A DNA stretch of 64,000 nucleotides from Candidatus Liptonbacteria bacterium (GTDB taxonomy: Bacteria; Patescibacteriota; Minisyncoccia; UBA6257; 2-01-FULL-56-20), in assembly GCA_016867315.1 (NCBI GenBank), contig VGJV01000001.1, positions 130,649 to 194,648 on the forward strand, given 5' to 3'. This document shows positions 1-64,000 of this stretch, piece by piece; position 1 is the first letter of the stretch, and every line of letters starts with the position of its first letter. Under the pieces are notes generated by a model, which saw nothing but the letters and a program-made list of their open reading frames with translations, searched no databases and had not been told where the DNA came from. Made by a program: the position numbers and the translations under genes.

Positions 1-315
1 TACGAAAAAAATTCACACCCGCTTCGCGCACAAGTACCGATAAACTTTTTACAAAGAACAGTTCGGCAAGCTACAAGCTGGTCTCTATGAATCCACTTCA
101 TCTAAACGAACCGGATTCAATTGAGGGTCCGACCGAAGCCAGACCACGTTTTCTGCGACGATTGTGGGAAGTCGCGCATTCCCGAGGTTCTGCTTCCTCT
201 GGGCTCCAGTGTGGATTTTTTAAGAGAATTACCCTGGATACAAACTCTTTACCTTGATTTACACCGCCGGATTTTGCGGCAACCTTCCCTTACGGAAAGG
301 CGTTAGAGAAGTCAG

Positions 316-579
316 CTACTGGCGCCTCGCCGCTCCCGCACACCCAGGCACGACCTTTTGCATCGCGTCGCACTCGGAAGTTCGGTTGCGGAGAATTGCT
401 TTCGCCTTCTTCTCACCAAGTATTTCCCAAGCTCGGCGCGCGTCGGGGTGGCTTAAGGCCACGTATCCGGCGGCAACCGTCTCGAGAAGTTCCTCGGCTT
501 CGAAGCGAGTCGTCATGACCCGTTCTCCTCCCGCGTTTTTCACTGACGCGGCGTCTCCATGACCACTGGAGACCGCCAA
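316..579 (-). CDS. hypothetical small protein (possibly ribbon-helix-helix-like); the true start may be the internal Met (MTTRFEAEELLE...)
   Basis: ORF in a GC-rich stretch. The minus-strand translation is charged and helical, whereas the overlapping plus-strand ORF 254..562 is low-complexity. No family recognised. Confidence 0.25.
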   Translation of the reverse strand: MAVSSGHGDAASVKNAGGERVMTTRFEAEELLETVAAGYVALSHPDARRAWEILGEKKAKAILRNRTSECDAMQKVVPGCAGAARRQ

Positions 580-1155
580 ACAGCTCGCTTTTCATGGCTG
601 CGAGTGCCTTTTTTTCTTGTTTTCCTGTTCTCTAGGGAGCGTCCCTACGATACATGACTGGGTAGGGCGCTCTCCAGAGAACAGGCTCTAATCAAGCATC
701 TAGGCGGCATTATAGCGGGCATTTATAAAACTGTCAATAGTTTTTGTCATAAAACTCCGACTTATCCTTTATTTTCAATATTAAATTGATATTTAATGTC
801 ATGTAAAAATATCTTATTTAAAAGTGTCATCTGTTCAATAAACGATTTTCCTTCATTTTCAATCCTAATACTTGAAAAAGTGAAAACTGACACGTTCTCT
901 TGATAAACTTTAAGATTTCTGCTACGCTTCCGTCACGCGGGGCTTTTAACGTGCTAAGCACAAAAAGAAAGAAAACAGCACGATGCCATCGGCGAGTAAG
1001 CTTGTCCCGTGTGCCGAAAGGCATTGTTGATAAAGAGAGGATTACCGATATGAAACATCGGACTTACCGAGGCGACGACGGTTAAGTAGTCGCCGCTCGC
1101 GCGAAAAGCGCGAAGTTGCTGAGTCGAGTCGATAACTCGAACTCAAAACAAACAA

Positions 1156-1193
1156 GGCTCGGTATCCAACAGGGATGCCGAGCCTATCTTTTT
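1156..1193. terminator. intrinsic terminator, 12-bp GC-rich stem with loop then a U-tract; T/A-rich on both sides, so likely bidirectional
   Basis: ggctcggtatcc-aacag-gggatgccgagcc followed by tatcttttt. It overlaps the stop codon of the 1184..1930 gene on the minus strand. Confidence 0.5.
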
Positions 1194-1930
1194 GCGGAAT
1201 CGATAATATAGCCTATTAAACTCTTCAAAGTTTCCGCGAGGTCGTGGCTCTTAATGTAAAGAGAGGAAATACTCTTTTTTAGAGAGTTTATCTTTATCTC
1301 GTCTCCATAAATGTCAATATCGCAGAAAATTGGATATTTGTTCTCGTCAATTCTCACCCGCTCGAAAGTCAGTTTCTCTGGAAGATCCCCTTTCGTGTGG
1401 GTGTACACCGAACGGCTTTTTGTTTTTGATTCAATTCGCTTATCTTCTAACTGTTTTCTTTCTGCTGGAGTAAAGAAATCATCATAGAGATCGCGGGAAT
1501 ATATACTGTATTTAAATTGCTCTTTTTTCCCTTCCTCGTACTTTTCTTTATACGAGGCTATTACACCTTCTCTGCCCTCAATGTACTTCACCACTGGTTT
1601 TGTGCCGCTTTCTTTTTGCACGCTCTTAAATTGCGGCACAAGGTCTTTTAAAAGTTTCGCTTTTTCTTCAAGCACTATTTTTTGCCGGGCAATGAACGTT
1701 TCGAGGCGCTCGGGAGGAGCGGCTTCAAAGCGGGTTTTCTTGCCCACTTTGGTTTCGGCCACTAATCCCTTTTGTTCGAGGGACTTCAAAACCACATAGA
1801 CTGTCGCGCGTTTCATGTCGAGCTTCCGGGAAAGTTCTAGCGGGGAAGAGTAATCCGCTTGGAGCAAGGCGAGGTAGATCGCCGCTTCTTTATCCGAGAG
1901 GCCGATGTCCTGGAGGTACTTTTCGAGCAT
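1184..1930 (-). CDS. TrmB-family HTH transcriptional regulator
   Basis: N-terminal motif LQDIGLSDKEAAIYLALLQ...LSRKLDMKRATVYVVLKSLEQKGLV is a TrmB-type winged helix. Confidence 0.55.
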   Translation of the reverse strand: MLEKYLQDIGLSDKEAAIYLALLQADYSSPLELSRKLDMKRATVYVVLKSLEQKGLVAETKVGKKTRFEAAPPERLETFIARQKIVLEEKAKLLKDLVPQFKSVQKESGTKPVVKYIEGREGVIASYKEKYEEGKKEQFKYSIYSRDLYDDFFTPAERKQLEDKRIESKTKSRSVYTHTKGDLPEKLTFERVRIDENKYPIFCDIDIYGDEIKINSLKKSISSLYIKSHDLAETLKSLIGYIIDSAKR

Positions 1931-1966
1931 ACGCTTATTATATCAAGGTTAAACCTTTTTGCAGAT

Positions 1967-2401
1967 TCAAGGTTTAACCTTAGGGGAGTTCAAATCGGAA
2001 AGGTATTGTTCCATTAAGCGCACATCGCTCTTATCCTTTTCGCGAGCGCTCCCGTCCATGAGCCAGCCGCGCTTTACGCTAAGGAGAAATTCGACGGTAA
2101 TATAGCGAACCCCGTCTATAACCGTGGACTGACGCAACAAATCCGCGAATTTCCAGGTTTTCCCGAGCACGGTCCAGCGTGTTCCTATCTCAACTACATC
2201 CTGCGTAAGCACCTCGTTCCCATGATTTTGCCCCTTTTTGAAACGGCGGGTCTTCGAAAGTTCCTCATATTTTTCTTCGGGTATCACCACATCAATGTCC
2301 TTGCTTTCCCGAAGATGCAGTGCACTTAAAATGCCGGACCCGATCACCACGGCATTGTGGGGATCCAATCCCAGCGCATATAACTTACTTTTTATTTCCA
2401 T
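1967..2401 (-). CDS. nucleotidyltransferase-fold (pol-beta/minimal NTase-like) protein
   Basis: GSGILSALHLRESKDIDVVI matches the hG[GS]x9-13[DE]h[DE]h NTase signature. Confidence 0.4.
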   Translation of the reverse strand: MEIKSKLYALGLDPHNAVVIGSGILSALHLRESKDIDVVIPEEKYEELSKTRRFKKGQNHGNEVLTQDVVEIGTRWTVLGKTWKFADLLRQSTVIDGVRYITVEFLLSVKRGWLMDGSAREKDKSDVRLMEQYLSDLNSPKVKP

Positions 2402-2404
2402 GAT

Positions 2405-3778
2405 TTAGACAAGCTCAAAACTTTCACCCTTCTTAGGCACTACGGCTTCTACTGCAAACATATCTTTTATCTTCCCCGCAAGCGTGAGACTCGCGCCGTT
2501 TTCCCCCTGCACCACAAACACTTTGCGAAGCGAGTATCGCATGGAACGGAGCCAGTGCAGAAGTTTCGGCTGATCGGCATGCGCCGAGTAGCCGCTTACT
2601 GCCACTCGCCGCGCATGCACTTCCACTTCTTCGCCATGAATGGTGACTTTTTTTGCACCGTCCAAAATCGCTCGGCCAAGGGAACCCTTGGTTTGATACC
2701 CCGCAAAGAGAATGGTGCTCTTAGGATCGGGTAAGTAGCGCTTTTCGTGATGGAGAATCCTCCCGCCCTGTGACATGCCGGACCCTGCAATAATAATTTT
2801 CGGGGGCATCACTTCGTTGATCTCCTTGGACTGCTCGGAGGTAAGACATAGGCGGAGATTGGGGAAATTCAGAATATCATCGCCGGACTTTACCTGCGCC
2901 CGCGTTTCTTTATTAAAATAATGCTCATATTTTTTGTAGACGCCTGTAAGCTTGATCGCCAAAGGACTATCGATAAAGACCGGTGCTCGCGGCACCTTCC
3001 CTTTCTCAAAAAGATTATTGAGGTGATAGAGCAGCTTTTGGGTCCGCTCAAGCGCAAAAGCAGGGATGAGGAGCGTTCCTCCCGCTTTTACCGTAGCTTC
3101 AATCACATCCTCCAAAGCTTCTTCTTGCTTCATTGCCTCTTCGTGTACTCGATCTCCATAGGTCGACTCAATTATGCAATAGTCCGCTGCCTCCACCTGC
3201 TCGGTAGGCTTAATTATGGGAGCCGAGTCATTTCCCAAATCTCCCGAAAACACAATCGAGCGAGAAATGTTTTTCTCTCGTATTTCGAATTTCACAATTG
3301 AAGACCCTAAGACGTGACCGGCATCCAGAAAGGAAATCTTCATTCCTCCGTACTCGATCGTTTCATGATACGGGACACCATGCCAATGCCTCATCGCGGT
3401 CTCGATGTCTATCACCGTATAGAGCGGAGCGGTACGCTCCCGTTCAGCTTCTTTTTGCAGGAGATGCTCGGAATCCAAGAGCAACAATTCCGCGCAGTCT
3501 CTCGTGGGCGGAGTGGAATAGACCGTCCCGCGAAACCCTTCTCGAAACATCTTCGGGATCAACCCTACGTGATCGATGTGCGCATGGGTCACAAATAATG
3601 CATCAATTTCCTTGGGATCATAAGAAAAGGCCTCGAAGTTTTCTTTCTCCGCAAAATGACCGCCTTGATGCAAGCCGCAGTCAATAAGAAACTTGATCGG
3701 TTTCTTTTCGCCTTCAATCTCGAGTAAATAATTGGCGCCGGTTACCGAGCCTGCTCCCCCGTGAAAAGTTAAACGCAT
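2405..3778 (-). CDS. MBL-fold beta-CASP ribonuclease (RNase J/CPSF-like RNA-metabolising metallo-beta-lactamase)
   Basis: HxHxDH motif (VTHAHIDHVG) near the N-terminus and a beta-CASP-like C-terminal half; 457 aa. Confidence 0.65.
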   Translation of the reverse strand: MRLTFHGGAGSVTGANYLLEIEGEKKPIKFLIDCGLHQGGHFAEKENFEAFSYDPKEIDALFVTHAHIDHVGLIPKMFREGFRGTVYSTPPTRDCAELLLLDSEHLLQKEAERERTAPLYTVIDIETAMRHWHGVPYHETIEYGGMKISFLDAGHVLGSSIVKFEIREKNISRSIVFSGDLGNDSAPIIKPTEQVEAADYCIIESTYGDRVHEEAMKQEEALEDVIEATVKAGGTLLIPAFALERTQKLLYHLNNLFEKGKVPRAPVFIDSPLAIKLTGVYKKYEHYFNKETRAQVKSGDDILNFPNLRLCLTSEQSKEINEVMPPKIIIAGSGMSQGGRILHHEKRYLPDPKSTILFAGYQTKGSLGRAILDGAKKVTIHGEEVEVHARRVAVSGYSAHADQPKLLHWLRSMRYSLRKVFVVQGENGASLTLAGKIKDMFAVEAVVPKKGESFELV

Positions 3779-3818
3779 AAATACGTATCGAAACTAATAC
3801 ATACATTGTACCAATACG

Positions 3819-5147
3819 CTAACGAGCGTGAGGCCCATTTGCCGTCATTTCCCGCAACTCTTCCCGCACCACCAATCGATCATCCCAGGCAATACTTTTC
3901 CCTTTTATGATCATAGACTGCTCCGCTCCTTTGCCAGTAATAAGCACCACGTCTCCTTTCTCTCCCAACGAGAGAGCTTTTCGAATTCCTTCCTGGCGAT
4001 CTTCTATACAAAACAGCGTTTTATCTCTCTCCTTGCCAGCGGCTTCTGCAGCTTGGGCAATATCTTCAATAATCTGCATGGGGTCATCATCGTAGGGGTC
4101 CACATTGGAGACGATTACGAAATCGGCGAGCTTCCCCGCAAGCTCTCCCATTAAAGGCCGCTTTTCTTTATCCCGCCCCCCGCCCTCAGCCCCGAGCAGC
4201 ACGATCACCCTTCCTCTCTTTCCTGCAAGAGCCCGGCCCGCGGTTAGGGCGGCTTCCATGCTCACTTTTTCATGCGCGTAGTCCACGATCACTTTAAAGG
4301 ATTGCCCTTCTTCAATCTCTTCCATCCGGCCAGGAATAAGTTTTAAGAAGGCGAGCCCTTCCGCAATACAGGCAGTGGGGAACCCCAGCATTTCTCCCAA
4401 CGCAACTGCAGGAAGGGCATTTTGCACATTAAATTCTCCCGCAATATTCAGATGATATTCGGCTTCTTTTACTCGGAAGGAGACCCCGTCCTTCGTGCTT
4501 TTAATACTTGCGGCTACATAATCCGCTCCCTGCTCCACTATTCCAAAAGTTGCCACTTTGTCCGCAGGAAAGCTCAAGAAGAAATCTCGGTCGGCTGCAT
4601 CTTTATTGATCAACGTCATGCGCCCGATGGGTTCTCCGTCTATTATTTTTCGCGGGTGCGCGGTGAGCGCTTTAAACAACTTTCCCTTGGCTGCCCGATA
4701 CGCTTCGAAGCTTCCGTGCGCTTCGATGTGCTCCCTCGTGAGATTCGTGAACACCGCCACGTCATACCAGATTCCTATATGTCTCCACTGCGCAAGACCT
4801 TCCGAAGTAGTTTCGATCACGCAGTGCGTGCACCCCTCATTCACCATCAATCGAAGAAACTTTTGTAGTTCGAAGGGGCCGGGCATCGTCATGTGATAAG
4901 GGTTCAACATCTGCTTGTCCCCCACCCGGATGAGCGCGGTGCTTATAAGACCAGTTTGCTTCCCTCCCGCTTGTAGCACCGCCCACAGGAAATTCGCGGC
5001 AGTGGTTTTTCCTTTAGTGCCTGTGACTCCGATCACCACCATCCCCCGCGAAGGGAATTTATACCACCCTGCGGCGGCGAAGGCTCGGAGGTAGTGATAT
5101 GCCGAGAGCACCCAGCGAGGAGTAAATGATCGGATGGTTTTTTTCAT
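3819..5147 (-). CDS. murE: Mur ligase family, UDP-N-acetylmuramoyl-L-alanyl-D-glutamate--diamino acid ligase (MurE-like)
   Basis: P-loop GVTGTKGKTT and Mur ligase middle/C-terminal domains; overlaps the downstream FemAB gene by 4 nt. Confidence 0.65.
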   Translation of the reverse strand: MKKTIRSFTPRWVLSAYHYLRAFAAAGWYKFPSRGMVVIGVTGTKGKTTAANFLWAVLQAGGKQTGLISTALIRVGDKQMLNPYHMTMPGPFELQKFLRLMVNEGCTHCVIETTSEGLAQWRHIGIWYDVAVFTNLTREHIEAHGSFEAYRAAKGKLFKALTAHPRKIIDGEPIGRMTLINKDAADRDFFLSFPADKVATFGIVEQGADYVAASIKSTKDGVSFRVKEAEYHLNIAGEFNVQNALPAVALGEMLGFPTACIAEGLAFLKLIPGRMEEIEEGQSFKVIVDYAHEKVSMEAALTAGRALAGKRGRVIVLLGAEGGGRDKEKRPLMGELAGKLADFVIVSNVDPYDDDPMQIIEDIAQAAEAAGKERDKTLFCIEDRQEGIRKALSLGEKGDVVLITGKGAEQSMIIKGKSIAWDDRLVVREELREMTANGPHAR

Positions 5148-6166
5148 ATGCCCAGCGTGCCTAAAAATTTTCTTGCTACGTAGGAATAATACCAGAATTT
5201 ATTTCCTATAAGATCCCGAAAATGGCCGTGCTCGAGAAGGGTCCCGCCAAATTTGCGCTTGAAACTCGAAAGGCCTCCCCACTGTTCGCGTGCATCGATT
5301 TCCGCCGTAACTCCACCGAAATTGTAGCGTGTGATCCCAAGTGTTTTTGCTTTGCGGATTGCGGTCCATTGGGCGGCGTAGGAGCCCATGAGCTCCCGAT
5401 GGGAAGAACTTGAACCTCCGAATACGAAGTTGGCTTGCCGCCCGCAGCACACAATAAAATGAGCTGCGAGAATATTCATTTCATGCTTTGCAAGCACCAA
5501 GAAGGCGCTGTTATTCTCTGCCGAAACCCGGAAAACTCCTTCGTAATATTCTTTAGCATGCAGGGTAAACGCATCCCGCTTCGCCGTTTCTTCGAGAAGG
5601 GCATAAAACTCTTCGAAATGCTCCGGGAGCTTCTGGCCTTCTATTACCTCAGTGCGCACCCCCCTTCTTTCGGCAGCTCGGATACTGTATCGCGTATTGT
5701 GATGCATCTCCCGAAGAAGTCTCTCTTCTGATTCTTTAATATCCAATACCCATTCAGCGCGCGGCTGTAGAAAAGAGCCGCGTGTCGTAACACTTGGGGC
5801 AGTTTTCAAACCTTTGGGCTGGAGTGAGGAAGGCAGCTCTATGCGAACAAATACCGATGCAGTTTCTTGGACCAACTCTTCCAGCTTGGTTTTAAGCGCT
5901 TCGAGGTAATGCTCATCCGGCTTTTCTTTCCATACCGGCCCATAGGGTGCATACCAGTAGGTTTTATTTTTCGCGAGCGGATATTCAATGAGCTGCACCG
6001 CACCAATTATTGCTCCGCCTTCTTTCCCCACCCACCGGCGGACATTCCTTCCTACTTCCCTTTGCCACTCTCCATATTCGAAGCTTTGCGTGAATGGGGC
6101 AGCCAACGAAAACTTCCCAATATCAAATTCCGCAGCCTCTTTAACTTCTTCAAATACAATACTCAT
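5144..6166 (-). CDS. FemAB-family peptidoglycan interpeptide-bridge aminoacyltransferase
   Basis: Length and composition are typical of FemX/FemAB GNAT-fold proteins, and it is translationally coupled to MurE. Call by family resemblance. Confidence 0.55.
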   Translation of the reverse strand: MSIVFEEVKEAAEFDIGKFSLAAPFTQSFEYGEWQREVGRNVRRWVGKEGGAIIGAVQLIEYPLAKNKTYWYAPYGPVWKEKPDEHYLEALKTKLEELVQETASVFVRIELPSSLQPKGLKTAPSVTTRGSFLQPRAEWVLDIKESEERLLREMHHNTRYSIRAAERRGVRTEVIEGQKLPEHFEEFYALLEETAKRDAFTLHAKEYYEGVFRVSAENNSAFLVLAKHEMNILAAHFIVCCGRQANFVFGGSSSSHRELMGSYAAQWTAIRKAKTLGITRYNFGGVTAEIDAREQWGGLSSFKRKFGGTLLEHGHFRDLIGNKFWYYSYVARKFLGTLGI

Positions 6167-6744
6167 CCCTTTCCACTTAGAACCTTGAGGGCCTCTTTTA
6201 ATCGAATCGAGAGATCTTCGGAAGAGGTTTTAGTTTTCTCAATCGCTTCCCGAGCTTCTTCCCGCCGATAGCCCAAACTTATGAGCGTTTCTTCGAGGTC
6301 CGCATTCGTATCCATCTGCCGCACCGTGGCTCCAGACCCGCGAGCTTTCACTTTCGTCTTTAGTTCTAGAATAATACGTTCGGCGGTTTTTCTTCCGATT
6401 CCCGACGCGCGCGTCAATAGATCCGGTCGTTCTTCAATTATTGCCGCTTCGATTTCCTTCAAGGCTGCGACGTCTAGAATGGAAAGGGCGGACTTCGGTC
6501 CCACTCCTCCTACTGAATTCAAAAGGTTAAAGAAAAATAATTCTTCTTCGCTCATAAAACCATAAAGATCCAGCGCATCTTCGCGCACATGAAGATGCGT
6601 AAAAAGCTTCACTTCCGTGCCCACTCTCGGCAGAGCTTTGAGCGTTCTCTCATTTGTCGCCACCAAGAAACCCACTCCTCCCACGTCGACCACGGCCGCA
6701 TGCTCCATTTTCTTTGCGAGTTTGCCTTCGAGCGCGTGGATCAT
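6163..6744 (-). CDS. ruvA: Holliday junction DNA helicase subunit RuvA
   Basis: Matches RuvA domains I-III (…LYGFMSEEELFFFNLLNSVGGVGPKSALSIL…GIGRKTAERIILELK). Confidence 0.85.
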   Translation of the reverse strand: MIHALEGKLAKKMEHAAVVDVGGVGFLVATNERTLKALPRVGTEVKLFTHLHVREDALDLYGFMSEEELFFFNLLNSVGGVGPKSALSILDVAALKEIEAAIIEERPDLLTRASGIGRKTAERIILELKTKVKARGSGATVRQMDTNADLEETLISLGYRREEAREAIEKTKTSSEDLSIRLKEALKVLSGKG

Positions 6745-6826
6745 GAATCTATACTACCACTCCCCATGAACCCCGAGAAACATTGACATCAGGGCCTCAA
6801 ATGCGGTACGCTAATCCCACTAAAAC

Positions 6827-7111
6827 ATGCCCATCATTTCTTCCGCGAAGAAAGCTCTGCGCCAAAGCGCTCGACGCCGGACGCTCAACTTGGCGCGCAC
6901 GGACGCCTATAAGCGCACCGTTAAGGAATTCCGAAAACTTGTGAGCTCAAAGAAACTCGACGAAGCCAAAACTATTCTTGCGAAGGCTTATAAGGTGCTC
7001 GATAAAGCTGCGAAAACTGGCACAATCAAGAAAAACAAAGCGGACCGGCTTAAGTCCCGATTGGCAGTGAAGCTTAACCCGCCCGCCCCGCGAACGCCCT
7101 CCAGCGCCTAA
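6827..7111 (+). CDS. rpsT: 30S ribosomal protein S20
   Basis: MPIISSAKKALRQSARRRTLNLARTDAYKRTVKEF... is a canonical S20. Confidence 0.85.
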   Translation: MPIISSAKKALRQSARRRTLNLARTDAYKRTVKEFRKLVSSKKLDEAKTILAKAYKVLDKAAKTGTIKKNKADRLKSRLAVKLNPPAPRTPSSA

Positions 7112-7140
7112 GGCGGCGACTTTGTGAATTGCAACTCTCC

Positions 7141-7170
7141 CGCCCTCGGCGCTCTCGAGGGCGTTTTCAT
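7141..7170 (+). terminator. intrinsic terminator downstream of rpsT
   Basis: cgccctcg-gcgctct-cgagggcg, an 8-bp GC stem, followed by tttt. Confidence 0.45.
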
Positions 7171-7290
7171 TATTTATAACCTTCCCTCACGAAACGCGGA
7201 GCACCCCTCAAAGCACATTTCGTCAGGGAATGCACCGTGCGGGTTCCCTGACCTAGCTTTCCGCACATTTACAATCAAAAAGGCTGAACA

Positions 7291-7719
7291 ATGGATACTT
7301 CAAATATCAGGAACGAAAAGGTGCGATGGATACTCGAGCAAATATATAGACTCGTAGGCGAGCACGAGCTCAGGCTCCTCCACGAAACCCCACTACCCAA
7401 CATTGATATGTTGCGCAGACGACTCGCAGATACCGTACGCTCGAAATTCGGAATGCTCTCGGAAAATGATTTCCAGCGGATTGGCTCATACGGCCTCGGA
7501 TTAGGGAATGATGGGTTCTGGGAGTTTGGGGACGACGACTTTCTTGAGGAAACTCAATTAGAGACCGCCGGACTTGTACTCAAGGCCGGGATGTCGGGCA
7601 ACGAATTCCTCCGCGAAGTGGCATACACCACTATCGTGGCGCTCACGTGGGACCTTCTCCACCAGGACGAATACCGCAGAGCAGAAGATCGACGGCGCCG
7701 AACGTATGCTCTGGTTTAA
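7291..7719 (+). CDS. hypothetical protein
   Basis: 142-aa ORF with a good downstream terminator; no recognisable family. Confidence 0.3.
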   Translation: MDTSNIRNEKVRWILEQIYRLVGEHELRLLHETPLPNIDMLRRRLADTVRSKFGMLSENDFQRIGSYGLGLGNDGFWEFGDDDFLEETQLETAGLVLKAGMSGNEFLREVAYTTIVALTWDLLHQDEYRRAEDRRRRTYALV

Positions 7720-7763
7720 TCATCGAAGCAAACTTAAAGAAACCTTTTAGAAAGGTAGAAATG

Positions 7764-7809
7764 AACAACCCTGTCCCGAATCAATCGGTAACAGGGTTGT
7801 TTTTGTTTT
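7764..7809. terminator. intrinsic terminator (11-bp stem aacaaccctgt/acagggttgtt plus T-tract), likely bidirectional
   Basis: Lies between the convergent genes 7291..7719 (+) and 7827..8921 (-). Confidence 0.5.
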
Positions 7810-7826
7810 CGATTTCCAGGTCGTGG

Positions 7827-8921
7827 CTATTCTTCCACGACCGTGAAAAATCTTTTGGGACTCAGGGGTTTTAAAGTCTCCATCGGTTGTCCGGTACCGA
7901 TGAAGAGTGTTTCTGTCCAGACATTGAAGTCTGAGGTTTCTCGCAGGCGGTATGTCTTCCCCGAGAACGTCGGCCAGGAGAGCACGACTCTGTCATTTGC
8001 TCTCTGAATACTCATTCTTAGCCGAATCGCGAGGAGTTTGCGCACGGCGGGGGCGATGCGTTCGGCCATCACGCGATAGCCTGCCGCATTCGGATGAAAG
8101 GTGTTGAAGTCCCAAAACTCCGAGATTTCTTCCAATCCGAAAAGCACGTTTGGAACATACCCCGCTCCCATTTCATCGCTTAACTTGCGGAACTCACGTT
8201 CGAAGTCATCAAAGAATGGCTTCTTGAATCCAACAATTACCACCATTGCTCCTTTTTCCTGACTGCGTCGAATGATTTCCCGAAGATTCCGGAAAGTAGT
8301 CTCGCGAGGAACAAACGTGCGATAGTCATTCCAGCCTCCGAAGATCGGTATTAGATCCGGATTATGTGGAAACACATCCGTTTCTAGTCTCATGAGCATC
8401 TGTTCGGTGGTGTCAGCATGTTTACCGGCATTGATCACTTCCACCTGCGTCATCGCTCCTAGTTGTGCAGGAAGGGTTTGCTCGGGGAGCAGATCGCGAC
8501 CTTCCACTATGCTGTCCCCCAGAAACACCACCTTCGAGCCTTCTTGCGGAAAGTTCTTCACCTTATGCGGGTCTGGGATCACTCCCACCACTTGTAGCGT
8601 CTCGCTCACGGCGAGTTCGCTTTGGAATTGCCCAGTGAAGGAACGATCCACGAGGCGAAGCCGGTAGGTGCCCGGCTCGGGGACAATAAAATCGGTGTCT
8701 CCGTCTCTGCCGAAGGTGACTTTTCGCTCTTCGAATTCCCAGCCTTTCGTTCCTTCCTTTTCGAGCTCGACCCATTTCGTAGCATCAATCGTCGAGGCAG
8801 GTGCCCATAGAGCCTCCACCGTTTCTCTTTCGAGCACGGGCGCAAGAGCTATAAAGGTGACGATGGCGGCGTAGGTAAGTGGAGCCGCTCCCACTATAGA
8901 CATTGCTTTCAAAACTTTCAT
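7827..8921 (-). CDS. SGNH/GDSL-family hydrolase with N-terminal signal/TM segment
   Basis: GDSIVEG block I (catalytic Ser) and GGWND block III are present. Confidence 0.6.
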   Translation of the reverse strand: MKVLKAMSIVGAAPLTYAAIVTFIALAPVLERETVEALWAPASTIDATKWVELEKEGTKGWEFEERKVTFGRDGDTDFIVPEPGTYRLRLVDRSFTGQFQSELAVSETLQVVGVIPDPHKVKNFPQEGSKVVFLGDSIVEGRDLLPEQTLPAQLGAMTQVEVINAGKHADTTEQMLMRLETDVFPHNPDLIPIFGGWNDYRTFVPRETTFRNLREIIRRSQEKGAMVVIVGFKKPFFDDFEREFRKLSDEMGAGYVPNVLFGLEEISEFWDFNTFHPNAAGYRVMAERIAPAVRKLLAIRLRMSIQRANDRVVLSWPTFSGKTYRLRETSDFNVWTETLFIGTGQPMETLKPLSPKRFFTVVEE

Positions 8922-8992
8922 AATCCTCCCATTTAAAATTGCTAAAGAGGCTTATCTTACTTAGGATAAGCCGCCCAAAATCTACTTACTTT

Positions 8993-9772
8993 TTAGGAAA
9001 TAGTCAAGTCTGTAAGTGCCTCTTCGTATTCCAGCTTTCCGGATTTAACTGCGGCATCGTAGGTCGCGAACCTCCCTATTGCCCCTGGAGTCATTGCGCT
9101 TAAAATATTAAAAATCTTCGCTGCAGGATCACGGGAGAGAAACATGGCCTCAAGCACCGCGAGGCGCGTTTTTTTGTCTCCGTATCCGAACCGACGGGCA
9201 AGCGCAAAAAATTCCGGCCGAATTTCTACTCCCAATTCTTCCAATTCCTTCCTCTGAATCGTCCGCTTCTCTCCTACGAACCTCTCGAGTTCAGTGATGA
9301 GTCTCCAGTTATCTCCCGCATAGGCATCGCTCAATAATTGCGCCGCGTCTGGCGCAAGCGAAACTCCTCTCATTTTGGCTTCGCTCACGATAAACTGCTC
9401 CCACGCCTTACCTTCCAGAGGCTCAAATTCTTGCGCGATTGCGGGAGCCTTCAAAAGAAAATTCAAATCCTTTTTGGGAACCTCCGACTCCGCAAGGAGA
9501 ATAGTAACGGTTTTGGAATTTTCGAACTTTGGGAGCCACTCGCTCAAAAACCCTTCCGGCGCTTCCCACGCGGCATCGAGTACCGCCAAGCGCTGAGGGT
9601 CAAAAAGAGATTCGTTCCGCCCGAATTCTTGAAGTTTAAGAAGCGCTTCTTCGTTCGCGCAGTCGAATTTTTCTAACCCCAACGAAGAATGTTTCTTCAA
9701 AAACTCTCCTATAATCTGCTGCTTCTTTCTTATGCGCCGGTAATCATCCGGACCGTAGAGCGTGATGAGCAT
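8993..9772 (-). CDS. holA: DNA polymerase III delta subunit (HolA-like)
   Basis: Size and N-terminal pattern (ITLYGPDDY...) are typical of delta; it overlaps pyrG by 29 nt. Confidence 0.5.
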   Translation of the reverse strand: MLITLYGPDDYRRIRKKQQIIGEFLKKHSSLGLEKFDCANEEALLKLQEFGRNESLFDPQRLAVLDAAWEAPEGFLSEWLPKFENSKTVTILLAESEVPKKDLNFLLKAPAIAQEFEPLEGKAWEQFIVSEAKMRGVSLAPDAAQLLSDAYAGDNWRLITELERFVGEKRTIQRKELEELGVEIRPEFFALARRFGYGDKKTRLAVLEAMFLSRDPAAKIFNILSAMTPGAIGRFATYDAAVKSGKLEYEEALTDLTIS

Positions 9773-11495
9773 TCGGATTAGGACGAACCACCAGCACCGC
9801 AGGCTTTCGATTCTTTTTTTCCTGCTCCCCGCGTTTTACGCTGGCTTTTATAAAGCTGCGGAAAAGCGGATGAGGAGCGAGCGGACGCGATTTAAATTCG
9901 GGATGAAATTGCGTGCCCACAAAAAAAGGGTGCGCGGCTTTCGGTAACTCGGCGATCTCCATGAGACGCCGATCCGGAGAAATGCCAGAAAATACCAGGC
10001 CTTTCTTTTCTAAGCGTTCGATGTATTTCGGATTCACTTCGTATCGGTGCCGATGCCGCTCGGAAATGCGCGGAGTGTCATAGGCTTCACGAGCTACGCT
10101 TCCCGGTTTTAATGTCGTGGGATACGCGCCCAAGCGCATCGTGCCTCCATAGTTTTTCTCCGCCACATTCGCTCGCTGCTCCGGTATAAAATCGATCACT
10201 GGGTGTGGGGTTTTGGAATCAATTTCCGTGGTGTTCGCTTTGGCCAACCCCGCTGCATTTCGCGCAAATTCAATCGTTGCTAACTGCATGCCGTAACAGA
10301 GACCGAATAAAGGAATCCCCTTTTCGCGTGCATACCTGATGGCGGCGATTATTCCCTCCACGCCGCGCCCACCGAATCCGCCTGGGACCACTATCCCCCC
10401 TACCCCTTCGAGTTCTTTAAGAAGTTTTGGATCTCTCTCATATCGCTCCGAGTCTAGCCACAGTATTTTCGCTTTTTTCCCCACGCTCCACGCCGCATGA
10501 TTTACCGATTCTATGACGGAAATGTAGGTGTCTTTTACGGATTTAAAATTGAAATACTTCCCCACAATCCCAATCACCACCTCCTTGTCCATTTTTTTGA
10601 TTTTTCTCGCGAGCGCCATCCAATCTTTCAAATCCTTCGTTCTGGATTTCAGCCCTAATGCCCCGAGCAGTGTATCACTCAACTTTTCCTTCTCGAAATT
10701 TACCGGCACGTCATAGATCGAATACACGTCGGGGGCAGAGATAATGCGCTCCACGGGCAAGCTGCACACGTTGCTGATGGTCCGTTTGATGTCCTGGGTG
10801 GCCGGCCGCTCGGCGCGACAGAGTACGAAATCAGGATTCAATCCCACCGAATGAAGATCGTTTACCGCTCGCTGGGTAGGTTTGGATTTCTGTTCGCCTA
10901 AGAGCGCAGGCGTGGGGAGATAGCTTATAAGCACCACCATTACATCCGCCGGATGTTTGGATTTCATCATCCGGGTGGCCTCGAGAAACGGGAAGAGTTG
11001 GTACTCTCCGACCGTCCCGCCATACTCCACTATCGTGATTTCCGCGTTATTTTTTCGCTGACACGCTTCGATGCGCCGAATGATTTCTTTCGGAATATCG
11101 GGGTACACCTCCACATCTTCACCGTGGTACTCGAGGTTTCGTTCCTTCCGGATGACTTCCTGATATACCTGGCCTGTCGTGATGTAATTCTCTCGGGTGG
11201 AGAGCTGATCCGTAAATCGCTCGTAGTTGCCCAGATCCTGATCGGCTTCGATGCCGTCCTCCCCCACAAACACTTCGCCATGTTCCGCGGGACGGATCGT
11301 ACCCGCGTCCACGTTTACATACATATCTGCTTTCAGGTTGGCTACGCGATAGCCGCGGGACTGCAAAATTTTCCCGATGGAAGCGGCGGCGACTCCTTTC
11401 CCCACCGAGGACATTACTCCTCCCACTACGAAAATATACTTTGGAGTCGTTTTCCCTTTGGCCGCCATATTGCCTATATTGTCCTCATAATTCAA
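9744..11495 (-). CDS. pyrG: CTP synthase
   Basis: N-terminal synthetase P-loop GGVMSSVGKG and a C-terminal glutamine amidotransferase (GLCYGMQLA, His/Glu). Confidence 0.9.
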   Translation of the reverse strand: MNYEDNIGNMAAKGKTTPKYIFVVGGVMSSVGKGVAAASIGKILQSRGYRVANLKADMYVNVDAGTIRPAEHGEVFVGEDGIEADQDLGNYERFTDQLSTRENYITTGQVYQEVIRKERNLEYHGEDVEVYPDIPKEIIRRIEACQRKNNAEITIVEYGGTVGEYQLFPFLEATRMMKSKHPADVMVVLISYLPTPALLGEQKSKPTQRAVNDLHSVGLNPDFVLCRAERPATQDIKRTISNVCSLPVERIISAPDVYSIYDVPVNFEKEKLSDTLLGALGLKSRTKDLKDWMALARKIKKMDKEVVIGIVGKYFNFKSVKDTYISVIESVNHAAWSVGKKAKILWLDSERYERDPKLLKELEGVGGIVVPGGFGGRGVEGIIAAIRYAREKGIPLFGLCYGMQLATIEFARNAAGLAKANTTEIDSKTPHPVIDFIPEQRANVAEKNYGGTMRLGAYPTTLKPGSVAREAYDTPRISERHRHRYEVNPKYIERLEKKGLVFSGISPDRRLMEIAELPKAAHPFFVGTQFHPEFKSRPLAPHPLFRSFIKASVKRGEQEKKNRKPAVLVVRPNPNAHHALRSG

Positions 11496-11562
11496 AGAAA
11501 GGCAAGTGGAATAAAAACAAAGGAGCCCACCTTTCGGCCGGGCTCACTTGTTTTTCTCTGCT

Positions 11563-11853
11563 TTAGTTCCATCGCGGATTCGGTGGGTCCTCGTCATCTC
11601 CTTTCTGTTTTTTCCACCAGTCGGGGTCGTCGTAGAATTTTTTATTTTGCTCCCCCTCTAACTCATCGTTGGCTTCTTGGATCATTCCCTGAGCTTCCTC
11701 AAACAAGCCTAGGTAGATTTCTTTTTCCTTCTCGCTTCGACACGCGTGGGCTTTCTTCAATGCCCAGAATGCACCCACGAGTCCGATTATTCCCGTAATC
11801 ACCGCTGAGCCTTTTCCTTTTCCCTTCCCCGCCAAGAGTAGCCCTTGCAACAT
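11563..11853 (-). CDS. hypothetical small membrane protein (one TM helix, acidic C-terminus)
   Basis: ORF with a hydrophobic segment ITGIIGLVGAFWAL. Confidence 0.3.
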   Translation of the reverse strand: MLQGLLLAGKGKGKGSAVITGIIGLVGAFWALKKAHACRSEKEKEIYLGLFEEAQGMIQEANDELEGEQNKKFYDDPDWWKKQKGDDEDPPNPRWN

Positions 11854-11891
11854 AAGGGTTTTCTCACTTTCTATCTGCCACCTGTTACTCG

Positions 11892-13226
11892 CTACGAAAG
11901 CGGCACTTCGTGCCGGGGCACGAGTTTCTGATCCGTCGCAAGCGTAAAGTGGAAGGTAGTCCCCCGCTCGGGAACGGACTCCGCCCAGATGCGGCCGCCG
12001 TGGGCTTGAATGATATTTTTCACAATATAAAGACCCAAACCTGAACCTTCCGTTTGAAGCTTCACCGCATTATCCGCCCGGAAGAATTTGGTGAAAAGTT
12101 TCTTCAAATCTTTCGGGGGGATACCGATACCGGTATCTTTTATTGTCACTTCTACGTAAGGACCTTCGGTGGCAGGTTTTACATCAACTGTCACTGTGCC
12201 GTTTTTTACGTTGTAGCGAATCGCATTTTCCACGAGGTTCGAAGTCGCCATGGCAAGCTTCTGCGGATCCGCAGTTACGAGCGGCAAACCAACCTTCGGC
12301 GCATTAAAATAAATTGAGACGCCTGCGTGCGTTGCCGCAGGGATGATTTGGGCCAGTAGCTTGTTCAAGAATTGCACGATATCTACCGTCGTGAAGGAAT
12401 ATCCAAATCGTCCCTCTTCGATCTTCGCGATGCCCAAGAGATCGTCGATGATCTTCAAAAGCGTCTCGCTGCCTTCGAAAGCACCATCGATAAGTGCCTT
12501 CGTATTTGCATCAAACTTCGAAGAGTCCTTATGGAGGGAGTCGAGGGCCCAATGAATGCCCGTCGTCGGAGTCCGCAGTTGGTGCGAAGCAATCGTTACG
12601 AATTCGCTTTTGGATTTGATGAGGCTTACCTCTCGAGTGCGATCCCGAATGACTTTCGCAAATCCTATCGGCGCTCCATCTTCTCCTTTCCCTAAAGAAA
12701 GCGAAGTGATGCGAAGTTCCAGGAAGGGGTCATTAAAAGAGAGGTCCACAATCTGAGGGAACACTCCCGCAGGAGAACGGGCAATCATTCCAGGGGCAAG
12801 CGAAGGAAACGCGACTTGCGCCAAAAGACGCCGGCGGGGATTTTCCGCATCCTGAGGGCTTACCACCTTTCCCAACACCTCGGCGGATTCTAAGCCAAAA
12901 AGCCTCTCGGCAGCTGGATTCCAAAATGTCACCTTGAAATCTTTGTCGTATACAAAAAGCGCATCATCTAACCTTTCGAGTACCGTGCGAAATTCTTCGG
13001 AAGCAAAAGAGGTAGCGGCAGGAGTAGGAGATTTCGGCTGAAGAGCTCCCAGGGCAGCAAGGAGTACCGCTCCCAGAATGAGCGCCCCCTGCATAATCAC
13101 AAGATAGGCGGGCAAGGCCCAGGCGGCGATTCCCACTGCCACAAGGAAAGGCACCCCTGCGAGCCAAATAAGATTCGTCGGCTTCGGAGGAGCGGCGTCG
13201 GTTTTGGGAAGCGGTTTAATTTCCAT
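11892..13226 (-). CDS. sensor histidine kinase (2 TM, PAS, HisKA, HATPase_c)
   Basis: H-box IASHQLRTPTT and G1/G2 boxes DTGIGIP…GSGLGLYIV; PAS segment VTFWNPAAERLFG. Confidence 0.75.
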   Translation of the reverse strand: MEIKPLPKTDAAPPKPTNLIWLAGVPFLVAVGIAAWALPAYLVIMQGALILGAVLLAALGALQPKSPTPAATSFASEEFRTVLERLDDALFVYDKDFKVTFWNPAAERLFGLESAEVLGKVVSPQDAENPRRRLLAQVAFPSLAPGMIARSPAGVFPQIVDLSFNDPFLELRITSLSLGKGEDGAPIGFAKVIRDRTREVSLIKSKSEFVTIASHQLRTPTTGIHWALDSLHKDSSKFDANTKALIDGAFEGSETLLKIIDDLLGIAKIEEGRFGYSFTTVDIVQFLNKLLAQIIPAATHAGVSIYFNAPKVGLPLVTADPQKLAMATSNLVENAIRYNVKNGTVTVDVKPATEGPYVEVTIKDTGIGIPPKDLKKLFTKFFRADNAVKLQTEGSGLGLYIVKNIIQAHGGRIWAESVPERGTTFHFTLATDQKLVPRHEVPLS

Positions 13227-13233
13227 TAGCTCT

Positions 13234-15708
13234 CTACAATGTGAGGGTTTCCATATGCCCCCAGTCTTTGCCCCTCGAAATTTTTACTGTGAGCGGCACA
13301 GAGAGTGGGTAGGCGGATTCCATGACCTCCCGTATCTTTGGCGCTATAAGAGCAATCATATCATCGCGGATTTCGAACAACAATTCATCATGAATAGAGA
13401 GAAGCATTGCAGCACTCTGCCCCCAGCCTTCCGCATGAAACAAGTCGCGAATGCGTACCATTGCGAGCTTCACAATATCTGCTTCCAACCCCTGAATGGG
13501 GAAATTCACTGCAACTCTTTCCGCCTCCGCCCGGAAACGAGGAACGGCCGAGCGGCTGCCTGGGATGTAGCGACGACGTCCAGTTAAGGTTTGGACGTAT
13601 CCCTCTTCTCTTGCCTCTTTCTTTATCAATTCCTGCCACTCTTTTACCCGTTCAAACGTTTTGAAATATTGGCCGATAAATTTCTTGGCTTCTTCCGCCG
13701 AAACGCCCGCAGCCTGCGCAAAAGCCCGTGCGCCCATGCCATACATAAGGCCGAAGTTTAAGGTTTTGGCGAGGCGCCGCTCCTTGTCTCCTACCGCTTC
13801 GGGAGCAATTCCCAATACTCGTGCGGCAGTAAGGCGGTGTAGATCGTCGCCACGGTGGAAAGCGGCCACGAGCTCCTCATCCCCCGAGAGCGCCGCAAGG
13901 ATGCGAAGCTCTAGCTGAGTGTAATCACACGCCACGAGCGAACTCCCTACGGGAGCAATAAACGCGCCACGAAGTTCTTTGGCCAAGACGAATGTTTGCG
14001 GAATATTTTGCAAATTCGGATCCCGAGAACTCAATCGGCCCGTGCCCGTGCCCGTTTGCACAAAATCAGTATGCACTCGCCCGTCTTCCTCAATGCAATC
14101 GAGGAGAGGGCCGAGATATGTGGACCTGGCTTTGAAAAACTCCCGATATTCCAAAAGCTCCCGCACAATCGGATGCACGTCCGCGACGCCGAGGAGTGCC
14201 TCTTCCCGAGTGGATTTCAGCCCCGTGCGAGTTACCGATTTCCCCCGAATCCCCAACTTTTCAAAAAGGATGCGGCTCACTTCGCGGGGAGAATTCAGAT
14301 TAAACACTTCGCCGGCATGGGCGTAAATCCCCTTTTCCAATTCTCGAAGGCGCGCATCCACCTTGGAGAGAAGCGACGTAAGTCGCTCTTTCGAGAGCGC
14401 CACTCCTTTTTGCTCCATTTCGGCGAGCACCCGAAGGAGGGGCATCTCAATGGTTTCGAATACCGTGTTTAAATTGTGCGCCGCAAGCGTGTGATATTCC
14501 CAGGCAAAAAGCTTTTCGTATTCATCTTTCGTATTCATCCATGGCGTTCCTAAAAATCGATGTGCAATTGAAGCAGGATCGTAGGTCTTGAAGTCGGGAT
14601 CGATAAGCCAGGCGCCTACCCCCAGATCCCAATAGGGCGCGGCTCCGTCTTCCGACTTTTCCCAGGCGGACTTTAGCCAGGATTTTAGATTGAATCCCAC
14701 CTTAAGCCCCTCGAAATGGATAGCTTCTTCACCCACTACAAACTCATGAAGGGGCAGAGGGCCCGCTTTCGTTAAAACTTCGGCGGGTAGGCCCTTCTTT
14801 TCTATTTCTACTTTTTGTTGGGTAGGCTCTCCGCCCATCCGCTTCACGAGTGCACGGAAACCGAGCGCCTCGAAGTATGCTTTCGCCGTGTCTAAATTCT
14901 CGGCCACTTCGACCGCCGGAAGGGAGTCGGCCGCGAGCGGCGCATCCGCGCGAAGTGTCACGAGCATTTTCGAAAGCTCCGCTTCTTCTCGGTATGGGAG
15001 CAGCTTGGTTTTTAATTTCTCGTCGGAAGGAGCGGCTTCGTACAATTTCTCGAGGGTTCCAAATTTCTGAAGAAAAGCAGCGGCGGTTTTGGGGCCTATA
15101 CCCGGGACGCCTTTCACATTATCAGAAGGGTCGCCTACTAAGGCCTTGTAATCGGGCAGTTGCCCCGGAGCTAATCCATATCGGGCGCGCACCGCGGTGT
15201 CTCCGTATTTCATCACTTCGCTAATGCCGGTTTTCAAGGCCCACACGACCACATGCTCGTCCTCCACTAATTGCAGGGTGTCCAAATCTCCCGTAAGAAT
15301 CACTACTTGATCCGGAGTCAGATGCCGGAATTTTCCTGCGGCAGTCGCGATTAAATCGTCCGCTTCCCATCCAGGCGCTTCAAACACCCCAATACCGAAG
15401 GCGGCGAAAAGTCGATGCGCCTCGATGATCTGCGCAATCAGTTCATCGGGCGCTTTGGGACGCTGTGCTTTATACGCCGCATACTTTTCTTTGCGAAAAG
15501 TAGGCTCAGGTCGGTCAAAAAAAGCCGCGGCGTAGCGTGGCTTTTCTTCTTTCCAGAGCTTCAACAGGATGCTGGCCACCCCATAGACTGCCTGTACGGG
15601 GGCCCCGCTCGGAGAGGTGAGCGGAGGGAGCGCATGAAACGCTCGATGCACGAGCGAATTGGCATCGATCAAAAATATTTTTTTGTTTGGATTATTCATT
15701 GGAATCAT
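13234..15708 (-). CDS. polA: DNA polymerase I (5'-3' exonuclease plus polymerase domains)
   Basis: 5' nuclease N-terminus (FLIDANSLVHRAFHAL) and pol A motifs (RRYIPG…, QVHDELLFE-like). Confidence 0.9.
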   Translation of the reverse strand: MIPMNNPNKKIFLIDANSLVHRAFHALPPLTSPSGAPVQAVYGVASILLKLWKEEKPRYAAAFFDRPEPTFRKEKYAAYKAQRPKAPDELIAQIIEAHRLFAAFGIGVFEAPGWEADDLIATAAGKFRHLTPDQVVILTGDLDTLQLVEDEHVVVWALKTGISEVMKYGDTAVRARYGLAPGQLPDYKALVGDPSDNVKGVPGIGPKTAAAFLQKFGTLEKLYEAAPSDEKLKTKLLPYREEAELSKMLVTLRADAPLAADSLPAVEVAENLDTAKAYFEALGFRALVKRMGGEPTQQKVEIEKKGLPAEVLTKAGPLPLHEFVVGEEAIHFEGLKVGFNLKSWLKSAWEKSEDGAAPYWDLGVGAWLIDPDFKTYDPASIAHRFLGTPWMNTKDEYEKLFAWEYHTLAAHNLNTVFETIEMPLLRVLAEMEQKGVALSKERLTSLLSKVDARLRELEKGIYAHAGEVFNLNSPREVSRILFEKLGIRGKSVTRTGLKSTREEALLGVADVHPIVRELLEYREFFKARSTYLGPLLDCIEEDGRVHTDFVQTGTGTGRLSSRDPNLQNIPQTFVLAKELRGAFIAPVGSSLVACDYTQLELRILAALSGDEELVAAFHRGDDLHRLTAARVLGIAPEAVGDKERRLAKTLNFGLMYGMGARAFAQAAGVSAEEAKKFIGQYFKTFERVKEWQELIKKEAREEGYVQTLTGRRRYIPGSRSAVPRFRAEAERVAVNFPIQGLEADIVKLAMVRIRDLFHAEGWGQSAAMLLSIHDELLFEIRDDMIALIAPKIREVMESAYPLSVPLTVKISRGKDWGHMETLTL

Positions 15709-15766
15709 TCGTCCTATTCCTTGCGGCCGTCGCTCTGCGAGAATCCCCGCACGGAACAGGACTTCA

Positions 15767-16216
15767 TTACTTATCTTCCCTTACTATAATAATTCGCTCG
15801 CGCTCGTTTCGCCCGTGTTCGAACGAGACTCGGACTGTCTTTTTTGGAAGGGTGCGCCCGGCGTGCTTTGCCCACTCTATTACAACTATGTTTTCCGGAG
15901 CAGCGAAAATTTCTTTCAACCTAAGGGCTTGAATGGCGCGAGGATCTTCCAGGCGATATAGATCGGCATGATAGAGCGACCCCTTATCCCGAAGTTTTAT
16001 TCGACGAAGCAAAATGAATGTGGGACTTACTGAACGACCGCGCACGCCTAAGGCCTTGAAAATCCCTTTCGTGAAAGTAGTCTTCCCTCCTCCCAGTGGT
16101 CCATCCAACGCGAACACAAGAGCCTGGGTTCTCTTTTTAAATCTATGAGCCGTCTCCCGAGTTATTTCCTGTCCCAGCCGCTCGGTCGTCCGCGCACTCG
16201 TCGTTACATAACGCAT
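15767..16216 (-). CDS. tsaE: tRNA threonylcarbamoyladenosine biosynthesis ATPase TsaE
   Basis: GPLGGGKTTFTKG Walker A in a ~150-aa YjeE-type protein. Confidence 0.7.
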   Translation of the reverse strand: MRYVTTSARTTERLGQEITRETAHRFKKRTQALVFALDGPLGGGKTTFTKGIFKALGVRGRSVSPTFILLRRIKLRDKGSLYHADLYRLEDPRAIQALRLKEIFAAPENIVVIEWAKHAGRTLPKKTVRVSFEHGRNERERIIIVREDK

Positions 16217-16225
16217 TCCGGAAGT

Positions 16226-17230
16226 CTACAAAAGATCCCCGCGGCGCACCACCCCCAAGTGGTCATATGCGGCCGGCAGCGCGATTCGCCCAGCGGAAGA
16301 CCGCTGCAAGAACCCCAAAGCCATGAGATACGGCTCATAAATGTCCTCGATTACTCCCCTATCTTCGTTCAACGCCGCGGCAAGGGTACCCACTCCTACG
16401 GGGCCGCCTCCGAACTTACCAATGATGATTTCGAGAAGTTTACGATCTTGAGGTTCTAATCCCAACTCATCAATTTCCAAAAGTTCCAGCGTGCCCATGC
16501 TTACTGCTTCATCAATGGAAAGTTTGCCGTGCACTTCTGCATAGTCTCGGGCTCGGCGGAGCAAACGATTTGCTACCCTCGGCGTGCCTCTCGAAGCTCG
16601 GGCGAGAATATTTATAGCCGTAGGCTCGATCGCGGTGCCCAAAATTCGGGCAGAGCGACTAAGAATTTCGGCGATCTCCGCGCTATTGTAATACCCCAAC
16701 CGAAAGGTGGCTCCGAATCTGGAGCGCAGCGGCTGCGAGAGCAAGTTTTCCCGAGTGGTCGCTGCAACGAGCGTAAATGGGGGGAGATCTAAAAGAAGCG
16801 TGCGCGCGCTCGGCCCCTTTCCCACTACTACATGGAGCTTCCGCATCTCCATTGCCGGGTAAAGCACCTCCTCTATCATTCGGTTGATCCGGTGGGCTTC
16901 ATCTATAAAAAGTACCTCGCCCGGATTCAGGTTCGTCAAAATGGCCGCGAGGTCCCCCATCTTTTCAATAGCAGGCCCCGAGGTTACCTTCATAGAACCA
17001 CCCATTTCTTTCGCTACTAAATGAGCCAGTGTAGTTTTGCCCAAGCCCGCCGGACCAGAGAATAAGAGATGATCCGCGGCCTCTCCCCGGCGCTTCGCCG
17101 CCTCGATCAGAATTCGAAGATTATCTTTGATCCTTTCTTGGCCTATATAGGCATCCCAAGACGCCGGCCGTAGGGCTTGATCGGTATTTCCTTCCTCTTC
17201 TTTAAGTTTTCGAGGGGTTTCAGGGGGCAT
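16226..17230 (-). CDS. ruvB: Holliday junction DNA helicase RuvB
   Basis: AAA+ motifs LFSGPAGLGKTTLA and LFIDEAHR. Confidence 0.9.
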   Translation of the reverse strand: MPPETPRKLKEEEGNTDQALRPASWDAYIGQERIKDNLRILIEAAKRRGEAADHLLFSGPAGLGKTTLAHLVAKEMGGSMKVTSGPAIEKMGDLAAILTNLNPGEVLFIDEAHRINRMIEEVLYPAMEMRKLHVVVGKGPSARTLLLDLPPFTLVAATTRENLLSQPLRSRFGATFRLGYYNSAEIAEILSRSARILGTAIEPTAINILARASRGTPRVANRLLRRARDYAEVHGKLSIDEAVSMGTLELLEIDELGLEPQDRKLLEIIIGKFGGGPVGVGTLAAALNEDRGVIEDIYEPYLMALGFLQRSSAGRIALPAAYDHLGVVRRGDLL

Positions 17231-17240
17231 TAGTAAGGGG

Positions 17241-17269
17241 TTGACAATGAAGATTCTTTATGCTACTAT
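17241..17269 (+). promoter_or_regulatory. sigma70-like promoter, TTGACA-17 bp-TACTAT
   Basis: Consensus -35 with a 17-bp spacer. It faces antisense to the pilB/ruvB direction, into a structured region with no ORF. Confidence 0.35.
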
Positions 17270-17275
17270 CTCCAA

Positions 17276-17445
17276 CCATAAGGAAGAAGTAGGTAGGTCA
17301 TTTGAAATCTGAGGGCTGGAATTATTTCTAGATATTTTAGGACGGCTTGGCTTCGGCGAAGCCCATCCTCAGAATAATTCTATCCTCTTTTCACTTTGTG
17401 AGAAGAGAAACCACCTGTCCCGATGAATTTCGGGATACGCCCTCA
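17276..17445 (+). ncRNA. candidate structured small RNA (unknown family)
   Basis: A 15-nt perfect long-range inverted repeat (ttgaaatctgagggc at 17302-17316 and gccctcagatttcaa at 17429-17443) closes a roughly 140-nt domain. Inside are the local hairpins ggcttcggcgaagcc, cctcttttcac/gtgagaagag and gtcccga/tcgggat. No start codon follows the AAGGAAG stretch. Confidence 0.2.
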
Positions 17446-17458
17446 GATTTCAAGCGAG

Positions 17459-19138
17459 CTACCATACTAAAGGACCGGTGACTTCCTCCACCTCTTTAGG
17501 ACTCGTCACCCCCTGAATGATTTTAAGTATTCCGTCTTGCTGCATGGTTACCATCCCCTGTTGCTCGGCGAGTTTGGCGAGCACCGCTTCGGAAGCTTCT
17601 CCTATAATTACCTCTTCCAAATCCCGCCCTCCCCGGAAAAATTCAAATATTCCCACTCTGCCTTTATAGCCAAAGTGGTTGCATACCTCACATCCTACCG
17701 GCTCAAAGAGCGTCGGGATGGCGTATTGCACTCGCTCCACTCGCGTGGGCAATTTTTTTAAGAACGCCTCGATTCTTTTTTTGAGTTCCGGCGTGGGTTC
17801 CACTGGTTTTTTACACTTTCCGCATAATTTTCGCACTAGCCGTTGAGCGATCACGAGCGAAAGCGCCGCGCCGATAGTCGCGGGCTTCACTCCGAGATTT
17901 GCCAACCTCGGCACCGCCCCCACCGCATCGTTCGTGTGTAGCGTGCTCAAGACTAGATGGCCAGTAAGCGACGCTTGTAACGCGATATCGGCGGTTTCCG
18001 TATCCCGAATTTCTCCCACGAGGACTATATCCGGGTCCTGCCTTACGATCGCTCGAAGGCCGCTTGCGAATGTATACCCTGCTTCCGGGTCGACTTGAGT
18101 CTGCTCAATACCTTCGATGCGATACTCAATAGGATCTTCCACGGTAATAATTTTCATCTCCGGATCGTTCAACTTCCGCAAAAAAGCGTACAGGGTGGTG
18201 GTTTTCCCGGAGCCGGTCGGCCCGGTGTTCAGGATTAACCCATTGGGTTTCGCGAGTTCCGCATTCACAATTACGAGATCATCCGGACGCAAGCCCAGGG
18301 CCGCAAATTCCAAAGTAGTTTCTTTGGGATCGAGCACCCGCATTACCACTGCTTCTCCAAACTCAGAAGGGGCGATAGAAACCCGGATTTCAATGTCCTT
18401 ACCCTCGACACGCACCGTGAATCTCCCATCCTGGGCTTCGTCTCTCACATTAATCTTTAGACCCGAGAGCAACTTCAGACGAGAAAGAAGCGATTCATAA
18501 CTTTTTACCGGAATGGCAGTGGCCGCATCGTGAAGGCGCCCGTCGATGCGATACCGGAACTTGGCATCTTTTTCTTCGGCTTCGCAGTGAATGTCTGACG
18601 CTTCGTTCGCGAGTGCGCCCGCGAGAAGCATTTCCAAAAGATCTGTAGTGCTTGTTTGATGAAAATCTAATTTACCAAATGCATCGTGCACCACTTGGAA
18701 GCCTTTAAGCTTCCCCATAAGTTCCGCGAATCGCCCTCCCAAATCCACCTTCCCAGTTATGTCGTGGGCTTCTTTGGCCGCGAAGGAATACATGTGCCAG
18801 AGTTCCTTAATTCCAGATTGCGACCCTATCATCACTTTAAACGTGGGGAATTGCTTTTTTAATTCACTTAGCAGCGCTTCGGTCGCGGGAAGACGAGGGT
18901 CTACCACCGCAACCACGAGGGCTTTATCTGTTTTTTCGAGTCCTACCGCCTGCGCTTCTTCGGCGCGCGCCTTAGGAATCACCAATACTGCATCAAACGA
19001 AGTGGGGACTTTACTTACTTCCACGTATGGGTAGCCTAGTTCTTCCGCCATCCTTTTTGCCGCTCTTTCTTCCCCCTCTCGGCGGAGACGGAGAAGTTCT
19101 TCATTTAACGGGGTGGGAGCAGCGATACTCATTGTCAC
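17459..19138 (-). CDS. pilB: type II/IV secretion-system ATPase of the GspE/PilB family (type IV pilus assembly ATPase)
   Basis: LNTGPTGSGKTTTL Walker A, VEDPIEY, a tetracysteine motif CGKCKK…CEVCN, and an N-terminal GSPII_E_N-like region. Confidence 0.8.
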   Translation of the reverse strand: MTMSIAAPTPLNEELLRLRREGEERAAKRMAEELGYPYVEVSKVPTSFDAVLVIPKARAEEAQAVGLEKTDKALVVAVVDPRLPATEALLSELKKQFPTFKVMIGSQSGIKELWHMYSFAAKEAHDITGKVDLGGRFAELMGKLKGFQVVHDAFGKLDFHQTSTTDLLEMLLAGALANEASDIHCEAEEKDAKFRYRIDGRLHDAATAIPVKSYESLLSRLKLLSGLKINVRDEAQDGRFTVRVEGKDIEIRVSIAPSEFGEAVVMRVLDPKETTLEFAALGLRPDDLVIVNAELAKPNGLILNTGPTGSGKTTTLYAFLRKLNDPEMKIITVEDPIEYRIEGIEQTQVDPEAGYTFASGLRAIVRQDPDIVLVGEIRDTETADIALQASLTGHLVLSTLHTNDAVGAVPRLANLGVKPATIGAALSLVIAQRLVRKLCGKCKKPVEPTPELKKRIEAFLKKLPTRVERVQYAIPTLFEPVGCEVCNHFGYKGRVGIFEFFRGGRDLEEVIIGEASEAVLAKLAEQQGMVTMQQDGILKIIQGVTSPKEVEEVTGPLVW

Positions 19139-19166
19139 AATTATACCTCACCCTTCGAACAACTTT

Positions 19167-19194
19167 GAAATTAGAAATTGGGAATTAGAAATTG
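19167..19194. repeat. tandem heptamer repeat GAAATTA GAAATTG GGAATTA GAAATTG (two adjacent 14-bp units)
   Basis: Read directly; it ends 12 nt before the yebC ATG, in the pilB-yebC divergent region. Confidence 0.5.
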
Positions 19195-19206
19195 TATGCT
19201 CTCGGT

Positions 19207-19743
19207 ATGGCAGGACATTCTCATTGGGCCGGAATAAAGCATAAAAAGGAAATTACCGATAAGAAAAAAGGGGCTACTTTTTCTAAGCTCCTTGCAGCAG
19301 TAACTGCAGCCGCAAAAAGAGACCCGAATCCGGATTTTAACCCCCGCCTCCGTACAATGGTCGAAAAGGCTCGAGCTCAGAATGTCCCCGCCTCGAACAT
19401 CGAGCGCGCAATTCAGCGCGCGAGCGAAGCAGGGGGAGCAATTGAAGAGCTTCTTTTTGAAGCGTACGGCCCAGGAGGGGTGGCGCTGCTTATTGAAGCT
19501 ACTACGGATAGCAAAAATCGGACGGTTGCAGAGGTAAAAAAGCTCCTTACGGATTTTGAGGGGAAATGGGCCGAGCCGGGCAGTGTACGGTGGGCCTTTG
19601 AGGAAATGCCTGGAGGAGGGTGGACTTCTAAGTTCCCTCTCGCCATCGACACCGAAGTGGCCGCGAAACTGCACTCATTAGTGGAGGCTTTGGAAGAGCA
19701 TGCGGACGTCCAGGCGATATATACTAATACTTCTCAGTTTTAA
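19207..19743 (+). CDS. yebC: YebC/PmpR-family transcriptional regulator (short form)
   Basis: MAGHSHWAGIKHKK… start and TVAEVKK…GSV motifs; shares ATGA overlap with ruvC. Confidence 0.75.
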   Translation: MAGHSHWAGIKHKKEITDKKKGATFSKLLAAVTAAAKRDPNPDFNPRLRTMVEKARAQNVPASNIERAIQRASEAGGAIEELLFEAYGPGGVALLIEATTDSKNRTVAEVKKLLTDFEGKWAEPGSVRWAFEEMPGGGWTSKFPLAIDTEVAAKLHSLVEALEEHADVQAIYTNTSQF

Positions 19744-20216
19744 TGGTTATTTTAGGAATCGACCCAGGCACTCATCGTGTGGGTTATGGATTTATCGAGA
19801 GCGAGCAGGGTGAATGCCGCTATCTCGCTGCAGGATTGCTCGCGGTTGGGCGGGCACAGCCTCATGCACAACTCCAGAAAATCAAACAAGAGTTGGACTC
19901 CCTAATCCATACCTTCAGCCCTGAGGCGTTGGCGCTTGAAAAACTTTATTTCACTAAAAACCAGAGGACTGGGATTTCGGTAGCCCAAGCGCGCGGCGTC
20001 ATTCTTCTTGCGGCGGCAGAACACTCTCTTCCCGTCGCAGAGTTCGGCCCCAGCGAACTCAAAGCCCATCTTACCGGGTATGGCTCTGCGGATAAGGCAG
20101 CGGTTTTCAAGATGGTGAAGCTTAGTCTGCGGTGTCCCACTTTGGATGTTATCGACGATGCAAGCGATGCGCTGGCACTCGCACTCGTCGCGCACTTTAC
20201 TAAAAGTTTTGCATAA
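19743..20216 (+). CDS. ruvC: crossover junction endodeoxyribonuclease RuvC
   Basis: ILGIDPGTHRVGYG N-terminus with catalytic acidic residues. Confidence 0.85.
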   Translation: MVILGIDPGTHRVGYGFIESEQGECRYLAAGLLAVGRAQPHAQLQKIKQELDSLIHTFSPEALALEKLYFTKNQRTGISVAQARGVILLAAAEHSLPVAEFGPSELKAHLTGYGSADKAAVFKMVKLSLRCPTLDVIDDASDALALALVAHFTKSFA

Positions 20217-20242
20217 ATTAGCATGAACCCACGCCGTGGGGC

Positions 20243-20270
20243 TTGACAACTATTGTGGCTCCACTATAAC
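20243..20270 (+). promoter_or_regulatory. sigma70-like promoter, TTGACA-16 bp-TATAAC
   Basis: Read from sequence upstream of the small acidic ORF. Confidence 0.35.
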
Positions 20271-20369
20271 AAGTGAAGATGTTACAACGCTTGGGAAATC
20301 CCCGGCGATTCACTAGAAGCAAAAGGTCGAATCAGAACTATTCATTCTGATTCCAAACGGTATTTATTC

Positions 20370-20534
20370 ATGACACGGGATTCTTTAGAACTGCATTCGC
20401 GAGGTTTGAGCGACGAAGAGGATGACAGTGAGTCTCCAATGACTTTCGGGGAAGAATTGGAGGAGTCCTTGCTTCCGAACGAAGAGGAGGGGGGAGAGCA
20501 ACGCTACGAAGAACGCTTCGAATTCAGCGAATGA
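20370..20534 (+). CDS. small acidic protein (54 aa), hypothetical
   Basis: ATG..TGA ORF (MTRDSLELHSRGLSDEEDDSESPMTFGEELEESLLPNEEEGGEQRYEERFEFSE) bracketed by a promoter and a strong terminator; absent from the track (<60 aa). Confidence 0.25.
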   Translation: MTRDSLELHSRGLSDEEDDSESPMTFGEELEESLLPNEEEGGEQRYEERFEFSE

Positions 20535-20549
20535 TCCGTATGGTTCTTG

Positions 20550-20586
20550 CCCCGCCCCTCAAAGGGCGGGGTTTGTTGTTTCTTCC
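20550..20586 (+). terminator. intrinsic terminator, ccccgccc-ctcaaa-gggcgggg plus tttgttgtttctt
   Basis: 8-bp G/C stem followed by a U-rich tract. Confidence 0.55.
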
Positions 20587-20642
20587 GATCTAAATACATG
20601 GGGTTTTCACGAAGACTCTGAGAAGCTACAATAACGAGCGGA

Positions 20643-23150
20643 ATGACTTCACACACCCATCCGCATACCCCTCACCACACTCCCCACCCCCATATGTCGC
20701 GCCCTCGCTTTAAAAAGTGGCTGCGCAGGGGGATATTTTTTAGTCTAGGCGCTCTCCTTTTGGGCGTGGCTGCAGCATTTTTATTTTATTTTTCGCTTCG
20801 GAGAGATCTCCCTTCTGTGGAACAGATCCTCCATCGCCAAGTAGCCCAATCCACTAAGATTTACGATCGCACGGGGAAAATACTGCTCTATGAGATCAGC
20901 GGAGGAGAGCGACGCACTGTGGTGCCCATCGAGGATATCCCGAAACATCTTCAGGAGGCCACCATCGCAGTGGAGGATGAGAATTTTTATACCAATCCTG
21001 CGTTCGATTGGAAAGGAATTCTTCGCGCAGTATACGTAAACCTTCGCACGGGTAGTTTTTCTCAGGGGGCTTCTACTATTACTCAGCAACTTGCTCGAAA
21101 CGCATTCCTTACGCCCGAAAAGAGCGTGATCCGAAAACTTAAAGAACTTATTCTCGCCGTAGAAATTAATAAGCATTACACCAAGGAAGAGATTCTAGAG
21201 CTCTATCTCAATGAAATCCCTTATGGCCCCACCGCATATGGCGTCGAAGCCGCAACCCAAACCTTTTTTGGGAAAAGCGTGAAGGATATTTCTTTGGCAG
21301 AATCTGCCATACTCGCCGCCTTGCCCAAAGCTCCCACATATTATTCTCCGTGGGGAAGCCACCGCGCTCAACTGCTGGACCGAGCTCAATTTGTGCTTAA
21401 AAAGATGAAGGAGCTTGGATATATTTCTGAAACTGAATATCACGCCGCCCGCCAAGATCAAGTTACTTTTATTTCTCAGGGGCAGCTCATTAAAGCTCCG
21501 CATTTTGTAATGATGGTTCAGGATTACCTCACTCAAAAATACGGGGAGGACTTAGTGCGCCGCGGCGGACTCAAAGTAATCACCACTCTCGATTGGGAAC
21601 TCCAAGACCTCGCAGAGCGGGTGGTGCGAGCAGGAGTAGATCGAAATACTGCACTTTATGGGGGCTCGAATGCCGCGCTTGTAGCGCAAGATCCTAAAAC
21701 TGGACAGATCCTTTCTATGGTAGGTTCGCGAGATTATTTCGACACCGCAAATGATGGAAATTTTAACGTAGCCACGCAAGGGTTGCGCCAGCCAGGTTCT
21801 TCCTTAAAACCTTTTGTATATCTCACCGCTTTCGAAAAAGGATACGCCCCTCAAACAGTGATATTCGATACTCCCACGGAATTCGCGGCTCGCAATCCGG
21901 ACTGTCCCGTCGTTCCCACCTATCAACAGGAAGAAAATGGGGATGAGACGGGCTGTTTTCACCCCCGCAACTTCGATGGGACATTCCGAGGTCCTACATC
22001 TCTTCGGGAGGCTCTCGCCCACTCTCGGAATATTCCGGCAGTAAAATTACTTTATCTCGCCGGGGTGCGCGACGTTATTCAAAAAGCCTATGCCTTTGGA
22101 CTCTCCACGCTCACCAACCCAAGTGAATACGGTCTTTCTCTTGTTTTAGGAGGAGGTGCAGTGCATTTGAGCGATCTCGTTCAGGCTTACGCAGTCCTTG
22201 CTCAGGATGGGATTAAACACCCGCAGACGTATGTTTTAGAAGTTCGAGATGGCACCGGGGCGGTAATCGAAGCGTATCGAGAAGAGAGCCAAGAGGTTGC
22301 CCCAGCTCAAGCCGTGAGGCTCGTCAATGACATTCTCACTGACGTAGAAGCTCGGCGCGGACTTTTTGGAGGAAGTACCGCCTTTACCACTCTTCCTGAT
22401 CGGGATGTAGCACTAAAGACTGGGACATCGAATGATTACCGAGACGCATGGGCGATGGGGTTCACCCCCTCACTTGTGGTAGGGGTATGGGCAGGAAGAA
22501 ACGATAATGCCCCCATGCATAAGTTTGGGTCGAGTATTTTTGCTGCGGTCCCTATATGGCATGAATTTTTCTCAGCCGCACACAAAACTCGAAATTTTCC
22601 CGTGGAGGCTTTTGCTCAGCCCGAACCCGTAGCCCCTTCTAAACCTGTGCTCGGCGGAGATTATCTCACGAACAACGAACTTCATTCTATCCTTTATTAT
22701 GTGAATCGGAGCGATCCCACAGGCGCTCAACCCACAGACCCCTCCGAAGACCCCCAATTCGTGAACTGGGAAGCGGGCATCCTCACATGGGCCTCTCAGA
22801 ACCTCCCGAATTTTGCGCAATACAACAAAAACGCGCTGGTCGCCGGACTTATTCCCAAACTTGGAGGAATGGGCTTCCAAATAGAGACGCCTGCGAATGG
22901 TTCTCTCGTGCAAGGCAGCTTCCTTTTCCTTAAAGCCACTTTTTCGAGCCCCCGAGAAGCCTCAGAAATCCACATTCGCCTTAATGGGCAGCTCCTCGAA
23001 ACTATTCCGGGCCCTTTCCCATTGCAGAGTCCTTATCCTCTGCTTCGCACAATCCCCTTAGGAACTGGGCCACAACAAAATCTTTTGGAATTAGAAGCGG
23101 TGAACGGTACCGAACTTATTGCTAAAACCCATACGATCTTCTACCGCTAG
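20643..23150 (+). CDS. class A penicillin-binding protein (glycosyltransferase plus transpeptidase, PBP1A-type) with His/Pro-rich N-terminus and roughly 200-aa C-terminal extension
   Basis: GT51 motifs EDENFY, QGASTITQQLARN and RKLKE; transpeptidase SSLKP, SRN and KTGTS motifs. Confidence 0.85.
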   Translation: MTSHTHPHTPHHTPHPHMSRPRFKKWLRRGIFFSLGALLLGVAAAFLFYFSLRRDLPSVEQILHRQVAQSTKIYDRTGKILLYEISGGERRTVVPIEDIPKHLQEATIAVEDENFYTNPAFDWKGILRAVYVNLRTGSFSQGASTITQQLARNAFLTPEKSVIRKLKELILAVEINKHYTKEEILELYLNEIPYGPTAYGVEAATQTFFGKSVKDISLAESAILAALPKAPTYYSPWGSHRAQLLDRAQFVLKKMKELGYISETEYHAARQDQVTFISQGQLIKAPHFVMMVQDYLTQKYGEDLVRRGGLKVITTLDWELQDLAERVVRAGVDRNTALYGGSNAALVAQDPKTGQILSMVGSRDYFDTANDGNFNVATQGLRQPGSSLKPFVYLTAFEKGYAPQTVIFDTPTEFAARNPDCPVVPTYQQEENGDETGCFHPRNFDGTFRGPTSLREALAHSRNIPAVKLLYLAGVRDVIQKAYAFGLSTLTNPSEYGLSLVLGGGAVHLSDLVQAYAVLAQDGIKHPQTYVLEVRDGTGAVIEAYREESQEVAPAQAVRLVNDILTDVEARRGLFGGSTAFTTLPDRDVALKTGTSNDYRDAWAMGFTPSLVVGVWAGRNDNAPMHKFGSSIFAAVPIWHEFFSAAHKTRNFPVEAFAQPEPVAPSKPVLGGDYLTNNELHSILYYVNRSDPTGAQPTDPSEDPQFVNWEAGILTWASQNLPNFAQYNKNALVAGLIPKLGGMGFQIETPANGSLVQGSFLFLKATFSSPREASEIHIRLNGQLLETIPGPFPLQSPYPLLRTIPLGTGPQQNLLELEAVNGTELIAKTHTIFYR

Positions 23151-23157
23151 CTCGCTC

Positions 23158-24267
23158 CTACGTCTTAAGGATAGGTTTCACTATGTATTGATAGGAAGCA
23201 TCCCCCACCGAACGAAAGAGGGCGGGGGTGTGTTCATCGTTCAAGCCTATAAACAGTTCTCCGCCGCGGGCTACGCGAAGCATATCGTGCACATATCGGC
23301 CATTAAAAAGCACCTCTCCATTTTCTCCTTGGATTTTTGCAGGAAGCATATATACATTTTCCCCCACTCCTTGAGAGGAGGAGCTTATCTCCACCGCTTT
23401 TTGATCTTTTGAAAATACTAGGCGAACCTCACTCGCTCGATCGTGAAACACACTGGCTAACTTTAAAGCCTCGATAAGATCTTCTTTTCCTACAGTAAGC
23501 TCGCTTTCGAAGGAAGCTGGAATGATGGCGGAGTATTCAGGGAATCTGCCCTCTACAAGCCGGGAGATACACTCCGCATTGGGCGTGGTGAAAAGGATTT
23601 GATTGTCATCCACATATATTTTTACATTCTCCCCTTCTTTTATCAGCCTCAAGAGTTCTTGGCTGGTTTTTAGGGGGATAAGTATTTGGAATTCTTCCCC
23701 AATATTTGAAGAGAATCGGGTGGAGGGGATTTGCTGTTCCGCTAAGCGAAAGCTGTCAGTGGCAGCGAGCGTGATGAGTTGTGGAGTAAAACGAAATGAA
23801 ACACTGTTTAGTTCTGGGCGAAGGTCAGAAAATTCGGTAGCAATGAGCACTCCTCCCAGAGCGTCCTTCAGCACCTCTGCCTTGCATTCAATGTATTTCT
23901 CCGTGTTTTTTATTTTGGGAATAATCGGAAAGTCTTCGGCGGATAAGCTTTGGAACGACGCGCGGTAGTTGTCAGAAGTAAGCGCGATGCTTTGTCCTTT
24001 TTGCTCTAGATTTACCCGTTCGCTCCTCAGTACGCTCAAGACCTCCCCGAAAGCTCGCGCGGGCACTGTGATTTTTCCATTTTCGATTACTTTTCCCGAT
24101 ACCCCATACTGAATCGCGATTTCTAGATTCGTACCCACAAGTGTAAGTTTATTGTTGTTTGCCTCGATGAGAATACTTTTTAAGATCGGAAGCGTGTCTC
24201 CGCCCGCAGCTCGGCTCACTGCGGCGATTCCTTCCATAATAGCTTCTCTTAAGGCGACGGCTTTCAT
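23158..24267 (-). CDS. dnaN: DNA polymerase III beta subunit (sliding clamp)
   Basis: Three-domain clamp pattern, and it sits immediately downstream of dnaA. Confidence 0.85.
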   Translation of the reverse strand: MKAVALREAIMEGIAAVSRAAGGDTLPILKSILIEANNNKLTLVGTNLEIAIQYGVSGKVIENGKITVPARAFGEVLSVLRSERVNLEQKGQSIALTSDNYRASFQSLSAEDFPIIPKIKNTEKYIECKAEVLKDALGGVLIATEFSDLRPELNSVSFRFTPQLITLAATDSFRLAEQQIPSTRFSSNIGEEFQILIPLKTSQELLRLIKEGENVKIYVDDNQILFTTPNAECISRLVEGRFPEYSAIIPASFESELTVGKEDLIEALKLASVFHDRASEVRLVFSKDQKAVEISSSSQGVGENVYMLPAKIQGENGEVLFNGRYVHDMLRVARGGELFIGLNDEHTPALFRSVGDASYQYIVKPILKT

Positions 24268-24402
24268 AATAATTATTTATTTAATACTTAAAGATTATTG
24301 TTACTGTGGATGCTGTTGGTGTTGTGTGTATGTGGATGAGTTTGAGAGATCTTATATTTATGAAGGCTTTTTCATGAAGATCTCGTGGGGATGGGTTGGG
24401 GA
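24268..24402. promoter_or_regulatory. dnaA-dnaN intergenic region with oriC-like features
   Basis: DnaA-box-like TGTGGATGC (24305-13) and TGTGGATGA (24331-39), an AT-rich tract, and GATC sites at 24348, 24379 and 24401 plus a fourth at 24427 just inside the dnaA 3' end. Confidence 0.4.
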
Positions 24403-25761
24403 TCAAACCTTGTATATCATGTCTTTGATCATAAGGATTTTCTGGTTAAGAAGGGCGAACTTGTTCACATCTCGGCTGATTTTTTCGAATGAATGGATGG
24501 CGGTGGTGTGATCTCTCCCCAACCTTTCCCCAATGGATGGGTACGATAATTCCAACATATCCCGAAGAAGGTACATCGCGATTTGACGGGGTTCCACCAC
24601 CTCTTTCCGCCGGTTGTGGCTGATTAAATCTTCGACGGTGATGTTAAAGAACTCTGCTATAGCCTTGAGGATCTGCCCGTCGGTTACCCGGCGGGAAAGA
24701 TTTTGAACAGACTTTTCGATTATTTCTTCAGCGGCGGATTCGGTGATGGGGGCTTGTTTGCGTTCTTGGTAGAAGAGAATTTTATTTAATATCCCCTCTA
24801 GCTCACGAATATTTTTCTTTACGCGCTTGGCAACCACGTCTACCACCTCATCCGGAAGGATGCGGCTCATCTCTTGGAGTTTGCTTTTGATGATCGCTAC
24901 TCTCATTTCGTACTCCGGATAGCTTATATCCGCGATTAATCCCCCTTCAAAGCGAGAGCGGAGCCGTTCCTCAAGTGTGGGAATGGATTGAGGAGGGCGG
25001 TCCGAAGAGATAATGATTTGTTTGTTGTGCTCATAAAGCGCATTAAAGGTGTGAAAAAACTCCTCCTCTGTTTTTTCTTTGCCCCCGATGAACTGAATGT
25101 CGTCGATAATGAGCAGGTCTACATCCCGATATTTCTTTTTAATATCCTCCATCCTTTTGTTTCGGATTGCCCATACGACGTCGCTCGTAAATTTCTCGGA
25201 TGGAACGTACTTGGGGCGGATTTGGTTGTTATATTTCTTTTTTACCTCATTGCCGATTGCCTGAATAAGGTGGGTTTTGCCTAATCCTACTCCTCCGTAT
25301 ACGAAGAAAGGGTTATATTTGGTACCTACATCGTTTACTATCGCCGAAGCTGCAGCGAAGGCGAGCTCATTCGAGGGGCCTACCACGAAGGAGGAGAGGG
25401 TGTAGCGGGGATTGAGATTGGTTTCGGGATCGATTTTGAGTTCCAGCCCCATATGGGCCTCCAATCGTTCTACTCTGGGTGCAATAGGCGCAAGCTTTTC
25501 AGTGGTGGCGACGTGCTGCGGGGCCACTACAAACTCCAGTTTTCTCGCGGAATTATCGAAGTTTCGGATTATTCCCAAGAGATTCTTCTGATATTTGTTC
25601 TCTACCCACTCCTTCGCGAAATTATTAGGGAGTGCTATGTATAATGTGCCTTCCTGCTTATCTACCAATCTACTTTGCTTCAACCAGGTGGAGAAATTCG
25701 CACGTGAGAGCTGCACCTCCATCTCTGCAAGGGTGGACTGCCATAAGTCTTCTAAGTTCAT
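24403..25761 (-). CDS. dnaA: chromosomal replication initiator protein DnaA
   Basis: AAA+ motifs GGVGLGKTHL and IDDIQFI with a C-terminal DnaA-box binding HTH. Confidence 0.9.
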   Translation of the reverse strand: MNLEDLWQSTLAEMEVQLSRANFSTWLKQSRLVDKQEGTLYIALPNNFAKEWVENKYQKNLLGIIRNFDNSARKLEFVVAPQHVATTEKLAPIAPRVERLEAHMGLELKIDPETNLNPRYTLSSFVVGPSNELAFAAASAIVNDVGTKYNPFFVYGGVGLGKTHLIQAIGNEVKKKYNNQIRPKYVPSEKFTSDVVWAIRNKRMEDIKKKYRDVDLLIIDDIQFIGGKEKTEEEFFHTFNALYEHNKQIIISSDRPPQSIPTLEERLRSRFEGGLIADISYPEYEMRVAIIKSKLQEMSRILPDEVVDVVAKRVKKNIRELEGILNKILFYQERKQAPITESAAEEIIEKSVQNLSRRVTDGQILKAIAEFFNITVEDLISHNRRKEVVEPRQIAMYLLRDMLELSYPSIGERLGRDHTTAIHSFEKISRDVNKFALLNQKILMIKDMIYKV

Positions 25762-25922
25762 AAAAGCAGGAGAAGAATATTCGCGACTAATGAGTTCATT
25801 GTAGGGAGATTTTGAAGGCAGTCAAAAGGGGTGCAAGCTCCTCGTCTGTGGATTTTCTGTGAATAGTGCATTTTTCAATTCTTTTTTTGGCAAAAGTTTC
25901 TCCTTGTGGTAGAGTGGGAGGC
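25762..25922. promoter_or_regulatory. dnaA/rpmH divergent region with DnaA-box-like motifs and a putative rpmH promoter
   Basis: TGTGGATTT (25847-55) and TGTGAATAG (25858-66). TTGGCA-17-TAGAGT (25887..25915) is followed by a GGGAGG RBS. Confidence 0.4.
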
Positions 25923-26057
25923 ATGTCGCGAACGTATCAACCAAAAAAGAAGAAGCGAGCCCGAACCCATGGCTTTCTTTCGAGGCAACGGCGCCCTGGT
26001 GGGCGGGCAGTTTTGCGTCGGAGGCGGGCGAAAAAGCGCTATTCGCTTACTGTGTAG
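25923..26057 (+). CDS. rpmH: 50S ribosomal protein L34
   Basis: [44 protein letters not shown] is a canonical L34. Confidence 0.85.
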
Positions 26058-26059
26058 GG

Positions 26060-26392
26060 ATGCTGCCGCGAAAGAAGAGGGCGACCGTGCCTGCGGTGCT
26101 CCGAGGAAGGCCAAAAACTCTCTACGCGTCTCCAAGTTTTATAGTTAAGGGAGTTCGTAATGCGGTGGGATATGGCAGATTTGGAGTAGTGGTGAGTCTT
26201 GGTGTGGATCGCCGCGCTACTCGACGCCATATGTTGAAGCGAATCGTGCTCAATGCAGCACGATCTTTCCCTCCCAGTTTTTCGTTAGACCTCATTTTTA
26301 TTTTAGGACGGCACTCTACGGAGCTTTCTCGAGCAGCGCTTCACGAGGAAGTGTTAAAAACCCTCGGGAAAGTGTCCCGGCAGTTCCCCTAA
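26060..26392 (+). CDS. rnpA: RNase P protein component
   Basis: Basic ~110-aa protein directly after rpmH, with an RNR-like basic motif. Confidence 0.8.
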   Translation: MLPRKKRATVPAVLRGRPKTLYASPSFIVKGVRNAVGYGRFGVVVSLGVDRRATRRHMLKRIVLNAARSFPPSFSLDLIFILGRHSTELSRAALHEEVLKTLGKVSRQFP

Positions 26393-26401
26393 TAAGCAGC
26401 A

Positions 26402-27109
26402 ATGGAATATCTTTATAATACATTCTTATATCACCCTTTCCTTAATGCGCTGGTGCTTCTTTATAACACCGTAGCATTTCAGGATTTGGGAATCGCAATT
26501 ATTTTTTTAACTATTCTTATTCGGGTCGTTCTTTTTCCTCTTTTCCAGAAAAGCGTTCGTCATCAGGCAGTGATGCAACGCCTGCAGCCTGAAATCAAGA
26601 AAATTCAGGTTAAATATCCCAAGGATCGTGAGCAGCAGGCTAAGGAAATGCTTGCGCTCTATAAATCACACCAACTGAATCCTTTTTCAGGGTTCTTCCT
26701 TCTTCTTATTCAACTGCCTGTGCTTATCGCTTTATATCAGGTTTTTGTCAGTATTTCTGACCCGCAAACTTTAGCGCATGGAATATATCCTTTTGTGCAA
26801 ATTCCTGCGGAGTTGAAAGCCACCTTCCTCGGCTTGATTAATTTGAAGGCCCAGAGTATCTTCATGGTGGGTTTAGCGGCTTTTGCCCAATATTTACAAG
26901 GCCGCGCGGCGCTTCCTCCTCATGCGCCGGGGGACTCTTTAAGTGACGCGGAGCGAATGGGAAGGAATATGGTGTATATTGCTCCCATTCTTACTCTTCT
27001 TATTTTCTGGAGTTTTCCTGCGGCGGTCAGCTTGTATTGGTTGGTGAGTTCGATGGTGTCTATTGGACAACAGGTTATCGTGAACCGAGAACTTCGTATA
27101 AAGCAATGA
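26402..27109 (+). CDS. yidC: membrane protein insertase YidC (short, Gram-positive/Oxa1-like form)
   Basis: Multi-TM protein of the YidC/Oxa1 pattern in the conserved rpmH-rnpA-yidC-jag order. Confidence 0.8.
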   Translation: MEYLYNTFLYHPFLNALVLLYNTVAFQDLGIAIIFLTILIRVVLFPLFQKSVRHQAVMQRLQPEIKKIQVKYPKDREQQAKEMLALYKSHQLNPFSGFFLLLIQLPVLIALYQVFVSISDPQTLAHGIYPFVQIPAELKATFLGLINLKAQSIFMVGLAAFAQYLQGRAALPPHAPGDSLSDAERMGRNMVYIAPILTLLIFWSFPAAVSLYWLVSSMVSIGQQVIVNRELRIKQ

Positions 27110-27543
27110 ATTTCGAAACTTTCGTACAACAAATTTTGGAACGCATGGGTTTTCGAGATTTTCGCGTGGAAATCAAAGAGGATAATCGCGGAGAGATCTT
27201 TATTTATGAAAACCAGACTTTGGTCAAGGAATTTTTGCCGGTTTTGGTGATGAGTGTGAACCACCTCGTGCAGCTTGTGGCGAGGAAACAGGAGGTCCCC
27301 GCAATAGTTTTCGATGTGAATAATTATCGTCAGGAAAGAGAAAATTTGATTGCGGAGCTCGCTAAGGCAGCAGCGAAGAAAGTGCACGCCACAAAGTCCG
27401 CAGTGGCTCTGCCGGCCATGAACTCCTATGAGCGGCGGATAGTACATACTGCGCTCGCCGTGCATCCCGAGGTGGTGACCGAAAGCATAGGAGAGGGGAA
27501 AGATAGATACGTGATAGTGAAGCCTATTCCAGAAAATAAGTAG
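27106..27543 (+). CDS. jag: Jag/KhpB RNA-binding protein (KH plus R3H)
   Basis: Starts at MNFETF (internal to track ORF 27037..27543); R3H-like C-terminus RRIVHTALA; conserved position after yidC. Confidence 0.7.
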   Translation: MNFETFVQQILERMGFRDFRVEIKEDNRGEIFIYENQTLVKEFLPVLVMSVNHLVQLVARKQEVPAIVFDVNNYRQERENLIAELAKAAAKKVHATKSAVALPAMNSYERRIVHTALAVHPEVVTESIGEGKDRYVIVKPIPENK

Positions 27544-27679
27544 GCTATTTTAGGGCGGCGCAATCCGCAATAATGTGCGGCACGGATTTTTACTGCTGTA
27601 AAAATACTCTTGCTCCCGCCGCCTCGGTCCGCACGGCCGCACATCACTGCGGTTCGCCTTCTTTAGTGATCCCTTGCCT

Positions 27680-28870
27680 CTACTTCAGCGGAATTGAGTA
27701 GAGTCTGTTGTCGTGCCGGTTTTTGAAATACAGAGTGGAGTTCGAGAAATACAGCCGGGTGCCGTCTAGAGGAGAGTCGGGGGTGGGAAGAATTTGAGTA
27801 GTTCCATCTGCAAGATTAATTTTGTACAGTTTGTCGGAGGTTAGCACCGCCCCTTTGAAGTATGAGTCTGGAAGCATCGCGGTTTTCCAGTCGAGTGAAT
27901 CGTTTGGTACTGCACATACGAGGGTCCGGAGAGTAGTGGTGGCAGTGGGACGCAAGTTACTCATCGCGCATTTTTCCGGGAGCGTAAGAAAAGAAAGTTC
28001 TTCTTCTATTTCACCTTTCAAGGAGAGAAGGAAGAGAGAGCCATTCTTTCCGAACTTATCTACTGTGAACGCTAATCCTTGGGTGACGCTTCCCTTCCCC
28101 CAGTTCATAGTGAGTCCATATTGATCCAGGGCAAATTGCGACAGAAGGCGGGTTTTTATATCAAATGCCCACGCGGAGCTAGGGACGAGGCCGCTCGGAC
28201 GTTCCCAAAGTAAAATTTGGTTAGGAGAGGGCCAGGTGAGAATGAGATTTTTGAGGCGGCTCTTAAAAAGTTCTTGCGGTTTCGCGCGAGGATCGGCCAC
28301 ATCAATTGTGCCCAGAGTGAGTACGCCCCCTTTTTCCGCCAGGTAGGCAATGCGAGTATCCGTGGGAGACCAGGCGGCATCGAGGATTTGCAAAGGAAGA
28401 GACTGCCACGTTTTGGTTCTTATATCAAAGAGGCCTGCTTCGAACCCCGTTTCTCCTCCTCCAAAAAGGGTAAGTAGCCTTAGGCTATCGGGAGCAAAGG
28501 TAGACTTGCGGAGATTGGAAATGGGAGTAGGGCTCAGGGTACTCACTCCTCCTACGCGGACCTCTACGATTTTTCCATCTGGTTCGAGTGCAATTATTCC
28601 CCCATCGGGTTTTACCGCAAAGTCCCATACGGGGTTTGTATAGAGAAGCTTCACCGGCCCGGTTTGCGGGGGAGGGAGAACGGGCGAGATGGCGGGAGTG
28701 GTAGGAGTGGTGCTCGCTGGAGTCGTTCGCGACGCGGGGGCTAGTGGTAGGTCGGTTCCCGGAGCGGGCTCGGGAAGAGGGGTCGGACTTTCATATCGGA
28801 AGTAGAAAAACGCTCCGATGATAAGACCGAGTACTACCAAAAAAATGAGGAGGTACAGAAGGCGTTTCAT
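27680..28870 (-). CDS. membrane-anchored Pro/Thr-rich protein with a TolB/PD40-like beta-propeller domain; last gene of the T4SS-like operon
   Basis: N-terminal TM, a PT-rich linker, then repeated WSPDG/IAY-like propeller motifs (AWSPTDTRIAYLAEKGG). Confidence 0.35.
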   Translation of the reverse strand: MKRLLYLLIFLVVLGLIIGAFFYFRYESPTPLPEPAPGTDLPLAPASRTTPASTTPTTPAISPVLPPPQTGPVKLLYTNPVWDFAVKPDGGIIALEPDGKIVEVRVGGVSTLSPTPISNLRKSTFAPDSLRLLTLFGGGETGFEAGLFDIRTKTWQSLPLQILDAAWSPTDTRIAYLAEKGGVLTLGTIDVADPRAKPQELFKSRLKNLILTWPSPNQILLWERPSGLVPSSAWAFDIKTRLLSQFALDQYGLTMNWGKGSVTQGLAFTVDKFGKNGSLFLLSLKGEIEEELSFLTLPEKCAMSNLRPTATTTLRTLVCAVPNDSLDWKTAMLPDSYFKGAVLTSDKLYKINLADGTTQILPTPDSPLDGTRLYFSNSTLYFKNRHDNRLYSIPLK

Positions 28871-28872
28871 CG

Positions 28873-29952
28873 TTAGGGCTTAAAATCTTTGCAGGTTAAA
28901 TTCTTCTTGGCGCATGATTCTTTGATTTTACTTATTGCGGCAGAGGCAGCCTCTCTCATCGCTTGGGCTTTTGGAGGGTCATTTTTGTCGAGATCTCGCG
29001 CGCGAGTTTCGGCGCTATTTGAAATCTGTTGCATGATTTTGTTTACATCCGAGGCTACTTTAGTAGTGTTCGGCAATTGTGCCCCGGCAGCGCCTGCTCC
29101 TGCGCCCGCTCTCGCGGCGGCTTGGGCCATTTCAATCGCACTTTGTTTCAGGCGCGCTTCCATGCCGTTGGCCGTAACTTCGGCATCGAAGTTGACGTTC
29201 GCCTTAAATCTTTCAAATAGGGCCGCAGCTGCGGCTTCCTGATCTTTTTTATCGAGGAATTCTTTTATACGCGAGTCGTATATTCTGTTTAGAGCCTCTT
29301 TTTGAACTTCCGTGGGGGCTCCTTCTTTGGCAAGGAGCTTGGCTTTTTCAGTAAAAAAATCGGTAGCGGAGTTCGTGTGCAGGTTTGCGGCCTCTTTTTC
29401 TAGTTTTAAAGCTTCGGAGGTTTTACCTTCGAGTCTTAGCTTGGCAGCCTGGGTTTCTAAGTCGTGTATCTCTTGAGTATTTGCTGCCGCTCTTTTTCTC
29501 GCCGCCTCGAACACTTCGTGATCTTTGTTATATTCCTGAAAGGTAGTTGAAGGGTCTATTGTATCTCGGATTCCTTCGAGGCCTTTAATAAGGAACGAAG
29601 GGCCTTGCGGATTTTTGGCGAGGATTTGGGGATTTACGAGATTCAGAATAATTCCTGCCCCTAATAGTAGTACGAGACCCAGGAGTGCTTGGGTGATTCG
29701 ATCCTTTCCCTCACTCTTTTTTTCGGGGTTCGCGGCGCCCAGAATGTAGAGGATGCTTCCGTAGACGATTGCACCGAATGCGAGGAGCCCTCCTAAGAGA
29801 AGCGCGAATTGGTAGGCATTACCTAGAATTCCCTCCGGGCTGCCGTAGGTGGGATTTGTGCCCGGAATATTCGGGTTGATCTCGGCAGCGGATGCCCCGG
29901 GACTTATGAGAAGAATTCCCAATACACCGAGGCTAAGAAAAAGTTTCTTCAT
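28873..29952 (-). CDS. VirB2/TrbC-like pilin domain (signal peptide plus two hydrophobic helices) fused to a roughly 250-aa Ala/Lys/Glu-rich coiled-coil extension
   Basis: Signal peptide …GASAA, then FALLLGGLLAFGAIVYGSILYILGA - short loop - ITQALLGLVLLLGAGIILNLV. Confidence 0.3.
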   Translation of the reverse strand: MKKLFLSLGVLGILLISPGASAAEINPNIPGTNPTYGSPEGILGNAYQFALLLGGLLAFGAIVYGSILYILGAANPEKKSEGKDRITQALLGLVLLLGAGIILNLVNPQILAKNPQGPSFLIKGLEGIRDTIDPSTTFQEYNKDHEVFEAARKRAAANTQEIHDLETQAAKLRLEGKTSEALKLEKEAANLHTNSATDFFTEKAKLLAKEGAPTEVQKEALNRIYDSRIKEFLDKKDQEAAAAALFERFKANVNFDAEVTANGMEARLKQSAIEMAQAAARAGAGAGAAGAQLPNTTKVASDVNKIMQQISNSAETRARDLDKNDPPKAQAMREAASAAISKIKESCAKKNLTCKDFKP

Positions 29953-30608
29953 GGGATGATGAGCGTGTTCGCCTTTTTGGCTGCTTCTATTTCGGAGAAA
30001 GGGTTGTAGATCGAGAGCGTGACGTTCAGAGCAGCACCTGCGGGGACGGTTTTAATCGTGAGTACGTCAGGTTCGCCCGAAGCCGCGGCTTTTTCGCCAT
30101 TCACTATCCAATCGAAAGAGAGAATTTCGGCGAAATCAACGTTGAAAAAAAACGGAAGGCCTTTTAGCGCTAAAGGAGGGCGAAGTGGGGTGCTTGGGGT
30201 TTGCATTACGGCTTCCGGAAATACAACCGGGATGGTAATTCCCTTAATAACTCCTTCTTTCAGCGTCGGAATTTCTACTCGGAGAGAGATTGGACTGAAC
30301 TTGAGAGGAGGGGTTCGGAAGAACGTGGAGTGTATGCCGGTTCCTCCACTTACAAAGTTATTGTCCACATACCAATATATGGTTTCTTTGGAGAGATCTA
30401 TAAGACGGCCATTTTGAAGTGCCTCTACCGACGCTTCGATGCGGGACTCGGCAGTAGGAAGAGGTTTTCCTAGATAGCCAGCGGGAGTAAAGGTAGAGGC
30501 CCGCCAGCTTATTATGACCTGAGGGGCGGATTGAGCGTGAAGAGGAAGGGTGGTGGCCAACCCCCCCAGAATAAGAAGCGCGCTATATGCGAGAATGGCT
30601 TTAGGCAT
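29949..30608 (-). CDS. secreted hypothetical protein (signal peptide)
   Basis: N-terminal signal sequence …TTLPLHAQSAPQ; no family recognised. Confidence 0.35.
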   Translation of the reverse strand: MPKAILAYSALLILGGLATTLPLHAQSAPQVIISWRASTFTPAGYLGKPLPTAESRIEASVEALQNGRLIDLSKETIYWYVDNNFVSGGTGIHSTFFRTPPLKFSPISLRVEIPTLKEGVIKGITIPVVFPEAVMQTPSTPLRPPLALKGLPFFFNVDFAEILSFDWIVNGEKAAASGEPDVLTIKTVPAGAALNVTLSIYNPFSEIEAAKKANTLIIP

Positions 30609-30767
30609 GTTCCCCTAATTATATCCGCTCTATATATTTCTCGCTTGAGTAGATTTCCACACCTCTTATCCTATAACCCCTGAAATTCACTCATTCTTCC
30701 CTGCAGGCTTACGGGCAGAATGAATGATTTCAAGGGTTCGGCATTATGCCGTGAGTGGCAGTTTACT

Positions 30768-31433
30768 TTAGTCATCTTTCGAACGGGGCTTTTCCGGTTC
30801 AGGCATTTTCGTCATGACTTCTTGGAGTTTTTCGAGGGGGTCTTTTTCGGCGCCCATTGCTTCATCCGAAACAGTACTTCCTGATTTTGCTGGGCTTTGT
30901 GCGAAGTTTTCACCTAATTCTTCCGTGCCCCCGGCTCTCACCGCGGTTTTTTCGGTTTTCTCTTGGTGCACCCCCGATCGTTCGACTCCGTGGGTGGCCG
31001 TTTGTTCGGCACGGACTGCAGCGGCGCCCGCTCGTACTTTTTGCATCATGGTGCCCCCGCCGCGCATCGCGGTGGAGACTCCCACTGTCGTATTTACCGC
31101 TTTTGCTGCAAAAGAATTTGGATTATGGTCGGCATATACCGTCCAAATCCAACCCGCGGTGAGTAATGGAGCTGCCCCCAACCACGGAAAGAGTTCTAGA
31201 AGCCAGGTGATGAGTTGGCGGATGGGAGGAATTCCCTTCAGGAAAAGATACACAAAAATAGTGGAGGCAAGGGTATCTAATATCCAAAAATCATCAAGAC
31301 CCACGAAAATAATTCCTATTTCCACCGCGTCTATCGCGGCGAATACAAAACCGATAAGGAGTGTTTCGGTTACGGAAATTTTCGGTTCGGGTTCGCTTCT
31401 TTCCCCATTTTCTGCTTCCAACTCTTCCGCCAT
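30768..31433 (-). CDS. hypothetical polytopic membrane protein (3-4 TM) with a hydrophilic C-terminus
   Basis: Hydrophobic helices; sits immediately downstream of VirB4. Confidence 0.35.
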   Translation of the reverse strand: MAEELEAENGERSEPEPKISVTETLLIGFVFAAIDAVEIGIIFVGLDDFWILDTLASTIFVYLFLKGIPPIRQLITWLLELFPWLGAAPLLTAGWIWTVYADHNPNSFAAKAVNTTVGVSTAMRGGGTMMQKVRAGAAAVRAEQTATHGVERSGVHQEKTEKTAVRAGGTEELGENFAQSPAKSGSTVSDEAMGAEKDPLEKLQEVMTKMPEPEKPRSKDD

Positions 31434-31436
31434 AAA

Positions 31437-33158
31437 TTATTTTTCTTTCAAAAGCTGTTCGGGGTTCGTGGTAACCAATTGGTCTTCGAAGTAGGAGGCT
31501 ATAATTTGGATGGCTACATGTTTTTTGCCTGCAAAAAACAACCCAGTCCCCACTTCTGCCCCGAGAAGCAGGCCTTTTTCGGCTTCCGTGAGATCGAAGG
31601 CTTTCGCTACTACGTCGATAGTGGCGGGGGCTTGTTTCAAAAGGAGCTGCAGGGAGGAGTTCGTAATAATAGGGCGGCCATAGGGAGAACGCAGGAAATC
31701 TTCCACGTCTTGGGTGATAGTAGAGACTCCCAGATAGTATTTTCGAGCTCGTTTTACTAAGCCGAAGAGGAAAGTGGCCGAGTCTTCGTTTTTCATCATG
31801 AGCCAGGCTTCATCGATGATGAGGATTCGACGCTTGAGCTTGGCCCTAATCAGATTCCAAATAAAGTTCAAAATCACAAACATCGCAATCGGGCGCAGTT
31901 CTTCTTCGAGGTCCCGAATGGAAAACACTATGAGGCGATTTCCAATGTCGATGTTCGTTTGTTTGTCGACAAAGCCCGCGAAGGAGCCTTTCGTGTATTT
32001 ATAGAGGCGTTCCGCCATTGCCCGTCCCCCTTCGAGATTTCGGAGCACGGTCTCCAAGTCTTCAAGGAGAGGGGGTTCTTTGCCGCTAAAATCTTCTCCC
32101 GCAACAATCTCACGCGAAGCGTATGTTTCGGTGATCGCTCGGTCGAGCAGCGAATCTTCTTCGGGGGTGAGTTTCCCAAGCATAAGCTTCACTAAGCTTG
32201 CGAGGTTTACAATATGCGATCGCAAAATGTCCGAAGCGGACTCCCCTTCCGGAATGATGGGGATATCGAAAGGATTAATGTGTTCTTCGGAAGAAAGAGA
32301 AATATTAAAGAAGCTCCCTCCTAAGGCTCGGGCTAAACGTTCATATTCGTTTTCCGGGTCGATCACAATTACCTCGGTGCCTACCATGAGCGAGCGGATG
32401 ATCTCGAGTTTGGTGGAGTAGGATTTTCCCGAGCCGGATTTGGCAAATACCACCTGGTTGGCGTTTTCAAGTGAGAAGCGATCGAATACGACCAGGCTGT
32501 TATTATGACGATTGATCCCGTACATTATTCCCTCGTTCGAGGTTAGATCTTCCGAAACAAAGGGGAAGAATGAGGAGATCGGACTCGAATTCATGGGAGT
32601 GTGTACATCGAGTTTATCGTTGCCGAATGGGAATACTGAGAGCAGGCCCTCGAGCTGTTCGAAGAGGGCAGGTTTGATGTAGACAAGTTTCGCTTCCATG
32701 AGGGAGACTATCTGGCTTTCCAGTTTCGCCAATTCTTCCGGGGTGTCGGCATAAATCGCAATATACACGGAAGTATTAAAAAGTTTTTCCTCGGATTGCT
32801 GGAGGGTGTCCCGAAGATTCTCCACATCCTTAAAAGCGGTTTCGAGGAGCGGATCTCTCACCAATCCCTTTTCTTCCGAGTCGGCGATTTGAGATTCGAG
32901 TTGCGCGGCTTTTTTACGCAGGTTTTTCAACGCATCGCCAGTATTGATCGGCGTAATGAAAATCGATACATCAAGCAAATTCGGAAGATTTACTAAGGGC
33001 TCAAACCAGCCGGTCGAAAGATACCGGGGGTAGGAGAGCACGAAAAAGGTTTTGGCGAGTTTGTTCCCGATTTTCAAATAGTTCGGAGTGACCTCCACTC
33101 CGGCAGGAGCGATGATTTTCGCAATGTCTGTGGGGTTGTTCTGCTTCGTTTCTTCCAT
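31437..33158 (-). CDS. virB4: VirB4/TraE/CagE-family type IV secretion ATPase (C-terminal portion carrying the ATPase domain)
   Basis: Walker A AKSGSGKSYSTK, VIDPENEY…INPFD, Walker B ILIIDEAW and the C-terminal TITQ motif, all VirB4 hallmarks. Confidence 0.75.
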   Translation of the reverse strand: MEETKQNNPTDIAKIIAPAGVEVTPNYLKIGNKLAKTFFVLSYPRYLSTGWFEPLVNLPNLLDVSIFITPINTGDALKNLRKKAAQLESQIADSEEKGLVRDPLLETAFKDVENLRDTLQQSEEKLFNTSVYIAIYADTPEELAKLESQIVSLMEAKLVYIKPALFEQLEGLLSVFPFGNDKLDVHTPMNSSPISSFFPFVSEDLTSNEGIMYGINRHNNSLVVFDRFSLENANQVVFAKSGSGKSYSTKLEIIRSLMVGTEVIVIDPENEYERLARALGGSFFNISLSSEEHINPFDIPIIPEGESASDILRSHIVNLASLVKLMLGKLTPEEDSLLDRAITETYASREIVAGEDFSGKEPPLLEDLETVLRNLEGGRAMAERLYKYTKGSFAGFVDKQTNIDIGNRLIVFSIRDLEEELRPIAMFVILNFIWNLIRAKLKRRILIIDEAWLMMKNEDSATFLFGLVKRARKYYLGVSTITQDVEDFLRSPYGRPIITNSSLQLLLKQAPATIDVVAKAFDLTEAEKGLLLGAEVGTGLFFAGKKHVAIQIIASYFEDQLVTTNPEQLLKEK

Positions 33159-33160
33159 GA

Positions 33161-33832
33161 TTATGTTTTAGCTTCGCTGCCCGGAATGGTGAGATCTTCT
33201 CTCTCGACGGATTCAGGATTATAAAAGTTATAGAGCATTTCCGCGAGTTCTTTATTTCCTAATGCCACGGCTTCCAAACCGATCGCGTTTAAACCTTCGA
33301 TAACCTGAGCGGTGCGTTGATTAAGTTGCTCCAAGGATTCTTTGAAATCCCCTTCTTTTTCTTCTGCGGCCGCCGCCGCCGCATTCTCGTTTTGTTTTAG
33401 AAATGGAATAAAACGCAGGATACTCCGTGTCGAGGGGAGGGCTACGGTTACCCAGGGGATCACCACAAAAAAAGTTTTTTCCATTATAGCGTTTTTTTCC
33501 ACAAAACCCCGGATGAATTCCCGGTATTCTGAGTTCTGGTTTCGTAATAGTGGGGAGGGTTCGGTTTTTTCAAATCCTCCCAACTTGTCGAGGTACTTTG
33601 AGATGTTAATTCTTCGGGAGTGAATAATAACTTGGAGCGGGAAATCAAGGGTGTTCAGAAAATTTTGATACCCGGAAGTGATGGTATTTTGTTCCGTTTC
33701 CGAACGCAGCGCGAAATTCATCCCGTTTACCATAAGGATTTGTCGTAGGCTGCCGTCGCGGAGTACCAGTACTCCATCGCGGACTTCTTTTACAGCCACT
33801 AAGTCTTGAGCGTTCGCGAATTGTTTTGGCAT
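33161..33832 (-). CDS. VirB4 N-terminal domain encoded as a separate ORF (split VirB4)
   Basis: DGVLVLRDGSLRQILMVNGMNFALRSETEQ…FLNTLDFPLQVIIHSRR matches the Gram-positive VirB4 N-terminal pattern. It ends TAA-tc-ATG, 2 nt before the ATPase ORF. Confidence 0.45.
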   Translation of the reverse strand: MPKQFANAQDLVAVKEVRDGVLVLRDGSLRQILMVNGMNFALRSETEQNTITSGYQNFLNTLDFPLQVIIHSRRINISKYLDKLGGFEKTEPSPLLRNQNSEYREFIRGFVEKNAIMEKTFFVVIPWVTVALPSTRSILRFIPFLKQNENAAAAAAEEKEGDFKESLEQLNQRTAQVIEGLNAIGLEAVALGNKELAEMLYNFYNPESVEREDLTIPGSEAKT

Positions 33833-33837
33833 AGAAC

Positions 33838-33867
33838 AGCTTTAAGGTTTAAGCTTTGAGCTTTAAG
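33838..33867 (+). repeat. 30-bp heptamer element, copy 1 (AGCTTTA AGGTTTA AGCTTTG AGCTTTA AG)
   Basis: Read directly; intergenic. Confidence 0.7.
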
Positions 33868-33879
33868 TGGAAGACCTTC

Positions 33880-34245
33880 TTATTGTACCTTTTTTTGCTC
33901 AAGTTTCTCCTTCATCCCGTAAAGCATTTTCTGGACTTCATCGAGGAGAGATTCGGCTCGTGCGTAGTTCAGTTTAGAATATAGGCGTTTCGCAATTATG
34001 AGTTGAGTTTCTAATTCTGCAGAAGACGCGTCGGCTATTCTTAGGAAGTGGAGGTATTCCGGAATGTCTTTTCGGCGAGAGCCTTCAGCAATGTTTGATG
34101 GTATGGAAATTGTAGCTCTCCGCATTTGAATGCTAAGACCAAACATCTCTTCTTTTGGGAATTGTGCAGTGAGTTCGTAAACTTCAATTACAAGCTCAAT
34201 CGATCTTTGCCATACAATAAGTTCTTTGTAGGATTTTACATACAT
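33880..34245 (-). CDS. four-helix-bundle protein (23S rRNA intervening-sequence protein family, TIGR02436-like)
   Basis: MYVKSYKELIVWQRSIELVIEVYELTAQFPKEE…SIPSNIAEG…LHFLRIADASSAELETQLIIA is characteristic of the family. Confidence 0.7.
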   Translation of the reverse strand: MYVKSYKELIVWQRSIELVIEVYELTAQFPKEEMFGLSIQMRRATISIPSNIAEGSRRKDIPEYLHFLRIADASSAELETQLIIAKRLYSKLNYARAESLLDEVQKMLYGMKEKLEQKKVQ

Positions 34246-34251
34246 ATTGGA

Positions 34252-34281
34252 CTCAAAGCTTAAAGCTGGAAGCTAAAAGCT
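34252..34281 (-). repeat. 30-bp heptamer element, copy 2, in inverted orientation (plus strand reads CTCAAAGCTTAAAGCTGGAAGCTAAAAGCT)
   Basis: Read directly; together with copy 1 it brackets the four-helix-bundle gene. Confidence 0.7.
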
Positions 34282-34287
34282 ATGTAG

Positions 34288-34794
34288 CTATCTGTAGTCT
34301 ACCCGGCGGGCAGCGTGCCGTTCGCCGGTTTTTTTCCGAAACACTGCAAATTGATCCTCGGCCTGGTTCAAGAAGGTTCCCGGGGAGATTTTCCCGGTTC
34401 CGGTTTGCAGCTTTTGCCAGGTTTTTCGCAGGGCCAATCCGGAGAGCACTTCTTCGAGGGAGGCGTTCGAAGTGGGAGAGGTGGGCTCTAGTACGGGAGC
34501 AGGAGCAGTTTTCTTATCCTGGGGTTGCCATACGTACGTTTGAGGTTTCCAGAAGTAGAAGAATGCAGCACGAGCTACGGTAGGAAGAGAACGCCCCCCG
34601 ATCTTTACAAACGCAAGCGCGATACCTATGGCAACAAGGGGCAAAGAGACCAAGAGCCACAGCCATAGTTCCACGAGAAGATATAATATGAGAGATATTC
34701 CTCCCGTAATTCCTATATAGATGAATTGTTTGAGGCTCAAAGGCCCCACAATTTTATCTTCGGTTTCGATGAATTGAGGAACTTGGAATTGCAT
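34288..34794 (-). CDS. PrgI-family (VirB3-like) small membrane protein
   Basis: MQFQVPQFIETEDKIVGPLSLKQFIYIG followed by two TM helices, as in Gram-positive T4SS PrgI proteins. Confidence 0.5.
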   Translation of the reverse strand: MQFQVPQFIETEDKIVGPLSLKQFIYIGITGGISLILYLLVELWLWLLVSLPLVAIGIALAFVKIGGRSLPTVARAAFFYFWKPQTYVWQPQDKKTAPAPVLEPTSPTSNASLEEVLSGLALRKTWQKLQTGTGKISPGTFLNQAEDQFAVFRKKTGERHAARRVDYR

Positions 34795-34801
34795 CAGATT
34801 T

Positions 34802-34831
34802 AGCTTTAAGCGTTAAGCTTTTAGCTTTAAG
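34802..34831 (+). repeat. 30-bp heptamer element, copy 3 (AGCTTTA AGCGTTA AGCTTTT AGCTTTA AG)
   Basis: Read directly; intergenic. Confidence 0.7.
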
Positions 34832-34841
34832 TAAGAATATA

Positions 34842-36062
34842 TCATTTTGGCGGAACGGGAGGCTCGTCGAACGAGTCAAGGTCGAGTATATCATCTCCTG
34901 GCTTCTCCGGCGTGGAGGGAGCTTCCGGGGCGGGAGGAGGCGGGATTTCGGACAGAGAGACAGTTTCCAAAACCTCTTTTTTCTTTCCAAAAAAGCGGGA
35001 GAAAAATCCGGGTTTACTCGGGGAGATGGGCTCCGGAGCAGGGGGAGTTTCTGTTGGAAGTGGCGGCGGAATTTCGGAATCGTTCGAAAAGTTTGAGAAA
35101 TTCAGCACGTCATTCTTGGAAGTTTCGGGATGGGGCATAGGCGGAGGTTCGTCTGCAGCCGGTTCTTTTATGGCTGAGAGAGGGGTTTCTGGAACAGCGG
35201 GTTCTAAGGGGGTGCGAAGATCGGCGTAGTGCACGATTCGCTCTTCGTTTTCGGTTTTACGTTGTTCTGCAGTTTCCTTATTCTCCTCCGAGCCAATCTC
35301 AATATTGGCTTGCGGAACTGGTATAGCCTCGGATTCGGAAGGTCCAAATTCTTCTGGCTTAATGTTTAGAGAAAAATCCTCCACGCGTGGAAGTGAAGGC
35401 GCCCCCGGTTCTTCGTGAAGGATGAATGGAGTGGCATCGGTAGAGGAGGAAGGCACATTTGGGGCAGGAGGGGTTTCAGTGGGCGCTGGAGGCGGAGTGA
35501 ATGACATATCGAACGAGGGGGGAGTGATATCTTGCGGAGGGGTGAAAGAAGGCGAAGGAGTGATTTCGGGCGAGGATTCTAATGAATCGAGCGTTACCGG
35601 GGCTTCCTTAAAGAAGGAATTTTCACCACTTTCCGGCTTTAACTTTTCGAGGGTTTGCTCAAAGGCATCCGGAGTTTGAATATCTTCCATTTGGGTGGGA
35701 GCGGCGTGTTCTTCGGGATGTGTGCCAGGAGGGGCATAGACTGCATCTAATTCATCGCGAAGCGAGCCGAATATTTTGGAGTTCAGTGTAACTGCGATTT
35801 TGTTCGCAATTTCGGGGTGTATGCCCGTCGAGAGTTTTACTTCGTTCGCCACATCCTCGGGATGAAGGAAGCCTAAAAATACCCACGAAGCGATACGCGC
35901 CACTTCTCGGTACTTCTCTTCGGAGAGGTGCTCGGCCTCACAAACTTGAGAGACGAGCTCTCCGTTTTTTTCGGAGGCCAAGGCTTCGCGCAGGTCCGGC
36001 GGGAGCATATCCCAGCGCTGCCAGACTAGATCGTTTGCAATTGTGGTGGGTTGAGGGTTCAT
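34842..36062 (-). CDS. hypothetical protein with a globular N-terminal domain and a long Pro/Glu-rich low-complexity C-terminus
   Basis: ORF within the operon; no TM segment. Confidence 0.35.
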   Translation of the reverse strand: MNPQPTTIANDLVWQRWDMLPPDLREALASEKNGELVSQVCEAEHLSEEKYREVARIASWVFLGFLHPEDVANEVKLSTGIHPEIANKIAVTLNSKIFGSLRDELDAVYAPPGTHPEEHAAPTQMEDIQTPDAFEQTLEKLKPESGENSFFKEAPVTLDSLESSPEITPSPSFTPPQDITPPSFDMSFTPPPAPTETPPAPNVPSSSTDATPFILHEEPGAPSLPRVEDFSLNIKPEEFGPSESEAIPVPQANIEIGSEENKETAEQRKTENEERIVHYADLRTPLEPAVPETPLSAIKEPAADEPPPMPHPETSKNDVLNFSNFSNDSEIPPPLPTETPPAPEPISPSKPGFFSRFFGKKKEVLETVSLSEIPPPPAPEAPSTPEKPGDDILDLDSFDEPPVPPK

Positions 36063-36065
36063 GGG

Positions 36066-38630
36066 TTAGTGATTGGGGTGGTCTCCTCCGCCGCCGCTAC
36101 TGCTGCCGAAAGGACTTTCTACCTTTGGCGCGTGTTCTTCTTTGTGTGCGTGTTCGCCATGGTCTTCGCCTTCATGCACATGCGCCTCATGTTCTTGGCT
36201 CGTCATGTGGCTGGCGAGACTTTTGTTAAGATTGTCGAGGCCTTTTTGCAATTTCTTTTTCAAATCCCCCGCGGAGGCATTGATTCCTTTGTTGTAGGTA
36301 GTTTTCATCAATTTTTCGAAACTCTGTAGTTGTTTCGCATTCAACTTCCCAATAATTTGAGGGACTAGCTGTTGATTGGTGTGTGCCATTTTCTCGGCAA
36401 GTACTTCAGCCATTATTTTAATACTCTCTTTGCTCAACCCGAATGCAGGTTTGTCTCCAAATATTTCTTTATATTGCACTTTGTCGCCTTTCTTTAGTTC
36501 CTCTACTTTTTTCTGTATCTCTTTTTGTTTTTCTAGCGCGTTGACTGTTCTTCCTGTAGGCTTGCCAGTTTCGGGGTCGATTTCGGCCACCTCCGCCTTT
36601 TCTCGCGCAGCTTGAGTCGCTTGTTTTACATATTTTTCAAACTCGGAAGGCTCATTGGCTTTTTGGAGAGCACTCTCTCTCGCATTTTCGGCTTTCTCAG
36701 GGCTATCACCGTGCGCGATTGCTTCTTCGTAGGCGACTTGACCTTTTTTATACCGGGCTACTGCTATTGCTTTGTCGCGTGCTTCCTCAGCTTCCTTGTC
36801 GTTGTCTCCGTGCATTTTAGCTTCTTCATAAGCCTTTTTACCGGCTTCCGATACTTCGGTGTCGCGGGAAAGGCCTTTTCTTTCCGCCCACATTTCCGCT
36901 TCCTCCCCGGCAATTTTTTCAGCTTCGGTCATTGCTTCTAGATAGGGTTTGGACAAACCTGCCCAATCCGTGGCTTTTTGCGCATTCTCATACGCTTCTT
37001 CCTTCCCAAATCGCTTAAAGGCGGCTTTTTGATCCGGAGCAATATATTTCGCATCTACCTTATCGAGCCAACCTTCCTTTGTGGCTTGTTCAATAAGCGC
37101 AATGCGGCGAGCCATGTTCGCTCCCGGGATCAAATTCGCTTTTTGCTGATTGGTCATTCCGGCGGTTTCTTTCTTCACAATTTCCGCTTCTTCTTTGGCG
37201 AGCTTGCCGGTTATCCTTACTTCCCCGGCTTGAATAGCCTCTCCTATTTTTTGACCTGCGAATTGTACGCCTGATAATTTAGCAGCTTTTCCTAGCCCTC
37301 TCATAAATCGATTACTGCTGTTCTGACCATACCCGCCGGACATCATTTTATTGGCTATATTTGGTACCCAGCCCTTAGTTTGGAGTACTTTTCCGCCGAG
37401 TTGCTTAGAGCGGCGGATACCCCAGTTCCCTACTGCTTTTACCGCCCACTTCGTGGCGTGGCCTCCGGCAATCCCGAATTTTTCAGCGACAATGATTCCT
37501 CCGATCGAGAGTCCTACAAGCACTGCGGCTTGGAGGAAAGTGCCAATGGTGTTTGAGGCGCCGCCCAACACGAAGTTCGAAAGCCCCGTAAGGAAGCTCG
37601 TATCATCTGCGGAGGTAAGCCCCAATCCTTTTAAAGCGGCGTATGGATTCGTGCCTCCTTCTTGAGACATTTTTTCCGAGGTGATGATCACAAGCCACAA
37701 GAAAAAAAGCGAGACAGGGGCGAAGAAGGTCCATTTCCAAAATTTATCCCACCATGAGGACCACCACTTCGAGGTATTAGGGAAAACCCACAGGAGCCAG
37801 ACAAGAGGCATGACGATGAGGAGCATCCCTATATAGATGTACCGGACTACAAGCATCCAGAAAAATACCGCGATTGTAATGCAGATCACGATAAGGATGA
37901 CCGCGGCGAATATGAGACTTATAAAAGGGGCAAAAATGGCTCCGAGAGACTGGCCAGCTGCAGCTGCCCCTCCGACTTTTTGCAAGTCTTCCATTTCAGT
38001 GGTGTAGTCTGCTTGAGAAAGAGTGGGATTGAGTATCGCTCGTTGAGGATTGAAAGCGCCTCCGAAGGCTTTAGCAAATTCGTGAAAACCTCGCGTTCCC
38101 CCTCCGCCTCCTGGAAGAGCGGTCAAAAATACTTTCGAGAATTGATCGGAGAAGTTTAGAATCCCCCCTGTAATGACCAAGCTGAAGTTAACCAGAAGAG
38201 CTGCGACAATGAGTTTCACGAGGAGCTTTTTCATTCCGTACGACTCGTAGCGGATGATTGTGGCGATAGCGATGATAATGATGCCAAGTACGAACCCCAG
38301 GTTTGCCACTTGGAGCGAAACCTCGAAGCCTTTTTGTACCGCGGTGGTATTGATGATATTTGTATTCAGCTCGAGCATGATGCCTATCCCGATGACCATG
38401 AGAGAGAGGAAAAATCCCACTACGGAGGTCACAAGATATGCAATCACAAAGGCCACCCAGCCTATGGCTCCTCCCAGGACGCTGCCAATTCCAAAGAGGC
38501 CGGTGAGCCAGCCCCCAAATTGGGCATGAGTGGGTAAAGGCAACAGGAAGGCGGTAGATATTCCGATACTTGCCAAGGCGATTATCGGTTTTCGCCAGAG
38601 TCGATTCACTATAGAAAAAAGGAAGTTCAT
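36066..38630 (-). CDS. VirB6/TrbL-like polytopic membrane protein with a charged coiled-coil C-terminal domain and a His-rich tail
   Basis: Roughly 420 aa with many TM helices, then an E/K/A-rich region with internal repeats (AYEEAKMHGDNDKEAEEARDKAIAVA / AYEEAIAHGDSPEKAENARESALQKA), ending HEAHVHEGEDHGEHAHKEEHAPK. Confidence 0.4.
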   Translation of the reverse strand: MNFLFSIVNRLWRKPIIALASIGISTAFLLPLPTHAQFGGWLTGLFGIGSVLGGAIGWVAFVIAYLVTSVVGFFLSLMVIGIGIMLELNTNIINTTAVQKGFEVSLQVANLGFVLGIIIIAIATIIRYESYGMKKLLVKLIVAALLVNFSLVITGGILNFSDQFSKVFLTALPGGGGGTRGFHEFAKAFGGAFNPQRAILNPTLSQADYTTEMEDLQKVGGAAAAGQSLGAIFAPFISLIFAAVILIVICITIAVFFWMLVVRYIYIGMLLIVMPLVWLLWVFPNTSKWWSSWWDKFWKWTFFAPVSLFFLWLVIITSEKMSQEGGTNPYAALKGLGLTSADDTSFLTGLSNFVLGGASNTIGTFLQAAVLVGLSIGGIIVAEKFGIAGGHATKWAVKAVGNWGIRRSKQLGGKVLQTKGWVPNIANKMMSGGYGQNSSNRFMRGLGKAAKLSGVQFAGQKIGEAIQAGEVRITGKLAKEEAEIVKKETAGMTNQQKANLIPGANMARRIALIEQATKEGWLDKVDAKYIAPDQKAAFKRFGKEEAYENAQKATDWAGLSKPYLEAMTEAEKIAGEEAEMWAERKGLSRDTEVSEAGKKAYEEAKMHGDNDKEAEEARDKAIAVARYKKGQVAYEEAIAHGDSPEKAENARESALQKANEPSEFEKYVKQATQAAREKAEVAEIDPETGKPTGRTVNALEKQKEIQKKVEELKKGDKVQYKEIFGDKPAFGLSKESIKIMAEVLAEKMAHTNQQLVPQIIGKLNAKQLQSFEKLMKTTYNKGINASAGDLKKKLQKGLDNLNKSLASHMTSQEHEAHVHEGEDHGEHAHKEEHAPKVESPFGSSSGGGGDHPNH

Positions 38631-41600
38631 TATTGTTGGACAGTCAGGGTGCGCACTCGCGGGGTGGCGGCTACGCCGTCCACTTCTAAGGTGTAGGTAA
38701 GCCGATAGGTGCCGGGAGGAAGGGTGTACAGAGAAGAGGTTGGATTTAGAGGTTTAATGGTGTTCCGTGCGGAATCTTCTATTTTCACCTGGATTTTGGA
38801 TTGATCAGCTGGCTGGGGGTTGTTGTAATACGGGTAGGCTTTGGCGGTTACCCATTGAGGTAAAAGCGGATTGATATTAGTGGCCTGTTTTTTCGTGAAC
38901 GAGGCGGGCACTTTTGAGACATCAATTACCGGGCGGAGATGGCGGAAGAGTTCCACTTCACGAAATACTATTCTTTGAGCTTCAAATCTCACCTTCGTGG
39001 TTTTTACGGTGTTTGCTTTTATGTTCCCTACATTCGTCCAGTTTCGAGGATCGTTTCGAGAGCCAGGGCCTCGATATGTTTTTTTCATCGCTGTTTCTTG
39101 GGAAAGGTTCACTTTCTTATCAGCTTCGCTGTTGTCTGTAAGGTCTATTTCATAGCGCGTGTTTTCATCTCCTTCGAAAAGTACGAGAAATGGACCCGCT
39201 TGGGTGCCGGTTTGAGCTCCTACAATTGAATAGGGTTTTAATGTAAATTTTTCTTCGCTTAAGTACTTTACATATTTCACCTCATTGAGGTATTCGGGGG
39301 CAAAGAGAGTCACCTCCCACCAGCCAGGATTATTATCCCCTCCATAATTATCGGAATAGGAGTCAAGGGTTCCATCTACCGCCTCCGAAGCGAACCGGTC
39401 TTTGTAGGTGTGGTTTTGGCCGGTGGTTGCGTCATACAGATTTACTTTGGGGTTCTGCGCCTCCAAATCTTCCAAGCCGGAGAGGAGGATATCTCCTTCT
39501 TCTGGGAAGTATATGTCATCGGGTACCGTTTCGGCTCCGGAAGTTTTGCGAGATTCGCTTACAATTCCAGCTACTCCAAATCTCACGCTTTGAAGGGTTT
39601 CAAGTTGTTTTCGCGCATTGGTACAAGCTTGGCTTTTTACCGTGCATTGGACTGTCACCTGATTTCGCAGCTTACATTCTTGTAAGTTTTGACCTGAAAA
39701 ATTCTTACAATTTCTTTCATCGAGCAATGCCTCCATCTGCTCACGAGCGGTGTCGCACGTGCTGCCGCTCTTTCTGCCGGTGTCGCATTCTGTAACTTCT
39801 TTTTGAATATTACATTCTTGAAGGGCTTGCCCAGTGAGGGCGGAGCAATCCGTGACTGTCACGGTCCCTCCCCTTCCGTAGCTTACTTGCGAGAGTCCCG
39901 AGCCGGTGGGTTGCCCATTAATCGCCGAAACTCCCGAGGTAATGAGGCGAGTGAGCGCCGCGTCTGCGGCCACCGCAATCAGACCTGCAATGTCATTCGC
40001 ATTGATAATGGTGTCCGCTGGTAGGGAAAGGCTTTTGGTGAGTGTGTCGCCCAACACTTTTCCGGGAGTGCGCACGATGGGTTGTTCTCCACCTGGACAG
40101 CCATCCGCCAGGTTAGAGCCGTCTGGCATCGGGCCGTACGGGCGAGGATTACCGTCTTTATCCTGCCCCGGTGGTTTGCCGGTCGAGGGACAGATTTCCG
40201 TGCTTAGGAATCCGCTTCCGGCGAGGGCTTTATTTTTGGCGGCTTCGGCGGCGGCAATTGCTTCTCTCGTTACCCGATCGTGACCCTCAATCATGATGCC
40301 GAAGAAGTTCCCCGTGGGTTGGAAGGTGACTCCGTATTGGATCCAGCCGCCGGCGTGGAAGTTGCTATAAAAATTTTTTATATTTGATACCACTTGATTC
40401 AGCGTGCAGCCGGTGTAGACGGGGACGGTGACTCCTGGGGCTTGAATGGAAATACGCAAAAATGCTCCTAGCTCCGAGGGATAGCAAAGTTCCGGAATCA
40501 GTTTTTCTATTACCGCCCCCGCAGCGTTATTGAAGGCATTCGATAAGAATCCTTTCCAGTCTGTCACGAATTGAGGTTTTCCACCGCCGTTGATCCAGCT
40601 CACGATTTGTTGCTGGAGCATCGCAATAAGCTGATTTTTGAGTTCTTGCAGAAACACTTTCTGGGCCAAATCCCACAAGCGTTGGAGCCAATTTTTCTTA
40701 TCATCAGCTACTTCATTCCCTGTGAGTTTTGCAGCAATCTTATTCAGCGTAGCGTCTAATACTGGTACGCGGCTTCCCTGGGCAAACGCTTGTTTAATTC
40801 CTAAAAGGCGTTCTAGCAAAGAAAGCTGGGTTTGAGGAGAGAGAGAAGAAAGATCGAGGAGTTCGGTTTCCCTCGCGAGATTTTGCATGTCTCTGAAGAG
40901 TACCCCCTCCGCCTGTTTTTCTACCTCTTTAATTATTGCGATCGACTTTAAGGGATCGTCTGGTTCTCCCAAGGCTACGTCCACCATTTTTTTCTGGTTC
41001 GAGACGAGCGTGAGTAACTTCTTATGAAATTCCAAAAGAGGTTGAGGCACACTCGCTTTCAAAAGAGCTTGCGTGGCGCTTCTATATACAGTTACCCCGG
41101 CGTAAATTGCTTCGAGACTGGCGGATTTTTTTTGCAGGTTCTCAAAATCATTGCTCAGAATAGTACGATTGAGGACGTCTTCAGTCGTCGCAATATATTG
41201 GGCGAAATCTTGTTCGTTGGGATTTGAAATCAGAGAAAGTTCTTTCTCGTTCACACTTTCCGGAAATTCAGGAAGTTCTTTTAAGAGCGCAGGAGCATCT
41301 ACTAGATTTTGTGTAATAAGTGTTTCGAGGGTGGTGCGGTTGGGAGAGGTAAGGCCATTCGCAGGACCATTGAGGGTGCCTACCGCATCATTTACTCGAA
41401 TTACTTCCCCTGCCAAAATGTTTCCCAGTCGGCGAGTGAGGTTGGTCGAGCTCGCATGTCCGGAGTTAAGAGAGGCGGAGGGAGAAAGTGATTGGGTTTT
41501 CGAGGTAAACGCGTTTTCGGGAGCGGCGGATTTGGAGGTGGAGAGAGAGGGAGTGGCTTCAGAGCGTAAGTAATCCAAGAAGCTCGAGGTGCCGAAGGAG

Positions 41601-41662
41601 AAGAGAGTTGCTAACACAGAGAAGAAGAGGAAGCCGGAAATAAGTTTTTTGATATCGGGCAT
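38630..41662 (-). CDS. large (1010 aa) secreted/surface protein with a Cys-rich central region; first gene of the T4SS-like operon
   Basis: N-terminal hydrophobic signal/anchor and multiple CxnC clusters (…CSALTGQALQECNIQKEVTECDTGRKSGSTCD…). Confidence 0.4.
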   Translation of the reverse strand: MPDIKKLISGFLFFSVLATLFSFGTSSFLDYLRSEATPSLSTSKSAAPENAFTSKTQSLSPSASLNSGHASSTNLTRRLGNILAGEVIRVNDAVGTLNGPANGLTSPNRTTLETLITQNLVDAPALLKELPEFPESVNEKELSLISNPNEQDFAQYIATTEDVLNRTILSNDFENLQKKSASLEAIYAGVTVYRSATQALLKASVPQPLLEFHKKLLTLVSNQKKMVDVALGEPDDPLKSIAIIKEVEKQAEGVLFRDMQNLARETELLDLSSLSPQTQLSLLERLLGIKQAFAQGSRVPVLDATLNKIAAKLTGNEVADDKKNWLQRLWDLAQKVFLQELKNQLIAMLQQQIVSWINGGGKPQFVTDWKGFLSNAFNNAAGAVIEKLIPELCYPSELGAFLRISIQAPGVTVPVYTGCTLNQVVSNIKNFYSNFHAGGWIQYGVTFQPTGNFFGIMIEGHDRVTREAIAAAEAAKNKALAGSGFLSTEICPSTGKPPGQDKDGNPRPYGPMPDGSNLADGCPGGEQPIVRTPGKVLGDTLTKSLSLPADTIINANDIAGLIAVAADAALTRLITSGVSAINGQPTGSGLSQVSYGRGGTVTVTDCSALTGQALQECNIQKEVTECDTGRKSGSTCDTAREQMEALLDERNCKNFSGQNLQECKLRNQVTVQCTVKSQACTNARKQLETLQSVRFGVAGIVSESRKTSGAETVPDDIYFPEEGDILLSGLEDLEAQNPKVNLYDATTGQNHTYKDRFASEAVDGTLDSYSDNYGGDNNPGWWEVTLFAPEYLNEVKYVKYLSEEKFTLKPYSIVGAQTGTQAGPFLVLFEGDENTRYEIDLTDNSEADKKVNLSQETAMKKTYRGPGSRNDPRNWTNVGNIKANTVKTTKVRFEAQRIVFREVELFRHLRPVIDVSKVPASFTKKQATNINPLLPQWVTAKAYPYYNNPQPADQSKIQVKIEDSARNTIKPLNPTSSLYTLPPGTYRLTYTLEVDGVAATPRVRTLTVQQ

Positions 41663-41712
41663 GTGGATAACCGGCGCATTCCTTGTGGATAGAATACGCC
41701 ACCTCTATTATA
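41662..41712 (-). promoter_or_regulatory. leader/promoter of the T4SS-like operon, containing a perfect DnaA box (41662-41670), a second 8/9 box (TGTGGATAG, 41684-41692) and a TATAAT -10 hexamer (41707-41712)
   Basis: On the coding strand this reads …TATAAT…CTATCCACA…TTATCCACATG with the start codon at the end; read directly. Confidence 0.35.
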
Positions 41713-41766
41713 CCCGCCGCGAAACTTACAATTATGCAGTTTTATGCACAGCCCCGTCCTTTTTCT

Positions 41767-42564
41767 CTAGAAAAAGGAGGTGAGGGAGTGAATTTGGGAA
41801 AGAGAGAGGGTTTGGGGGCGGACCGAGGGGTCGATCCCCTTCTCTTTCAGGATTTTGGCGAGTTTCTCTTTGGGGAGCTGGAGGGTGGCGGCAAGATTAT
41901 TGAGCACTGTTTTTCGAGGTTGGCTGAATAATGATTGTACTGTAGCGAAATATTTTTTTTCTTTTCCTTGTTTCACGATGGGGAAAATTTGAATGACTGC
42001 GGATTCTACTTTAGGGGGAGGAGAAAAGGCTCCAGGGGGAATTTGGAGAATAATTTTACCTTTTCCCCAAAATCCCACACTTGCCGCCAATTTATTCATA
42101 TGCGGAGGTTTGGCGAGGAGTCGCTCCGCTACTTCTTTTTGAATCAAAAGAACCGTTAGCTGGGGAGAGGGCTCGCGTTCTCCGATAAGACGTAAGAGAA
42201 ACCCTGTAAGATAGTAAGGAATGTTTCCTACTATTTTATAGGGCAGCTTTGAGCTTTGAGCTTTGAGCTTTGAGATCAGAGAGGGAAGCACTTCTCGAAC
42301 ATCACCCTCTACAATTTCTAGATTTCTGGCTTTGGCAAATTTTATCCGAAGCTCTTCTGCGAGTCGCGCGTCTTTTTCTATCGTTACGATTTTTGGGGGG
42401 CTCGCTAAAAGCTTATCGCTTAACGCTAAAAGCTCTTTCGTGAGTTCCCCGTGTCCTCCCCCTATTTCAATTACCGTTTCTCCTTTTTGGGGAGCAAGGG
42501 CCGCCGTAATTTTAAAAAGCGCGCTTTTATCTTTTAGAAAGTGTTGACCAAGCTTCTGTCCCAT
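41767..42564 (-). CDS. rsmA: 16S rRNA (adenine1518/1519-N6)-dimethyltransferase RsmA/KsgA, carrying two in-frame 10-codon insertions
   Basis: MGQKLGQHFLKDKSALFKI… with the SAM motif VIEIGGGHGELT. The two insertions are the heptamer elements at 42245 and 42405. Confidence 0.85.
   Translation of the reverse strand: MGQKLGQHFLKDKSALFKITAALAPQKGETVIEIGGGHGELTKELLALSDKLLASPPKIVTIEKDARLAEELRIKFAKARNLEIVEGDVREVLPSLISKLKAQSSKLPYKIVGNIPYYLTGFLLRLIGEREPSPQLTVLLIQKEVAERLLAKPPHMNKLAASVGFWGKGKIILQIPPGAFSPPPKVESAVIQIFPIVKQGKEKKYFATVQSLFSQPRKTVLNNLAATLQLPKEKLAKILKEKGIDPSVRPQTLSLSQIHSLTSFF
42245..42274 (+). repeat. 30-bp heptamer element, copy 4 (AGCTTTG x4 plus AG), in-frame inside ksgA (encodes KLKAQSSKLP-region)
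   Basis: Read directly and translated. Confidence 0.7.
42405..42434 (-). repeat. 30-bp heptamer element, copy 5, inverted orientation (CTAAAAGCTTATCGCTTAACGCTAAAAGCT), in-frame inside ksgA (encodes LALSDKLLAS)
   Basis: Read directly and translated. Confidence 0.65.
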
Positions 42565-42632
42565 TTGGGGCTATTATGCCTTGGGAGGGCATTCATGGGA
42601 AGGAAGAACCGTTACGGGTATAATCTCCCTAT

Positions 42633-43793
42633 ATGAGTACCAGGGGCAAAGTTTTGGTGATTTTAGGAAGTGGTCTCTTTATACTTCTCTTATTTTTGGC
42701 TCTGTTCGTGTTTAGGAAGCAGCCTACGCTTCCACAGGCGGTTTATCCAAAAGATTCATACCCCTCTTCTTTAGAAGAAGGGGCTCGCAACGCGTTTTTG
42801 AATTCTAAGGGCGATCGGCTGGTTCCTATGGAAAACGAGAATGGGATGATTTTACCGAGCAGCGATTTTTTACCTACTTCCTCTCGAACGTATTCGGTCG
42901 AAGTGCCCGAGCCGGTGAAGAGTTTTGTCTCGGTTAATACCCCCCCTCTTTCAGAAGAGACTCTTGCTCTCCCCCTTATTCCCGATTCGGAGCTCGCAGT
43001 GGATTCTTCGGGTGTGAAAACTGCTGAGGAATATATAAAGCATTTCATTGCTTTTTCTGGAGAGGTGCAGTTTGATTCTAAGCGTTTTCAATCGGCTCTT
43101 CGAAATTCAGATGGAGTGGCAATTCTTCCGGCTAATTTAATGGAGCAGGCATTGGAACGCAATTCGTTTGTAGAAATAAAACCCTCATTGCTTATTTGGA
43201 AAGAATTTATTTCTGCAAAGCTTGCATTTATGAAAGGCATCAAGGTATATGGCGAGGCTGTGTTGGTGCAGAAGAGGATGCTTGGATTCGATGAGCTTAC
43301 CCTAGGTCTTATTGAGGATGCTTTAAAAGTGGAGGAAGGAAAAATGATGCGTGCAGAATTTGAGAACTTTTTTAAAAAGTTTAGAGCCACTGCGCGACAG
43401 GAGAACCGAGAATTAGGAAAGCAGTTTCAATTAGCAAGGCTTCAGAGGGACGGAGGATTTTTTGACCGTCTCCTCGCTTGGTTCGGAATTCTCCCTGTTT
43501 CTGCGGCTAATCCTCCACTTGGGGCCACTCTTGGGCAGCCTTTGATGTGCACGTGTGAAAACGCGTACTGGATTCCAGTGACGGGGCCCACGGTGCCGCC
43601 CATCGGTTCGATCTGGGTGCCTATGACTTTCTTGTCCTCGCCTCTTTATTATGACAACCAAACTATGCGCGCCGGAGTATGGTGGCTAGGGCTCTATACC
43701 CAAGGCATACAAACCTGCAAAGATGCTTCGGATGAGTGTAGTGGAGTGTGGAGGCAGGGTGCTCCTATTTTTATGACTGGTACAAACAGTTAA
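42633..43793 (+). CDS. hypothetical membrane-anchored protein with a Cys-containing C-terminal domain
   Basis: N-terminal TM VLVILGSGLFILLLFLALFVF; no family recognised. Confidence 0.35.
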   Translation: MSTRGKVLVILGSGLFILLLFLALFVFRKQPTLPQAVYPKDSYPSSLEEGARNAFLNSKGDRLVPMENENGMILPSSDFLPTSSRTYSVEVPEPVKSFVSVNTPPLSEETLALPLIPDSELAVDSSGVKTAEEYIKHFIAFSGEVQFDSKRFQSALRNSDGVAILPANLMEQALERNSFVEIKPSLLIWKEFISAKLAFMKGIKVYGEAVLVQKRMLGFDELTLGLIEDALKVEEGKMMRAEFENFFKKFRATARQENRELGKQFQLARLQRDGGFFDRLLAWFGILPVSAANPPLGATLGQPLMCTCENAYWIPVTGPTVPPIGSIWVPMTFLSSPLYYDNQTMRAGVWWLGLYTQGIQTCKDASDECSGVWRQGAPIFMTGTNS

Positions 43794-45586
43794 TCCAATT
43801 GGATTTCTAAATCGTCGGAATACGAATCCGAATAAGAAGGGTCTGTCGCGGTTTCGGTGCGAAGAAACTCCGCGAGATTGGGCGGAATTTCGCCTATGAA
43901 TCGGGAAGGAATCCCGGAGAAAGAAATCGCCAGCTCGTGGCGCGCTCGCGTCATTCCTACATACATCAATCGGCGTTCTTCTTCAATCTCGTTTTCTGAT
44001 TCCATAGAGCGATTGTGAGGCAACATTCCTTCAGCGCAGCCAGCGAGAAAAACCTGGTCGAATTCTAGGCCTTTTGCAAGGTGAATGGTCGAGAGATGGA
44101 CCGGCATAGCGTTAAGCGTTAAGCTTTTAGCTTTAAGTTCCGCGTTCACGTCGTCGGTCGATTGCACGAGCGCAATATGTTCGAGAAAGGTTCCCAGATC
44201 ACTAAAGCTTTCTGCAAATCGAAGCAGCTCATTGATGTTTTCGCGCCGCTCCTCCGGATTCATCGTTTCTCGTTCAAGATAGTCGAAATACTCTGTAGTG
44301 GAGAGAAAGTTTTCGATTACTTCTCGAGGAGGTTTCCCCAGAGCTTCTTCGAGCACTGGAAGAAGGGCTTTCCAAACTCGGACGCGAAAAGCCTTTTCTA
44401 ACCGTTCGCGGCTCATTTCATCTTTGGGATTCATTGTGAGGCGGAGCGCTGCCACAATGTCTTTAATTTCGCGGCGGTCATAAAATTTTAAGCCTCCGTA
44501 AATTCGGTACGCAATGTTTTTCTTGAGTAGGGCTTGTTCGATTGCACGGGATTGCGCGTTCGTGCGGTAGAGAATCGCGGTACTTCCCTGCCTGTTTCCT
44601 TTAGAGAGCTTCCCTTCCAAAATTTGTGCGGCGATCCATTCTGCTTCATCCTCTTCATTTAACGTTTCCGTAATCGTGATTACCTCGCCGTCTGGGTTGC
44701 GCGTCCAGAGATTTTTTTCCCGAGCTACTATATTGTTCGCGATCACCGCTGAGGCTGCGTGTACGATCGTGCCCGACGAGCGATAGTTTTCCTCAAGGAG
44801 TACCACTTGCGCGTTCGGCCAATCCCGCTCGAACTGGAGAAACGTTTCTATGTTGGCATACCTCCATCCATAGATCATTTGAGCATCGTCTCCCACGACA
44901 CTCACATTTTTGTTAGGCCCAGAGAGAAGTCGGATTAAGGTATATTGCGCAGGACTCACATCTTGATATTCATCTACCAGGATATACTGGTATTTTTCCT
45001 GATACTTCGCGAGAATGGCGGGACGATTTTCGAAAAGCCAAACTACTTTCGCAATAAGATCGTCAAAATCGAACGCGTTATTTCGAGTGAGCGCCATTTC
45101 ATATCGCTCAAACACTCTTTGTTCTTCGCGGTGACGAAGCGAGAGGGTTTCTTTTCCGGCGCCGCTCTTTATATAGGAGATGAATTGAAGGAAGCGCGGA
45201 GGTTTGCCGCCCTTAATATCCAACTCCTTTAGCACTTTTTTTATTACGGAAAGGCTGTCGTGATCATCAAAAATAGTGAAGTGTGAGGTACGGCCTAGCT
45301 CCTTAGCTTCTTTTCTTAAGATATTTGCCCCGAGGGAATGAAAGGTGCCGATGAAGCCTCCAGATTTGGGATTGTAGTGCACTCGTTCCGCCATTTCTTT
45401 AGCGGCTTTATTTGTAAAGGTAACCGCGCATATAGTGTGGGCAGGCGCTCCGTGTTCAATAAGGTGCATAAGCCTGCTCGTAAGGGTTCGGGTTTTGCCT
45501 GTGCCTGCTCCTGCCACAATCAAAAGGGGCGTGTTTTCGGCTTTCACGGCACGTTGCTGTTGGGGATTTAAAGTGGAAAAGTCCAT
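43790..45586 (-). CDS. pcrA: UvrD/PcrA-family ATP-dependent DNA helicase (short form) with one in-frame 10-codon insertion
   Basis: Walker A AGAGTGKTRTL and motifs …VDEYQD…, …TIHLAKGLEF…; the insertion is the heptamer element at 44108. Confidence 0.85.
   Translation of the reverse strand: MDFSTLNPQQQRAVKAENTPLLIVAGAGTGKTRTLTSRLMHLIEHGAPAHTICAVTFTNKAAKEMAERVHYNPKSGGFIGTFHSLGANILRKEAKELGRTSHFTIFDDHDSLSVIKKVLKELDIKGGKPPRFLQFISYIKSGAGKETLSLRHREEQRVFERYEMALTRNNAFDFDDLIAKVVWLFENRPAILAKYQEKYQYILVDEYQDVSPAQYTLIRLLSGPNKNVSVVGDDAQMIYGWRYANIETFLQFERDWPNAQVVLLEENYRSSGTIVHAASAVIANNIVAREKNLWTRNPDGEVITITETLNEEDEAEWIAAQILEGKLSKGNRQGSTAILYRTNAQSRAIEQALLKKNIAYRIYGGLKFYDRREIKDIVAALRLTMNPKDEMSRERLEKAFRVRVWKALLPVLEEALGKPPREVIENFLSTTEYFDYLERETMNPEERRENINELLRFAESFSDLGTFLEHIALVQSTDDVNAELKAKSLTLNAMPVHLSTIHLAKGLEFDQVFLAGCAEGMLPHNRSMESENEIEEERRLMYVGMTRARHELAISFSGIPSRFIGEIPPNLAEFLRTETATDPSYSDSYSDDLEIQLD
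44108..44137 (+). repeat. 30-bp heptamer element, copy 6 (AGCGTTA AGCGTTA AGCTTTT AGCTTTA AG), in-frame inside pcrA (encodes LKAKSLTLNA)
   Basis: 29/30 identical to copy 3. Confidence 0.7.
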
Positions 45587-45803
45587 AAAAGTGCCTATAT
45601 TATGAAGAGTTTTTCATATTGCGGCGAGAGGGCCGCTCCAGTATACTATAGGCCAGAGCCTATCCGAAAACCCCCTCCGGCCGCGATACGAGCAAATTTC
45701 TCGGAATTCCAAGGCTTACTGACGATGGCGTACTCGGAGAGTACGGCGAGGAGGTGTAACGCAGGAATTCAGAAAATTTGCTGTATCCCCAAGGGTTGCG
45801 GAC

Positions 45804-45891
45804 AATTCATTTTCCTGCTGTGTTACTCCTCGGAGCTGTACTATCGTACTAATCTCCTCGTCGTGCCTTGCAGGAAAATGAATTTTCCTGC
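45804..45891 (+). promoter_or_regulatory. dyad-symmetry element overlapping the start codon of the LysM-M23 peptidase gene
   Basis: The perfect 9-4-9 palindrome GCAGGAAAA-TGAA-TTTTCCTGC (45870-45891) encloses the ATG at 45878. An upstream 15-nt segment AATTCATTTTCCTGC (45804-45818) is perfectly complementary to 45870-45884. Confidence 0.35.
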
Positions 45892-46951
45892 AACGCGGGC
45901 GCGGAGCGGGTTTACGGATAGGCTCTTATCGAAAATGGGAGCTATTTTACCGCTTAAGGAGGGAGGAAAGAGGCCATTACTTGTGGCGTTTTTTTTGCTT
46001 GGGGGATTACTTCTTGTAGGCCTTTTTACATCTTTGGTCCAGCCGGTTCGAGGAGGGGAAAAGGGTATATGGGGAGGCCCTGTTACGGAGCCAAACAATC
46101 GCAATCTTCTTGCGTGGCTCGAAAGTCAGCCTCGGATAGGATCCTCGAACTCCCATGAGGCGAGAGTAGATTCAAAAGTTTCTTTCCTCGTCGCCACTCT
46201 GGATGCTTTTGGGGAGACTCCAGGATTTGCTCCTCGCACGGAATTTACTACATATAAAGTGATGCGAGGAGACACTCCGGGGAAGATTGCGGCGAAATTT
46301 GGAATTTCGCTCGATACTTTGCTCAAAGCAAATGCCGATATGAAAGCGAAAAGTCTGCGGATCGGAATGCTGCTTCAAGTGCCCCCCGTGTCGGGGACGG
46401 TTTACACCATTAAGGAGAAAGACACGATTGAGTCTATTTCGGAACTTTTTGCGGTGAGTTCAAAGGATATTGGCGCAGCCAATCCTTCCGTGAATGCTGC
46501 GCAGCTAACTCCGGGTATGAGGCTTATTATTCCGGGTACTACTAAGCGAGTGGCAGATTCCGGGAATCCCCTACCGGTGCTCAAGGGGTATTTCACCATG
46601 CCCGCGAGTGGATTTAATTGGGGGAAATTACATCCGGAAAATGCAGTGGATATTGCCGGAGTTTGCGGGACTCCCGTGGTTGCTGCGGCAGAGGGACTGG
46701 TTATCCCTGATGAAAAACATGGGAATAGCACGGATGGATGGAATGGGGGTTATGGTAATTTTGTGTTGCTTGAGCATCCGGCCGGAGCGAACGTACGGAC
46801 GCGATACGCTCATCTGCGGTCGGTGTCTGTAGAAGTGGGAGACTATGTGCGCCAAGGACAGGATATTGGAACGATGGGTGATACCGGAGATGCTTCAGGG
46901 TGCCACGTGCATTTCGAGGTGCACGGAGTAGCGAATCCTTTTGTTAAGTAG
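45878..46951 (+). CDS. LysM-domain (x2) M23-family metallopeptidase (peptidoglycan endopeptidase), membrane-anchored
   Basis: LysM segments YKVMRGDTPGKIAAKFGISLDTLLKAN and YTIKEKDTIESISELF; M23 motifs HxxxD (…HPAGANVRTRYAHL…) and GDTGDASGCHVHFEV. The upstream track extension from 45602 is Cys-rich and non-protein-like, so the start is taken at 45878 (45935 is an alternative). Confidence 0.7.
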   Translation: MNFPATRARSGFTDRLLSKMGAILPLKEGGKRPLLVAFFLLGGLLLVGLFTSLVQPVRGGEKGIWGGPVTEPNNRNLLAWLESQPRIGSSNSHEARVDSKVSFLVATLDAFGETPGFAPRTEFTTYKVMRGDTPGKIAAKFGISLDTLLKANADMKAKSLRIGMLLQVPPVSGTVYTIKEKDTIESISELFAVSSKDIGAANPSVNAAQLTPGMRLIIPGTTKRVADSGNPLPVLKGYFTMPASGFNWGKLHPENAVDIAGVCGTPVVAAAEGLVIPDEKHGNSTDGWNGGYGNFVLLEHPAGANVRTRYAHLRSVSVEVGDYVRQGQDIGTMGDTGDASGCHVHFEVHGVANPFVK

Positions 46952-46959
46952 ACTTGGAT

Positions 46960-46983
46960 AACCGCGAAAGCGGTTTTTTATTT
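46960..46983. terminator. bidirectional intrinsic terminator aaccgc-gaaa-gcggtt plus T-tract between convergent genes
   Basis: Read directly. Confidence 0.55.
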
Positions 46984-48509
46984 CAGGCTTCTTCTCTTAT
47001 CCGGTAGCTCCAGGCTTCCGCCACGTGTTCCGCTCCTACGGATTCCTGCGATTCAAGATCCGCGATTGTCCGAGCGGTTTTCAAAAGTCTGAAATAGCTT
47101 CGAGGAGAAAGATTTGTCTTTGTTATTTTTTCGAGGAATGTTTCGGCGGCGGGTTGCAAATGAATGAGGTTTTCGGTTTGGCGCGAATTCATTTCCGCGT
47201 TGGTGCTAATGGATAGATTTTTGAAACGGGATTCCTGCAGCGCGCGGGCAGCCGCAATTGTTTCTATGATTGTTTTACTTGAGATAGCAGAAGAGCTGCG
47301 AGTCCGGAGTTCTTCAATGGGGACCCTCGGAACAGATACGTGCAGATCGATCCGGTCCACAATGGGTCCGGAGATCTTTTTTTGATAGCGTATAACTTCG
47401 AACGCGGCGCATTTACAATCTTTTTCTTGATCGCCGTAGTACCCGCACGGGCACGGATTCATGGCAGCGACGAGAGTAAAACGCGCAGGGAACGAAAGTG
47501 TCCCGCGGGCTCGAGCAACGCGTACCGCGCCCATTTCCATGGGCGCGCGGAGCGACTCCACAATATGCCGCTGGAATTCCGGAAATTCATCGAGAAAAAG
47601 TATTCCTCGATGCGCCAAACTGATTTCGCCCGGTTTTGGATCCGATCCTCCCCCGACGATCGCGGGCAGCGTGGCGGTTTGATGCGGGGCTCGGAAGGGG
47701 CGACTCGCAAGTAATCCTCCCACTGGAATTCCTGCGGCGCTCCACACTTTTGTAACTTCGATGGACTCATCCAAATTCATTGGCGGAAGAATTCCCACCA
47801 TGGCGTGAGCGAGGAGGCTCTTCCCTACTCCGGGAGGACCGCTCATCAGAAGATTGTGTCCGCCGGCGGCAGCGATCATCAATGCGCGTTTCGCATTTTC
47901 TTGTCCTTTGATATCAGCAAAGTCCGGGGCATTTGATGTGAGCGGTCTCGGAGGTTCATATGTGTGAGGAACGAGCGGACGGCGCGTTTCTATAATTTCT
48001 ATCGCTTCCAATAAGTTTTCGACCGACACTACTTTTACCTTCTTCACTACGGCGGCTTCATTCGCATTTTCTTTGGGGAGAAATAAAAATTGGAATCCCC
48101 TCTCTGCGGCCATGTGCGCAATATTCAAGGCTCCATGTATTGGGCGAAGTCGGCCATCGAGCGCAAGTTCACCCATAAAAATTTTGTCGTGAGTTTCAAA
48201 CTTTTTTATTTGATGTGTGGCAAGGAGATACCCAATGGCGATTGCAAGATCATATTGTGCTCCAGCTTTTTTCACATCGGCGGGAGCGAGATTCACGGTA
48301 ATTTTTCGATTCTCCCTATTAGGAGGTTTTACTCCAGAATTTTTTAGAGAAGAATTCACTCGTTCGCGAGCTTCGTTCAATGCTTTGTCAGCGAGTCCTA
48401 CTATATTAAACGCATGGAGGCCGACATTTAAGTCGACCTCCACCTCAATCAGCTTCGCGTGTATGCCTTCGAGTTCTGCAGAATGCACTCGCGCCAAATG
48501 TTCGCGCAT
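46983..48509 (-). CDS. yifB: YifB/ComM-family Mg-chelatase-like AAA+ ATPase
   Basis: N-terminal Lon-like ChlI domain and Walker A LMSGPPGVGKSLLA; roughly 508 aa. Confidence 0.8.
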   Translation of the reverse strand: MREHLARVHSAELEGIHAKLIEVEVDLNVGLHAFNIVGLADKALNEARERVNSSLKNSGVKPPNRENRKITVNLAPADVKKAGAQYDLAIAIGYLLATHQIKKFETHDKIFMGELALDGRLRPIHGALNIAHMAAERGFQFLFLPKENANEAAVVKKVKVVSVENLLEAIEIIETRRPLVPHTYEPPRPLTSNAPDFADIKGQENAKRALMIAAAGGHNLLMSGPPGVGKSLLAHAMVGILPPMNLDESIEVTKVWSAAGIPVGGLLASRPFRAPHQTATLPAIVGGGSDPKPGEISLAHRGILFLDEFPEFQRHIVESLRAPMEMGAVRVARARGTLSFPARFTLVAAMNPCPCGYYGDQEKDCKCAAFEVIRYQKKISGPIVDRIDLHVSVPRVPIEELRTRSSSAISSKTIIETIAAARALQESRFKNLSISTNAEMNSRQTENLIHLQPAAETFLEKITKTNLSPRSYFRLLKTARTIADLESQESVGAEHVAEAWSYRIREEA

Positions 48510-48527
48510 GAGAACTTTGTTCTCGTT

Positions 48528-48878
48528 CTAAGAAATTTGTTTGCACGCCCGACACATCGCAGATTCGGGAGCCGTGGCGAGCACTTCTGTTTCTATAGTT
48601 TTACCGCAGCGCTCACAAATACCATAGGTGCCCCGCTGGATTTTTTCGAGCGCAGTTTCAATCTCGGTCAAATCTTCCCGGAGTCCTTGTGCGATCGCGA
48701 GGCGATTCCCCTGTTCCTCGGCTTCATCCGTTTCTTCATCTCCAGAATCTACATCATTACCCATGATTTCGGGCGTGGAGTGAGAAGCGATTTGCTCTAA
48801 GAGATTCGCCTTTTGCTTTTCTAACTCCGTCTTATATTGAGAAAGGTTCTTTGAGTCCATGGGATAAGCATACCACAT
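48528..48878 (-). CDS. DksA/TraR-family C4-type zinc-finger protein
   Basis: C-terminal CERCGKTIETEVL…CRAC four-Cys finger after a coiled-coil. Confidence 0.7.
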   Translation of the reverse strand: MWYAYPMDSKNLSQYKTELEKQKANLLEQIASHSTPEIMGNDVDSGDEETDEAEEQGNRLAIAQGLREDLTEIETALEKIQRGTYGICERCGKTIETEVLATAPESAMCRACKQIS

Positions 48879-49512
48879 TCAAAAGTTTAATGACCTTGTA
48901 TTTTAGCCTGATGCTGTATTTTGATAAACAATTTTGTTTGTCTCCCATATAAATTCTTGATAAATAACTGACAAACACCTTTTTTATTAGATTTCCTGGT
49001 TTTTAAGACTTCCTGGCCTTGTAAAGCGACAAACAATTTAAATTTTATCCAAATTGTCGTAGAAGCCTGATTTATGAAGCTTATGTATAAACTTAAATTT
49101 TTCAGGAACCTCAGGGTCGATTCCTATCTGTTCTAACCAACTTTCAAACTGTCTGCCTTTATTTCCGATTAACTTATTGTAGAAAAGCGGGACTATTATG
49201 TTCTTTAATGGTCCAAATTCCCTCACTATAAGAATTGCTATTGGGCCTCTTTTTGATCCATCCCTTCCTTGGTAATGATATGTATATATTTTGTTTTTTA
49301 GGCCTAATGAATCCCTTACCGATTTTAATAGTTCCTGGTCCCTCATATGCATCCTAATTGCAAAGGCTGGTATTTTCTTCCCATTCGATTTGGAAAATGT
49401 AAAGCATCCTTCTCCCTCTACTAACCCTCTTATATATTCTGGTGAGATGCTCATGTTTCGCGTTTTACATCTTAATTTTACATTATTTGTTTACCCGTTA
49501 TACACTGCTTTT
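48879..49512. mobile_element. AT-rich insertion carrying a free-standing LAGLIDADG homing-endonuclease gene
   Basis: Local base composition drops sharply relative to the flanks; the non-coding flanks are 159 bp and 58 bp; the only gene is a single-motif LAGLIDADG ORF. Confidence 0.35.
49038..49454 (-). CDS. LAGLIDADG-family homing endonuclease (single-motif, 138 aa)
   Basis: YIRGLVEGEGCFTF is a LAGLIDADG motif variant, followed by the typical beta-sheet/helix spacing. Confidence 0.6.
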   Translation of the reverse strand: MSISPEYIRGLVEGEGCFTFSKSNGKKIPAFAIRMHMRDQELLKSVRDSLGLKNKIYTYHYQGRDGSKRGPIAILIVREFGPLKNIIVPLFYNKLIGNKGRQFESWLEQIGIDPEVPEKFKFIHKLHKSGFYDNLDKI

Positions 49513-49881
49513 ATGAGCAGTAAGCTGGGAGTTTTTGGAGAAGATATTGCTTGCCAGTTCCTCCTTGAAAAGAGGTATAGAATTTTAAGCAGGAATTTTC
49601 GTAGGCCTTGGGGAGAAATTGATATTATTGCGCGCCACCCTTCCGGCATTTTGATATTTGTAGAGGTGAAAACAATTCGGCAAGGAAGTCTTTTGCCGGA
49701 AGACCATCTTACAGTGGCAAAGTTAGGTCGGTTAAGTAGGACTAGTGAACTTCTTGCGAATGGGGAATATGAGAAAGAATCTAAGAAGGGGTGGCAGATA
49801 GACTTGGTCGCTATTGCGCTAGGGGATGATAATGTGGTGACGCGAATTACTCATTATGAGAATATTGCCGGATTGACGTAG
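49513..49881 (+). CDS. yraN: YraN-family (UPF0102) predicted endonuclease
   Basis: GEDIACQFLLEKRYRILSRNFR…GEIDIIA…ILIFVEVKT matches the YraN pattern. Start taken at the ATG at 49513. Confidence 0.6.
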   Translation: MSSKLGVFGEDIACQFLLEKRYRILSRNFRRPWGEIDIIARHPSGILIFVEVKTIRQGSLLPEDHLTVAKLGRLSRTSELLANGEYEKESKKGWQIDLVAIALGDDNVVTRITHYENIAGLT

Positions 49882-49960
49882 GGCCTTTACGGGAGTACAG
49901 TATAAATAGTTGAGATTCCGCGTCGGCGGAATTTTTAGATTAAGGAGGCACAAAAAATTA

Positions 49961-51166
49961 ATGCTCAATATAAAAGATATTTCTCGAGCTTTGAAGCAGG
50001 TGGCCGAGGAAAAAGGTTTGCAGCCGGAGCGCGTGCTGGAGGCGATCGAATCTTCTATCGCGGCGGCTTATAAAAAAGAATATGGAACTCGAGGCGAAGT
50101 AATCAAAGCCAAGTTGGATGGAAAAACGGGCGAGCTTCGATTTTGGCAGGCAAAGACTATCGTGGATGAATCGATGGTCCGTGTGGTAGAGGAGAGAGAA
50201 GAAGAAAAAATTCCTGAGACTGCGGCAGAGGGGGAAACCGCACTTCCTCGCTACAACTCTGATCGGCATGTCTGGCTTGCCGAAGCGAAAAAAGTAAAAC
50301 CCAATGCCAGCGTGGGGGAAGAACTTTTGTTTCCTCTCGAGACGCATGAAGATTTTAGCCGTATTGCGGCGCAGACTGCCAAGCAAATTATTTTGCAAAA
50401 ACTTCGCGAGTCTGAACGCGATTCCATTCTTTCCGAATGGCGCGATAAAGAAGGACAGATTGTGAGCGGGATTGTGCAACGGTTTGAGCGTGGACACGTG
50501 TATGTGGATTTGGGTCGCACTGTGGGGGTAATGTTTGCAAATGAATCTATCCCGGGGGAGCACTATCGGTCCGGTGAGCGACTTCGATTTTTGGTACTCG
50601 CGGTGCAAGAAGATACGCGATTGCCCGGGATTGTACTTTCTCGATCGCATCCTAAGTTTGTAGCTAAACTTTTTGAAATGGAGGTGCCCGAATTAGCGGA
50701 GGGAGTGGTAGAAGTTAAGGCTATTGCGCGAGAAGCGGGAAATCGTACTAAGATCGCGGTAGCTTCAAAAGCAGAAGGAGTGGATCCTGTGGGAGCACTC
50801 GTAGGACAACGCGGAACGCGCGTCATGGCAGTAGCAAATGAGTTGGGACCAGAAAAAGTAGACATCATTGAATGGTCTGAGGACCCCGCCGCGTTTGTGG
50901 GGAATGCTTTGTCGCCGGCGAAGGCGGAGCATGTGGAAGTCTTGCCCCGGCGAGAAGCGCGCGTGTATGTGCCCGAAGATCAATTGAGCCTCGCGATTGG
51001 AAAAGGAGGACAGAATGTGCGTCTGGCTGCGAAACTTACTGGATGGAAATTAGATGTACGGTCGCAGACAAGACCCGAGGAGGCTCAAGAAGGTGGAGTG
51101 GCAGGCACCACTGATTTTGGAGAAGAAAATAGAGAAGAGAAGTCGTCGGAAGAGACAAAGGAATAA
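49961..51166 (+). CDS. nusA: transcription termination/antitermination factor NusA
   Basis: N-terminal domain plus S1 plus two KH domains (GxxG …IGKGGQNVRLA…); RBS TAAGGAGG at 49941-48. Start is internal to track ORF 49910. Confidence 0.85.
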   Translation: MLNIKDISRALKQVAEEKGLQPERVLEAIESSIAAAYKKEYGTRGEVIKAKLDGKTGELRFWQAKTIVDESMVRVVEEREEEKIPETAAEGETALPRYNSDRHVWLAEAKKVKPNASVGEELLFPLETHEDFSRIAAQTAKQIILQKLRESERDSILSEWRDKEGQIVSGIVQRFERGHVYVDLGRTVGVMFANESIPGEHYRSGERLRFLVLAVQEDTRLPGIVLSRSHPKFVAKLFEMEVPELAEGVVEVKAIAREAGNRTKIAVASKAEGVDPVGALVGQRGTRVMAVANELGPEKVDIIEWSEDPAAFVGNALSPAKAEHVEVLPRREARVYVPEDQLSLAIGKGGQNVRLAAKLTGWKLDVRSQTRPEEAQEGGVAGTTDFGEENREEKSSEETKE

Positions 51167-51207
51167 ATAATTAAAGGCCAAGGTCGTTTATATAACGAAT
51201 TACTATT

Positions 51208-53208
51208 ATGTCTTCAGTGGCATTTGCAGTGGTGGCGGGAGTGATTTCAATCCTCGCCGCCGGGTGGTTGGGAAGGAGAATTGCGGTGCGTCCGGGAGGG
51301 GATGCGCGCATGGAAGAGATTGCGGGGGCAGTGCGAACGGGCGCGAACGCCTATTTGAATAGGCAATACAAAACGATAGGAATGGTGGCGGTCGTGATCG
51401 CCGTACTCATTGGTATTTTCGTGAACGTCACGACGATGTTGGGGTTCATTGTGGGAGCAGTAGCGTCTGGGATCGCGGGCTATGTGGGAATGCATGTCTC
51501 AGTGCGTGCCAATGTAAAAACTGCGGAAGCGGCGAAGAAGGGGCTCAAAGAAGCGCTTACGGTGGCAGTAGAAGGAGGAGCGGTTACAGGCTTTCTCGTA
51601 GTCGGTCTCGCGTTACTTTCAGTCGCAGTATTTTATGCACTCACTCGGAATGTGGAAGCGCTCATAGGACTGGGATTCGGAGGGAGTTTGATCTCCGTGT
51701 TCGCTCGGCTAGGAGGAGGTATTTTCACCAAGGGGGCGGATGTGGGAGCGGATCTGGTAGGGAAGGTGGAGGCTGGAATTCCAGAAGATGATCCTCGAAA
51801 CCCCGCAGTGATCGCAGATAATGTGGGAGACAACGTGGGAGACTGCGCCGGCATGGCGGCGGATCTTTTCGAAACGTATGCGGTGACCGCGATTGCGGCG
51901 ATGCTCTTAGGCGCGCTCACGTTTCCGAATACTCCCGTTGCGATTGCATTGCCTCTTATTATGGGCGGAATCGCGGCGATCGCATCTGTTTTGGGGCTTT
52001 TCTTTGTGAGGTTGGGAAAATCAAATTCCATAATGGGCGCTCTTTATAAAGGACTTGCGGCGTCCAGCTTGCTTTCGCTTTTAGGATTTGGATTCTTGGC
52101 GAGCTGGTATGATGGAGTGCTTCGGGTGGGGAGTGTGACGCTCAACACCTCGGCGCTATTCATCCCCATGCTTGTGGGAATTGCAGTGACTGCGCTTCTC
52201 GTGCTTATTACGGAGTACTATACTTCGAAAAAATTCAGACCCGTCCGCGCGATTGCGGAAGCTTCGGAAACCGGGCACGGAACTAATATCATTGCGGGAC
52301 TTTCGGTGGGGATGGAAGCCACTGCTTTGCCGGTGCTTGTGATCGTAGGGGGAGTGTTGCTGTCTTTCTATGCTGCAGGCCTCTATGGAGTAGCACTTGC
52401 GGTGATGAGCATGCTTTCGATGACGGGAATTATCGTCGCAATCGATGCGTTCGGTCCTATCACTGACAATGCCGGAGGAATTGCCGAGATGGCGGGATTG
52501 CCCGACTCGGTGCGGGAAGTGACTGATGCGCTCGATTCGGTAGGAAATACCACGAAGGCGGTGACCAAAGGATACGCGATCGGTTCGGCGGGACTCGCGG
52601 CGGTGGTACTCTTTGCTTCTTACGTGCATGATCTCGCGGCGAAGCACGCGGCGCAAACGTTTGATCTTACGGATCCGCAGGTGATCGCAGGGCTCCTTAT
52701 TGGAGGACTCATTCCATATCTCTTCGCCTCGATTTCAATGCGGGCGGTAGGGAAGGCGGCAGGCAGTGTGGTGGTGGAGGTGCGGCGCCAATTCAAAGAA
52801 ATCCCCGGACTTATGCAGGGGACTGCAAAACCTGATTATGCAAAGTGCGTAGACATTGTGACTCAGGCTGCGATTAAGGAAATGGTGGTGCCGGCTCTTC
52901 TGCCCGTTGCGATTCCTATACTTGTCGCGTGGTTCATGGGATCCCGGGCGCTGGGCGGATTACTTTTGGGATCGATCATTACCGGAATTTTCGTGGCGCT
53001 TGCGATGACTTCCGGAGGGGCAGCGTGGGACAATGCAAAGAAATATATAGAGGAGGGAAATTTCGGAGGGAAAGGTTCCAATGCGCATAAGGCGGCAGTA
53101 ACGGGGGACACGGTGGGAGATCCTTATAAAGATACGGCTGGACCGGCCATCAATCCTGTGATCAAGATCATCAACATTATTGCGTTGCTTTTGGTGCCGT
53201 TTCTCTAA
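51208..53208 (+). CDS. hppA: membrane-bound proton/sodium-translocating pyrophosphatase
   Basis: 16-TM protein with GGG…[21 protein letters not shown] and the C-terminal motifs of H+-PPases. Confidence 0.85.
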
Positions 53209-53256
53209 ACTTCACACATTCTTCCGTTTCTTTCCCCAATTCTCTATACTAAACAC

Positions 53257-53838
53257 ATGAATCTTGTTCCTACAGTTATCGAAAAATCCCAATATGGAGA
53301 GCGTGCGTATGACATTTACTCCCGGCTGCTCAAAGAGCGGATCATTTTCCTTGGAGGACCGGTAACAGATGCGGTGGCGAACACAGTGATTGCCCAGCTT
53401 CTTTTCTTGGAGCACGAGGATCCTAAGAAGGACATCAAACTTTACCTGAATACTCCCGGAGGGTCGGTGACGGCGGGACTTGCGATCTATGACACGATGC
53501 AGTACGTGAAGCCAGATGTGGCCACGATGTGCGTGGGGATGGCAGCTTCGATGGGCGCAGTACTTCTCGCGGCAGGCACAAAAAGTAAACGATTCGCGTT
53601 GCCTAACTCCGAAATTTTGCTTCACCAAGTGATGGGAGGAGTAGAAGGGCAAGCTATCGAAGTGGAGATCACCGCGCGGCATATCATCAAGATCAAAGAC
53701 AAGATCAATCAGATTCTTGCGAAGCACACCGGGCAAGCGATAGGAAAAATTGAAAAAGACACTGATCGCGACTTTTATATGTCTGCTCAGGAGGCGAGAG
53801 ATTATGGGCTAGTGGATGAGATTATAAAGAGCAGTTAA
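53257..53838 (+). CDS. clpP: ATP-dependent Clp protease proteolytic subunit
   Basis: Catalytic Ser context GMAASMG, plus His and Asp; 193 aa. Confidence 0.9.
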
Positions 53839-53882
53839 AAGCAAAAGCCGCCCTTTCTTGAGAGTCAGGACGGCTCGCTGAT

Positions 53883-55211
53883 TTATTTTTTTTGGAAACT
53901 GGGCGTGCTGCGAAGCCAGTTTTCCAAGAGTAGCTTTATAATTCGTGTCTCCACAAATGATGGGAGAAACTCGAGAAGGAGGAGCTCGGCAAGTAAGCTT
54001 ACCACTCCATCAGGCCGGATAGTCCGATCGGGATCCTGAATCGTGCCTGTGAGGAATTTGTTCCGCTCATATCCCGTGATAATTCCCGGCCTTTCATTGG
54101 TGATCATTTCTGCCAGGATAATTACTCCCAATTTATGCATAAACTCTCTCCAAGGAGGGAATTCATCGGGGTTTTTCCCGAGGAGAATGCAGAAGTCGGC
54201 AGGTGCAGCTACAACTTCTGTAATCTCGGGCGTAATTTTCCCCGGAAGATCAGCGAGCACTATGTCTGCTCCCGAGCGCACGGTTTGGTGTACGTGTTCG
54301 AGTGCAGCCCATGCCATTTCTTGGGTCCAGGGACGTTTAAGCGCACTCGTTTCAGCTCTAATTTTGCCCCTACCCTTTTCGATGGCATCGCTCGTGGGGG
54401 TTGCGAGATCCATAGTAACTCGCTTTACCTGGAGTGTTGTATTTTCCCATCCCCGGTATGTCGAAAGAGTGTGAAGAATACATTGCATGTGCAACATGAG
54501 CGAGGTGGCAAGGGTGCTTTTCCCTACGCCAGGATTGCCGCCAATGACGCCGAAGAGACGCTTGCCTTTGAGATCGCATATCCTTCCAGCTTTGAGGTCT
54601 TGGAGCGTGAGCGCTGTAACTTCTTGGTTTCCTTCGCGCATGGAGATGGGGATGAATACTCGTCGCTCTCCCATGGGCCTACGTTGTCCGTTGATTTCCG
54701 AAATGTCTGGATCGGGAACATGATCGGGACCAATCCATTCTTTCCATGGACTTATTTTCCTGACCAGATATTGATTGAAATAAAGGACCGCTTTTTCAAG
54801 AATCTGTCGCGGCGTGTGGTGGTGCAAGGTGAGTCGCAGAAACCCCACCATCAGATTTCCCAGGCGTTTGTGGTGTTCCGCATCCATGCTGTTTCCTGAG
54901 AAGTAGTTCAGCATCTTGAGAAGAAGCGTCTGCTCTTCGTGCGGAGCCCGTTCCCTAATGAGTTCTTGGAGTTTATCCACGAGCCTGTTATCTTTGGATT
55001 TTTTGAGAAGTGCGATGCGGCAAACTGCTTCGTTCCCAAAAAAGTGGATCAGTGCAGCGCTTTCTCCATATCCTCCTTCGCGATGATGGTGGTATTTGAT
55101 AATCACCTCATTACTTAGCATTCCCAGTTTCCTGAACAGGAAGAAGGCGAATGCTACTGCGGGGGGGATGGGGTTGGGTACGAGAAAAACCCTTATGAGA
55201 AGTTTATCCAT
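53883..55211 (-). CDS. uncharacterised two-domain protein: His-rich N-terminal domain plus C-terminal P-loop NTPase/kinase-like domain
   Basis: Walker A VIGGNPGVGKSTLATS and Walker B IVLADLPG. The N-terminus contains IIKYHHHREGGYGES and LTLHHH. The start codon is uncertain. Confidence 0.35.
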   Translation of the reverse strand: MDKLLIRVFLVPNPIPPAVAFAFFLFRKLGMLSNEVIIKYHHHREGGYGESAALIHFFGNEAVCRIALLKKSKDNRLVDKLQELIRERAPHEEQTLLLKMLNYFSGNSMDAEHHKRLGNLMVGFLRLTLHHHTPRQILEKAVLYFNQYLVRKISPWKEWIGPDHVPDPDISEINGQRRPMGERRVFIPISMREGNQEVTALTLQDLKAGRICDLKGKRLFGVIGGNPGVGKSTLATSLMLHMQCILHTLSTYRGWENTTLQVKRVTMDLATPTSDAIEKGRGKIRAETSALKRPWTQEMAWAALEHVHQTVRSGADIVLADLPGKITPEITEVVAAPADFCILLGKNPDEFPPWREFMHKLGVIILAEMITNERPGIITGYERNKFLTGTIQDPDRTIRPDGVVSLLAELLLLEFLPSFVETRIIKLLLENWLRSTPSFQKK

Positions 55212-55346
55212 ACTTCCTCCTTCCTTGTTAAGTTTTCAATATACTGTCGGTGAGAGGCGGATGCCGCGCATTCAGTATTCACAACCTACCAAAAGCAAGG
55301 AGGGGAAGGCAAGAGACGCTCGCCTGAACCCGAATTTTCTTGTAGA

Positions 55347-56609
55347 ATGGGAACCATGCGAAAAGCGGACGAGGCACGGATTGAGCAGCTCCTCACGCGC
55401 AATGTGGAGCACGTGATCGATAAGGGGCACCTCAAAGAGAAGCTTCGAAGTGGGAAGAAGCTGCGCATTAAATTAGGAATCGATCCTACTTCTCCTGATT
55501 TACACCTCGGGCACGCAGTCGTGCTCTGGAAGCTTCGCGAGTTTCAGGATTTAGGGCACACGATTGTCCTTATTATCGGAGATTTTACTGCCCAAGTCGG
55601 AGACCCTTCCGGGAAGACTCGTACGCGTCCACCGCTTACGGAGGCCGAGGTGAAGCGTAATATGAAAGATTATATTGCGCAGGCTTCGCGGGTGCTCAAC
55701 ATGAGAAAAGTAGAAATTCACTACAACAGTGAATGGCTCAAAAAATTGGATGGGAAAAAGATGTTGCAGCTCCTTGCCTCGCTCACTACGCAGCAGATTT
55801 TGGAACGAGAAGATTTTCAGAAGCGATTGGGAGCGAATCAACCGGTGCATCTTCATGAGCTTATTTACCCCGTACTTCAGGCGTATGATTCCGTAGCTAT
55901 CAAGGCAGATTTGGAATGTGGCGGGACGGATCAGCTCTTGAATTTGCTTGTGGGTAGAACTCTTATGGGAAGGAGAGAGCTGCCCCCGCAAGATGTGCTT
56001 ACCGTGCCTCTCCTTGAGGGGCTTGATGGGGTACGCAAGATGAGCAAGAGCCTCAAGAATTATATTTCTCTTTCCGAAGAACCCCACGAAATGTATGGGA
56101 AAGTTATGTCTATCCCCGATTCTCTTATTGTTAGGTATTTTTGGCTTACCACTGATGTGGCGGAACGGGAAATAAAGGATTTTGAATTCAAGCTTGCAAA
56201 TCGCCAGGTGAATCCCAAAGAAGTGAAATCTCGTTTGGCATTTGAAATCGTGCAACGCTATCACGGAGAAAAAGCGGCGCAGGCGGCGATCGAGCGCTTC
56301 GATACATTGTTTTCTAAGGGAGAATTGAGCGGGGAACTTCCCACGCTTGTGTTGCAAAGTGCGAAAGCTGCGGAAGCGGTGCCCGCGCTCGAAGCTGTAA
56401 AAATTCCCGCGGTAGAAATTGTTGTAGCTTCGAAGCTTGCGGAGAGTAAGAGTGAAGCTCGCAGACTTGTGCTTCAAGGGGGCCTGCGCGTAAACAATGC
56501 CGCTTATAAAAACCCTGCCGAGCTTGTATTTATACGCACGGGAGATGCGGTGAAAATCGGGAAACGGCATTTTTTCCGGGTAAAAGTAGAGTTTCAGCCC
56601 GGGGCTTGA
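55347..56609 (+). CDS. tyrS: tyrosine--tRNA ligase
   Basis: HIGH-like PDLHLGHAV, KMSKS motif present, C-terminal S4-like domain. Confidence 0.9.
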   Translation: MGTMRKADEARIEQLLTRNVEHVIDKGHLKEKLRSGKKLRIKLGIDPTSPDLHLGHAVVLWKLREFQDLGHTIVLIIGDFTAQVGDPSGKTRTRPPLTEAEVKRNMKDYIAQASRVLNMRKVEIHYNSEWLKKLDGKKMLQLLASLTTQQILEREDFQKRLGANQPVHLHELIYPVLQAYDSVAIKADLECGGTDQLLNLLVGRTLMGRRELPPQDVLTVPLLEGLDGVRKMSKSLKNYISLSEEPHEMYGKVMSIPDSLIVRYFWLTTDVAEREIKDFEFKLANRQVNPKEVKSRLAFEIVQRYHGEKAAQAAIERFDTLFSKGELSGELPTLVLQSAKAAEAVPALEAVKIPAVEIVVASKLAESKSEARRLVLQGGLRVNNAAYKNPAELVFIRTGDAVKIGKRHFFRVKVEFQPGA

Positions 56610-56656
56610 GGAGGAGGAGGGAAGTAGGTAGTATGTGTAAGGCAAAAGTACCAGGC

Positions 56657-56727
56657 GCGGGTATCGTATAATGGCATTACCTCAGCTTTCCAAGCTGATG
56701 ACAGGGGTTCGATTCCCCTTACCCGCT
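56657..56727 (+). tRNA. tRNA-Gly (anticodon UCC)
   Basis: Manual cloverleaf: acceptor GCGGGTA/TACCCGC, anticodon stem TCAGC/GCTGA with loop TTTCCAA, T-arm AGGGG-TTCGATT-CCCCT, discriminator T. Confidence 0.7.
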
Positions 56728-56913
56728 CACTGAAATTAAAACGCTCATCGTAAGGTGGGTGTTTTAATTTTAGCTTGATGAGTAGGGGAATCGAACTAGC
56801 AGCGCCCCGTGTTGGAGAGCGTGGAGAACCAGAAGTGTCCGCCGCGATCGCGCGCGGACCTTTCACGGGATTGATTATTTTTGGGGGATACGGTACAAAG
56901 TCTACGTATAGAC

Positions 56914-57501
56914 ATGTCTCGGCGCCTTACATTATTCGCAATATTTGCCTTTATCGTTCTCGGAGGATATGGGGTGAGTCGGCTGTTTTCTTTCTCCCGC
57001 ACTATTCCTTCAGAATTTCAGGATGCTCGGTTGCGCGGTGCCCTCATTGCGCAGAACATCGTGAATCTTTCGAACGATTCGGCGAAGAATTTAGAGAAGA
57101 TAAACGAGCTTGACAAGAAGGGGCAATTTACGGAGGCGCTTTCCATCACTACTGCCGCGGCCAAACAGAGCGCGGATATTCGAGATCAAGCAGTGGCGCT
57201 CGCGGATGAGATTGGGAATATGACCAAGGCGCTTTCGGGCATTCAAGATTTTGGAGCTCGACAAGCGGCGCTCGAGTCCATTGCGAGCCGGTTGGCGCTT
57301 TTGAATAGACTTATTAATTACAGTAATTATTTAAGCGAACTCACCCAAGCGCTCGAAGCTCGATTTAAAGGAGTGCCGGGAGCGGCGCGGCAAGTGGCAG
57401 TCATTGTGAATCAGATCAATGCGGAGGTACAGGCAATCAACACCTTCAACAGTCAAGCCGGCCAAGCCATGGATCGGTTTGATTCGATAACAAAGCAGTA
57501 G
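56914..57501 (+). CDS. hypothetical membrane-anchored coiled-coil protein
   Basis: ATG at 56914 (the track ORF begins at an upstream TTG); one N-terminal TM helix. Confidence 0.3.
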   Translation: MSRRLTLFAIFAFIVLGGYGVSRLFSFSRTIPSEFQDARLRGALIAQNIVNLSNDSAKNLEKINELDKKGQFTEALSITTAAAKQSADIRDQAVALADEIGNMTKALSGIQDFGARQAALESIASRLALLNRLINYSNYLSELTQALEARFKGVPGAARQVAVIVNQINAEVQAINTFNSQAGQAMDRFDSITKQ

Positions 57502-57553
57502 CAGACTTTCGAACCTCTACTATGCTATAATTTAAGCATAGGTTGAAGGTTCT

Positions 57554-58222
57554 ATGGCTAAGAGAGCAGAGCAACAAATGGCTATTGAGTTGCGTAAACT
57601 CGGTAAGAGTTATCGAGAGATACGCAGCGTGTTAGGTGTGAGTAAAAGCACCTTGAGTTATTGGCTTCGTCCATTTCCTCTTTCTATGGAAAGATTACGA
57701 GAGGTTCGGGACTGGAATAGAAAAAGGATAGAAAATTATATTGCAACTCGTAGAAAGAAAAAGGAAGAGTTGTTGCATCAAATATATTCTGAGCAGGAGA
57801 AAGTTATTCTGCCTCTGAGTGACCGTGAACTCTTTTTAGGGGGACTTTTTCTTTACTGGGGAGAAGGCGCGAAATCGATGCGGGGAGAAATTTCGATTTC
57901 CAATACCAATCCGGGAATTATCAAGGCTTTTATACAGTGGGCGCAGCAGATTCTTAAGGTGGATCGCGGTCGTATTATTGTCAAACTACAGCTTTATTCT
58001 GATATGAATCCTCAAAAGGAAATGGGGATATGGGCGAAAGAGTTAGATATTCCTTTATCCCAATTTCGCTCTCCATATTTCAAAACCAGCAAATTTAATT
58101 CTCTTACTTACCGTAGGGGGTTCGGACATGGTACTTGCAATGTCTTTGTAAGAGATGCTACTTTAGCGAAGAAGGTTTTCATGGCATTGAAGGTTTTTGA
58201 AAATTACTTTAACGGCCTGTAG
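57554..58222 (+). CDS. N-terminal HTH plus LAGLIDADG-like endonuclease-fold protein; its 3' end overlaps the downstream tRNA by 10 nt
   Basis: HTH YREIRSVLGVSKSTLSYWLR; LAGLIDADG-like LFLGGLFLYWGEGAKS followed by ISISNTNPGIIKAFIQWAQQIL. Confidence 0.4.
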   Translation: MAKRAEQQMAIELRKLGKSYREIRSVLGVSKSTLSYWLRPFPLSMERLREVRDWNRKRIENYIATRRKKKEELLHQIYSEQEKVILPLSDRELFLGGLFLYWGEGAKSMRGEISISNTNPGIIKAFIQWAQQILKVDRGRIIVKLQLYSDMNPQKEMGIWAKELDIPLSQFRSPYFKTSKFNSLTYRRGFGHGTCNVFVRDATLAKKVFMALKVFENYFNGL

Positions 58223-58283
58223 CTCAATGGAAGAGCGGATGTCTTATACACTTCTGACGGAGGTTCGATTCCTCCCAGGCCGA
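58213..58283 (+). tRNA. tRNA with anticodon UAU (tRNA-Ile2-like)
   Basis: Manual fold: acceptor CGGCCTG/CAGGCCG, D-arm GCTC-AATGGAA-GAGC, anticodon stem GATGT/ACTTC (one U-U mismatch) with loop CTTATAC, T-arm GGAGG-TTCGATT-CCTCC, discriminator A. Confidence 0.55.
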
Positions 58284-58334
58284 CAGAGTATTTACTTTTA
58301 TTTCGCTCTAGCGAAGGCACGTGCACCACTATGT

Positions 58335-59666
58335 CTATCGAGACCATTTCAGCTCTTCGATTCGAGCGCGGATCGATTGCATCTGTTGCAGGAGAGAGTT
58401 TAGCCGAGCGCGGAGCACTTCGAGGGGGCTAGTTTGAGTTTCTGCATCTTCTTCTTCAACTTTCAAATCCTCGCTGTTCCACCAAGGTACTATAAGAAAG
58501 CCGTCATCGTCGAAGCGCAGCCCGGCGCCTTCCGCGCGGGCGGAGGGTATTCCCATATCCGAGAGGGAGGCGAGGAGGGAGCGTGCGGGTTTCTGTACTT
58601 GTTTTTGCGCGTTGCCTGCGATTTCAATTTCGTATCGAAAGTATTTCACTCCAGGAATGTCTGGGGTGACATTTTTCGAAGGCTCTTTCTTGCTTAATGG
58701 GATTAGCACTCGACAGTTTGCATCGAGTGACTTATTTCCAACGCGTATGGAAGCGCACGTCACCTGTTTTTCTTCTACCTCAAACATGGAATACCCGGAG
58801 AAAGGAAGGAGTTCATATGCTTTTACGGAAAGTGGCACGACCCACACAGGATTGGTTTTGAAAAGAATGTCTTCGCCTTTCTCTGTTATTTTTGCAGTAA
58901 TTCTCCCCGTAATAATTCCTCCATCTGGAGAGATTGCTCCCACCCCACCCTCAATGCATCCTTTTATAAGATCTCCAGGAAGTGTTTTGCACACTTCTTT
59001 CATAGTGCTCGGAATGATCTTTCGGGCTTCGGGGACTGTGAGGGTGAGGAGAGCGGCCGAATTTTCTACTACCGAGAACTTGGTGGACATTCCTGGGGTT
59101 TGGGTAATTGTTTCCCCTGTTCCTTTGTACGGTCTCATCTCGATATCTGGTTCGTCTTCGGCTTCTTTCCACCCGGAATCTGTACCCTTGGGACCGGTGC
59201 ACGATTTTCGTTCTTTATTTTCTTCCACAAAAATGTCTCCCTGAACTACTTTCACAAGACTTCGGATGGCGGAGAGAAATGTGTGCTCCTCGGTGCAAGA
59301 GTGAATCCCATAAGCCTTTTTCCACCATTGCTTGTAAAGGGTAACCTTCTTTGTGGAACTTTTTTCAAGAGGTGTTCTTTGTAAGAAGCCGGCACCGGGG
59401 ATTTGTCCTATAATTTCTTTTTTAATGAAGTTTCCTCTTGGGCTATACTCTTTTTTTATTTCTGTGTAGTAACTTTGGATAGAGTTACACATGTCACTTT
59501 CCTTGGAAGTGCAGGTGTAGGTAATTTGCTCCGTCTTTTTATACGAGGGATAAGAAATTATAGCTCCGAGGTCCGTCGCTTCTGCGTGGTATGGATTAAG
59601 ATAGAGGAGCCCACAAGTACTTATCACGCTCGCAAATAGGAGCGTGTTGCGTACCGATTTTTTCAT
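58335..59666 (-). CDS. secreted hypothetical protein (signal peptide, scattered Cys)
   Basis: N-terminal signal …LYLNPYHAEA; no family recognised. Confidence 0.35.
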   Translation of the reverse strand: MKKSVRNTLLFASVISTCGLLYLNPYHAEATDLGAIISYPSYKKTEQITYTCTSKESDMCNSIQSYYTEIKKEYSPRGNFIKKEIIGQIPGAGFLQRTPLEKSSTKKVTLYKQWWKKAYGIHSCTEEHTFLSAIRSLVKVVQGDIFVEENKERKSCTGPKGTDSGWKEAEDEPDIEMRPYKGTGETITQTPGMSTKFSVVENSAALLTLTVPEARKIIPSTMKEVCKTLPGDLIKGCIEGGVGAISPDGGIITGRITAKITEKGEDILFKTNPVWVVPLSVKAYELLPFSGYSMFEVEEKQVTCASIRVGNKSLDANCRVLIPLSKKEPSKNVTPDIPGVKYFRYEIEIAGNAQKQVQKPARSLLASLSDMGIPSARAEGAGLRFDDDGFLIVPWWNSEDLKVEEEDAETQTSPLEVLRARLNSLLQQMQSIRARIEELKWSR

Positions 59667-59688
59667 TCTTTCAGTATACCAAATCTTC

Positions 59689-61545
59689 CTACGCCCCCAC
59701 CGGTTTGATTTTGAAAGGCTTGAGGAGGCTCACAAATTCCTCTTGCTCCAGCGTTTCTCTTTCGATAAGTGCCCCCGCAATTGCTTTGAGGGCGGATTTA
59801 TGCGTACGGATCAATTTTTCCGCGGTGGTGTAAGCTCGCGCAATGAAGGATTTCACTTCTTCATCGATTTCCGCGGCTACTTTCTCCGAATAATCTTTTT
59901 CGGTGGCAATTTCTCTTCCCAGAAATATCATCTCTTCGGTTTTACCAAATGTTTGTGGGCCCAGTTTCTCGCTCATGCCATATCTCATTACCAGCCTTCT
60001 CGCGAGTTCGGTGGCTTGCTTCAGATCGCTCGAAGCGCCGGTGGAGACGTCTCCAAATGTAAGTTTTTCCGACACATAGCCGCCGAGCATCATGGCGAGA
60101 TCAGTCAAAAATTGCTGCCGCGTGCGGAGGTGCTGTTCTTCTATCGGCAGTTTCATCGTGTATCCTCCGGCAGTGCCTCGGCTGATAATCGAAACTTTGT
60201 GTATGGGATCCGCGTTTTTCAAGGAAGCGGCGGTTAACGCATGCCCGGCTTCGTGATATGCCGTAATTTCTTTTTCTCGGGGAGAAATGGCTCGGCTTTT
60301 CCGTTCCGGTCCTAGGAGGACCTTTTCCACGGAGCTGAAGAGATCTTCTTGAGTCACTTGTTTCTTATTTTGGCGGGCGGCAAGAATAGCAGCTTCATTC
60401 ATGAGATTCGCGATATCTGCGCCGGAGAAACCCGGAGTGCGAACTGCCACTTTGCGGAGATCTACCTCCGGAACAATCGCTTTGCCTCGCGCATGAATTT
60501 TTAGAATTTCTTCGCGGTCGTTCAAGTCGGGGAGATCCAAAATTACTCGACGGTCAAAGCGGCCTGGGCGGAGGAGAGCGGGGTCTAAAATATCGGGTCT
60601 GTTCGTCGCAGCGAGGACAATTACGCGAGTTTCGCGATCGAAGCCGTCCAGTTCCACGAGGATCTGGTTTAAGGTTTGTTCCCGTTCGTCGTTCCCGCCA
60701 CCGAGGCCGGCGCCACGCTGACGGCCTACCGCGTCTATTTCATCGATAAAAAGAATGGCCGGAGCGGCTTTCTTTGCGACTGCAAAGGCATCGCGTGTGC
60801 GGGAAGCTCCTACTCCTACAAAAAGTTCTACAAACTCAGAAGCAGATATATAGAAGAAGGGAACATTCGATTCGCCGGCGACTGCTCGCGCAATAAGGGT
60901 TTTGCCGGTGCCGGGAGGGCCCATGAGGAGTACGCCACGAGGAATTCTGGCGCCGAGATCCAAAAACTTTTTAGGGTTCTTCAAAAAATCTACAATTTCT
61001 ACTAGTTCTTCTTTGGCTTCTTTGAGGCCCGCCACGTCCTTAAAGGTAACCTTCTCTTTCTCAAAGGTGGTGAGGCGAATATTCGAGCGGCCGAAGCTGA
61101 AGGCTTGATTGGCTCCGCTTCTCGCCTGACGGAACATAAGCCAGAAGAAAAAGCCGATCGCGAGAATAGGAAGCAGCGTGGGGATCAAGATGCCTGCCCA
61201 GAATTGCCAACCGGAAGGGCTTTGCACCGCCATATTCACTTTTTGCAAAGCTTCCGGAGCTACTCCTAGATTTTTGAATGTCTCGGTAAATCCTGCCTCG
61301 GTTTCTTTTTTGGAGTAGGCGGTTTTATCATTTTGGAGTTTTACTACGAGATCATCTCCGTTCACTGTTACTTCTTTTACTTCTCCGGCGGCGATTTTTT
61401 GCGCGAGTTGGCTCAAACTCAATTTTTCCGGGGCAGGGGAATTCGCTCCAAAAAGCGAGAACAGAAACGAAATAAGTACTAAGGTGAGAAACGCCCAGGC
61501 GATATTTTTAAAGATATTGGACATATTGGAAGTGTTTTGATTCAT
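59689..61545 (-). CDS. ftsH: ATP-dependent zinc metalloprotease FtsH
   Basis: AAA motifs [17 protein letters not shown] and zinc motif HEAGHAL. The first ATG is 9 codons inside the track ORF, which begins at TTG 61572. Confidence 0.9.
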
Positions 61546-61592
61546 TTCAGCATAGTAAAAAAGAACGCTCAAGTCAAAGAAAATTTTTGTTT

Positions 61593-61608
61593 GGGTGACG
61601 CGTCACCC
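61593..61608. promoter_or_regulatory. perfect 16-bp palindrome GGGTGACGCGTCACCC upstream of the ftsH promoter region
   Basis: Read directly. A TTGACT-14-TACTAT promoter-like element on the minus strand ends 6 nt before the ftsH ATG. Confidence 0.3.
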
Positions 61609-61747
61609 TGATTAAATCTTCTTATTGTGGAGCTTTAGAGATGGTTATTGTATTAAGAAAACGAAGGTTTGGTTTAGTATTTGTTTTAATTTTGGCTATC
61701 CACAGAACGGATAGTTTACCTTATAAAAATAGATTTATAATTTAATT

Positions 61748-62242
61748 ATGCCGATTGTTTCCTGCAAAATCTGCAAAACAAAATTTTATGCGAAGCCTTT
61801 TTGGGTCGCGCGAGGTTTTGGGAAGTATTGTTCGGCAAATTGCCAACACATCGGAAGAAGGAATGGACGAATCGTGCTTTGTGAGATTTGTGGCAAGGAA
61901 GTTTATAAGCCAGGGAGAGCATTGAGACATTCGAAAAGTGGAAAACATTTTTGCGGTAGATCCTGCCAGACAAAATGGAGGAATATTGTTTTTGTGGGCA
62001 AGAGACATGCAAATTGGAGAACGGGACGGTTTGCTTATAAAACTGTTCTGCGGCGTCATAAAATCCCGGAAATATGTGGACTTTGTCGCACGAAAGATGG
62101 GAGAGTCTTGGCAACTCACCATATCGATGGTAATAATAAGAACCACTCCTTAAAGAATCTTATGTGGCTTTGTCATAATTGCCATTTTTTGATTCATCAT
62201 TATGATGAGGAGCGGAAGAAGCTTATGGTGCCCATAGTGTAA
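61748..62242 (+). CDS. HNH endonuclease with N-terminal zinc-ribbon repeats; its last 16 nt overlap the 5' end of tRNA-His
   Basis: HHIDGNNKNHSLKNLMWLCHNCHFLIHH HNH motif and CxxC…CxxC pairs. Confidence 0.7.
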   Translation: MPIVSCKICKTKFYAKPFWVARGFGKYCSANCQHIGRRNGRIVLCEICGKEVYKPGRALRHSKSGKHFCGRSCQTKWRNIVFVGKRHANWRTGRFAYKTVLRRHKIPEICGLCRTKDGRVLATHHIDGNNKNHSLKNLMWLCHNCHFLIHHYDEERKKLMVPIV

Positions 62243-62298
62243 CGGCAACACTAGAGTTTGTGGAACTCTCATTACGGGTTCGAATCCCGTTGGGCACC
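62227..62298 (+). tRNA. tRNA-His (anticodon GUG) with encoded G-1
   Basis: Manual fold: G-1 paired to C73, acceptor GTGCCCA/TGGGCAC, D-arm GTGT-AACGGCA-ACAC, anticodon stem AGAGT/ACTCT with loop TTGTGGA, T-arm ACGGG-TTCGAAT-CCCGT. Confidence 0.7.
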
Positions 62299-62397
62299 CA
62301 TGAATACGAAGTCGAATACTTGCCAGGTATGCCACGGGAGTCTTGTATCGGCAATATTGATTCGAGCCATAAAATCTTTATTCTAGAGATAACCGAT

Positions 62398-62913
62398 ATG
62401 AATCCTGAATCCCAAAACAAAAGGCCATCGTGGGACGAATATTTCATGAGTATCGCGGAGTTGGTGGGAAGCCGCGGGACCTGCTCGCGCGGGAGGTCGG
62501 GGTGCGTGGTGGCCAAAGACAAACGGATACTCGTCACGGGGTATGTGGGCTCGCCTGTGGGGCTGGCCCATTGCGATGATGTGGGGCACCAAATGCACCT
62601 CGTCACGCATGAGGATACTACGGTAACAGAACACTGTATTCGCACTGCGCATGCGGAGCAAAATGCTATCGCCCAAGCCGCGAAAATTGGGGTTTCTCTC
62701 GAGGGAGCGACGCTCTACTGTCACATGACTCCTTGTTACACCTGTGCGAAGATCTTGATCAACGCAGGAATAAAAAAGGTGGTGGCTTTGAAGGATTATC
62801 AGGCGAGCAAAGACACGAAAGAAGTTTTTGCGCAGAGCGGGGTGAAGCTCCAAGTTTTGAATCCCGAGGTCGAGGATTATTCGAGCGATCGCTTTATGAA
62901 ACATGAAGCTTAA
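62398..62913 (+). CDS. dCMP/cytidine deaminase-family protein (ComEB-like)
   Basis: HAEQNAI and PCYTCAKILINAGI zinc-binding motifs. Start taken at MNPESQNKRPSWDEYF, since the upstream track extension overlaps tRNA-His. Confidence 0.75.
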   Translation: MNPESQNKRPSWDEYFMSIAELVGSRGTCSRGRSGCVVAKDKRILVTGYVGSPVGLAHCDDVGHQMHLVTHEDTTVTEHCIRTAHAEQNAIAQAAKIGVSLEGATLYCHMTPCYTCAKILINAGIKKVVALKDYQASKDTKEVFAQSGVKLQVLNPEVEDYSSDRFMKHEA

Positions 62914-63325
62914 ATTCAAAAAATTACATCCCGACGCGATAGTTCCCAAAGGAAATTATCAGGGAGACGCCGGCGTAGATTTGTTTACCGTGGAGGAGTT
63001 CGAGCTTGAACCGGGGGAGCGCAAGACGGTGCCGCTCGGATTTGCGCTGGAGATTCCCGAAGGGCACGTAGGACTCATTTGGGATAAAAGCGGTTTATCA
63101 CATAAGTACGGAGTCAAAACTTTTGGAGGGGTAATCGATGCGGGTTATCGAGGGGAGATGCACGTCGGGATTATGAATCTTTCCAATAAATTTTTCAGCT
63201 TTCAAAAAGGACACAAGATTGCCCAGCTTTTGATTCAGAAGGTGGAAAAACTGGAATTCGAAGAAGTCGATGAACTTTCGGAGTCGGATCGCGGGATGAA
63301 AGGGTTCGGGAGTAGCGGAAGATAA
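62903..63325 (+). CDS. dut: dUTP diphosphatase
   Basis: Five dUTPase motifs including [15 protein letters not shown] and [10 protein letters not shown]. Confidence 0.85.
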
Positions 63326-63339
63326 TTACCAACAAACCG

Positions 63340-64000
63340 ATGAATAACTCGCTCAAAGCACAAGATCCGGAATTAGCTTCTGTTATAGAAGAGGAAAAGA
63401 ATCGTCAACGAGATGGTTTGGAGCTCATTGCTTCCGAAAATTATGTGTCTGTTGCGGTTTTGGAAGCTATGGGGACCGTGCTTACGAATAAGTATTCCGA
63501 AGGATATCCAGGTAAGCGTTATTACGGCGGCAATGAGGTGATCGATAAGGCGGAGACGCTCGCGATCGAACGAGCGAAGCGGCTTTTCGGGGCGGAGCAT
63601 GTAAACGTACAGCCTCTCTCGGGGAGTCCGGCGAATCTTGCGGTGTATATGGCATTGCTTCAGCCAGGGGATAAGGTATTGGGATTCTCTCTAGACCAAG
63701 GGGGGCATCTTTCTCATGGGCACCCGCTTAACTTTTCAGGAAAGCTTTACACTATCATTCCCTACATGGTGAAAAAGGATACGGAGATTATCGATATGGA
63801 CGAAGTCGAAGCGATCGCACTTCGCGAGAAGCCCAAGATGATCCTTGCTGGATTTTCAGCATACAGCCGGAGTATGGATTGGAAACGCTTCAGAGAGATC
63901 GCGGATAAAATAGGAGCGTTTACTTTCGCAGACATTGCGCATGTGGCGGGACTTATTGCCGGGAAACAGTTAGAGAGCCCGGTTCCTTATTTCGATGTGG
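63340..64000 (+). CDS. glyA: serine hydroxymethyltransferase (5' partial, runs off the window end)
   Basis: [11 protein letters not shown]…[13 protein letters not shown]…[10 protein letters not shown] are SHMT motifs. Not in the track because no stop codon falls within the window. Confidence 0.85.

Follow-up and report, generated by a model that had tools for sequence, protein, structure and literature searches.

The question posed by this locus is what machine is encoded by a tightly packed gene block near the replication origin of a Candidatus Liptonbacteria genome, and whether the block belongs at that site or arrived there recently. In the window, the 64-kb stretch of DNA that we analysed, eleven closely packed ORFs lie on the minus strand between positions 27680 and 41662, all of them present where the original prediction had placed them. 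Neighbouring genes are spaced by -4 to +159 nt, and seven of the ten internal junctions overlap or measure no more than 3 nt, in line with the tiny or overlapping junctions described earlier. The window annotation places dnaA (24403-25761) and ksgA (41767-42564) on the two flanks. Scanning the operon for promoters and terminators revealed no enrichment over shuffles, and the operon boundaries therefore rest on gene spacing only. We consider it about 80% probable that the locus is a vertically inherited, origin-proximal type IV secretion system (T4SS) of a Paceibacteria-class patescibacterium.

The product of 31437-33158 (minus strand, as are all genes of the block) is a VirB4 ATPase domain protein of CD1110/MPF_FATA-like type. 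It scored 394 bits against the NCBIfam profile conju_CD1110 (cut-off 325, E=1e-117), matched PrgJ of pCF10 in tblastn at 27-29% identity, and has intact Walker A and Walker B, with the motifs AKSGSGKS, INPFD, ILIIDEAW and TITQ, so that both the VirB4 identity and the motifs named in the original prediction (Walker A, INPFD, DEAW, TITQ) stand. Separated from this gene by 2 nt is one encoding the VirB4 N-terminal domain as a separate, TrsD-like protein (33161-33832). It matched VirB4 in the N-terminal region, as well as TrsD (E=5e-9 and 5e-6), aligned to positions 18-195 of VirB4_CagE, and carries the precomputed Pfam assignments PF26593/PF27097. The predicted split of VirB4 into N-domain and ATPase recurs in 71 of 77 relatives, the other 6 having the fused form; judged by these gene structures, the split is the normal state in these relatives. 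The relatives were collected through VirB4: at least 593 were found, and the best 80 of these, all Patescibacteria/Paceibacterota MAGs with VirB4 identities of 56-80%, were used for locus counts. A PrgI/VirB3-like small membrane protein is encoded at 34288-34794 and, directly upstream of VirB4, in 75 of the best 80 of at least 593 related loci; its PF12666 match (E=6.8e-8) is above the Pfam cut-off, and the predicted family is thereby confirmed.

The gene at 36066-38630 encodes a polytopic membrane protein of 854 aa, with about seven TM segments in aa 1-400 followed by a long charged helical C-terminal domain. The sequence profile of its family had no match in the PDB, and hhalign against the single PrgH sequence of pCF10 gave an uninformative probability of 3%. 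The predicted model of the protein, in turn, matched VirB6-family structures, its N-terminal 470 aa having the fold of TrwI and DotA. This model-based match supports the assignment of the protein, expected to be VirB6-like, as an extended VirB6/DotA-like family member, and is structural support that is new in this analysis. Many homologues carry a precomputed match to PF19590, for which we found no paper that names it; it may be a TrbL-type family, and we did not use it as evidence. Between this gene and PrgI lies the gene of a 406-aa protein (34842-36062), correctly called Pro-rich (68 Pro), with no TM segment. Conservation of this protein is limited to the N-terminal ~110 aa, and that N-terminal domain found no match in the PDB.

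The gene overlapping the VirB6-like gene by 1 nt on its upstream side (38630-41662) encodes a secreted or N-terminally anchored protein of 1010 aa that has no Pfam or NCBIfam family. The earlier description as Cys-rich overstated the cysteines, of which there are 12, clustered at aa 393-680; a helical segment with cysteines covers aa 600-690. The core, at about aa 320-600, is conserved and forms part of a large unannotated Patescibacteria family of ~500 aa, for which at E<=1e-3 the count of cluster representatives is at least 6,456. A weak match to F5_F8_type_C_2 (E=7e-4) and relatives annotated as discoidin or PF00754 make a discoidin/Ig-like C-terminus probable. The pair can be compared with the VirB6-VirB5 stalk or protochannel of plasmid R388 (TrwI/TrwJ) and Legionella Dot/Icm (DotA/IcmX): the N-terminal 470 aa of the VirB6-like protein share the fold of TrwI and DotA, and a secreted helical protein is encoded here directly upstream by an overlapping gene; R388 and Dot/Icm differ in that the host here is monoderm and there is no outer-membrane core complex. 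No similarity of the 1010-aa protein to VirB5 or IcmX was found: the profile of the core had no match in the PDB, VirB5 included, and the AF2 model of the core, which is all-helical but poor (pTM 0.32), gave only noise and no fold match in a Foldseek search of the PDB, as read from this low-confidence model. By analogy, we propose that the protein may be a VirB5/IcmX-like partner or an adhesin, the VirB5 analogy being drawn from gene position and predicted helicity only.

The downstream part of the block encodes the pilin and further envelope proteins. A VirB2/TrbC-type pilin, as predicted, is encoded at 28873-29952; its T4SS_pilin domain (aa 39-106) matches PF18895 above the cut-off (E=6.6e-10), and the protein has a signal peptide and TM helices at aa 50-68 and 88-106. 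Its C-terminal extension of 250 aa, described earlier as a long coiled-coil, is rich in Ala, Lys and Glu; this composition, together with weak similarity to a designed helical repeat, supports no more than a probably helical extension. Of the 50 ORFs in the pilin family, PF18895 accounts for 44 and PF04956 for 6; the shortest has 99 aa and the longest 538 aa, the C-terminal extensions vary between species, and one member (L036) is fused to Peptidase_M23. The last gene of the block (27680-28870), present in 42-46 of the best 80 of at least 593 loci, encodes a protein of 396 aa in which a Pro/Thr-rich linker connects an N-terminal membrane anchor to a beta-propeller. Its family profile matched TolB propellers in the PDB (E=7e-10) with partial coverage, at positions 121-283, which upholds the TolB-like propeller first noted in the sequence. 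The protein shares its propeller type with TolB of Tol-Pal, and the N-terminal TolA-binding alpha/beta domain of TolB is replaced by the anchor and linker; with no TolA-binding domain and no tol/pal genes in the window, we rejected it as a TolB orthologue. A 219-aa protein with an N-terminal hydrophobic segment (29949-30608), predicted to be secreted, is encoded in 33-34 of the best 80 of at least 593 loci, and its family profile weakly matches Ig-like domains in Hoc of phage T4 (E=5.8e-4), which suggests that the protein probably consists of Ig-like beta-sandwich domains in tandem. Finally, a 221-aa membrane protein (30768-31433), with hydrophobic helices at aa 19-110 and an acidic/disordered tail, is poorly conserved and was detected by BLAST in 8-9 of the best 80 of at least 593 loci. 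Together, the block contains a core set of split VirB4, PrgI/VirB3, extended VirB6/DotA-like channel subunit and VirB2-type pilin, and a conserved lineage-specific envelope and surface set made up of the ~500-aa-family, Pro-rich, small membrane, tandem Ig-like and TolB-like propeller proteins. Many partners had been expected to resist assignment, and four proteins are indeed left without a family.

The block had been described as inserted between jag and ksgA, a wording that is misleading, because synteny among the best 80 relatives demonstrated that the location is conserved across the class. The order uvrD-ksgA-[1010-854-406-PrgI-B4N-B4C-(221)-219-pilin-396]-jag-yidC-(rnpA)-dnaA-dnaN was seen again across related loci. 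The arrangement uvrD-ksgA-[T4SS]-jag-yidC-dnaA-dnaN is found in dozens of Paceibacteria species, and in most of the best 80 related species with full flanks the site and direction of the block are unchanged. The alternative that an integrative conjugative or mobilisable element, or what is left of one, arrived recently between jag and ksgA would fit a VirB4 closest to conjugative MPF_FATA ATPases (conju_CD1110, pCF10 PrgJ) and a block that, as remarked earlier, interrupts otherwise housekeeping genes. We consider this very improbable in view of the shared position and orientation, a G+C content (0.46-0.505) that is like that of the flanks and without anomaly, and the lack of an integrase, relaxase or coupling protein (T4CP) in the 64 kb and of a tRNA gene adjoining the block, an Rfam scan of the 64-kb window having returned three tRNAs and nothing else. 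The published VirB4 tree likewise indicates vertical descent within the class (PMC12102498). Synteny and composition thus largely rule out a recent insertion, and on this genomic evidence the block is an ancestral, vertically conserved origin-region feature of Paceibacteria. The window also holds a gene for a PilB-like ATPase (17459-19138).

No T4CP or relaxase Pfam domain was found in any window ORF of at least 150 aa, and tblastn with PcfC and PcfG of pCF10 gave no match, neither in the window nor across the 80 loci; the predicted lack of a VirD4 coupling protein and relaxase in the window was therefore borne out. The further claim that the window has no cell-wall hydrolase did not survive, as a LysM and Peptidase_M23 protein resembling the DipM/NlpD cell-division type is encoded 4 kb away on the upstream side (45602-46951). 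VirB8-like, VirB1-like and VirB5-like components were not detected by sequence within 27680-41662. Compared with the Enterococcus faecalis pCF10 Prg/Pcf system, the MPF_FATA prototype, the VirB6 (PrgH)-VirB3 (PrgI)-VirB4 (PrgJ) order is collinear with the block and the VirB4 proteins belong to the same NCBIfam family, CD1110. When all pCF10 Prg/Pcf proteins were searched by tblastn, PrgJ (VirB4) alone was detected; PcfC, PcfG, the PrgK hydrolase, the VirB8-like PrgL and the PrgB adhesin are not detectable here. Unlike in pCF10, VirB4 is split, the VirB6-like protein has 854 aa as against 266 aa for PrgH, and a VirB2-type pilin is encoded, which Gram-positive conjugation systems are without. 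Helicobacter pylori ComB, which functions in DNA uptake, and Bordetella Ptl, systems employed for uptake or for export from the periplasm, are likewise T4SS cores with no relaxase or adjacent coupling protein; they are diderm MPF_T-type systems with VirB7, VirB9 and VirB10, and the comparison covers the shared VirB2, VirB3, VirB4 and VirB6.

By sequence similarity, the MPF_FATA affinity of VirB4 and its best 80 of at least 593 relatives, all patescibacterial, place the block with the T4SS of the Patescibacteria clade (PMC12102498; Southlakia epibionticum SEML1_0006-0019, PMC10633639). Shared with that type are the MPF_FATA-affinity VirB4 with a separate TrsD-like N-domain, PrgI/VirB3, VirB6 and a VirB2-like pilin beside virB4, the absence of a relaxase and of an adjacent T4CP (64 kb here), and, in Paceibacteria, a site near dnaA, dnaN, rnpA and ksgA. 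That the Patescibacteria type has a split VirB4 and pilins, is without a relaxase and lies close to dnaA has been published (PMC12102498, PMC10633639), as have the same architecture and the dnaA/ksgA/rnpA neighbourhood in Paceibacteria (PMC12102498). The system kind was thus described in 2023-2025, and this locus is a further example of it and no discovery. There are differences: the clade type has a pilin array, whereas one pilin gene with a 250-aa extension is found here, and virB4 is not followed directly by a gene for a peptidase or lysozyme, as it is in Southlakia. The TolB-like propeller, tandem Ig-like, ~500-aa secreted family and Pro-rich proteins are not described in PMC12102498 or PMC10633639, the former making no mention of TolB, propeller, discoidin or helix bundle. 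New here are the structural support for VirB6, the ~500-aa family coupled to virB6 and the species-variable pilin extensions.

Since there is no relaxase or coupling protein within the 64 kb, the machine is apparently no conjugation apparatus, and the reading of the block as a Gram-positive-style (MPF_FATA-like), apparently non-conjugative T4SS is sustained by profile, structure and synteny evidence and by the literature (PMC12102498, PMC10633639). By analogy with R388 and Dot/Icm, a VirB4 hexamer would dock onto VirB3 and VirB6 at the cytoplasmic membrane, pull pilin out of the membrane and polymerise it on the VirB6 platform, and the resulting pilus or tube would span the monoderm envelope. 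The secreted 1010-aa partner may occupy the VirB5/IcmX position, and the propeller, Ig-like and discoidin-bearing proteins may fix the machine to the wall or attach to the surface of the host. Most likely, such a machine would act as a host-contact pilus or conduit serving an epibiotic lifestyle.

What would pass through such a conduit can be weighed against published data. The homologous T4SS of Southlakia is essential for epibiotic growth and its distant T4CP is not (PMC10633639). In a cultivated relative that takes up host RNA, there are tubular structures that seem to reach into the host and may represent T4SS pili (bioRxiv 10.64898/2026.06.21.733656); where uptake by Patescibacteria is proposed, ComB has been cited as the precedent (PMC11665869). 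We tentatively favour T4CP-independent uptake of host macromolecules as the putative role, at somewhat less than even odds. Export of protein effectors or toxins, delivered into the host bacterium or onto its surface through a distant coupling protein or independently of one as in Ptl and Brucella VirB, is the commonest non-conjugative T4SS role and has been speculated on for these organisms (PMC11665869; PMC10633639). T4CP homologues do occur elsewhere in the genome, far from virB4, in most Patescibacteria (PMC12102498), and the fusion of a pilin to an M23 peptidoglycan peptidase in L036 suggests that host-envelope-directed activities could be displayed on the apparatus. We nevertheless hold export to be rather unlikely, as no candidate effector, chaperone or T4CP was found in the locus or window and the T4CP homologue of Southlakia is non-essential although its T4SS is essential.

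Still less probable is that the genes build nothing more than an adhesive pilus or attachment organelle, through which nothing is translocated. The pilin, the surface-type domains (Ig-like, discoidin-like, beta-propeller) and the absence of substrate-recruiting components would suit attachment, but a full VirB6/DotA-like channel subunit with VirB3 and VirB4 is kept and conserved, and, according to the literature, adhesion and motility in Patescibacteria are served by a separate type IV pilus system; the window encodes the PilB-like ATPase mentioned above. Returning to macromolecule uptake, a more specific version of it, which we regard as unlikely, is that a conserved and previously undescribed Paceibacteria surface module on the VirB2/3/4/6 core makes the pilus a host-specific conduit that breaches the host wall. 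This module may comprise the ~500-aa family translationally coupled to VirB6 at the VirB5/IcmX position, the tandem Ig-like protein and the anchored TolB-like propeller, and the C-terminal extensions of the pilin may be exchangeable cargo (helical here, an M23 peptidase in L036).

The ultra-small Patescibacteria make up a large share of bacterial diversity and depend on host cells, and in the only species so far open to genetics the T4SS is essential, a picture that this locus leaves unchanged. It adds a clear and complete case from Paceibacteria in which VirB6 has structural support, and its conserved accessory families, including an unannotated one with thousands of members, are candidates for host-contact and wall-crossing parts.

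One gene of the block stands apart. Between PrgI and the VirB4 N-domain, a cassette at 33836-34290 contains an ORF (33880-34245) that matches PF05635/TIGR02436, the four-helix-bundle family named '23S rRNA IVS protein', as had been recognised earlier. The cassette was seen repeatedly at PrgI/VirB4 junctions; it occurs sporadically, as a passenger that does not belong to the T4SS core. Inverted arrays of TAG-heptamer-type repeats bracket it (arms ~34252-34290 and 33836-33872). RNAduplex z-scores of the arms were noisy (-0.2 to -6.5), the null for cross-pairing of the inverted repeats being contaminated by shared TAG motifs, and TAG/CTA counts are the cleaner statistic. With its inverted TAG-heptamer arms, the cassette could represent a small element of a new type, either mobile or RNA-processed.

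Eleven ORFs occupy the minus strand between positions 27680 and 41662, packed as tightly as the original prediction had described: seven of the ten internal junctions measure 3 nt or less, and the extremes are an overlap of 4 nt and a gap of 159 nt. The jag and ksgA flanks named there were also confirmed, with a Jag/R3H protein (27037-27543), YidC, RnpA, DnaA and DnaN on one side and KsgA (41767-42564) and a UvrD-like helicase on the other. Pfam and NCBIfam assigned families to five of the eleven proteins. Together the data support the reading of this operon as a type IV secretion system (T4SS), except for two of the statements made with it, namely that the block was inserted between jag and ksgA and that the window holds no cell-wall hydrolase.

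The protein encoded at 31437-33158 (minus strand) matches the NCBIfam model 'VirB4-like conjugal transfer ATPase, CD1110 family' above its cut-off (E=1e-117, 394 bits, cut-off 325) as well as the Pfam models P-loop_TraG, AAA_10 and DUF87. The four motifs cited in favor of VirB4 are all present, AKSGSGKS at residue 239, INPFD at 294, ILIIDEAW at 445 and TITQ at 480. The neighboring ORF at 33161-33832 (minus strand) matches TrsD and, of the VirB4 models, the N-terminal ~200 positions only. The proposed division of VirB4 into an N-terminal domain and an ATPase is in fact the norm: 71 of 77 loci encode the N-domain on its own, usually at a distance of 1-10 nt from the ATPase gene, and in the other six (among the related loci L007-L086) the two form one fused ORF of ~770-794 amino acids. 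The fused ORFs confirm that 33161-33832 encodes a true VirB4 N-terminal domain, and the presence of both forms indicates that VirB4 has been split or re-fused within the class. A profile match likewise identified the expected PrgI-family (VirB3-like) protein at 34288-34794 (minus strand).

The 854-amino-acid protein, predicted to be polytopic and VirB6-like, carries ~7 hydrophobic helices within its first 400 residues. An AlphaFold2 model of residues 1-470, built with 120 homologues, was good (pLDDT 78, pTM 0.70), and a Foldseek search of the PDB ranked the TrwI/VirB6 chains of the R388 T4SS at the top, with weak E values (0.03-0.15), a TM-score of ~0.4 and a probability of 0.97-1.00. Both TrwI and DotA are classed as VirB6-family proteins in a recent review (PMC12857230). 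In addition, the gene precedes PrgI-VirB4 in the same order as in PrgH-PrgI-PrgJ of pCF10. On these grounds we accept the VirB6 assignment; the protein is an 'extended VirB6' whose C-terminal domain is long and charged.

The protein encoded at 28873-29952 (minus strand) contains a T4SS_pilin domain (Pfam/NCBIfam, residues 39-106), in agreement with its assignment as a VirB2/TrbC-like pilin. It has a signal peptide and two transmembrane helices, and by analogy with VirB2 topology its C-terminal extension should face outward. Among 50 homologues, 99-538 amino acids in length, the extension varies from none to ~430 residues, indicating that it is a variable add-on. The extension of one relative (L036:12149-12958) is a Peptidase_M23 domain (E=2e-33), which fits the display of envelope-directed activities.

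The accessory proteins are less conserved. The 396-amino-acid protein is the predicted TolB-like propeller, its family profile matching TolB beta-propellers with E=7e-10; its N-terminus, a membrane anchor followed by a Pro/Thr-rich linker, differs from the TolB N-domain. For the 219-amino-acid protein, which is secreted, the family profile gave a weak match (E=5.8e-4) to Ig-like domains of phage T4 Hoc. The 406-amino-acid protein is Pro-rich as described (17% proline), shows no transmembrane segment by hydropathy and is conserved in its first ~110 residues only, which match nothing known; the 221-amino-acid product is a small, poorly conserved membrane protein. The 1010-amino-acid protein (38630-41662) has a single N-terminal hydrophobic segment and 12 cysteines, all within residues 393-680. 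Its wide conservation is restricted to residues ~320-600, a core marked by the motifs WIxGxGxPxFVT, LCxPF, CTL, DFxxGGW, NNxYG, GFLS..C and TPG. When 1.84 billion cluster representatives (50% clustering) were scanned in full with HMMER, this core family numbered 6,456 representatives (E<=1e-3), or 4,214 with the threshold set to E<=1e-30, typically 500-560 amino acids long. The window protein matched no Pfam or NCBIfam family, none of the core-family members listed carries a Pfam domain, and the core, modeled as all-helical at low confidence (pLDDT 66, pTM 0.32), matched no PDB entry by fold or sequence. Its C-terminal region gives a weak discoidin (F5/8 type C) signal, and close relatives carry discoidin or PF00754 annotations.

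Several metagenome assemblies from JGI and Logan contain contigs identical to the source contig. NCBI holds identical entries from a Candidatus Liptonbacteria MAG for the 1010- and 854-amino-acid proteins (FJY98_00960 and FJY98_00955, both hypothetical proteins); a published dataset places Liptonbacteria in the class Paceibacteria (PMC12102498). A search covering one genome for each GTDB species yielded at least 593 relatives of the VirB4 ATPase, the best 80 of which all come from Patescibacteria/Paceibacterota MAGs (56-80% identity). We used tblastn and blastp to compare every window protein with these 80. The synteny thus checked is conserved: most loci with flanks long enough show the order uvrD-ksgA-[1010-854-406-PrgI-VirB4N-VirB4C-(221)-219-pilin-396]-jag-yidC-(rnpA)-dnaA-dnaN. 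Matches were detected in 80 loci for the VirB4 ATPase, 77 for its N-domain, 75 for PrgI, 48 for the 854-amino-acid protein, 44 for the pilin, 42, 33, 22 and 18 for the 396-, 219-, 1010- and 406-amino-acid proteins, and 8 for the 221-amino-acid protein, all of which are lower bounds since several loci are incomplete and the accessory proteins diverge fast. The G+C content of the block (0.46-0.505) is that of its surroundings. Given the recurrent synteny and unremarkable G+C, the block was already part of the ancestral origin region of Paceibacteria and is not an insertion.

A survey of 3,035 Patescibacteria genomes (Quinonero-Coronel et al. 2025, PMC12102498) placed most of their VirB4s in one clade nested in MPF_FATA, with genes for TrsD-like, PrgI/VirB3, VirB6 and VirB2-like pilin proteins as neighbors, relaxases almost absent and coupling protein (T4CP) homologues usually distant from virB4. 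The Paceibacteria and Microgenomatia loci are close to dnaA, dnaN, rnpA, ksgA and rpmH. The present locus shows every sequence-level feature of the published system, and hence is a further example of a kind already described in 2023-2025. In agreement with the prediction that VirD4 and relaxase are missing, Pfam found neither a coupling protein (VirD4/TcpA) nor a relaxase in the remaining window ORFs of at least 150 amino acids, and the coupling protein and relaxase of pCF10, used as tblastn queries, matched neither the window nor any of the 80 relatives. A peptidoglycan hydrolase with LysM and Peptidase_M23 domains is encoded at 45602-46951 (plus strand), and in eight related loci its homologues adjoin ksgA or uvrD. 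Its closest similarity is to cell-division proteins of the DipM/NlpD/EnvC type, and synteny extends over the entire origin region in any case, so that any T4SS-specific role is putative.

In Southlakia epibionticum, Tn-seq showed that growth as an epibiont requires the homologous cluster (Wang et al. 2023, PMC10633639). Interest rests on the cargo of an essential machine, together with the uncharacterized accessory families and the four-helix-bundle cassette described below. By analogy with solved T4SSs, the two VirB4 polypeptides would dock on VirB3 and VirB6 and drive pilin extraction and polymerization on the VirB6 platform. The 1010-amino-acid gene lies directly upstream of the VirB6 gene, overlapping it by 1 nt, and its secreted helical product could, speculatively, sit on VirB6 in the place of VirB5/IcmX. 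Equally speculatively, wall crossing or host binding could be the task of the propeller, Ig-like and discoidin-bearing proteins. Reviews regard the function as unknown and offer, as speculation, the delivery of effectors or the uptake of molecules from the host (PMC11665869, PMC12857230). The VirB2/3/4/6 core is present and conserved with a set of surface proteins, in a window without conjugation-specific genes. As to function, we tentatively favor a T4CP-independent, host-contact conduit for uptake (probability about 0.4). Export of effectors seems somewhat unlikely, and a role in adhesion only, for which the surface proteins might be enlisted, is improbable.

Between the PrgI and VirB4 N-domain genes lies the predicted four-helix-bundle gene (PF05635/TIGR02436; ORF 33880-34245, cassette 33836-34290, minus strand), which is no stable part of the operon. 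The window and the 80 VirB4-centered loci (~1.4 Mb) contain eight copies, the others being in L017, L021, L025 (two), L037, L055 and L071, and all eight sit at one of three adjacent junctions, 406|PrgI, PrgI|VirB4N or VirB4N|VirB4C. Inverted repeats of 17-42 nt, differing in sequence from copy to copy, bracket seven of the eight; the window arms (~34252-34290 and 33836-33872) pair as a closing stem in both MFE and centroid RNA folds. In a second sample of 80 loci (L088-L167), retrieved by a metagenome scan with the four-helix-bundle protein alone, the gene abuts PrgI or VirB4 in nine and lies within ~2.4 kb of PrgI or ksgA in four more; the remaining copies are elsewhere, sometimes several per contig. 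Across 82 copies, the 70 nt upstream contain on average 3.24 TAG, versus 0.65 in random 70-mers, and the 70 nt downstream 2.50 CTA, versus 0.69. The arms consist of heptamer-type repeats in inverted arrays, containing TAG on the upstream side and CTA on the downstream side, and the dominant TAG-TAG spacing of 7 nt places stops in all three frames in 36 of the 82. The layout resembles that of the rRNA intervening sequences (IVS) in which this protein family was discovered, whose ORFs are stem-bounded, whereas the cassette here is inside a protein-coding operon. Candidate explanations are an RNA stem like that of an IVS, translational insulation, or arms that are the termini of a mobile cassette.

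The cumulative GC-skew minimum falls at ~22-24 kb, beside dnaA and dnaN. The T4SS operon, ksgA and uvrD (27680-45586) are on the minus strand to the right of this minimum, so that an 18-kb origin-adjacent block is transcribed head-on to replication, an orientation kept in relatives. Genes assumed to be essential or strongly expressed do not usually have this orientation. Near the origin, on the other side of dnaN, 17459-19138 (minus strand) encodes a PilB/GspE-type ATPase (T2SSE, E=2e-119), assigned to either a type IV pilus or a type II secretion system. ARAGORN identified a tRNA-Ile with the anticodon TAT at 58213-58284 (plus strand); this anticodon is uncommon in bacteria, where AUA is usually read by a lysidine-modified CAU tRNA.

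Follow-up and report, generated by a model that had tools for sequence, protein, structure and literature searches.

Several described systems of short repeats bear on the locus reported here. Rickettsia palindromic elements (RPE) are clear insertions of 100-150 bp that are individually palindromic, and REPs, which RAYT transposases mobilize, are imperfect palindromes located essentially outside genes. Stretches of 7-bp heptads, direct or inverted, are bound by the omega ribbon-helix-helix repressor of pSM19035, and P1 parS has heptamer boxes. For cyanobacteria, Mazel reportedly described the STRR heptamers in 1990, and Elhai is said to have described in 2008 small dispersed repeats (SDR) of 21-27 nt that lie within heptamer repeats and also interrupt coding sequences. 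MacGregor (2015) described short heptanucleotide tandem repeats that lie directly in front of start codons and, occasionally, within ORFs, the TAACTGA repeats being found in Beggiatoaceae, Cyanobacteria and Bacteroidetes (PMC4679880). Finally, Coxiella's intervening sequence (IVS) has a 28-bp terminal stem that is cut by RNase III and 3+1 heptamers (GACAGAT) that immediately precede the S23p ATG, and the heptamer copy number varies among Coxiella strains (PMC4990558). A preliminary description of our locus stated that no such element was known, which is too strong given the published heptanucleotide repeats and Coxiella IVS arms. The arrays belong to a class of repeats that is widespread across Parcubacteria and other phyla, and are its local form; what is new is their in-frame, recurrent and lineage-specific occurrence.

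We analyzed a stretch of 64,000 nucleotides (the window) that represents the oriC region of a genome of Candidatus Liptonbacteria, an uncultured bacterium of the CPR. It contains six arrays of the form (AGCKTTW)x4+AG (Table 1), at the coordinates and in the orientations originally reported. A three-unit pattern allowing up to 2 mismatches gave 9 matches, all within these six arrays, where dinucleotide shuffles expect 0.01. Pairwise identity among the 30-nt arrays is 23-29/30, and the near-identity noted earlier for copies 3 and 6 (29/30) is correct. Each copy in the family has exactly four units followed by AG. The AGCNTTN core occurs as 137 singles (125 expected) and 4 doubles (4.5 expected), followed by no triples, 6 quadruples and nothing longer. 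TRF reported period 7 with 4.0-4.3 copies for 5 of the 6 arrays; copy 5, not among its calls, was detected by the pattern and lag-7 scans. The head-to-tail 7-nt repetition is thus far above chance, as in heptanucleotide short tandem repeats. Each copy has five AG motifs at 7-nt spacing, as do the AGCGACA and AGCAAGA modules of a related locus (L234). A seventh array with a different unit, GAAATTA, is the same kind of module, and none of the seven is more than about 20 kb from dnaA and the GC-skew switch. No arrays were found in the PolA, FtsH, CTP synthase, TyrRS, NusA, DnaA and RuvB genes of the same window.

Table 1. Heptamer arrays and associated genes, in window coordinates
Feature	Position	Strand or orientation	Details
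Array, (GAAATTA)x4	19167-19193		about 13 nt upstream of the start of a yebC/TACO1-family gene
Array copy 1	33838-33867	+	AGCTTTA AGGTTTA AGCTTTG AGCTTTA AG; fills the spacer between the PF05635 and TraC-like genes; ends 5 nt before the ATG at 33832
PF05635 gene	33880-34245	-	121 aa; "23S rRNA intervening sequence protein" (S23p), a four-helix-bundle protein; Pfam E 2.7e-34
Array copy 2	34252-34281	inverted	coding strand AGCTTTT AGCTTCC AGCTTTA AGCTTTG AG; ends 6 nt before the PF05635 ATG (34245)
Array copy 3	34802-34831	+	spacer between a 406-aa gene and a PrgI-like gene; ends 7 nt before the ATG at 34794
ksgA/rsmA	41767-42564	-	16S rRNA dimethyltransferase; host of copies 4 and 5
Array copy 4	42245-42274	+	perfect (AGCTTTG)x4+AG; antisense in ksgA, residues 97-107 (site 2)
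Array copy 5	42405-42434	inverted	sense in ksgA, residues 44-54 (site 1)
pcrA	43790-45586	-	pcrA/uvrD-type helicase; host of copy 6
Array copy 6	44108-44137	+	antisense in pcrA/uvrD, residues 484-493 (LKAKSLTLNA)

The three coding copies lie in frame and encode the peptides that had been read from them. However, the claim that each adds exactly 10 codons failed when orthologues were compared: only KsgA site 1 is insertion-like, by about 8 residues and relative to some orthologues, site 2 is longer than in relatives by only 4 residues, and the PcrA copy occupies a variable linker, of similar length in relatives, ahead of the conserved stretch VxLxTIHLAKGLEF. The suggestion that the coding copies lie at the protein surface was borne out, as they occupy surface helix ends and loops. 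In the AlphaFold model of KsgA (pLDDT 92.8), both arrays are placed at helix C-termini and loops, site 1 at the end of helix 40-50 and in the next loop and site 2 at the end of helix 89-102 and in the next loop.

The preliminary description also regarded the arrays as a DNA-level family and not a protein motif, and we agree, because members of the one family occur in intergenic DNA as well as in three different reading frames and both orientations. At ksgA site 1, nucleotide identity to the window is 29/30 in one related locus (L233) and 26/30 in another (L234), where the KsgA proteins are 47-56% identical. Synonymous codons at this site are identical in 7/9, 9/10 and 8/8 cases (24/27 in all), versus 39-51% in the rest of the gene; ksgA site 1 is under DNA-level constraint and is conserved at synonymous positions. 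The converse reading, that the segments are selected peptide motifs in KsgA and PcrA, can appeal to the retention of ELLALSDKL and LKLKA-type peptides in relatives at about 55% identity, and to one clade that keeps IIHNSSFII at KsgA site 2 despite decayed DNA periodicity. Yet amino-acid selection cannot yield a 7-nt periodicity, nor does it account for the synonymous conservation, and the intergenic copies and frame differences effectively refute this reading, to which we give hardly any probability.

Copies 1 and 2 bracket the PF05635 gene (Pfam cut-off 33.8 bits), which sits between PrgI-like and TraC-like genes in a type IV secretion-like operon. The encoded protein is matched by PDB 2GSC (XCC0516; E 2e-22), an entry that holds 5 chains. 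The gene is missing from two syntenic loci (L008 and L009), and in L234 the same spot is occupied. Single array modules are non-palindromic (reverse-complement identity 17-20/30), as first described, but that description missed the inverted pairs, of which this bracket is one. The two copies are complementary at 20/24 positions in the best 24-nt window, a value reached by 1/400 controls, and the MFE and centroid folds both pair them with each other, so that copy 2 is the predicted 5' arm and copy 1 the predicted 3' arm of a stem around the gene. The locus therefore has the parts of an IVS cassette, namely a PF05635 ORF, complementary borders (a stem of about 28 bp) and heptamers directly upstream of the ORF start. 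No rRNA match was found between 33 and 45 kb, and the cassette is not inserted in an rRNA helix as an IVS is.

The same arrangement is seen elsewhere. We examined 19 PF05635 genes from CPR, Bacteroidota (Chitinophaga, Puia) and cyanobacterial plasmids, and 15 of them are flanked by inverted repeats of at least 19/24 or by long heptamer arms; among random controls, 18/24 or better was found in 9/400 and 20/24 in 1/400. Heptamer-periodic flanks accompany 13 of the 19 genes, and on a viral contig a 30-nt AGCTTTTx4 array adjoins a PF05635 gene. However, the link runs one way only, as a PF05635 gene is absent from the neighborhood of most heptamer arrays (one was present at 2/120 genome loci and 1/13 viral loci). 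Several loci (L199, L162 and L234) use a unit in their PF05635 arms that differs from the ksgA-array unit.

Arrays of this kind recur in related genomes. Our comparison set comprised 83 KsgA loci of related CPR bacteria (Parcubacteria) and the window, in which a lag-7 scan found 126 arrays versus approximately none in shuffles, and other repeat periods gave 0-17 arrays. The median array length in the related loci is 30 nt. Density is about 10-fold higher in ksgA than in the flanks (0.89 versus 0.086 per kb), and the arrays are found repeatedly at the same offsets of ksgA, whereas pcrA carries them in three variable loops; the units are lineage-specific. For example, the syntenic locus L234 has the AGCKTTW family of the window at ksgA site 1, an (AGCGACA)x4+AG array in the opposite orientation at the same pcrA linker, and additional (AGCAAGA)x4 and (GGACAAA)x4 modules. 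Within a locus units are shared 3-4 times more often than between loci, and one locus (L179) contains at least 5 different units.

The occurrence of other units at the same sites in other lineages is equally compatible with long residence plus concerted turnover and with repeated insertion. The view that the copies are inserted or mobile elements drew no support from our comparisons: neither target-site duplications nor conserved flanks were found around the arrays, no close relative showed an empty site (KsgA of the nearest one is about 57% identical), and the suggested check of copy number among strains, made on six assemblies of what is one clonal population, revealed no variation in the arrays or in their length. 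The original observation is confirmed and its interpretation partly supported.

These data also bear on the idea that the arrays are in-situ microsatellites, each born independently by slippage at a length-tolerant spot, the shared unit being due to local mutational bias; neither copying between sites nor a link to the PF05635 cassette would then be involved. As cited in PMC4679880, heptanucleotide repeats are the commonest long SSR class in most of the repeat-rich prokaryotic genomes of Mrazek (2007). Moreover, a loose heptamer pattern matched at least 120 genomes from many phyla, with arrays of 30-121 nt, and the variable heptamer copy number of Coxiella would be expected of microsatellites. 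Finally, the units at ksgA site 2 are in phase with, and similar to, the neighboring conserved Y-K-L codons (TAT AAG CTN), as if seeded there, which suggests local birth and not import. However, no slippage continuum of variable copy number is seen in the window, which holds only four-unit arrays, and the jump from no triples to six quadruples is difficult to reconcile with slippage. Unlinked arrays of one genome already seem to share derived substitutions, which independent origins would not produce. Identity reaches 29/30 between copies that lie in unrelated contexts 9 kb from each other, the six assemblies lack length variation, units are shared preferentially within a locus, and the ksgA arms are inverted copies in 18/84 genes and direct copies in 1/84. 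We consider independent birth by slippage unlikely.

The inverted ksgA pair (site 1 or 1b with site 2) could alternatively be a conserved regulatory mRNA stem, for example an RNase III site or an autoregulatory site, with its heptamer make-up secondary. In 18/84 genes, nt 95-245 and nt 245-330 contain segments that are complementary at 19/24 positions or better, compared to 6/497 cross-genome controls, and at least 8 different arm sequences are involved, a covariation-like pattern. Against this, pairing is absent in 66/84 genes, and in the window itself the arms match at 23/30 positions and are unpaired in the predicted fold (z = -0.58). Folding z-scores over the 84 genes show no difference from a control region (-1.01 vs. 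-1.17), the arm mismatches show no sense-strand excess of G-U (13 G-U vs. 25 A-C), and no wobble bias speaks for RNA pairing. The orientation bias could itself stem from coding constraint, since the purine-rich strand encodes charged helices. Such a stem therefore seems quite improbable.

A further possibility, somewhat improbable in our estimation, is that the arrays are bound by a trans-acting factor which recognizes motifs with a 7-nt period, and that they make up a regulon or a centromere-like set instead of being passengers. On RNA the candidates would be a pentameric PF05635 protein or S1/Csp-type proteins, as proposed for the TAACTGA repeats; on DNA, a protein like the omega repressor. 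The four intergenic arrays (including that at 19167) end 5-13 nt upstream of an ATG without a Shine-Dalgarno motif, a motif that most genes of this genome lack, and in this they match the TAACTGA pattern of heptanucleotide repeats. However, their spacers are only 40-75 nt long, and a compact genome forces any intergenic array close to a start codon. Each module has a fixed set of five AG motifs, and PF05635 homologues have been crystallized with five chains per entry, but the cyanobacterial arrays beside PF05635 genes have 5-12 units. The synonymous conservation at ksgA site 1, the 10-fold enrichment in two particular genes and the proximity of all seven arrays to dnaA and the GC-skew switch are also consistent with a binding role. 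Nevertheless, the unit varies within a locus (L179) and between orthologous sites, where even the orientation is flipped in pcrA, and this would need several factors or a very fast co-evolving one. The array geometry fits ribbon-helix-helix heptad arrays (at least 2 contiguous 7-bp units); Pfam scans of the larger ORFs found no ribbon-helix-helix protein, and PF05635 was the only candidate binding protein among the window ORFs scanned.

We tentatively favor the explanation that the arrays are DNA-level repeat modules, comprising the arms of an IVS-type cassette and orphan copies, which are tolerated where they sit. Two inverted copies would be the cassette arms, bracketing PF05635 as in the Coxiella 23S rRNA IVS. 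These arms could form a stem of about 28-30 bp in the transcript. In rRNA such a stem is a substrate of RNase III, and RNase III may process it here too. The other four copies would be orphan members of the arm sequence family, and we infer that they arise and stay alike through DNA processes. Slippage would set the 7-nt period, and template switching or gene conversion among nearby arrays, in either orientation, would spread the prevailing unit of the genome. Copies would persist only at permissive places, namely the spacers between cistrons and, in KsgA and PcrA, codons of solvent-exposed helix ends and loops that are read without stops, and would presumably have no function for the host. 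However, the ksgA and pcrA copies may themselves serve a function, because a tolerated passenger predicts neither the conservation at ksgA site 1 nor the 10-fold enrichment in these two genes.

How do the arrays compare with the known systems? The omega/pSM19035 heptads and P1 parS likewise consist of contiguous 7-bp units, direct or inverted, which are there read cooperatively by a small oligomeric protein. Those arrays belong to plasmid promoters or centromeres and have one fixed heptad per system, whereas the units in the window vary between arrays. With REP/REPIN and SDR the arrays share very short length (20-40 nt), dispersal, genome specificity and frequent inverted doublets able to form hairpins, but they differ in their internal 7-nt periodicity. 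They do not qualify as REP/REPIN, since the units are non-palindromic and half of the copies are intragenic; a RAYT/IS200-like (Y1 transposase) gene was not among the 40 window ORFs scanned against Pfam. Like RPE, the arrays are multi-copy DNA-level repeats that sit in frame in conserved protein genes, at surface-exposed positions and with function kept. Unlike RPE, to which they do not belong, they are 30-nt, non-palindromic modules that mostly replace residues rather than add them. Some relatives (L193) come closer to RPE, since their pcrA gene holds two inverted modules separated by 20-25 nt.

The arrays also resemble the TAACTGA, STRR and LSSR repeats. These too are 2-6 tandem copies of a lineage-specific heptamer, located mostly a few nt before start codons that lack a Shine-Dalgarno motif, and a minority of the TAACTGA repeats are inside ORFs in a stop-free orientation. 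However, TAACTGA sets range from 2 to 6 copies, and those inside ORFs fall at the ends of proteins or within hypothetical ones, whereas the window module is fixed at four units and is found in internal loops of conserved housekeeping enzymes. Modules of the window type also recur at orthologous positions with changing units, often as inverted pairs, and MacGregor (2015; PMC4679880) draws no link to PF05635. That link is provided by the S23p/PF05635 IVS of 23S rRNA in Coxiella burnetii and Leptospira (PMC4990558). Although the window cassette lies between protein genes of a type IV secretion-like operon and not in rRNA helix 9, 25 or 45, and although its arm sequence also occurs as orphans in ksgA and pcrA, a situation not known from an IVS, both carry the ORF in a loop between terminal inverted repeats of about 28-30 nt. 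In both, about four tandem heptamers make up the 5' arm and end a few nt before the ATG of the ORF.

The heptamer blocks of the window, each of the form (AGCKTTW)x4+AG, fit best as DNA-level repeat modules. They would represent the arms of an intervening sequence (IVS)-type PF05635 cassette together with orphan copies; the arrays of one genome would stay alike through being copied or corrected from one another, and would survive only in spacers and in codons for exposed helix ends or loops. The preliminary description had read them as a family of mini-elements inserted in frame into essential genes and into intergenic DNA, an account that stands as an observation and only in part as an interpretation. 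A search of the window with a three-unit pattern (at most two mismatches) returned 9 overlapping matches against 0.01 expected from shuffles, and all fell within six arrays having the coordinates and orientations originally claimed. Every array is 30 nt long, four heptamers followed by AG, and pairwise identities are 23-29/30; the 29/30 identity between the 34802 copy, which is intergenic, and the 44108 copy in pcrA was confirmed. The size class is discrete, with quadruples only and no triples: window counts for the AGCNTTN core are 137 for singles (125 expected), 4 for doubles (4.5 expected), 0 for triples, 6 for quadruples and 0 for longer runs.

Heptamer arrays and other features of the window
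Feature	Position	Strand or orientation	Remark
Array, (GAAATTA)x4	19167-19193		seventh array, other unit; 5' of yebC-family gene
dnaN	23158-24267	-	near probable replication origin
dnaA	24403-25761	-	near probable replication origin
yidC-family gene	26402-27109		follows dnaA
Array, AGCKTTW	33838-33867		intergenic; arm of PF05635 cassette
PF05635 gene	33880-34245	-	'23S rRNA intervening sequence protein', 121 aa
Array, AGCKTTW	34252-34281	inverted	intergenic; arm of PF05635 cassette
Array, AGCKTTW	34802-34831		intergenic
Array, AGCKTTW	42245-42274		ksgA site 2
Array, AGCKTTW	42405-42434	inverted	ksgA site 1
Array, AGCKTTW	44108-44137		pcrA
LAGLIDADG endonuclease gene	49038-49454		free-standing, 138 aa; adjoins UPF0102/NERD-like gene

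The genes around the arrays are all on the minus strand. Three spacers, which separate a 406-aa gene from PrgI, PrgI from the PF05635 gene, and the latter from a TraC-like gene, are each filled by one intergenic AGCKTTW copy that stops 5-7 nt 5' of the next ATG. The coding copies correspond to KsgA residues 44-54 (site 1) and 97-107 (site 2) and to PcrA residues 484-493, read in three different combinations of frame and orientation. In an AlphaFold model (pLDDT 92.8), each KsgA segment covers the C-terminus of a surface helix and the loop after it. All three had been described as insertions of ten codons; however, only KsgA site 1 behaves as one, about 8 residues being missing there in some Parcubacteria KsgA proteins. 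Site 2 is nearly constant in length across relatives, with 4 additional residues in the window, and the PcrA copy falls in a linker that relatives also possess.

The window spans a probable replication origin, since dnaN and dnaA lie where the cumulative GC skew switches, near ~24 kb, and all seven heptamer arrays are within about 20 kb of it. The array built on GAAATTA represents a second heptamer family within this genome and sits where a T2SS/T4P ATPase gene and the yebC-family gene diverge from a 74-nt spacer; the 178-aa product of the latter gene is short for the family. Among the upstream regions of ~56 window ORFs, a Shine-Dalgarno motif is missing for most genes, and several (e.g. at 42633, 43790-45586, 17459-19132 and 1184-1930) have a TATAAT-like hexamer 8-14 nt 5' of the ATG; such proximity suggests leaderless or very short-leader mRNAs. 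The neighboring LAGLIDADG and UPF0102/NERD-like genes keep their arrangement in the syntenic loci L008 and L234, and therefore do not reflect a recent homing event.

The window is a piece of chromosome from a population of Candidatus Liptonbacteria (Parcubacteria, CPR) that has been assembled repeatedly from lake metagenomes. Variation of the arrays, which the preliminary description proposed to look for among related strains, was not seen within this population: six assemblies were identical and without polymorphism across the arrays, and only one or two base differences occurred elsewhere. Because the unit number is also fixed and the length in frame, a phase-variable contingency locus was rejected for now. 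We found no empty sites and, at the arrays, neither target duplications nor common flanks as signatures of transposons. When 33-45 kb was scanned against Rfam by E-value, a single chance-level match and no known RNA family came up. A link to DGRs, considered on account of a weak bAvd match (30.7 bits vs. a cut-off of 40), was also rejected, as no reverse transcriptase was present among the window ORFs scanned.

For comparison we used 80 metagenomic KsgA loci, together with several retrieved by exact-protein look-ups, counting as an array any 30-nt stretch with at least 18/23 matches at a lag of 7. These related loci contained 126 such arrays (median length 30 nt), compared to ~0 in shuffles and 0-17 at other lags. 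Density was about ten times higher in ksgA (0.89/kb; 36/83 genes) than in the flanks (0.086/kb), and a large share of the flank arrays lay in the neighboring pcrA/uvrD gene, within three variable loops. Arrays recur in ksgA at offsets of about 125, 190, 270 and 560 nt. The unit varies with lineage (AGCTTTW, GAATTAW, GATTTAA, TAGGGTT, TAGGTTG, CCAATTA, AGTATCT, CGCGAAG and others), and units are shared 3-4 times more commonly within a locus than between loci. In some relatives, pcrA contains a pair of inverted modules separated by 20-25 nt, which make the protein ~28 aa longer each (locus L193). Two Parcubacteria loci, L179 (10539-10801, 17369-17436) and L198 (10193-10587), have the unit TTTAGGG/CCCTAAA, read in frame in ksgA as KPYTLNP. 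This unit matches the plant-type telomere repeat exactly, which is probably a coincidence.

A conserved stem in the ksgA mRNA could be proposed from the orientation of these arrays, and the inverted-arm signal is real: the first-half ksgA array is the reverse complement of the site-2 array in 18/84 genes, compared to 6/497 cross-genome controls, and direct-copy pairs were found in 1/84 genes only. However, the two ksgA arrays of the window do not fold together, folding z-scores over 84 genes are the same as those of a control region, and arm mismatches have no excess of G-U over A-C, leaving the stem poorly supported and no more than a minor rival. Locus L143 (ksgA nt 209-268) has, at a ksgA position shared with the arrays (site 1b), a non-heptamer in-frame insert, a 24-nt perfect-type hairpin (GATTTTAAGAAGCAGGGTGGCGCT / AGCGCCACCCTGCTTCTATAATGA; folding z = -6.5), which suggests that this site accepts other small palindromes too.

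The ksgA site-1 array of the window is 29/30 identical to that of L233 and 26/30 identical to that of L234, two relatives whose KsgA proteins are 56% and 47% identical, respectively. Among identical amino acids at site 1, identical codons numbered 7/9, 9/10 and 8/8, vs. 39-51% elsewhere in ksgA (p = 0.027, 0.016 and 0.0008; these comparisons are not independent, all three including the window sequence). Neither this synonymous-site conservation nor the strong concentration of arrays in ksgA and pcrA rather than in other conserved window genes is explained by a passive model. Therefore, a trans-acting reader of motifs with a 7-nt period stays a serious rival to DNA-level repeat modules. L234, which is fully syntenic with the window, has (AGCGACA)x4+AG in the same pcrA linker but in the opposite orientation. 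Two neighboring genes of L234 carry (AGCAAGA)x4+AG and (GGACAAA)x4, and its ksgA site 2 has an array of CGCTTAC type. The array sites are thus old, whereas within a genome the sequences turn over together. The site-2 units are in phase with, and similar to, the adjoining conserved Y-K-L codons, a likeness that hints that some arrays may have been seeded locally.

The arms bracketing the window's PF05635 gene are 20/24 complementary, a value reached in 1/400 controls, and both predicted structures, MFE and centroid, have them paired around the ORF, with a modest z of -1.78. A homologue of the encoded protein, XCC0516, has a solved structure with five chains in its PDB entry. The gene is missing from syntenic L008 and L009 and present at the same junction in L234. 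Across Parcubacteria loci, the cassette is located directly 5' of ksgA in L199 (in the pcrA-ksgA spacer), L157 and L149, and 7-9 kb downstream in the window and L234 (PrgI/TraC junction), L193, L202, L162 and L195.

The window joins heptanucleotide repeats to PF05635 outside rRNA. We surveyed all 19 PF05635 genes available, nine from CPR, Chitinophaga and Puia loci and ten from plasmids (nine cyanobacterial, one Gemmatirosa), and the tie held for 15 of these genes, from three phyla, each flanked by inverted repeats matching at 19/24 or better or by long heptamer arms; 13/19 had heptamer-periodic flanks. A Nostoc gene is flanked by (AGTAGGG)x8 / (TCCCTAC)x5, a Pseudanabaena gene has direct arrays of AAAAGCT type, the window's own unit, and on a viral contig the gene abuts a 30-nt AGCTTTTx4 array. 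The plasmid genes stand alone between operon genes (e.g. RNR beta/alpha, cas6/cas4, cas10/cmr3). On cyanobacterial plasmids (L210-L217) these single-gene inserts separate functionally linked genes, toxin-secretion genes among them, and some lie on the opposite strand; their upstream arms are purine-rich with GGAG-type motifs and the downstream arms are the complement.

From the side of the arrays, a loose heptamer pattern matched at least 120 genomes of many phyla, often as 30-nt hairpin arms, a result that indicates breadth and not enrichment because the pattern itself fixes the motif. That every heptamer array marks a PF05635 gene was ruled out, such a gene being present in 2/120 genome loci and 1/13 viral loci. 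The association holds from the gene's side only, and most arrays have no PF05635 gene nearby. In a Clostridia MAG (L034), inverted AGTTTTN arrays 2 kb apart (609-638 and 2662-2691) share the 25-nt flank that follows each of them (gagaacgacaaa..gagtttagcg), and look like the ends of a 2-kb element that has terminal inverted repeats of 55 nt and subterminal heptamers.

A bolder reading, which we consider improbable, is that PF05635 four-helix-bundle pentamers belong together with heptamer arrays in a single widespread system, in which the protein would recognize runs of a motif at 7-nt spacing (here five AG(C) per 30-nt module), thereby mobilizing or homogenizing the arrays or controlling RNAs that bear them. 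If so, the heptanucleotide repeats of cyanobacteria (STRR), those of Beggiatoa and Bacteroidetes (TAACTGA) and rRNA intervening sequences would have a common cause, and the conserved in-frame ksgA/pcrA arrays of Parcubacteria would be functional recognition sites inside coding sequence, like parS.

In CPR, the same 30-nt modules occur within the reading frames of two housekeeping genes, at positions that recur, with lineage-specific sequence and conserved synonymous sites. Where conserved marker genes of CPR genomes are aligned or annotated, such segments can mislead. Binding of PF05635 proteins to heptamer arrays, processing of IVS-type stems in mRNAs, and copying or correction of ~30-nt repeats between sites are questions that can now be tested.

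Heptanucleotide tandem repeats have been known in bacterial genomes since 1990 and, to our knowledge, are still unexplained; likewise, we know of no function for the PF05635 'IVS protein' family, whose structure has been solved. Searching the literature, we found nothing relevant on heptamer or tandem repeats of CPR bacteria. The TAACTGA repeats of Beggiatoaceae, Cyanobacteria and Bacteroidetes, whose function is unknown, lie just 5' of start codons and rarely inside ORFs, and PF05635 is not mentioned in the paper describing them (PMC4679880). CPR rRNA insertions also contain a PF05635 ORF (PMC11270868). Finally, the 23S IVS of Coxiella has, as published, the same anatomy as the window's PF05635 cassette: it carries a PF05635 ORF, its ends form a 28-bp stem that RNase III cuts in Coxiella, and immediately 5' of the ATG stand three heptamers of GACAGAT and a degenerate fourth one (PMC4990558).

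Follow-up and report, generated by a model that had tools for sequence, protein, structure and literature searches.

A T4SS-like operon in a genome of the Paceibacterota ("Liptonbacteria") shows the gene order PrgI, four-helix-bundle (4HB) gene, VirB4, and tandem heptamers in inverted orientation lie on both sides of the 4HB gene. This raises the question of what kind of element such a gene with its paired repeats represents, and whether it is a recent mobile insertion or a long-standing part of the operon. We have addressed this question for the whole stretch of 64 kb that was analysed (hereafter the window) and by comparison with related loci.

Architecture of the cassette and properties of its protein

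The cassette and its neighbours, in the direction of transcription, are:

34288..34794, minus strand: PrgI-like (VirB3-type) gene, upstream neighbour (PF12666, E 6.8e-8)
34252..34295, minus strand: 5' arm, in transcript sense UAGCUAC AUAGCUU UUAGCUU CCAGCUU UAAGCUU UGAG
33880..34245, minus strand: 4HB gene, 121 aa, with PF05635 and TIGR02436 profile matches and the RxxxSxxxNxxE motif
33830..33867, minus strand: 3' arm, in transcript sense CUUAAAG CUCAAAG CUUAAAC CUUAAAG CUG
33161..33832, minus strand: N-terminal VirB4 fragment (VirB4-N), 223 aa, TraC-like, downstream neighbour (NCBIfam, PF26593, PF27097)
31437..33158, minus strand: remainder of VirB4, the ATPase, 573 aa (NF045971, E 1.2e-117)

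PrgI is a conserved neighbour across 80 related loci. VirB4 is split, since a 223-aa N-terminal fragment is followed by a separate 573-aa remainder; the NCBIfam VirB4 models match the fragment through their N-terminal parts only, and its PF26593 and PF27097 hits are precomputed.

The two arrays of the cassette are 30-nt runs of approximately 4.3 heptamers with the unit AGCKTTN. Tandem Repeats Finder reports 4.3 copies at 33838-33867 and 4.0 copies at 34255-34282; 4.0-4.3 units separate the 5' end of the cassette from the 4HB start codon. The inverted-repeat finder pairs 33838-33860 with 34252-34274 (23 nt, 87% complementary, 391 nt between the arms), which is the fourth pair by arm length of 11 found within 1.5 kb over the whole window. 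These terminal inverted repeats, with arms of 23-31 nt, are predicted to close the element. A search with the pattern AGCTTTAAGCTTT, allowing at most two mismatches, gave 19 matches as against 2.9 expected, and none of 100 shuffles came up to 19. The 5' arm, whose core at 34252-34281 is the copy already given by the sequence-only reading of this locus, overlaps the stop codon of PrgI and has its 3' limit 6 nt ahead of the ATG of the 4HB gene; the stem predicted at the 3' arm reaches across the start codon of VirB4-N (33832-33830). Within the 384 bp between the arrays (33868-34251) the only ORF of at least 50 aa is the 4HB gene on the minus strand (33880-34245). The repeat finders and the ORF list therefore confirm the earlier description of a 4HB gene as the sole ORF bracketed by inverted heptamer copies.

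Just outside the two arms stand CAUAG and CUAUG, which are mutually complementary and not direct repeats of one another. The flanks were read directly for a target-site duplication, as the sequence-only reading had suggested, and none was found in them. On the gene strand, neither a promoter-like nor a terminator-like site was found next to the cassette. At the cassette locus Rfam gave two chance-level matches only and no known RNA family; its matches in the window are three tRNAs only, and neither the window nor 20 related loci contain an rRNA. The flanks of the cassette are the protein genes PrgI and VirB4, and not a 23S or 16S rRNA gene.

The 4HB gene appears to be intact. Its product matches PF05635 (E 2.7e-34, 118 bits with a cut-off of 33.8; residues 7-110 on positions 1-106 of the 106 of the profile) and TIGR02436 (E 1.8e-33, 115 bits with a cut-off of 24), and it is similar to PDB 2GSC, the protein XCC0516 (E 2.1e-22). 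From the latter similarity we infer a putative homopentameric toroid; a passage in PMC4990558 that cites Lin 2006 describes the family as homopentameric. The residues Q40, R43, S47, N51 and E54 are invariant in an alignment of seven cassette proteins. The 4HB protein possesses the motif RxxxSxxxNxxE in a stretch that also aligns to XCC0516; the motif was published as GxxRxxxSxxxNxxE (PMC3936711), and Q40 instead of G is found three residues ahead of R43. The assignment to a family linked with rRNA intervening sequences (IVS) and Avd proteins, made from the sequence alone, was correct, with weak matches to Avd profiles. A role in a diversity-generating retroelement was nevertheless rejected, since the scores are below both curated cut-offs (NF033474: 23.1 bits, cut-off 80; PF22296, bAvd: 30.7 bits, cut-off 40) and no reverse transcriptase family is found among the neighbouring ORFs that were scanned. 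An anti-phage defence role was rejected as well, as PADLOC gave no match for the 4HB protein. Among the neighbouring ORFs that were scanned, covering part of the window, there are no transposase, integrase or reverse transcriptase families. The window contains one 4HB gene, and the PF05635 family as a whole is very large with a patchy distribution.

Altogether the window holds six arrays of one unit family and one array of a different unit (19167-19193). Three of the six stop 4-7 nt upstream of a start codon, where tandem 7-nt units of the STRR, GGGAATC and TAACTGA type are also found, and three lie inside ORFs. Those outside the cassette are:

34802..34831, minus strand: array with units of the 3'-arm type (AAAGCUN), standing singly upstream of PrgI at 7 nt from its start codon
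42408..42434, minus strand: array of the 5'-arm type, in frame within ksgA/rsmA, encoding about LALSDKLLAS
42245..42274, minus strand: perfect array of the 3'-arm type, AGCTTTG x 4.3 on the plus strand, in frame within ksgA/rsmA
44108..44137, minus strand: array of the 3'-arm type, in frame within pcrA/uvrD, LKAKSLTLNA in a variable linker

The third array upstream of PrgI and the three in-frame arrays in ksgA and pcrA/uvrD are additions to the earlier description. The array at 42408..42434 constitutes an insertion of 7-8 aa relative to KsgA of B. subtilis and to P0132, P0133 and P0137, and it is also present in the closest homologues; the second ksgA array follows 133 nt downstream. The array upstream of PrgI and the true 3' arm are complementary to the 5' arm to an equal degree (complementarity score of the PrgI flanks: 14). 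Possibly this array is what is left of a former cassette at the junction upstream of PrgI, where relatives have 4HB cassettes.

Complementary arrays and junctions in related genomes

The bracketing of 4HB genes by arrays is not a matter of chance. In 160 related loci, 60 of the 76 4HB ORFs but only 32 of 1092 control ORFs (79% vs 2.9%) have complementary flanks, defined by an ungapped complementarity score of at least 11. RNAduplex energies on long flanks were dropped, since large loops are allowed and cassettes are not separated from controls, and the ungapped score was used instead. The metagenome scan was run with a four-sequence alignment, the seven-sequence one being too divergent. Most of the apparent exceptions do have arrays once the ORF boundaries are set by homology; in L143, L144 and L147 the arrays are direct and not inverted.

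The repeat unit varies between cassettes, and each arm fits its own partner. Of the 5' arms of 72 cassettes, 38 score best with the 3' arm of their own cassette and 51 have it among their top three partners; the median arm-pair score is 13.5 for cognate and 7 for non-cognate pairs. Two operons (L029 and L181) carry two cassettes each, with different units, and the two 4HB proteins L181a and L181b are 75% identical although their arms differ. There is no correlation between arm family and 4HB protein similarity, and this speaks against the idea that each protein specifically recognises the variable positions of the unit. What the 5' arm keeps is a YAG-type triplet only (TAG 124 vs CTA 24), the other four bases being free, and a conserved, strand-symmetric polarity with more G than C in 62 of the 72 5' arms. 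The distance from 5' arm to 4HB start codon has a median of 20 nt and is 6 nt in the cassette studied here. Stops in all three frames occur within 50 nt upstream of 64% of the 4HB genes and of 27% of the controls. The 4HB gene is co-oriented with its upstream neighbour in 58 of 63 cases and with its downstream neighbour in 41 of 50; as a test of dependence on host transcription this is only slightly above an already high background, as 82% of adjacent gene pairs are generally co-oriented.

The layout of gene plus arrays recurs over distant bacterial phyla. It is present in Nostoc edaphicum, N. punctiforme and Anabaena sp. 90 plasmids, where two of the cyanobacterial cassettes are antisense to their neighbours, and in the Xanthomonas gene cluster accB-4HB-accC, where the 4HB gene is likewise enclosed by arrays, here of the unit GGGAATC, which contains no stop codon when read directly.

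The cassette at the PrgI-VirB4 junction is old and not a recent arrival. A 4HB gene is lacking from this junction in approximately 70 of the 80 related loci, some of the spacers being just 17-27 nt long, and in most relatives PrgI and VirB4 are directly adjacent; an empty site was what the sequence-only reading had proposed to look for. Its notion of a cassette that landed between the two genes holds insofar as a usually adjacent pair is interrupted, but the event was not recent. The closest 4HB homologues (67-74% identity) occupy exactly the same junction in other genomes, and therefore the cassette was inserted in an ancestor, passed on vertically and lost repeatedly. The clade of orthologous cassettes comprises those of the window, L183, L181, L182, L180 and L092. 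In the tree of VirB4-C, cassette-bearing and empty genomes are interleaved. Within the population, every contig with an identical PrgI has the cassette, and ten contigs from different samples show 100% identity over the stretch compared, 1070 nt in nine and 847 nt in the tenth, without any variation among them in heptamer copy number by slippage. Empty sites exist in related species, but their pattern fits one old gain followed by repeated losses, and the population is invariant.

In other lineages, 4HB cassettes are found at two further junctions of the same operon, and cassettes lie upstream of PrgI in L021, L025, L029, L059, L181 and seven metagenome loci. Since cassettes occupy three junctions and the L181 genome possesses a paralogous pair, the cassette must have moved on evolutionary time scales. 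At the orthologous site both arms have changed in concert: the window has TAGCTTT/AAAGCTA and its closest relative, L183, TAGGTGT/ACACCTA, with 92% identical VirB4-C. Repeats without a 4HB gene are present at the junction in L015, L017, L021, L023 and L025, and other relatives have empty sites, ORF-less hairpins or single arrays. The hairpins and single arrays look like decay stages of cassettes. As to the idea that the cassette might illustrate how the heptamer elements spread, we likewise read the gene-less repeats at the junction as decay and not as an argument against the association; the in-frame arrays are not accounted for.

Possible functions of the paired arrays

Starting from the observed architecture, the association with the 4HB family, the presence in several phyla and the evolutionary history, we favour the explanation that this is a cassette of the intervening-sequence type, transcribed with its operon, whose arms pair into an RNase III stem; we consider this somewhat more probable than not, the transcription with the operon, the stem and its cleavage being the inferred part. 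The cassette would be transcribed within the operon RNA, and its arms would pair into a stem of approximately 30 bp from which the 4HB ORF is looped out. RNase III could then cut the stem and free the 4HB message, which would leave the 5' end of the VirB4-N message a few bases from its AUG. Such a 5' end could be favourable where, as in this genome, Shine-Dalgarno sequences are seldom used. A motif scan found no RNase III gene in the 64-kb window, and the presence of the enzyme in the genome is therefore assumed. In the minimum-free-energy and the centroid RNA folds alike, pairing of the two arms closes the cassette, and the arms joined by a short linker give -30.3 kcal/mol (z -3.8), with none of 200 shuffles folding as well. 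Several observations count against the stem. The array at 34802..34831 competes for the same 5' arm, and single arrays, including the in-frame ones of ksgA and pcrA/uvrD, are not accounted for by a stem; further points are the co-orientation only slightly above background, the direct arrays of L143, L144 and L147 and the antisense cyanobacterial cassettes. Moreover, the arm mismatches show no RNA wobble signature (55 of the G·U type vs 66 of the A·C type). What maintains the complementarity may therefore be a process at the DNA level, or copying of one arm from the other, and not selection on an RNA stem.

The sequence-only reading had suggested a mobile cassette with terminal inverted repeats. 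In such a small, MITE-like DNA transposon the arrays would serve a transposase or recombinase acting in trans, and the 4HB gene would be cut and pasted. The inverted-repeat geometry, the empty sites in relatives, the cassettes at three junctions of one operon with the paralogous pair of L181, the very large and patchy family and the Y1/RAYT-like genes with palindromic flanks in some related loci would all agree with this. However, the arms vary among cassettes, even inside one genome, so that there is no common recognition sequence. The lack of a target-site duplication, the lack of transposase, integrase or reverse transcriptase families in the scanned part of the window, the single 4HB gene in 64 kb and the stability of the orthologous cassette across species, with no variation in the population, speak against it, too. 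No RAYT motifs were detected by motif scan in the 64-kb window. A classical transposon with terminal inverted repeats is thus unlikely, and we attribute only a small probability to this explanation in general. We are similarly sceptical about the view that the heptamers are independent simple-sequence repeats, scattered genome-wide in spacers near start codons, perhaps as all-frame stops or for insulation of translation, which bracket the 4HB gene via its two spacers. The all-frame stops are indeed enriched upstream of 4HB genes, published heptamers lie mainly just upstream of start codons and TAACTGA provides stops in all frames (PMC4679880). Arrays without a 4HB gene also exist upstream of PrgI, in ksgA and pcrA/uvrD, at 19167-19193 and at junctions in L015, L017, L023, L025 and L051, and three loci have direct arrays. 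Yet independent repeats would not explain the strong enrichment at 4HB genes, complementarity that is specific to the cognate pair, the concerted change of both arms at an orthologous site, two unit families in one operon that each pair with their own partner, or the stop-less GGGAATC arrays of Xanthomonas that flank the 4HB gene alike.

Another function of the arrays might be the binding of the 4HB pentamer itself. The TRAP protein binds spaced GAG/UAG triplets, and in a similar manner the ring might wrap single-stranded RNA or DNA of the form (YAGNNNN)4-5, for autoregulation or protection of the message, with the stem as a secondary matter. Arms of 4-5 units would suit a homopentameric family (PDB 2GSC; the passage in PMC4990558 citing Lin 2006), and the exclusive conservation of the YAG-type triplet, the conserved polarity and the short distance between 5' arm and 4HB start codon point in the same direction. 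On the other hand, the GGGAATC units of Xanthomonas and the GACAGAT units of Coxiella have no TAG, the arm family is independent of 4HB similarity, as L181a and L181b illustrate, and a strand-symmetric polarity does not single out the sense RNA. As the main explanation binding appears rather improbable to us. It is compatible with the transcribed, stem-forming cassette and not exclusive of it.

Significance and comparison with known systems

rRNA IVS and the S23p genes in them have, to our knowledge, been on record since the early 1990s without an established function or mode of spread. Heptamer repeats (STRR, GGGAATC, TAACTGA) have, as far as we know, been catalogued separately for decades without a mechanism. 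Apart from a passing note in the Coxiella paper, the literature searched contains no paper that ties S23p/4HB genes to heptamer arrays, and the link between the two appears to be undescribed. The cassette of the window and those of its relatives show that they belong together: a PF05635 gene typically travels with a cognate inverted heptamer pair, not only in rRNA but also in protein-coding operons of Paceibacterota, cyanobacteria and Xanthomonas. One could go further and assume that 4HB (S23p/Avd-like) genes and bacterial heptamer arrays (STRR, GGGAATC-type, TAACTGA-type and those of the window) form one widespread system in which the protein binds, creates or copies the arrays, although we regard this broad assumption as doubtful. 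The cassette would then carry its own array pair, and one possibility is that G/T-rich heptamers are added to DNA 3' ends from a template, which would give rise to the strand-symmetric polarity. If this were true, the system, and not ordinary replication slippage, would have produced the thousands of single and in-frame arrays or left them as footprints, and rRNA IVS would be merely its best-known landing site. Culturable Xanthomonas (accB-4HB-accC) and Nostoc offer the possibility to test whether the operon mRNA is cut at the stems, whether the expression of essential operons is uncoupled or tuned in this way, whether the pentamer binds the repeats and how the arms change in concert. For annotation it should be considered that in-frame insertions of approximately 30 nt in housekeeping genes of such genomes can be insertions of repeat arrays.

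With REP/REPIN sequences and their RAYT, MITEs and integron attC cassettes, the 4HB cassette shares short, hairpin-capable inverted repeats and ORF-less doublets. As in attC sites, the structure of the arms is kept more than their sequence, and as in integron cassettes a promoterless ORF lies in line with the host transcription unit. The cassette differs from these elements in its tandem heptamer arms, one on each side of the ORF, in having neither a shared sequence nor a common cleavage motif of the GTAG type, and in the lack of an adjoining integrase or RAYT gene and of a target-site duplication. The Avd proteins of diversity-generating retroelements have a homologous fold and belong to a pentameric family, which agrees with the weak bAvd and NF033474 matches; unlike Avd, the 4HB protein stays under both curated cut-offs and has no reverse transcriptase family in its scanned neighbourhood.

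A close resemblance is that to 23S rRNA IVS with an ORF (Leptospira, Coxiella burnetii, Brucella, Xanthomonas-type S23p), whose loop encodes the same PF05635 family. Both have terminal inverted repeats with a stem of approximately 28-30 bp, no recognisable promoter of their own with a reliance on host transcription, and ORF-less derivatives. In the IVS of the Coxiella 23S rRNA, tandem heptamers with the unit GACAGAT are located between the 5' end and the S23p start codon (PMC4990558), and its stem is published as an RNase III cleavage site. The host of the present cassette, however, is a protein-coding operon and not helix 25 or 45 of 23S rRNA, and a cut by RNase III would sever an mRNA instead of fragmenting an rRNA.

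The published heptamer repeats, namely STRR, the GGGAATC/GGGGAYT repeats of Xanthomonas and Nostoc and TAACTGA of Beggiatoaceae, are likewise tandem 7-nt units (2-14 copies), and like the arrays of the window they are mainly intergenic near start codons and in some cases in frame in ORFs. GGGAATC/GGGGAYT was described as 'G-quadruplex' repeats (PMC4692102), and convergent inverted heptamer pairs are frequent, with 70 in X. campestris. TAACTGA is mostly located just upstream of start codons and in forward orientation provides stops in all three frames (PMC4679880). Both papers regard the heptamer repeats as quadruplex-forming or regulatory elements, and S23p, four-helix-bundle proteins and intervening sequences are mentioned in neither of them. 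The GGGAATC arrays that flank the Xanthomonas 4HB gene are these published Xanthomonas repeats. What distinguishes the cassette from the heptamer repeats described so far is that its cognate pairs bracket one particular gene family.

The cassette between PrgI and VirB4 and further arrays of the window

The sequence-only reading had described a four-helix-bundle (4HB) gene enclosed by inverted heptamer arrays, and this description of the arrays and the enclosed ORF is correct according to the sequence itself, both repeat finders and the profile matches. Tandem Repeats Finder assigns a period of 7 to both flanking arrays (4.3 and 4.0 copies), and the inverted-repeat finder pairs them over 23 nt with 87% complementarity at a distance of 391 nt. 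When the 11 inverted pairs detected in the window at spacings of up to 1.5 kb are ordered by arm length, this pair is in fourth place. The 384 bp separating the arrays contain a single ORF, which matches PF05635 (E 2.7e-34) and TIGR02436 (E 1.8e-33) and is similar to the pentameric Xanthomonas protein XCC0516 with its solved structure (PDB 2GSC; E 2.1e-22). All genes of this stretch are located on the minus strand, and the host lineage, Candidatus Liptonbacteria, belongs to the Paceibacterota/Parcubacteria (NCBI naming). The heptamer unit pattern occurs 19 times in the window versus 2.9 expected matches, a count attained by none of 100 shuffles.

Arrays and genes around the cassette and elsewhere in the window
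33838-33867, low-coordinate array; plus-strand read AGCTTTA AGGTTTA AGCTTTG AGCTTTA AG
33880-34245, minus; 4HB ORF
34252-34281, high-coordinate array; reverse complement of the same kind of array as 33838-33867
Upstream of 4HB, minus; PrgI-like gene
Downstream of 4HB, minus; N-terminal piece of VirB4 (VirB4-N), 223 aa
Next after VirB4-N, minus; remainder of VirB4 (VirB4-C), 573-aa ATPase ORF
34802-34831; third AGCKTTN array, 7 nt upstream of the PrgI start codon
42245-42274; in-frame AGCKTTN array inside ksgA/rsmA
42408-42434; in-frame AGCKTTN array inside ksgA/rsmA
44108-44137; in-frame AGCKTTN array inside pcrA/uvrD, in a variable linker
19167-19193; array of a different unit (TAATTTC), CAATTTC TAATTCC CAATTTC TAATTTC in gene sense

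The two VirB4 ORFs (31437-33832) lie in different reading frames and 2 nt apart, and the two parts are separate tblastn matches in nearly all of 80 related loci. In L029, L041 and L167 (loci from other genomes or metagenomes are designated by L-numbers), a 4HB cassette is located exactly at the boundary of the two VirB4 parts.

The in-frame arrays are approximately 30 nt long and occur in two housekeeping genes; the two in ksgA/rsmA are mutually inverted and separated by 133 nt. The array at 42408-42434 codes for an insertion of 7-8 aa in comparison to KsgA from B. subtilis and three Paceibacterota homologues. Since the insertion is also present, down to LALSDKLL, in the nearest homologue (57% identity), and is missing in more distant ones, the segment is, judged by homology, an old insertion that is now protein-coding. 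The TAATTTC array lies between two genes, overlapping the end of one and lying about 30 nt upstream of the next.

The window contains further inverted repeats. One at 56707-56796 has arms of 41 nt (73% complementary, 8 nt apart), the first of which begins within a tRNA gene (56657-56727), in its 3' end; a partial inverted copy of this tRNA end is thus found just downstream. Two other strong repeats have arms of 25 nt. The one at 45655-45926 (complementarity 92%, spacing 222 nt) is contained in the ORF 45602-46951, and the one at 17292-17463 (complementarity 88%, spacing 122 nt) lies in the upstream spacer of the gene that ends at 19138.

Arrays around other four-helix-bundle genes

We compared two sets of 80 loci each, one surrounding VirB4 homologues in species-representative genomes and the other surrounding 4HB homologues in metagenomes. 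Within the VirB4 set, inverted short-period tandem arrays flank each 4HB gene in L021, L025, L029 (two cassettes), L041 and L075, and L059 possesses a 4HB pseudogene with degenerate arms. The repeat unit varies between the loci.

Repeat units of 4HB arms in the VirB4 set (one arm / its inverted partner)
L025: GCCACTA / TAGTGGC
L029, first cassette: decamer ATGCTGCTAG / CTAGCAGCAT
L029, second cassette: GTTAGTT / AACTAAC
L075: ACCAACA / TTGTTGG
L041: AGCTTTC / AAGCTGA

The bracketing of 4HB genes by arrays is real and more general than the sequence-only reading had supposed. In all loci together, an ungapped flank complementarity score of at least 11 was reached by 60 of the 76 assessable 4HB ORFs versus 32 of 1092 control ORFs (at least 150 aa), and several high-scoring controls adjoin 4HB cassettes. 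Among the 16 ORFs that seem to be exceptions, the majority also possess arrays if the ORF end is set by homology instead of the next stop codon.

Each arm also tends to match its own partner. Of 72 non-redundant cassettes, 38 have a 5' arm that pairs best with the 3' arm of its own cassette, and in 51 this cognate arm is one of the three best partners; the median complementarity score is 13.5 for cognate versus 7 for non-cognate pairs. The 5' arm is rich in TAG (124 occurrences vs 24 of CTA) and contains more G than C in 62 of the 72 cassettes (p ~3e-10). Since the arms are mutually reverse-complementary, this polarity is identical on both strands and is therefore uninformative on which strand matters.

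Some loci show a different arrangement. GAGATTT arrays flank the 4HB gene in direct, not inverted, orientation in L143, L144 and L147 (around 3900-4500), and in L147 CTCAAAT arrays are additionally found upstream of two unrelated genes. The 4HB frame passes the 3' arm without a stop codon in L091 (490-1377) and L112 (914-1747), in the latter continuing into the downstream PrgI-like gene; these apparent fusion ORFs may be genuine or may result from errors in sequencing or assembly.

History of the cassette at the PrgI-VirB4 junction

An empty PrgI-VirB4 site, which the sequence-only reading had proposed to look for, does exist in relatives, since PrgI directly adjoins VirB4-N in about 70 of the 80 VirB4 loci, with some spacers of only 17-27 nt. 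The closest 4HB homologues (67-74% identity: L180, L181, L182, L183, plus L092) are all located exactly at this junction and form one protein group with a common GSRRKDLPEYLQFLR-like signature. Because the junction is shared by these homologues, and cassette-bearing and cassette-free genomes are interleaved in a neighbour-joining tree of VirB4-C, the best fit is a single old insertion that was subsequently lost several times. The junction harbors two inverted arrays around approximately 30 nt without an ORF in L015 and L021, and a single array in L017, L023 and L025; these look like intermediate states. The array upstream of PrgI in the window occupies the site of a 4HB cassette in L021, L025, L029, L059, L181 and seven metagenome loci, and may be a 3' arm left behind by a cassette that has disappeared.

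In L183, the closest relative of the window (VirB4-C 92% identical), the arms are TAGGTGT / ACACCTA versus TAGCTTT / AAAGCTA in the window, both arms having changed jointly. L181 possesses two cassettes, whose proteins are 75% identical and whose arms belong to two families (TAGCTTT-type and TAGGTGT-type). Ten contigs of the source population, obtained from different samples, do not differ in the cassette region, and the cassette is present in every contig that has the identical PrgI.

Other features of these loci should also be mentioned. The single junction array of L025 (5252-5287) is GGGTTTA x 4, the plant telomere repeat unit, unlike the arms of this locus's 4HB cassette, whose unit is GCCACTA. 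In L182, from another Liptonbacteria genome, this operon has an insertion upstream of PrgI (1721-2361) that consists of a Fic-domain gene and a small ORF, and a hairpin without ORF lies between PrgI and the 4HB gene. The Paceibacterota loci L065 (~4343-4910), L086 (~4482-5076) and L156 (327-1002) contain IS200/RAYT-like genes with an N-terminal YHxxSRG motif, located between palindromes that are perfect or nearly so, possibly representing REP/RAYT systems in CPR genomes.

Possible function, rival explanations and known systems

We infer that the cassette would be co-transcribed with the operon, that its two arms would pair into a stem and that this stem would be cut by RNase III, because pairing of the arms encloses the cassette in both the minimum-free-energy and the centroid fold of the transcript, the gene strand has nothing resembling a promoter or terminator on either side of the cassette, and RNase III excision has a precedent in 23S rRNA. 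The arms with a short linker reach -30.3 kcal/mol, matched by none of 200 shuffles. A cut near the stem base, which includes the VirB4-N AUG, might, speculatively, create a near-leaderless VirB4-N message. Shine-Dalgarno-like motifs are rare in the window (9 of 54 ORFs), and in many genes the start codon is preceded by a TATAAT-like box at a distance of 5-12 nt, likewise at the empty PrgI-VirB4 junctions of relatives; the position of these boxes suggests widespread leaderless messages.

Several observations are neutral or contrary to an RNA stem. The arm mismatches exhibit no RNA-wobble signature, G·U not being more frequent than A·C (55 vs 66), co-orientation of 4HB genes with their neighbours is only slightly above the background of 82%, two of the cyanobacterial cassettes lie antisense to the adjacent genes, the arrays in L143, L144 and L147 are directly oriented, and the array upstream of PrgI is as complementary to the 5' arm as the true 3' arm is. 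In view of these points, the arms could instead have a role at the DNA level or be kept up by arm-to-arm copying. The inverted geometry had also led to the proposal of a tiny mobile cassette. A classical transposon of this kind, delimited by terminal inverted repeats, is unlikely, since the arm sequence is not common to the cassettes, the cassette is stably orthologous, no target-site duplication is present next to the repeats of the window cassette and there is no transposase-family match among the neighbouring ORFs scanned. It is quite improbable that independent simple-sequence repeats bracket 4HB genes by coincidence, given the enrichment at 4HB genes (60/76 vs 32/1092) and the cognate specificity of the arm pairs. 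Binding of the arrays by the pentameric 4HB protein is an attractive candidate interaction, to which we attribute a similarly small chance, and it would be compatible with an intervening sequence. Judged by its architecture, the window cassette is most suitably classed with the rRNA intervening-sequence elements, as a variant that resides in a protein-coding operon.

Direct experimental precedent comes from the intervening sequence in the 23S rRNA of Coxiella, which has the same architecture and is excised by RNase III, its 28-bp stem of terminal inverted repeats being cut in vitro (PMC4990558). 23S_rRNA_IVP genes have also been recorded within cas operons (PMC3936711) and, in CPR bacteria, within 16S and 23S insertions. 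On plasmids, 4HB genes are almost exclusively cyanobacterial according to a tblastn search. Cyanobacterial 4HB genes are flanked by TAGGGAG x 8 and TCCCTAC x 5 in Nostoc edaphicum, by TCAGGAG x 8 and CTCCTGA x 5 in N. punctiforme, and by GGTGACA / CTGTCAC in Anabaena sp. 90, where the gene lies between cas6 and cas4. Heptamer arrays as such have been published for Xanthomonas (GGGAATC, 70 convergent pairs) and Nostoc (GGGGAYT) (PMC4692102) as well as for Beggiatoaceae (TAACTGA; PMC4679880), and these two papers do not mention S23p or four-helix-bundle genes. The rule that, in different phyla, PF05635 genes are accompanied by cognate inverted heptamer arrays seems to be unstated in the open-access full texts searched, where we found no description of the general association, and might be contained in an older subscription paper. 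In Xanthomonas, the XCC0516-type 4HB gene is located at the accB-accC junction and bracketed by inverted GGGAATC arrays (L186 and L188, 1923-2433), which are the very repeats that have been published as G-quadruplex-forming.
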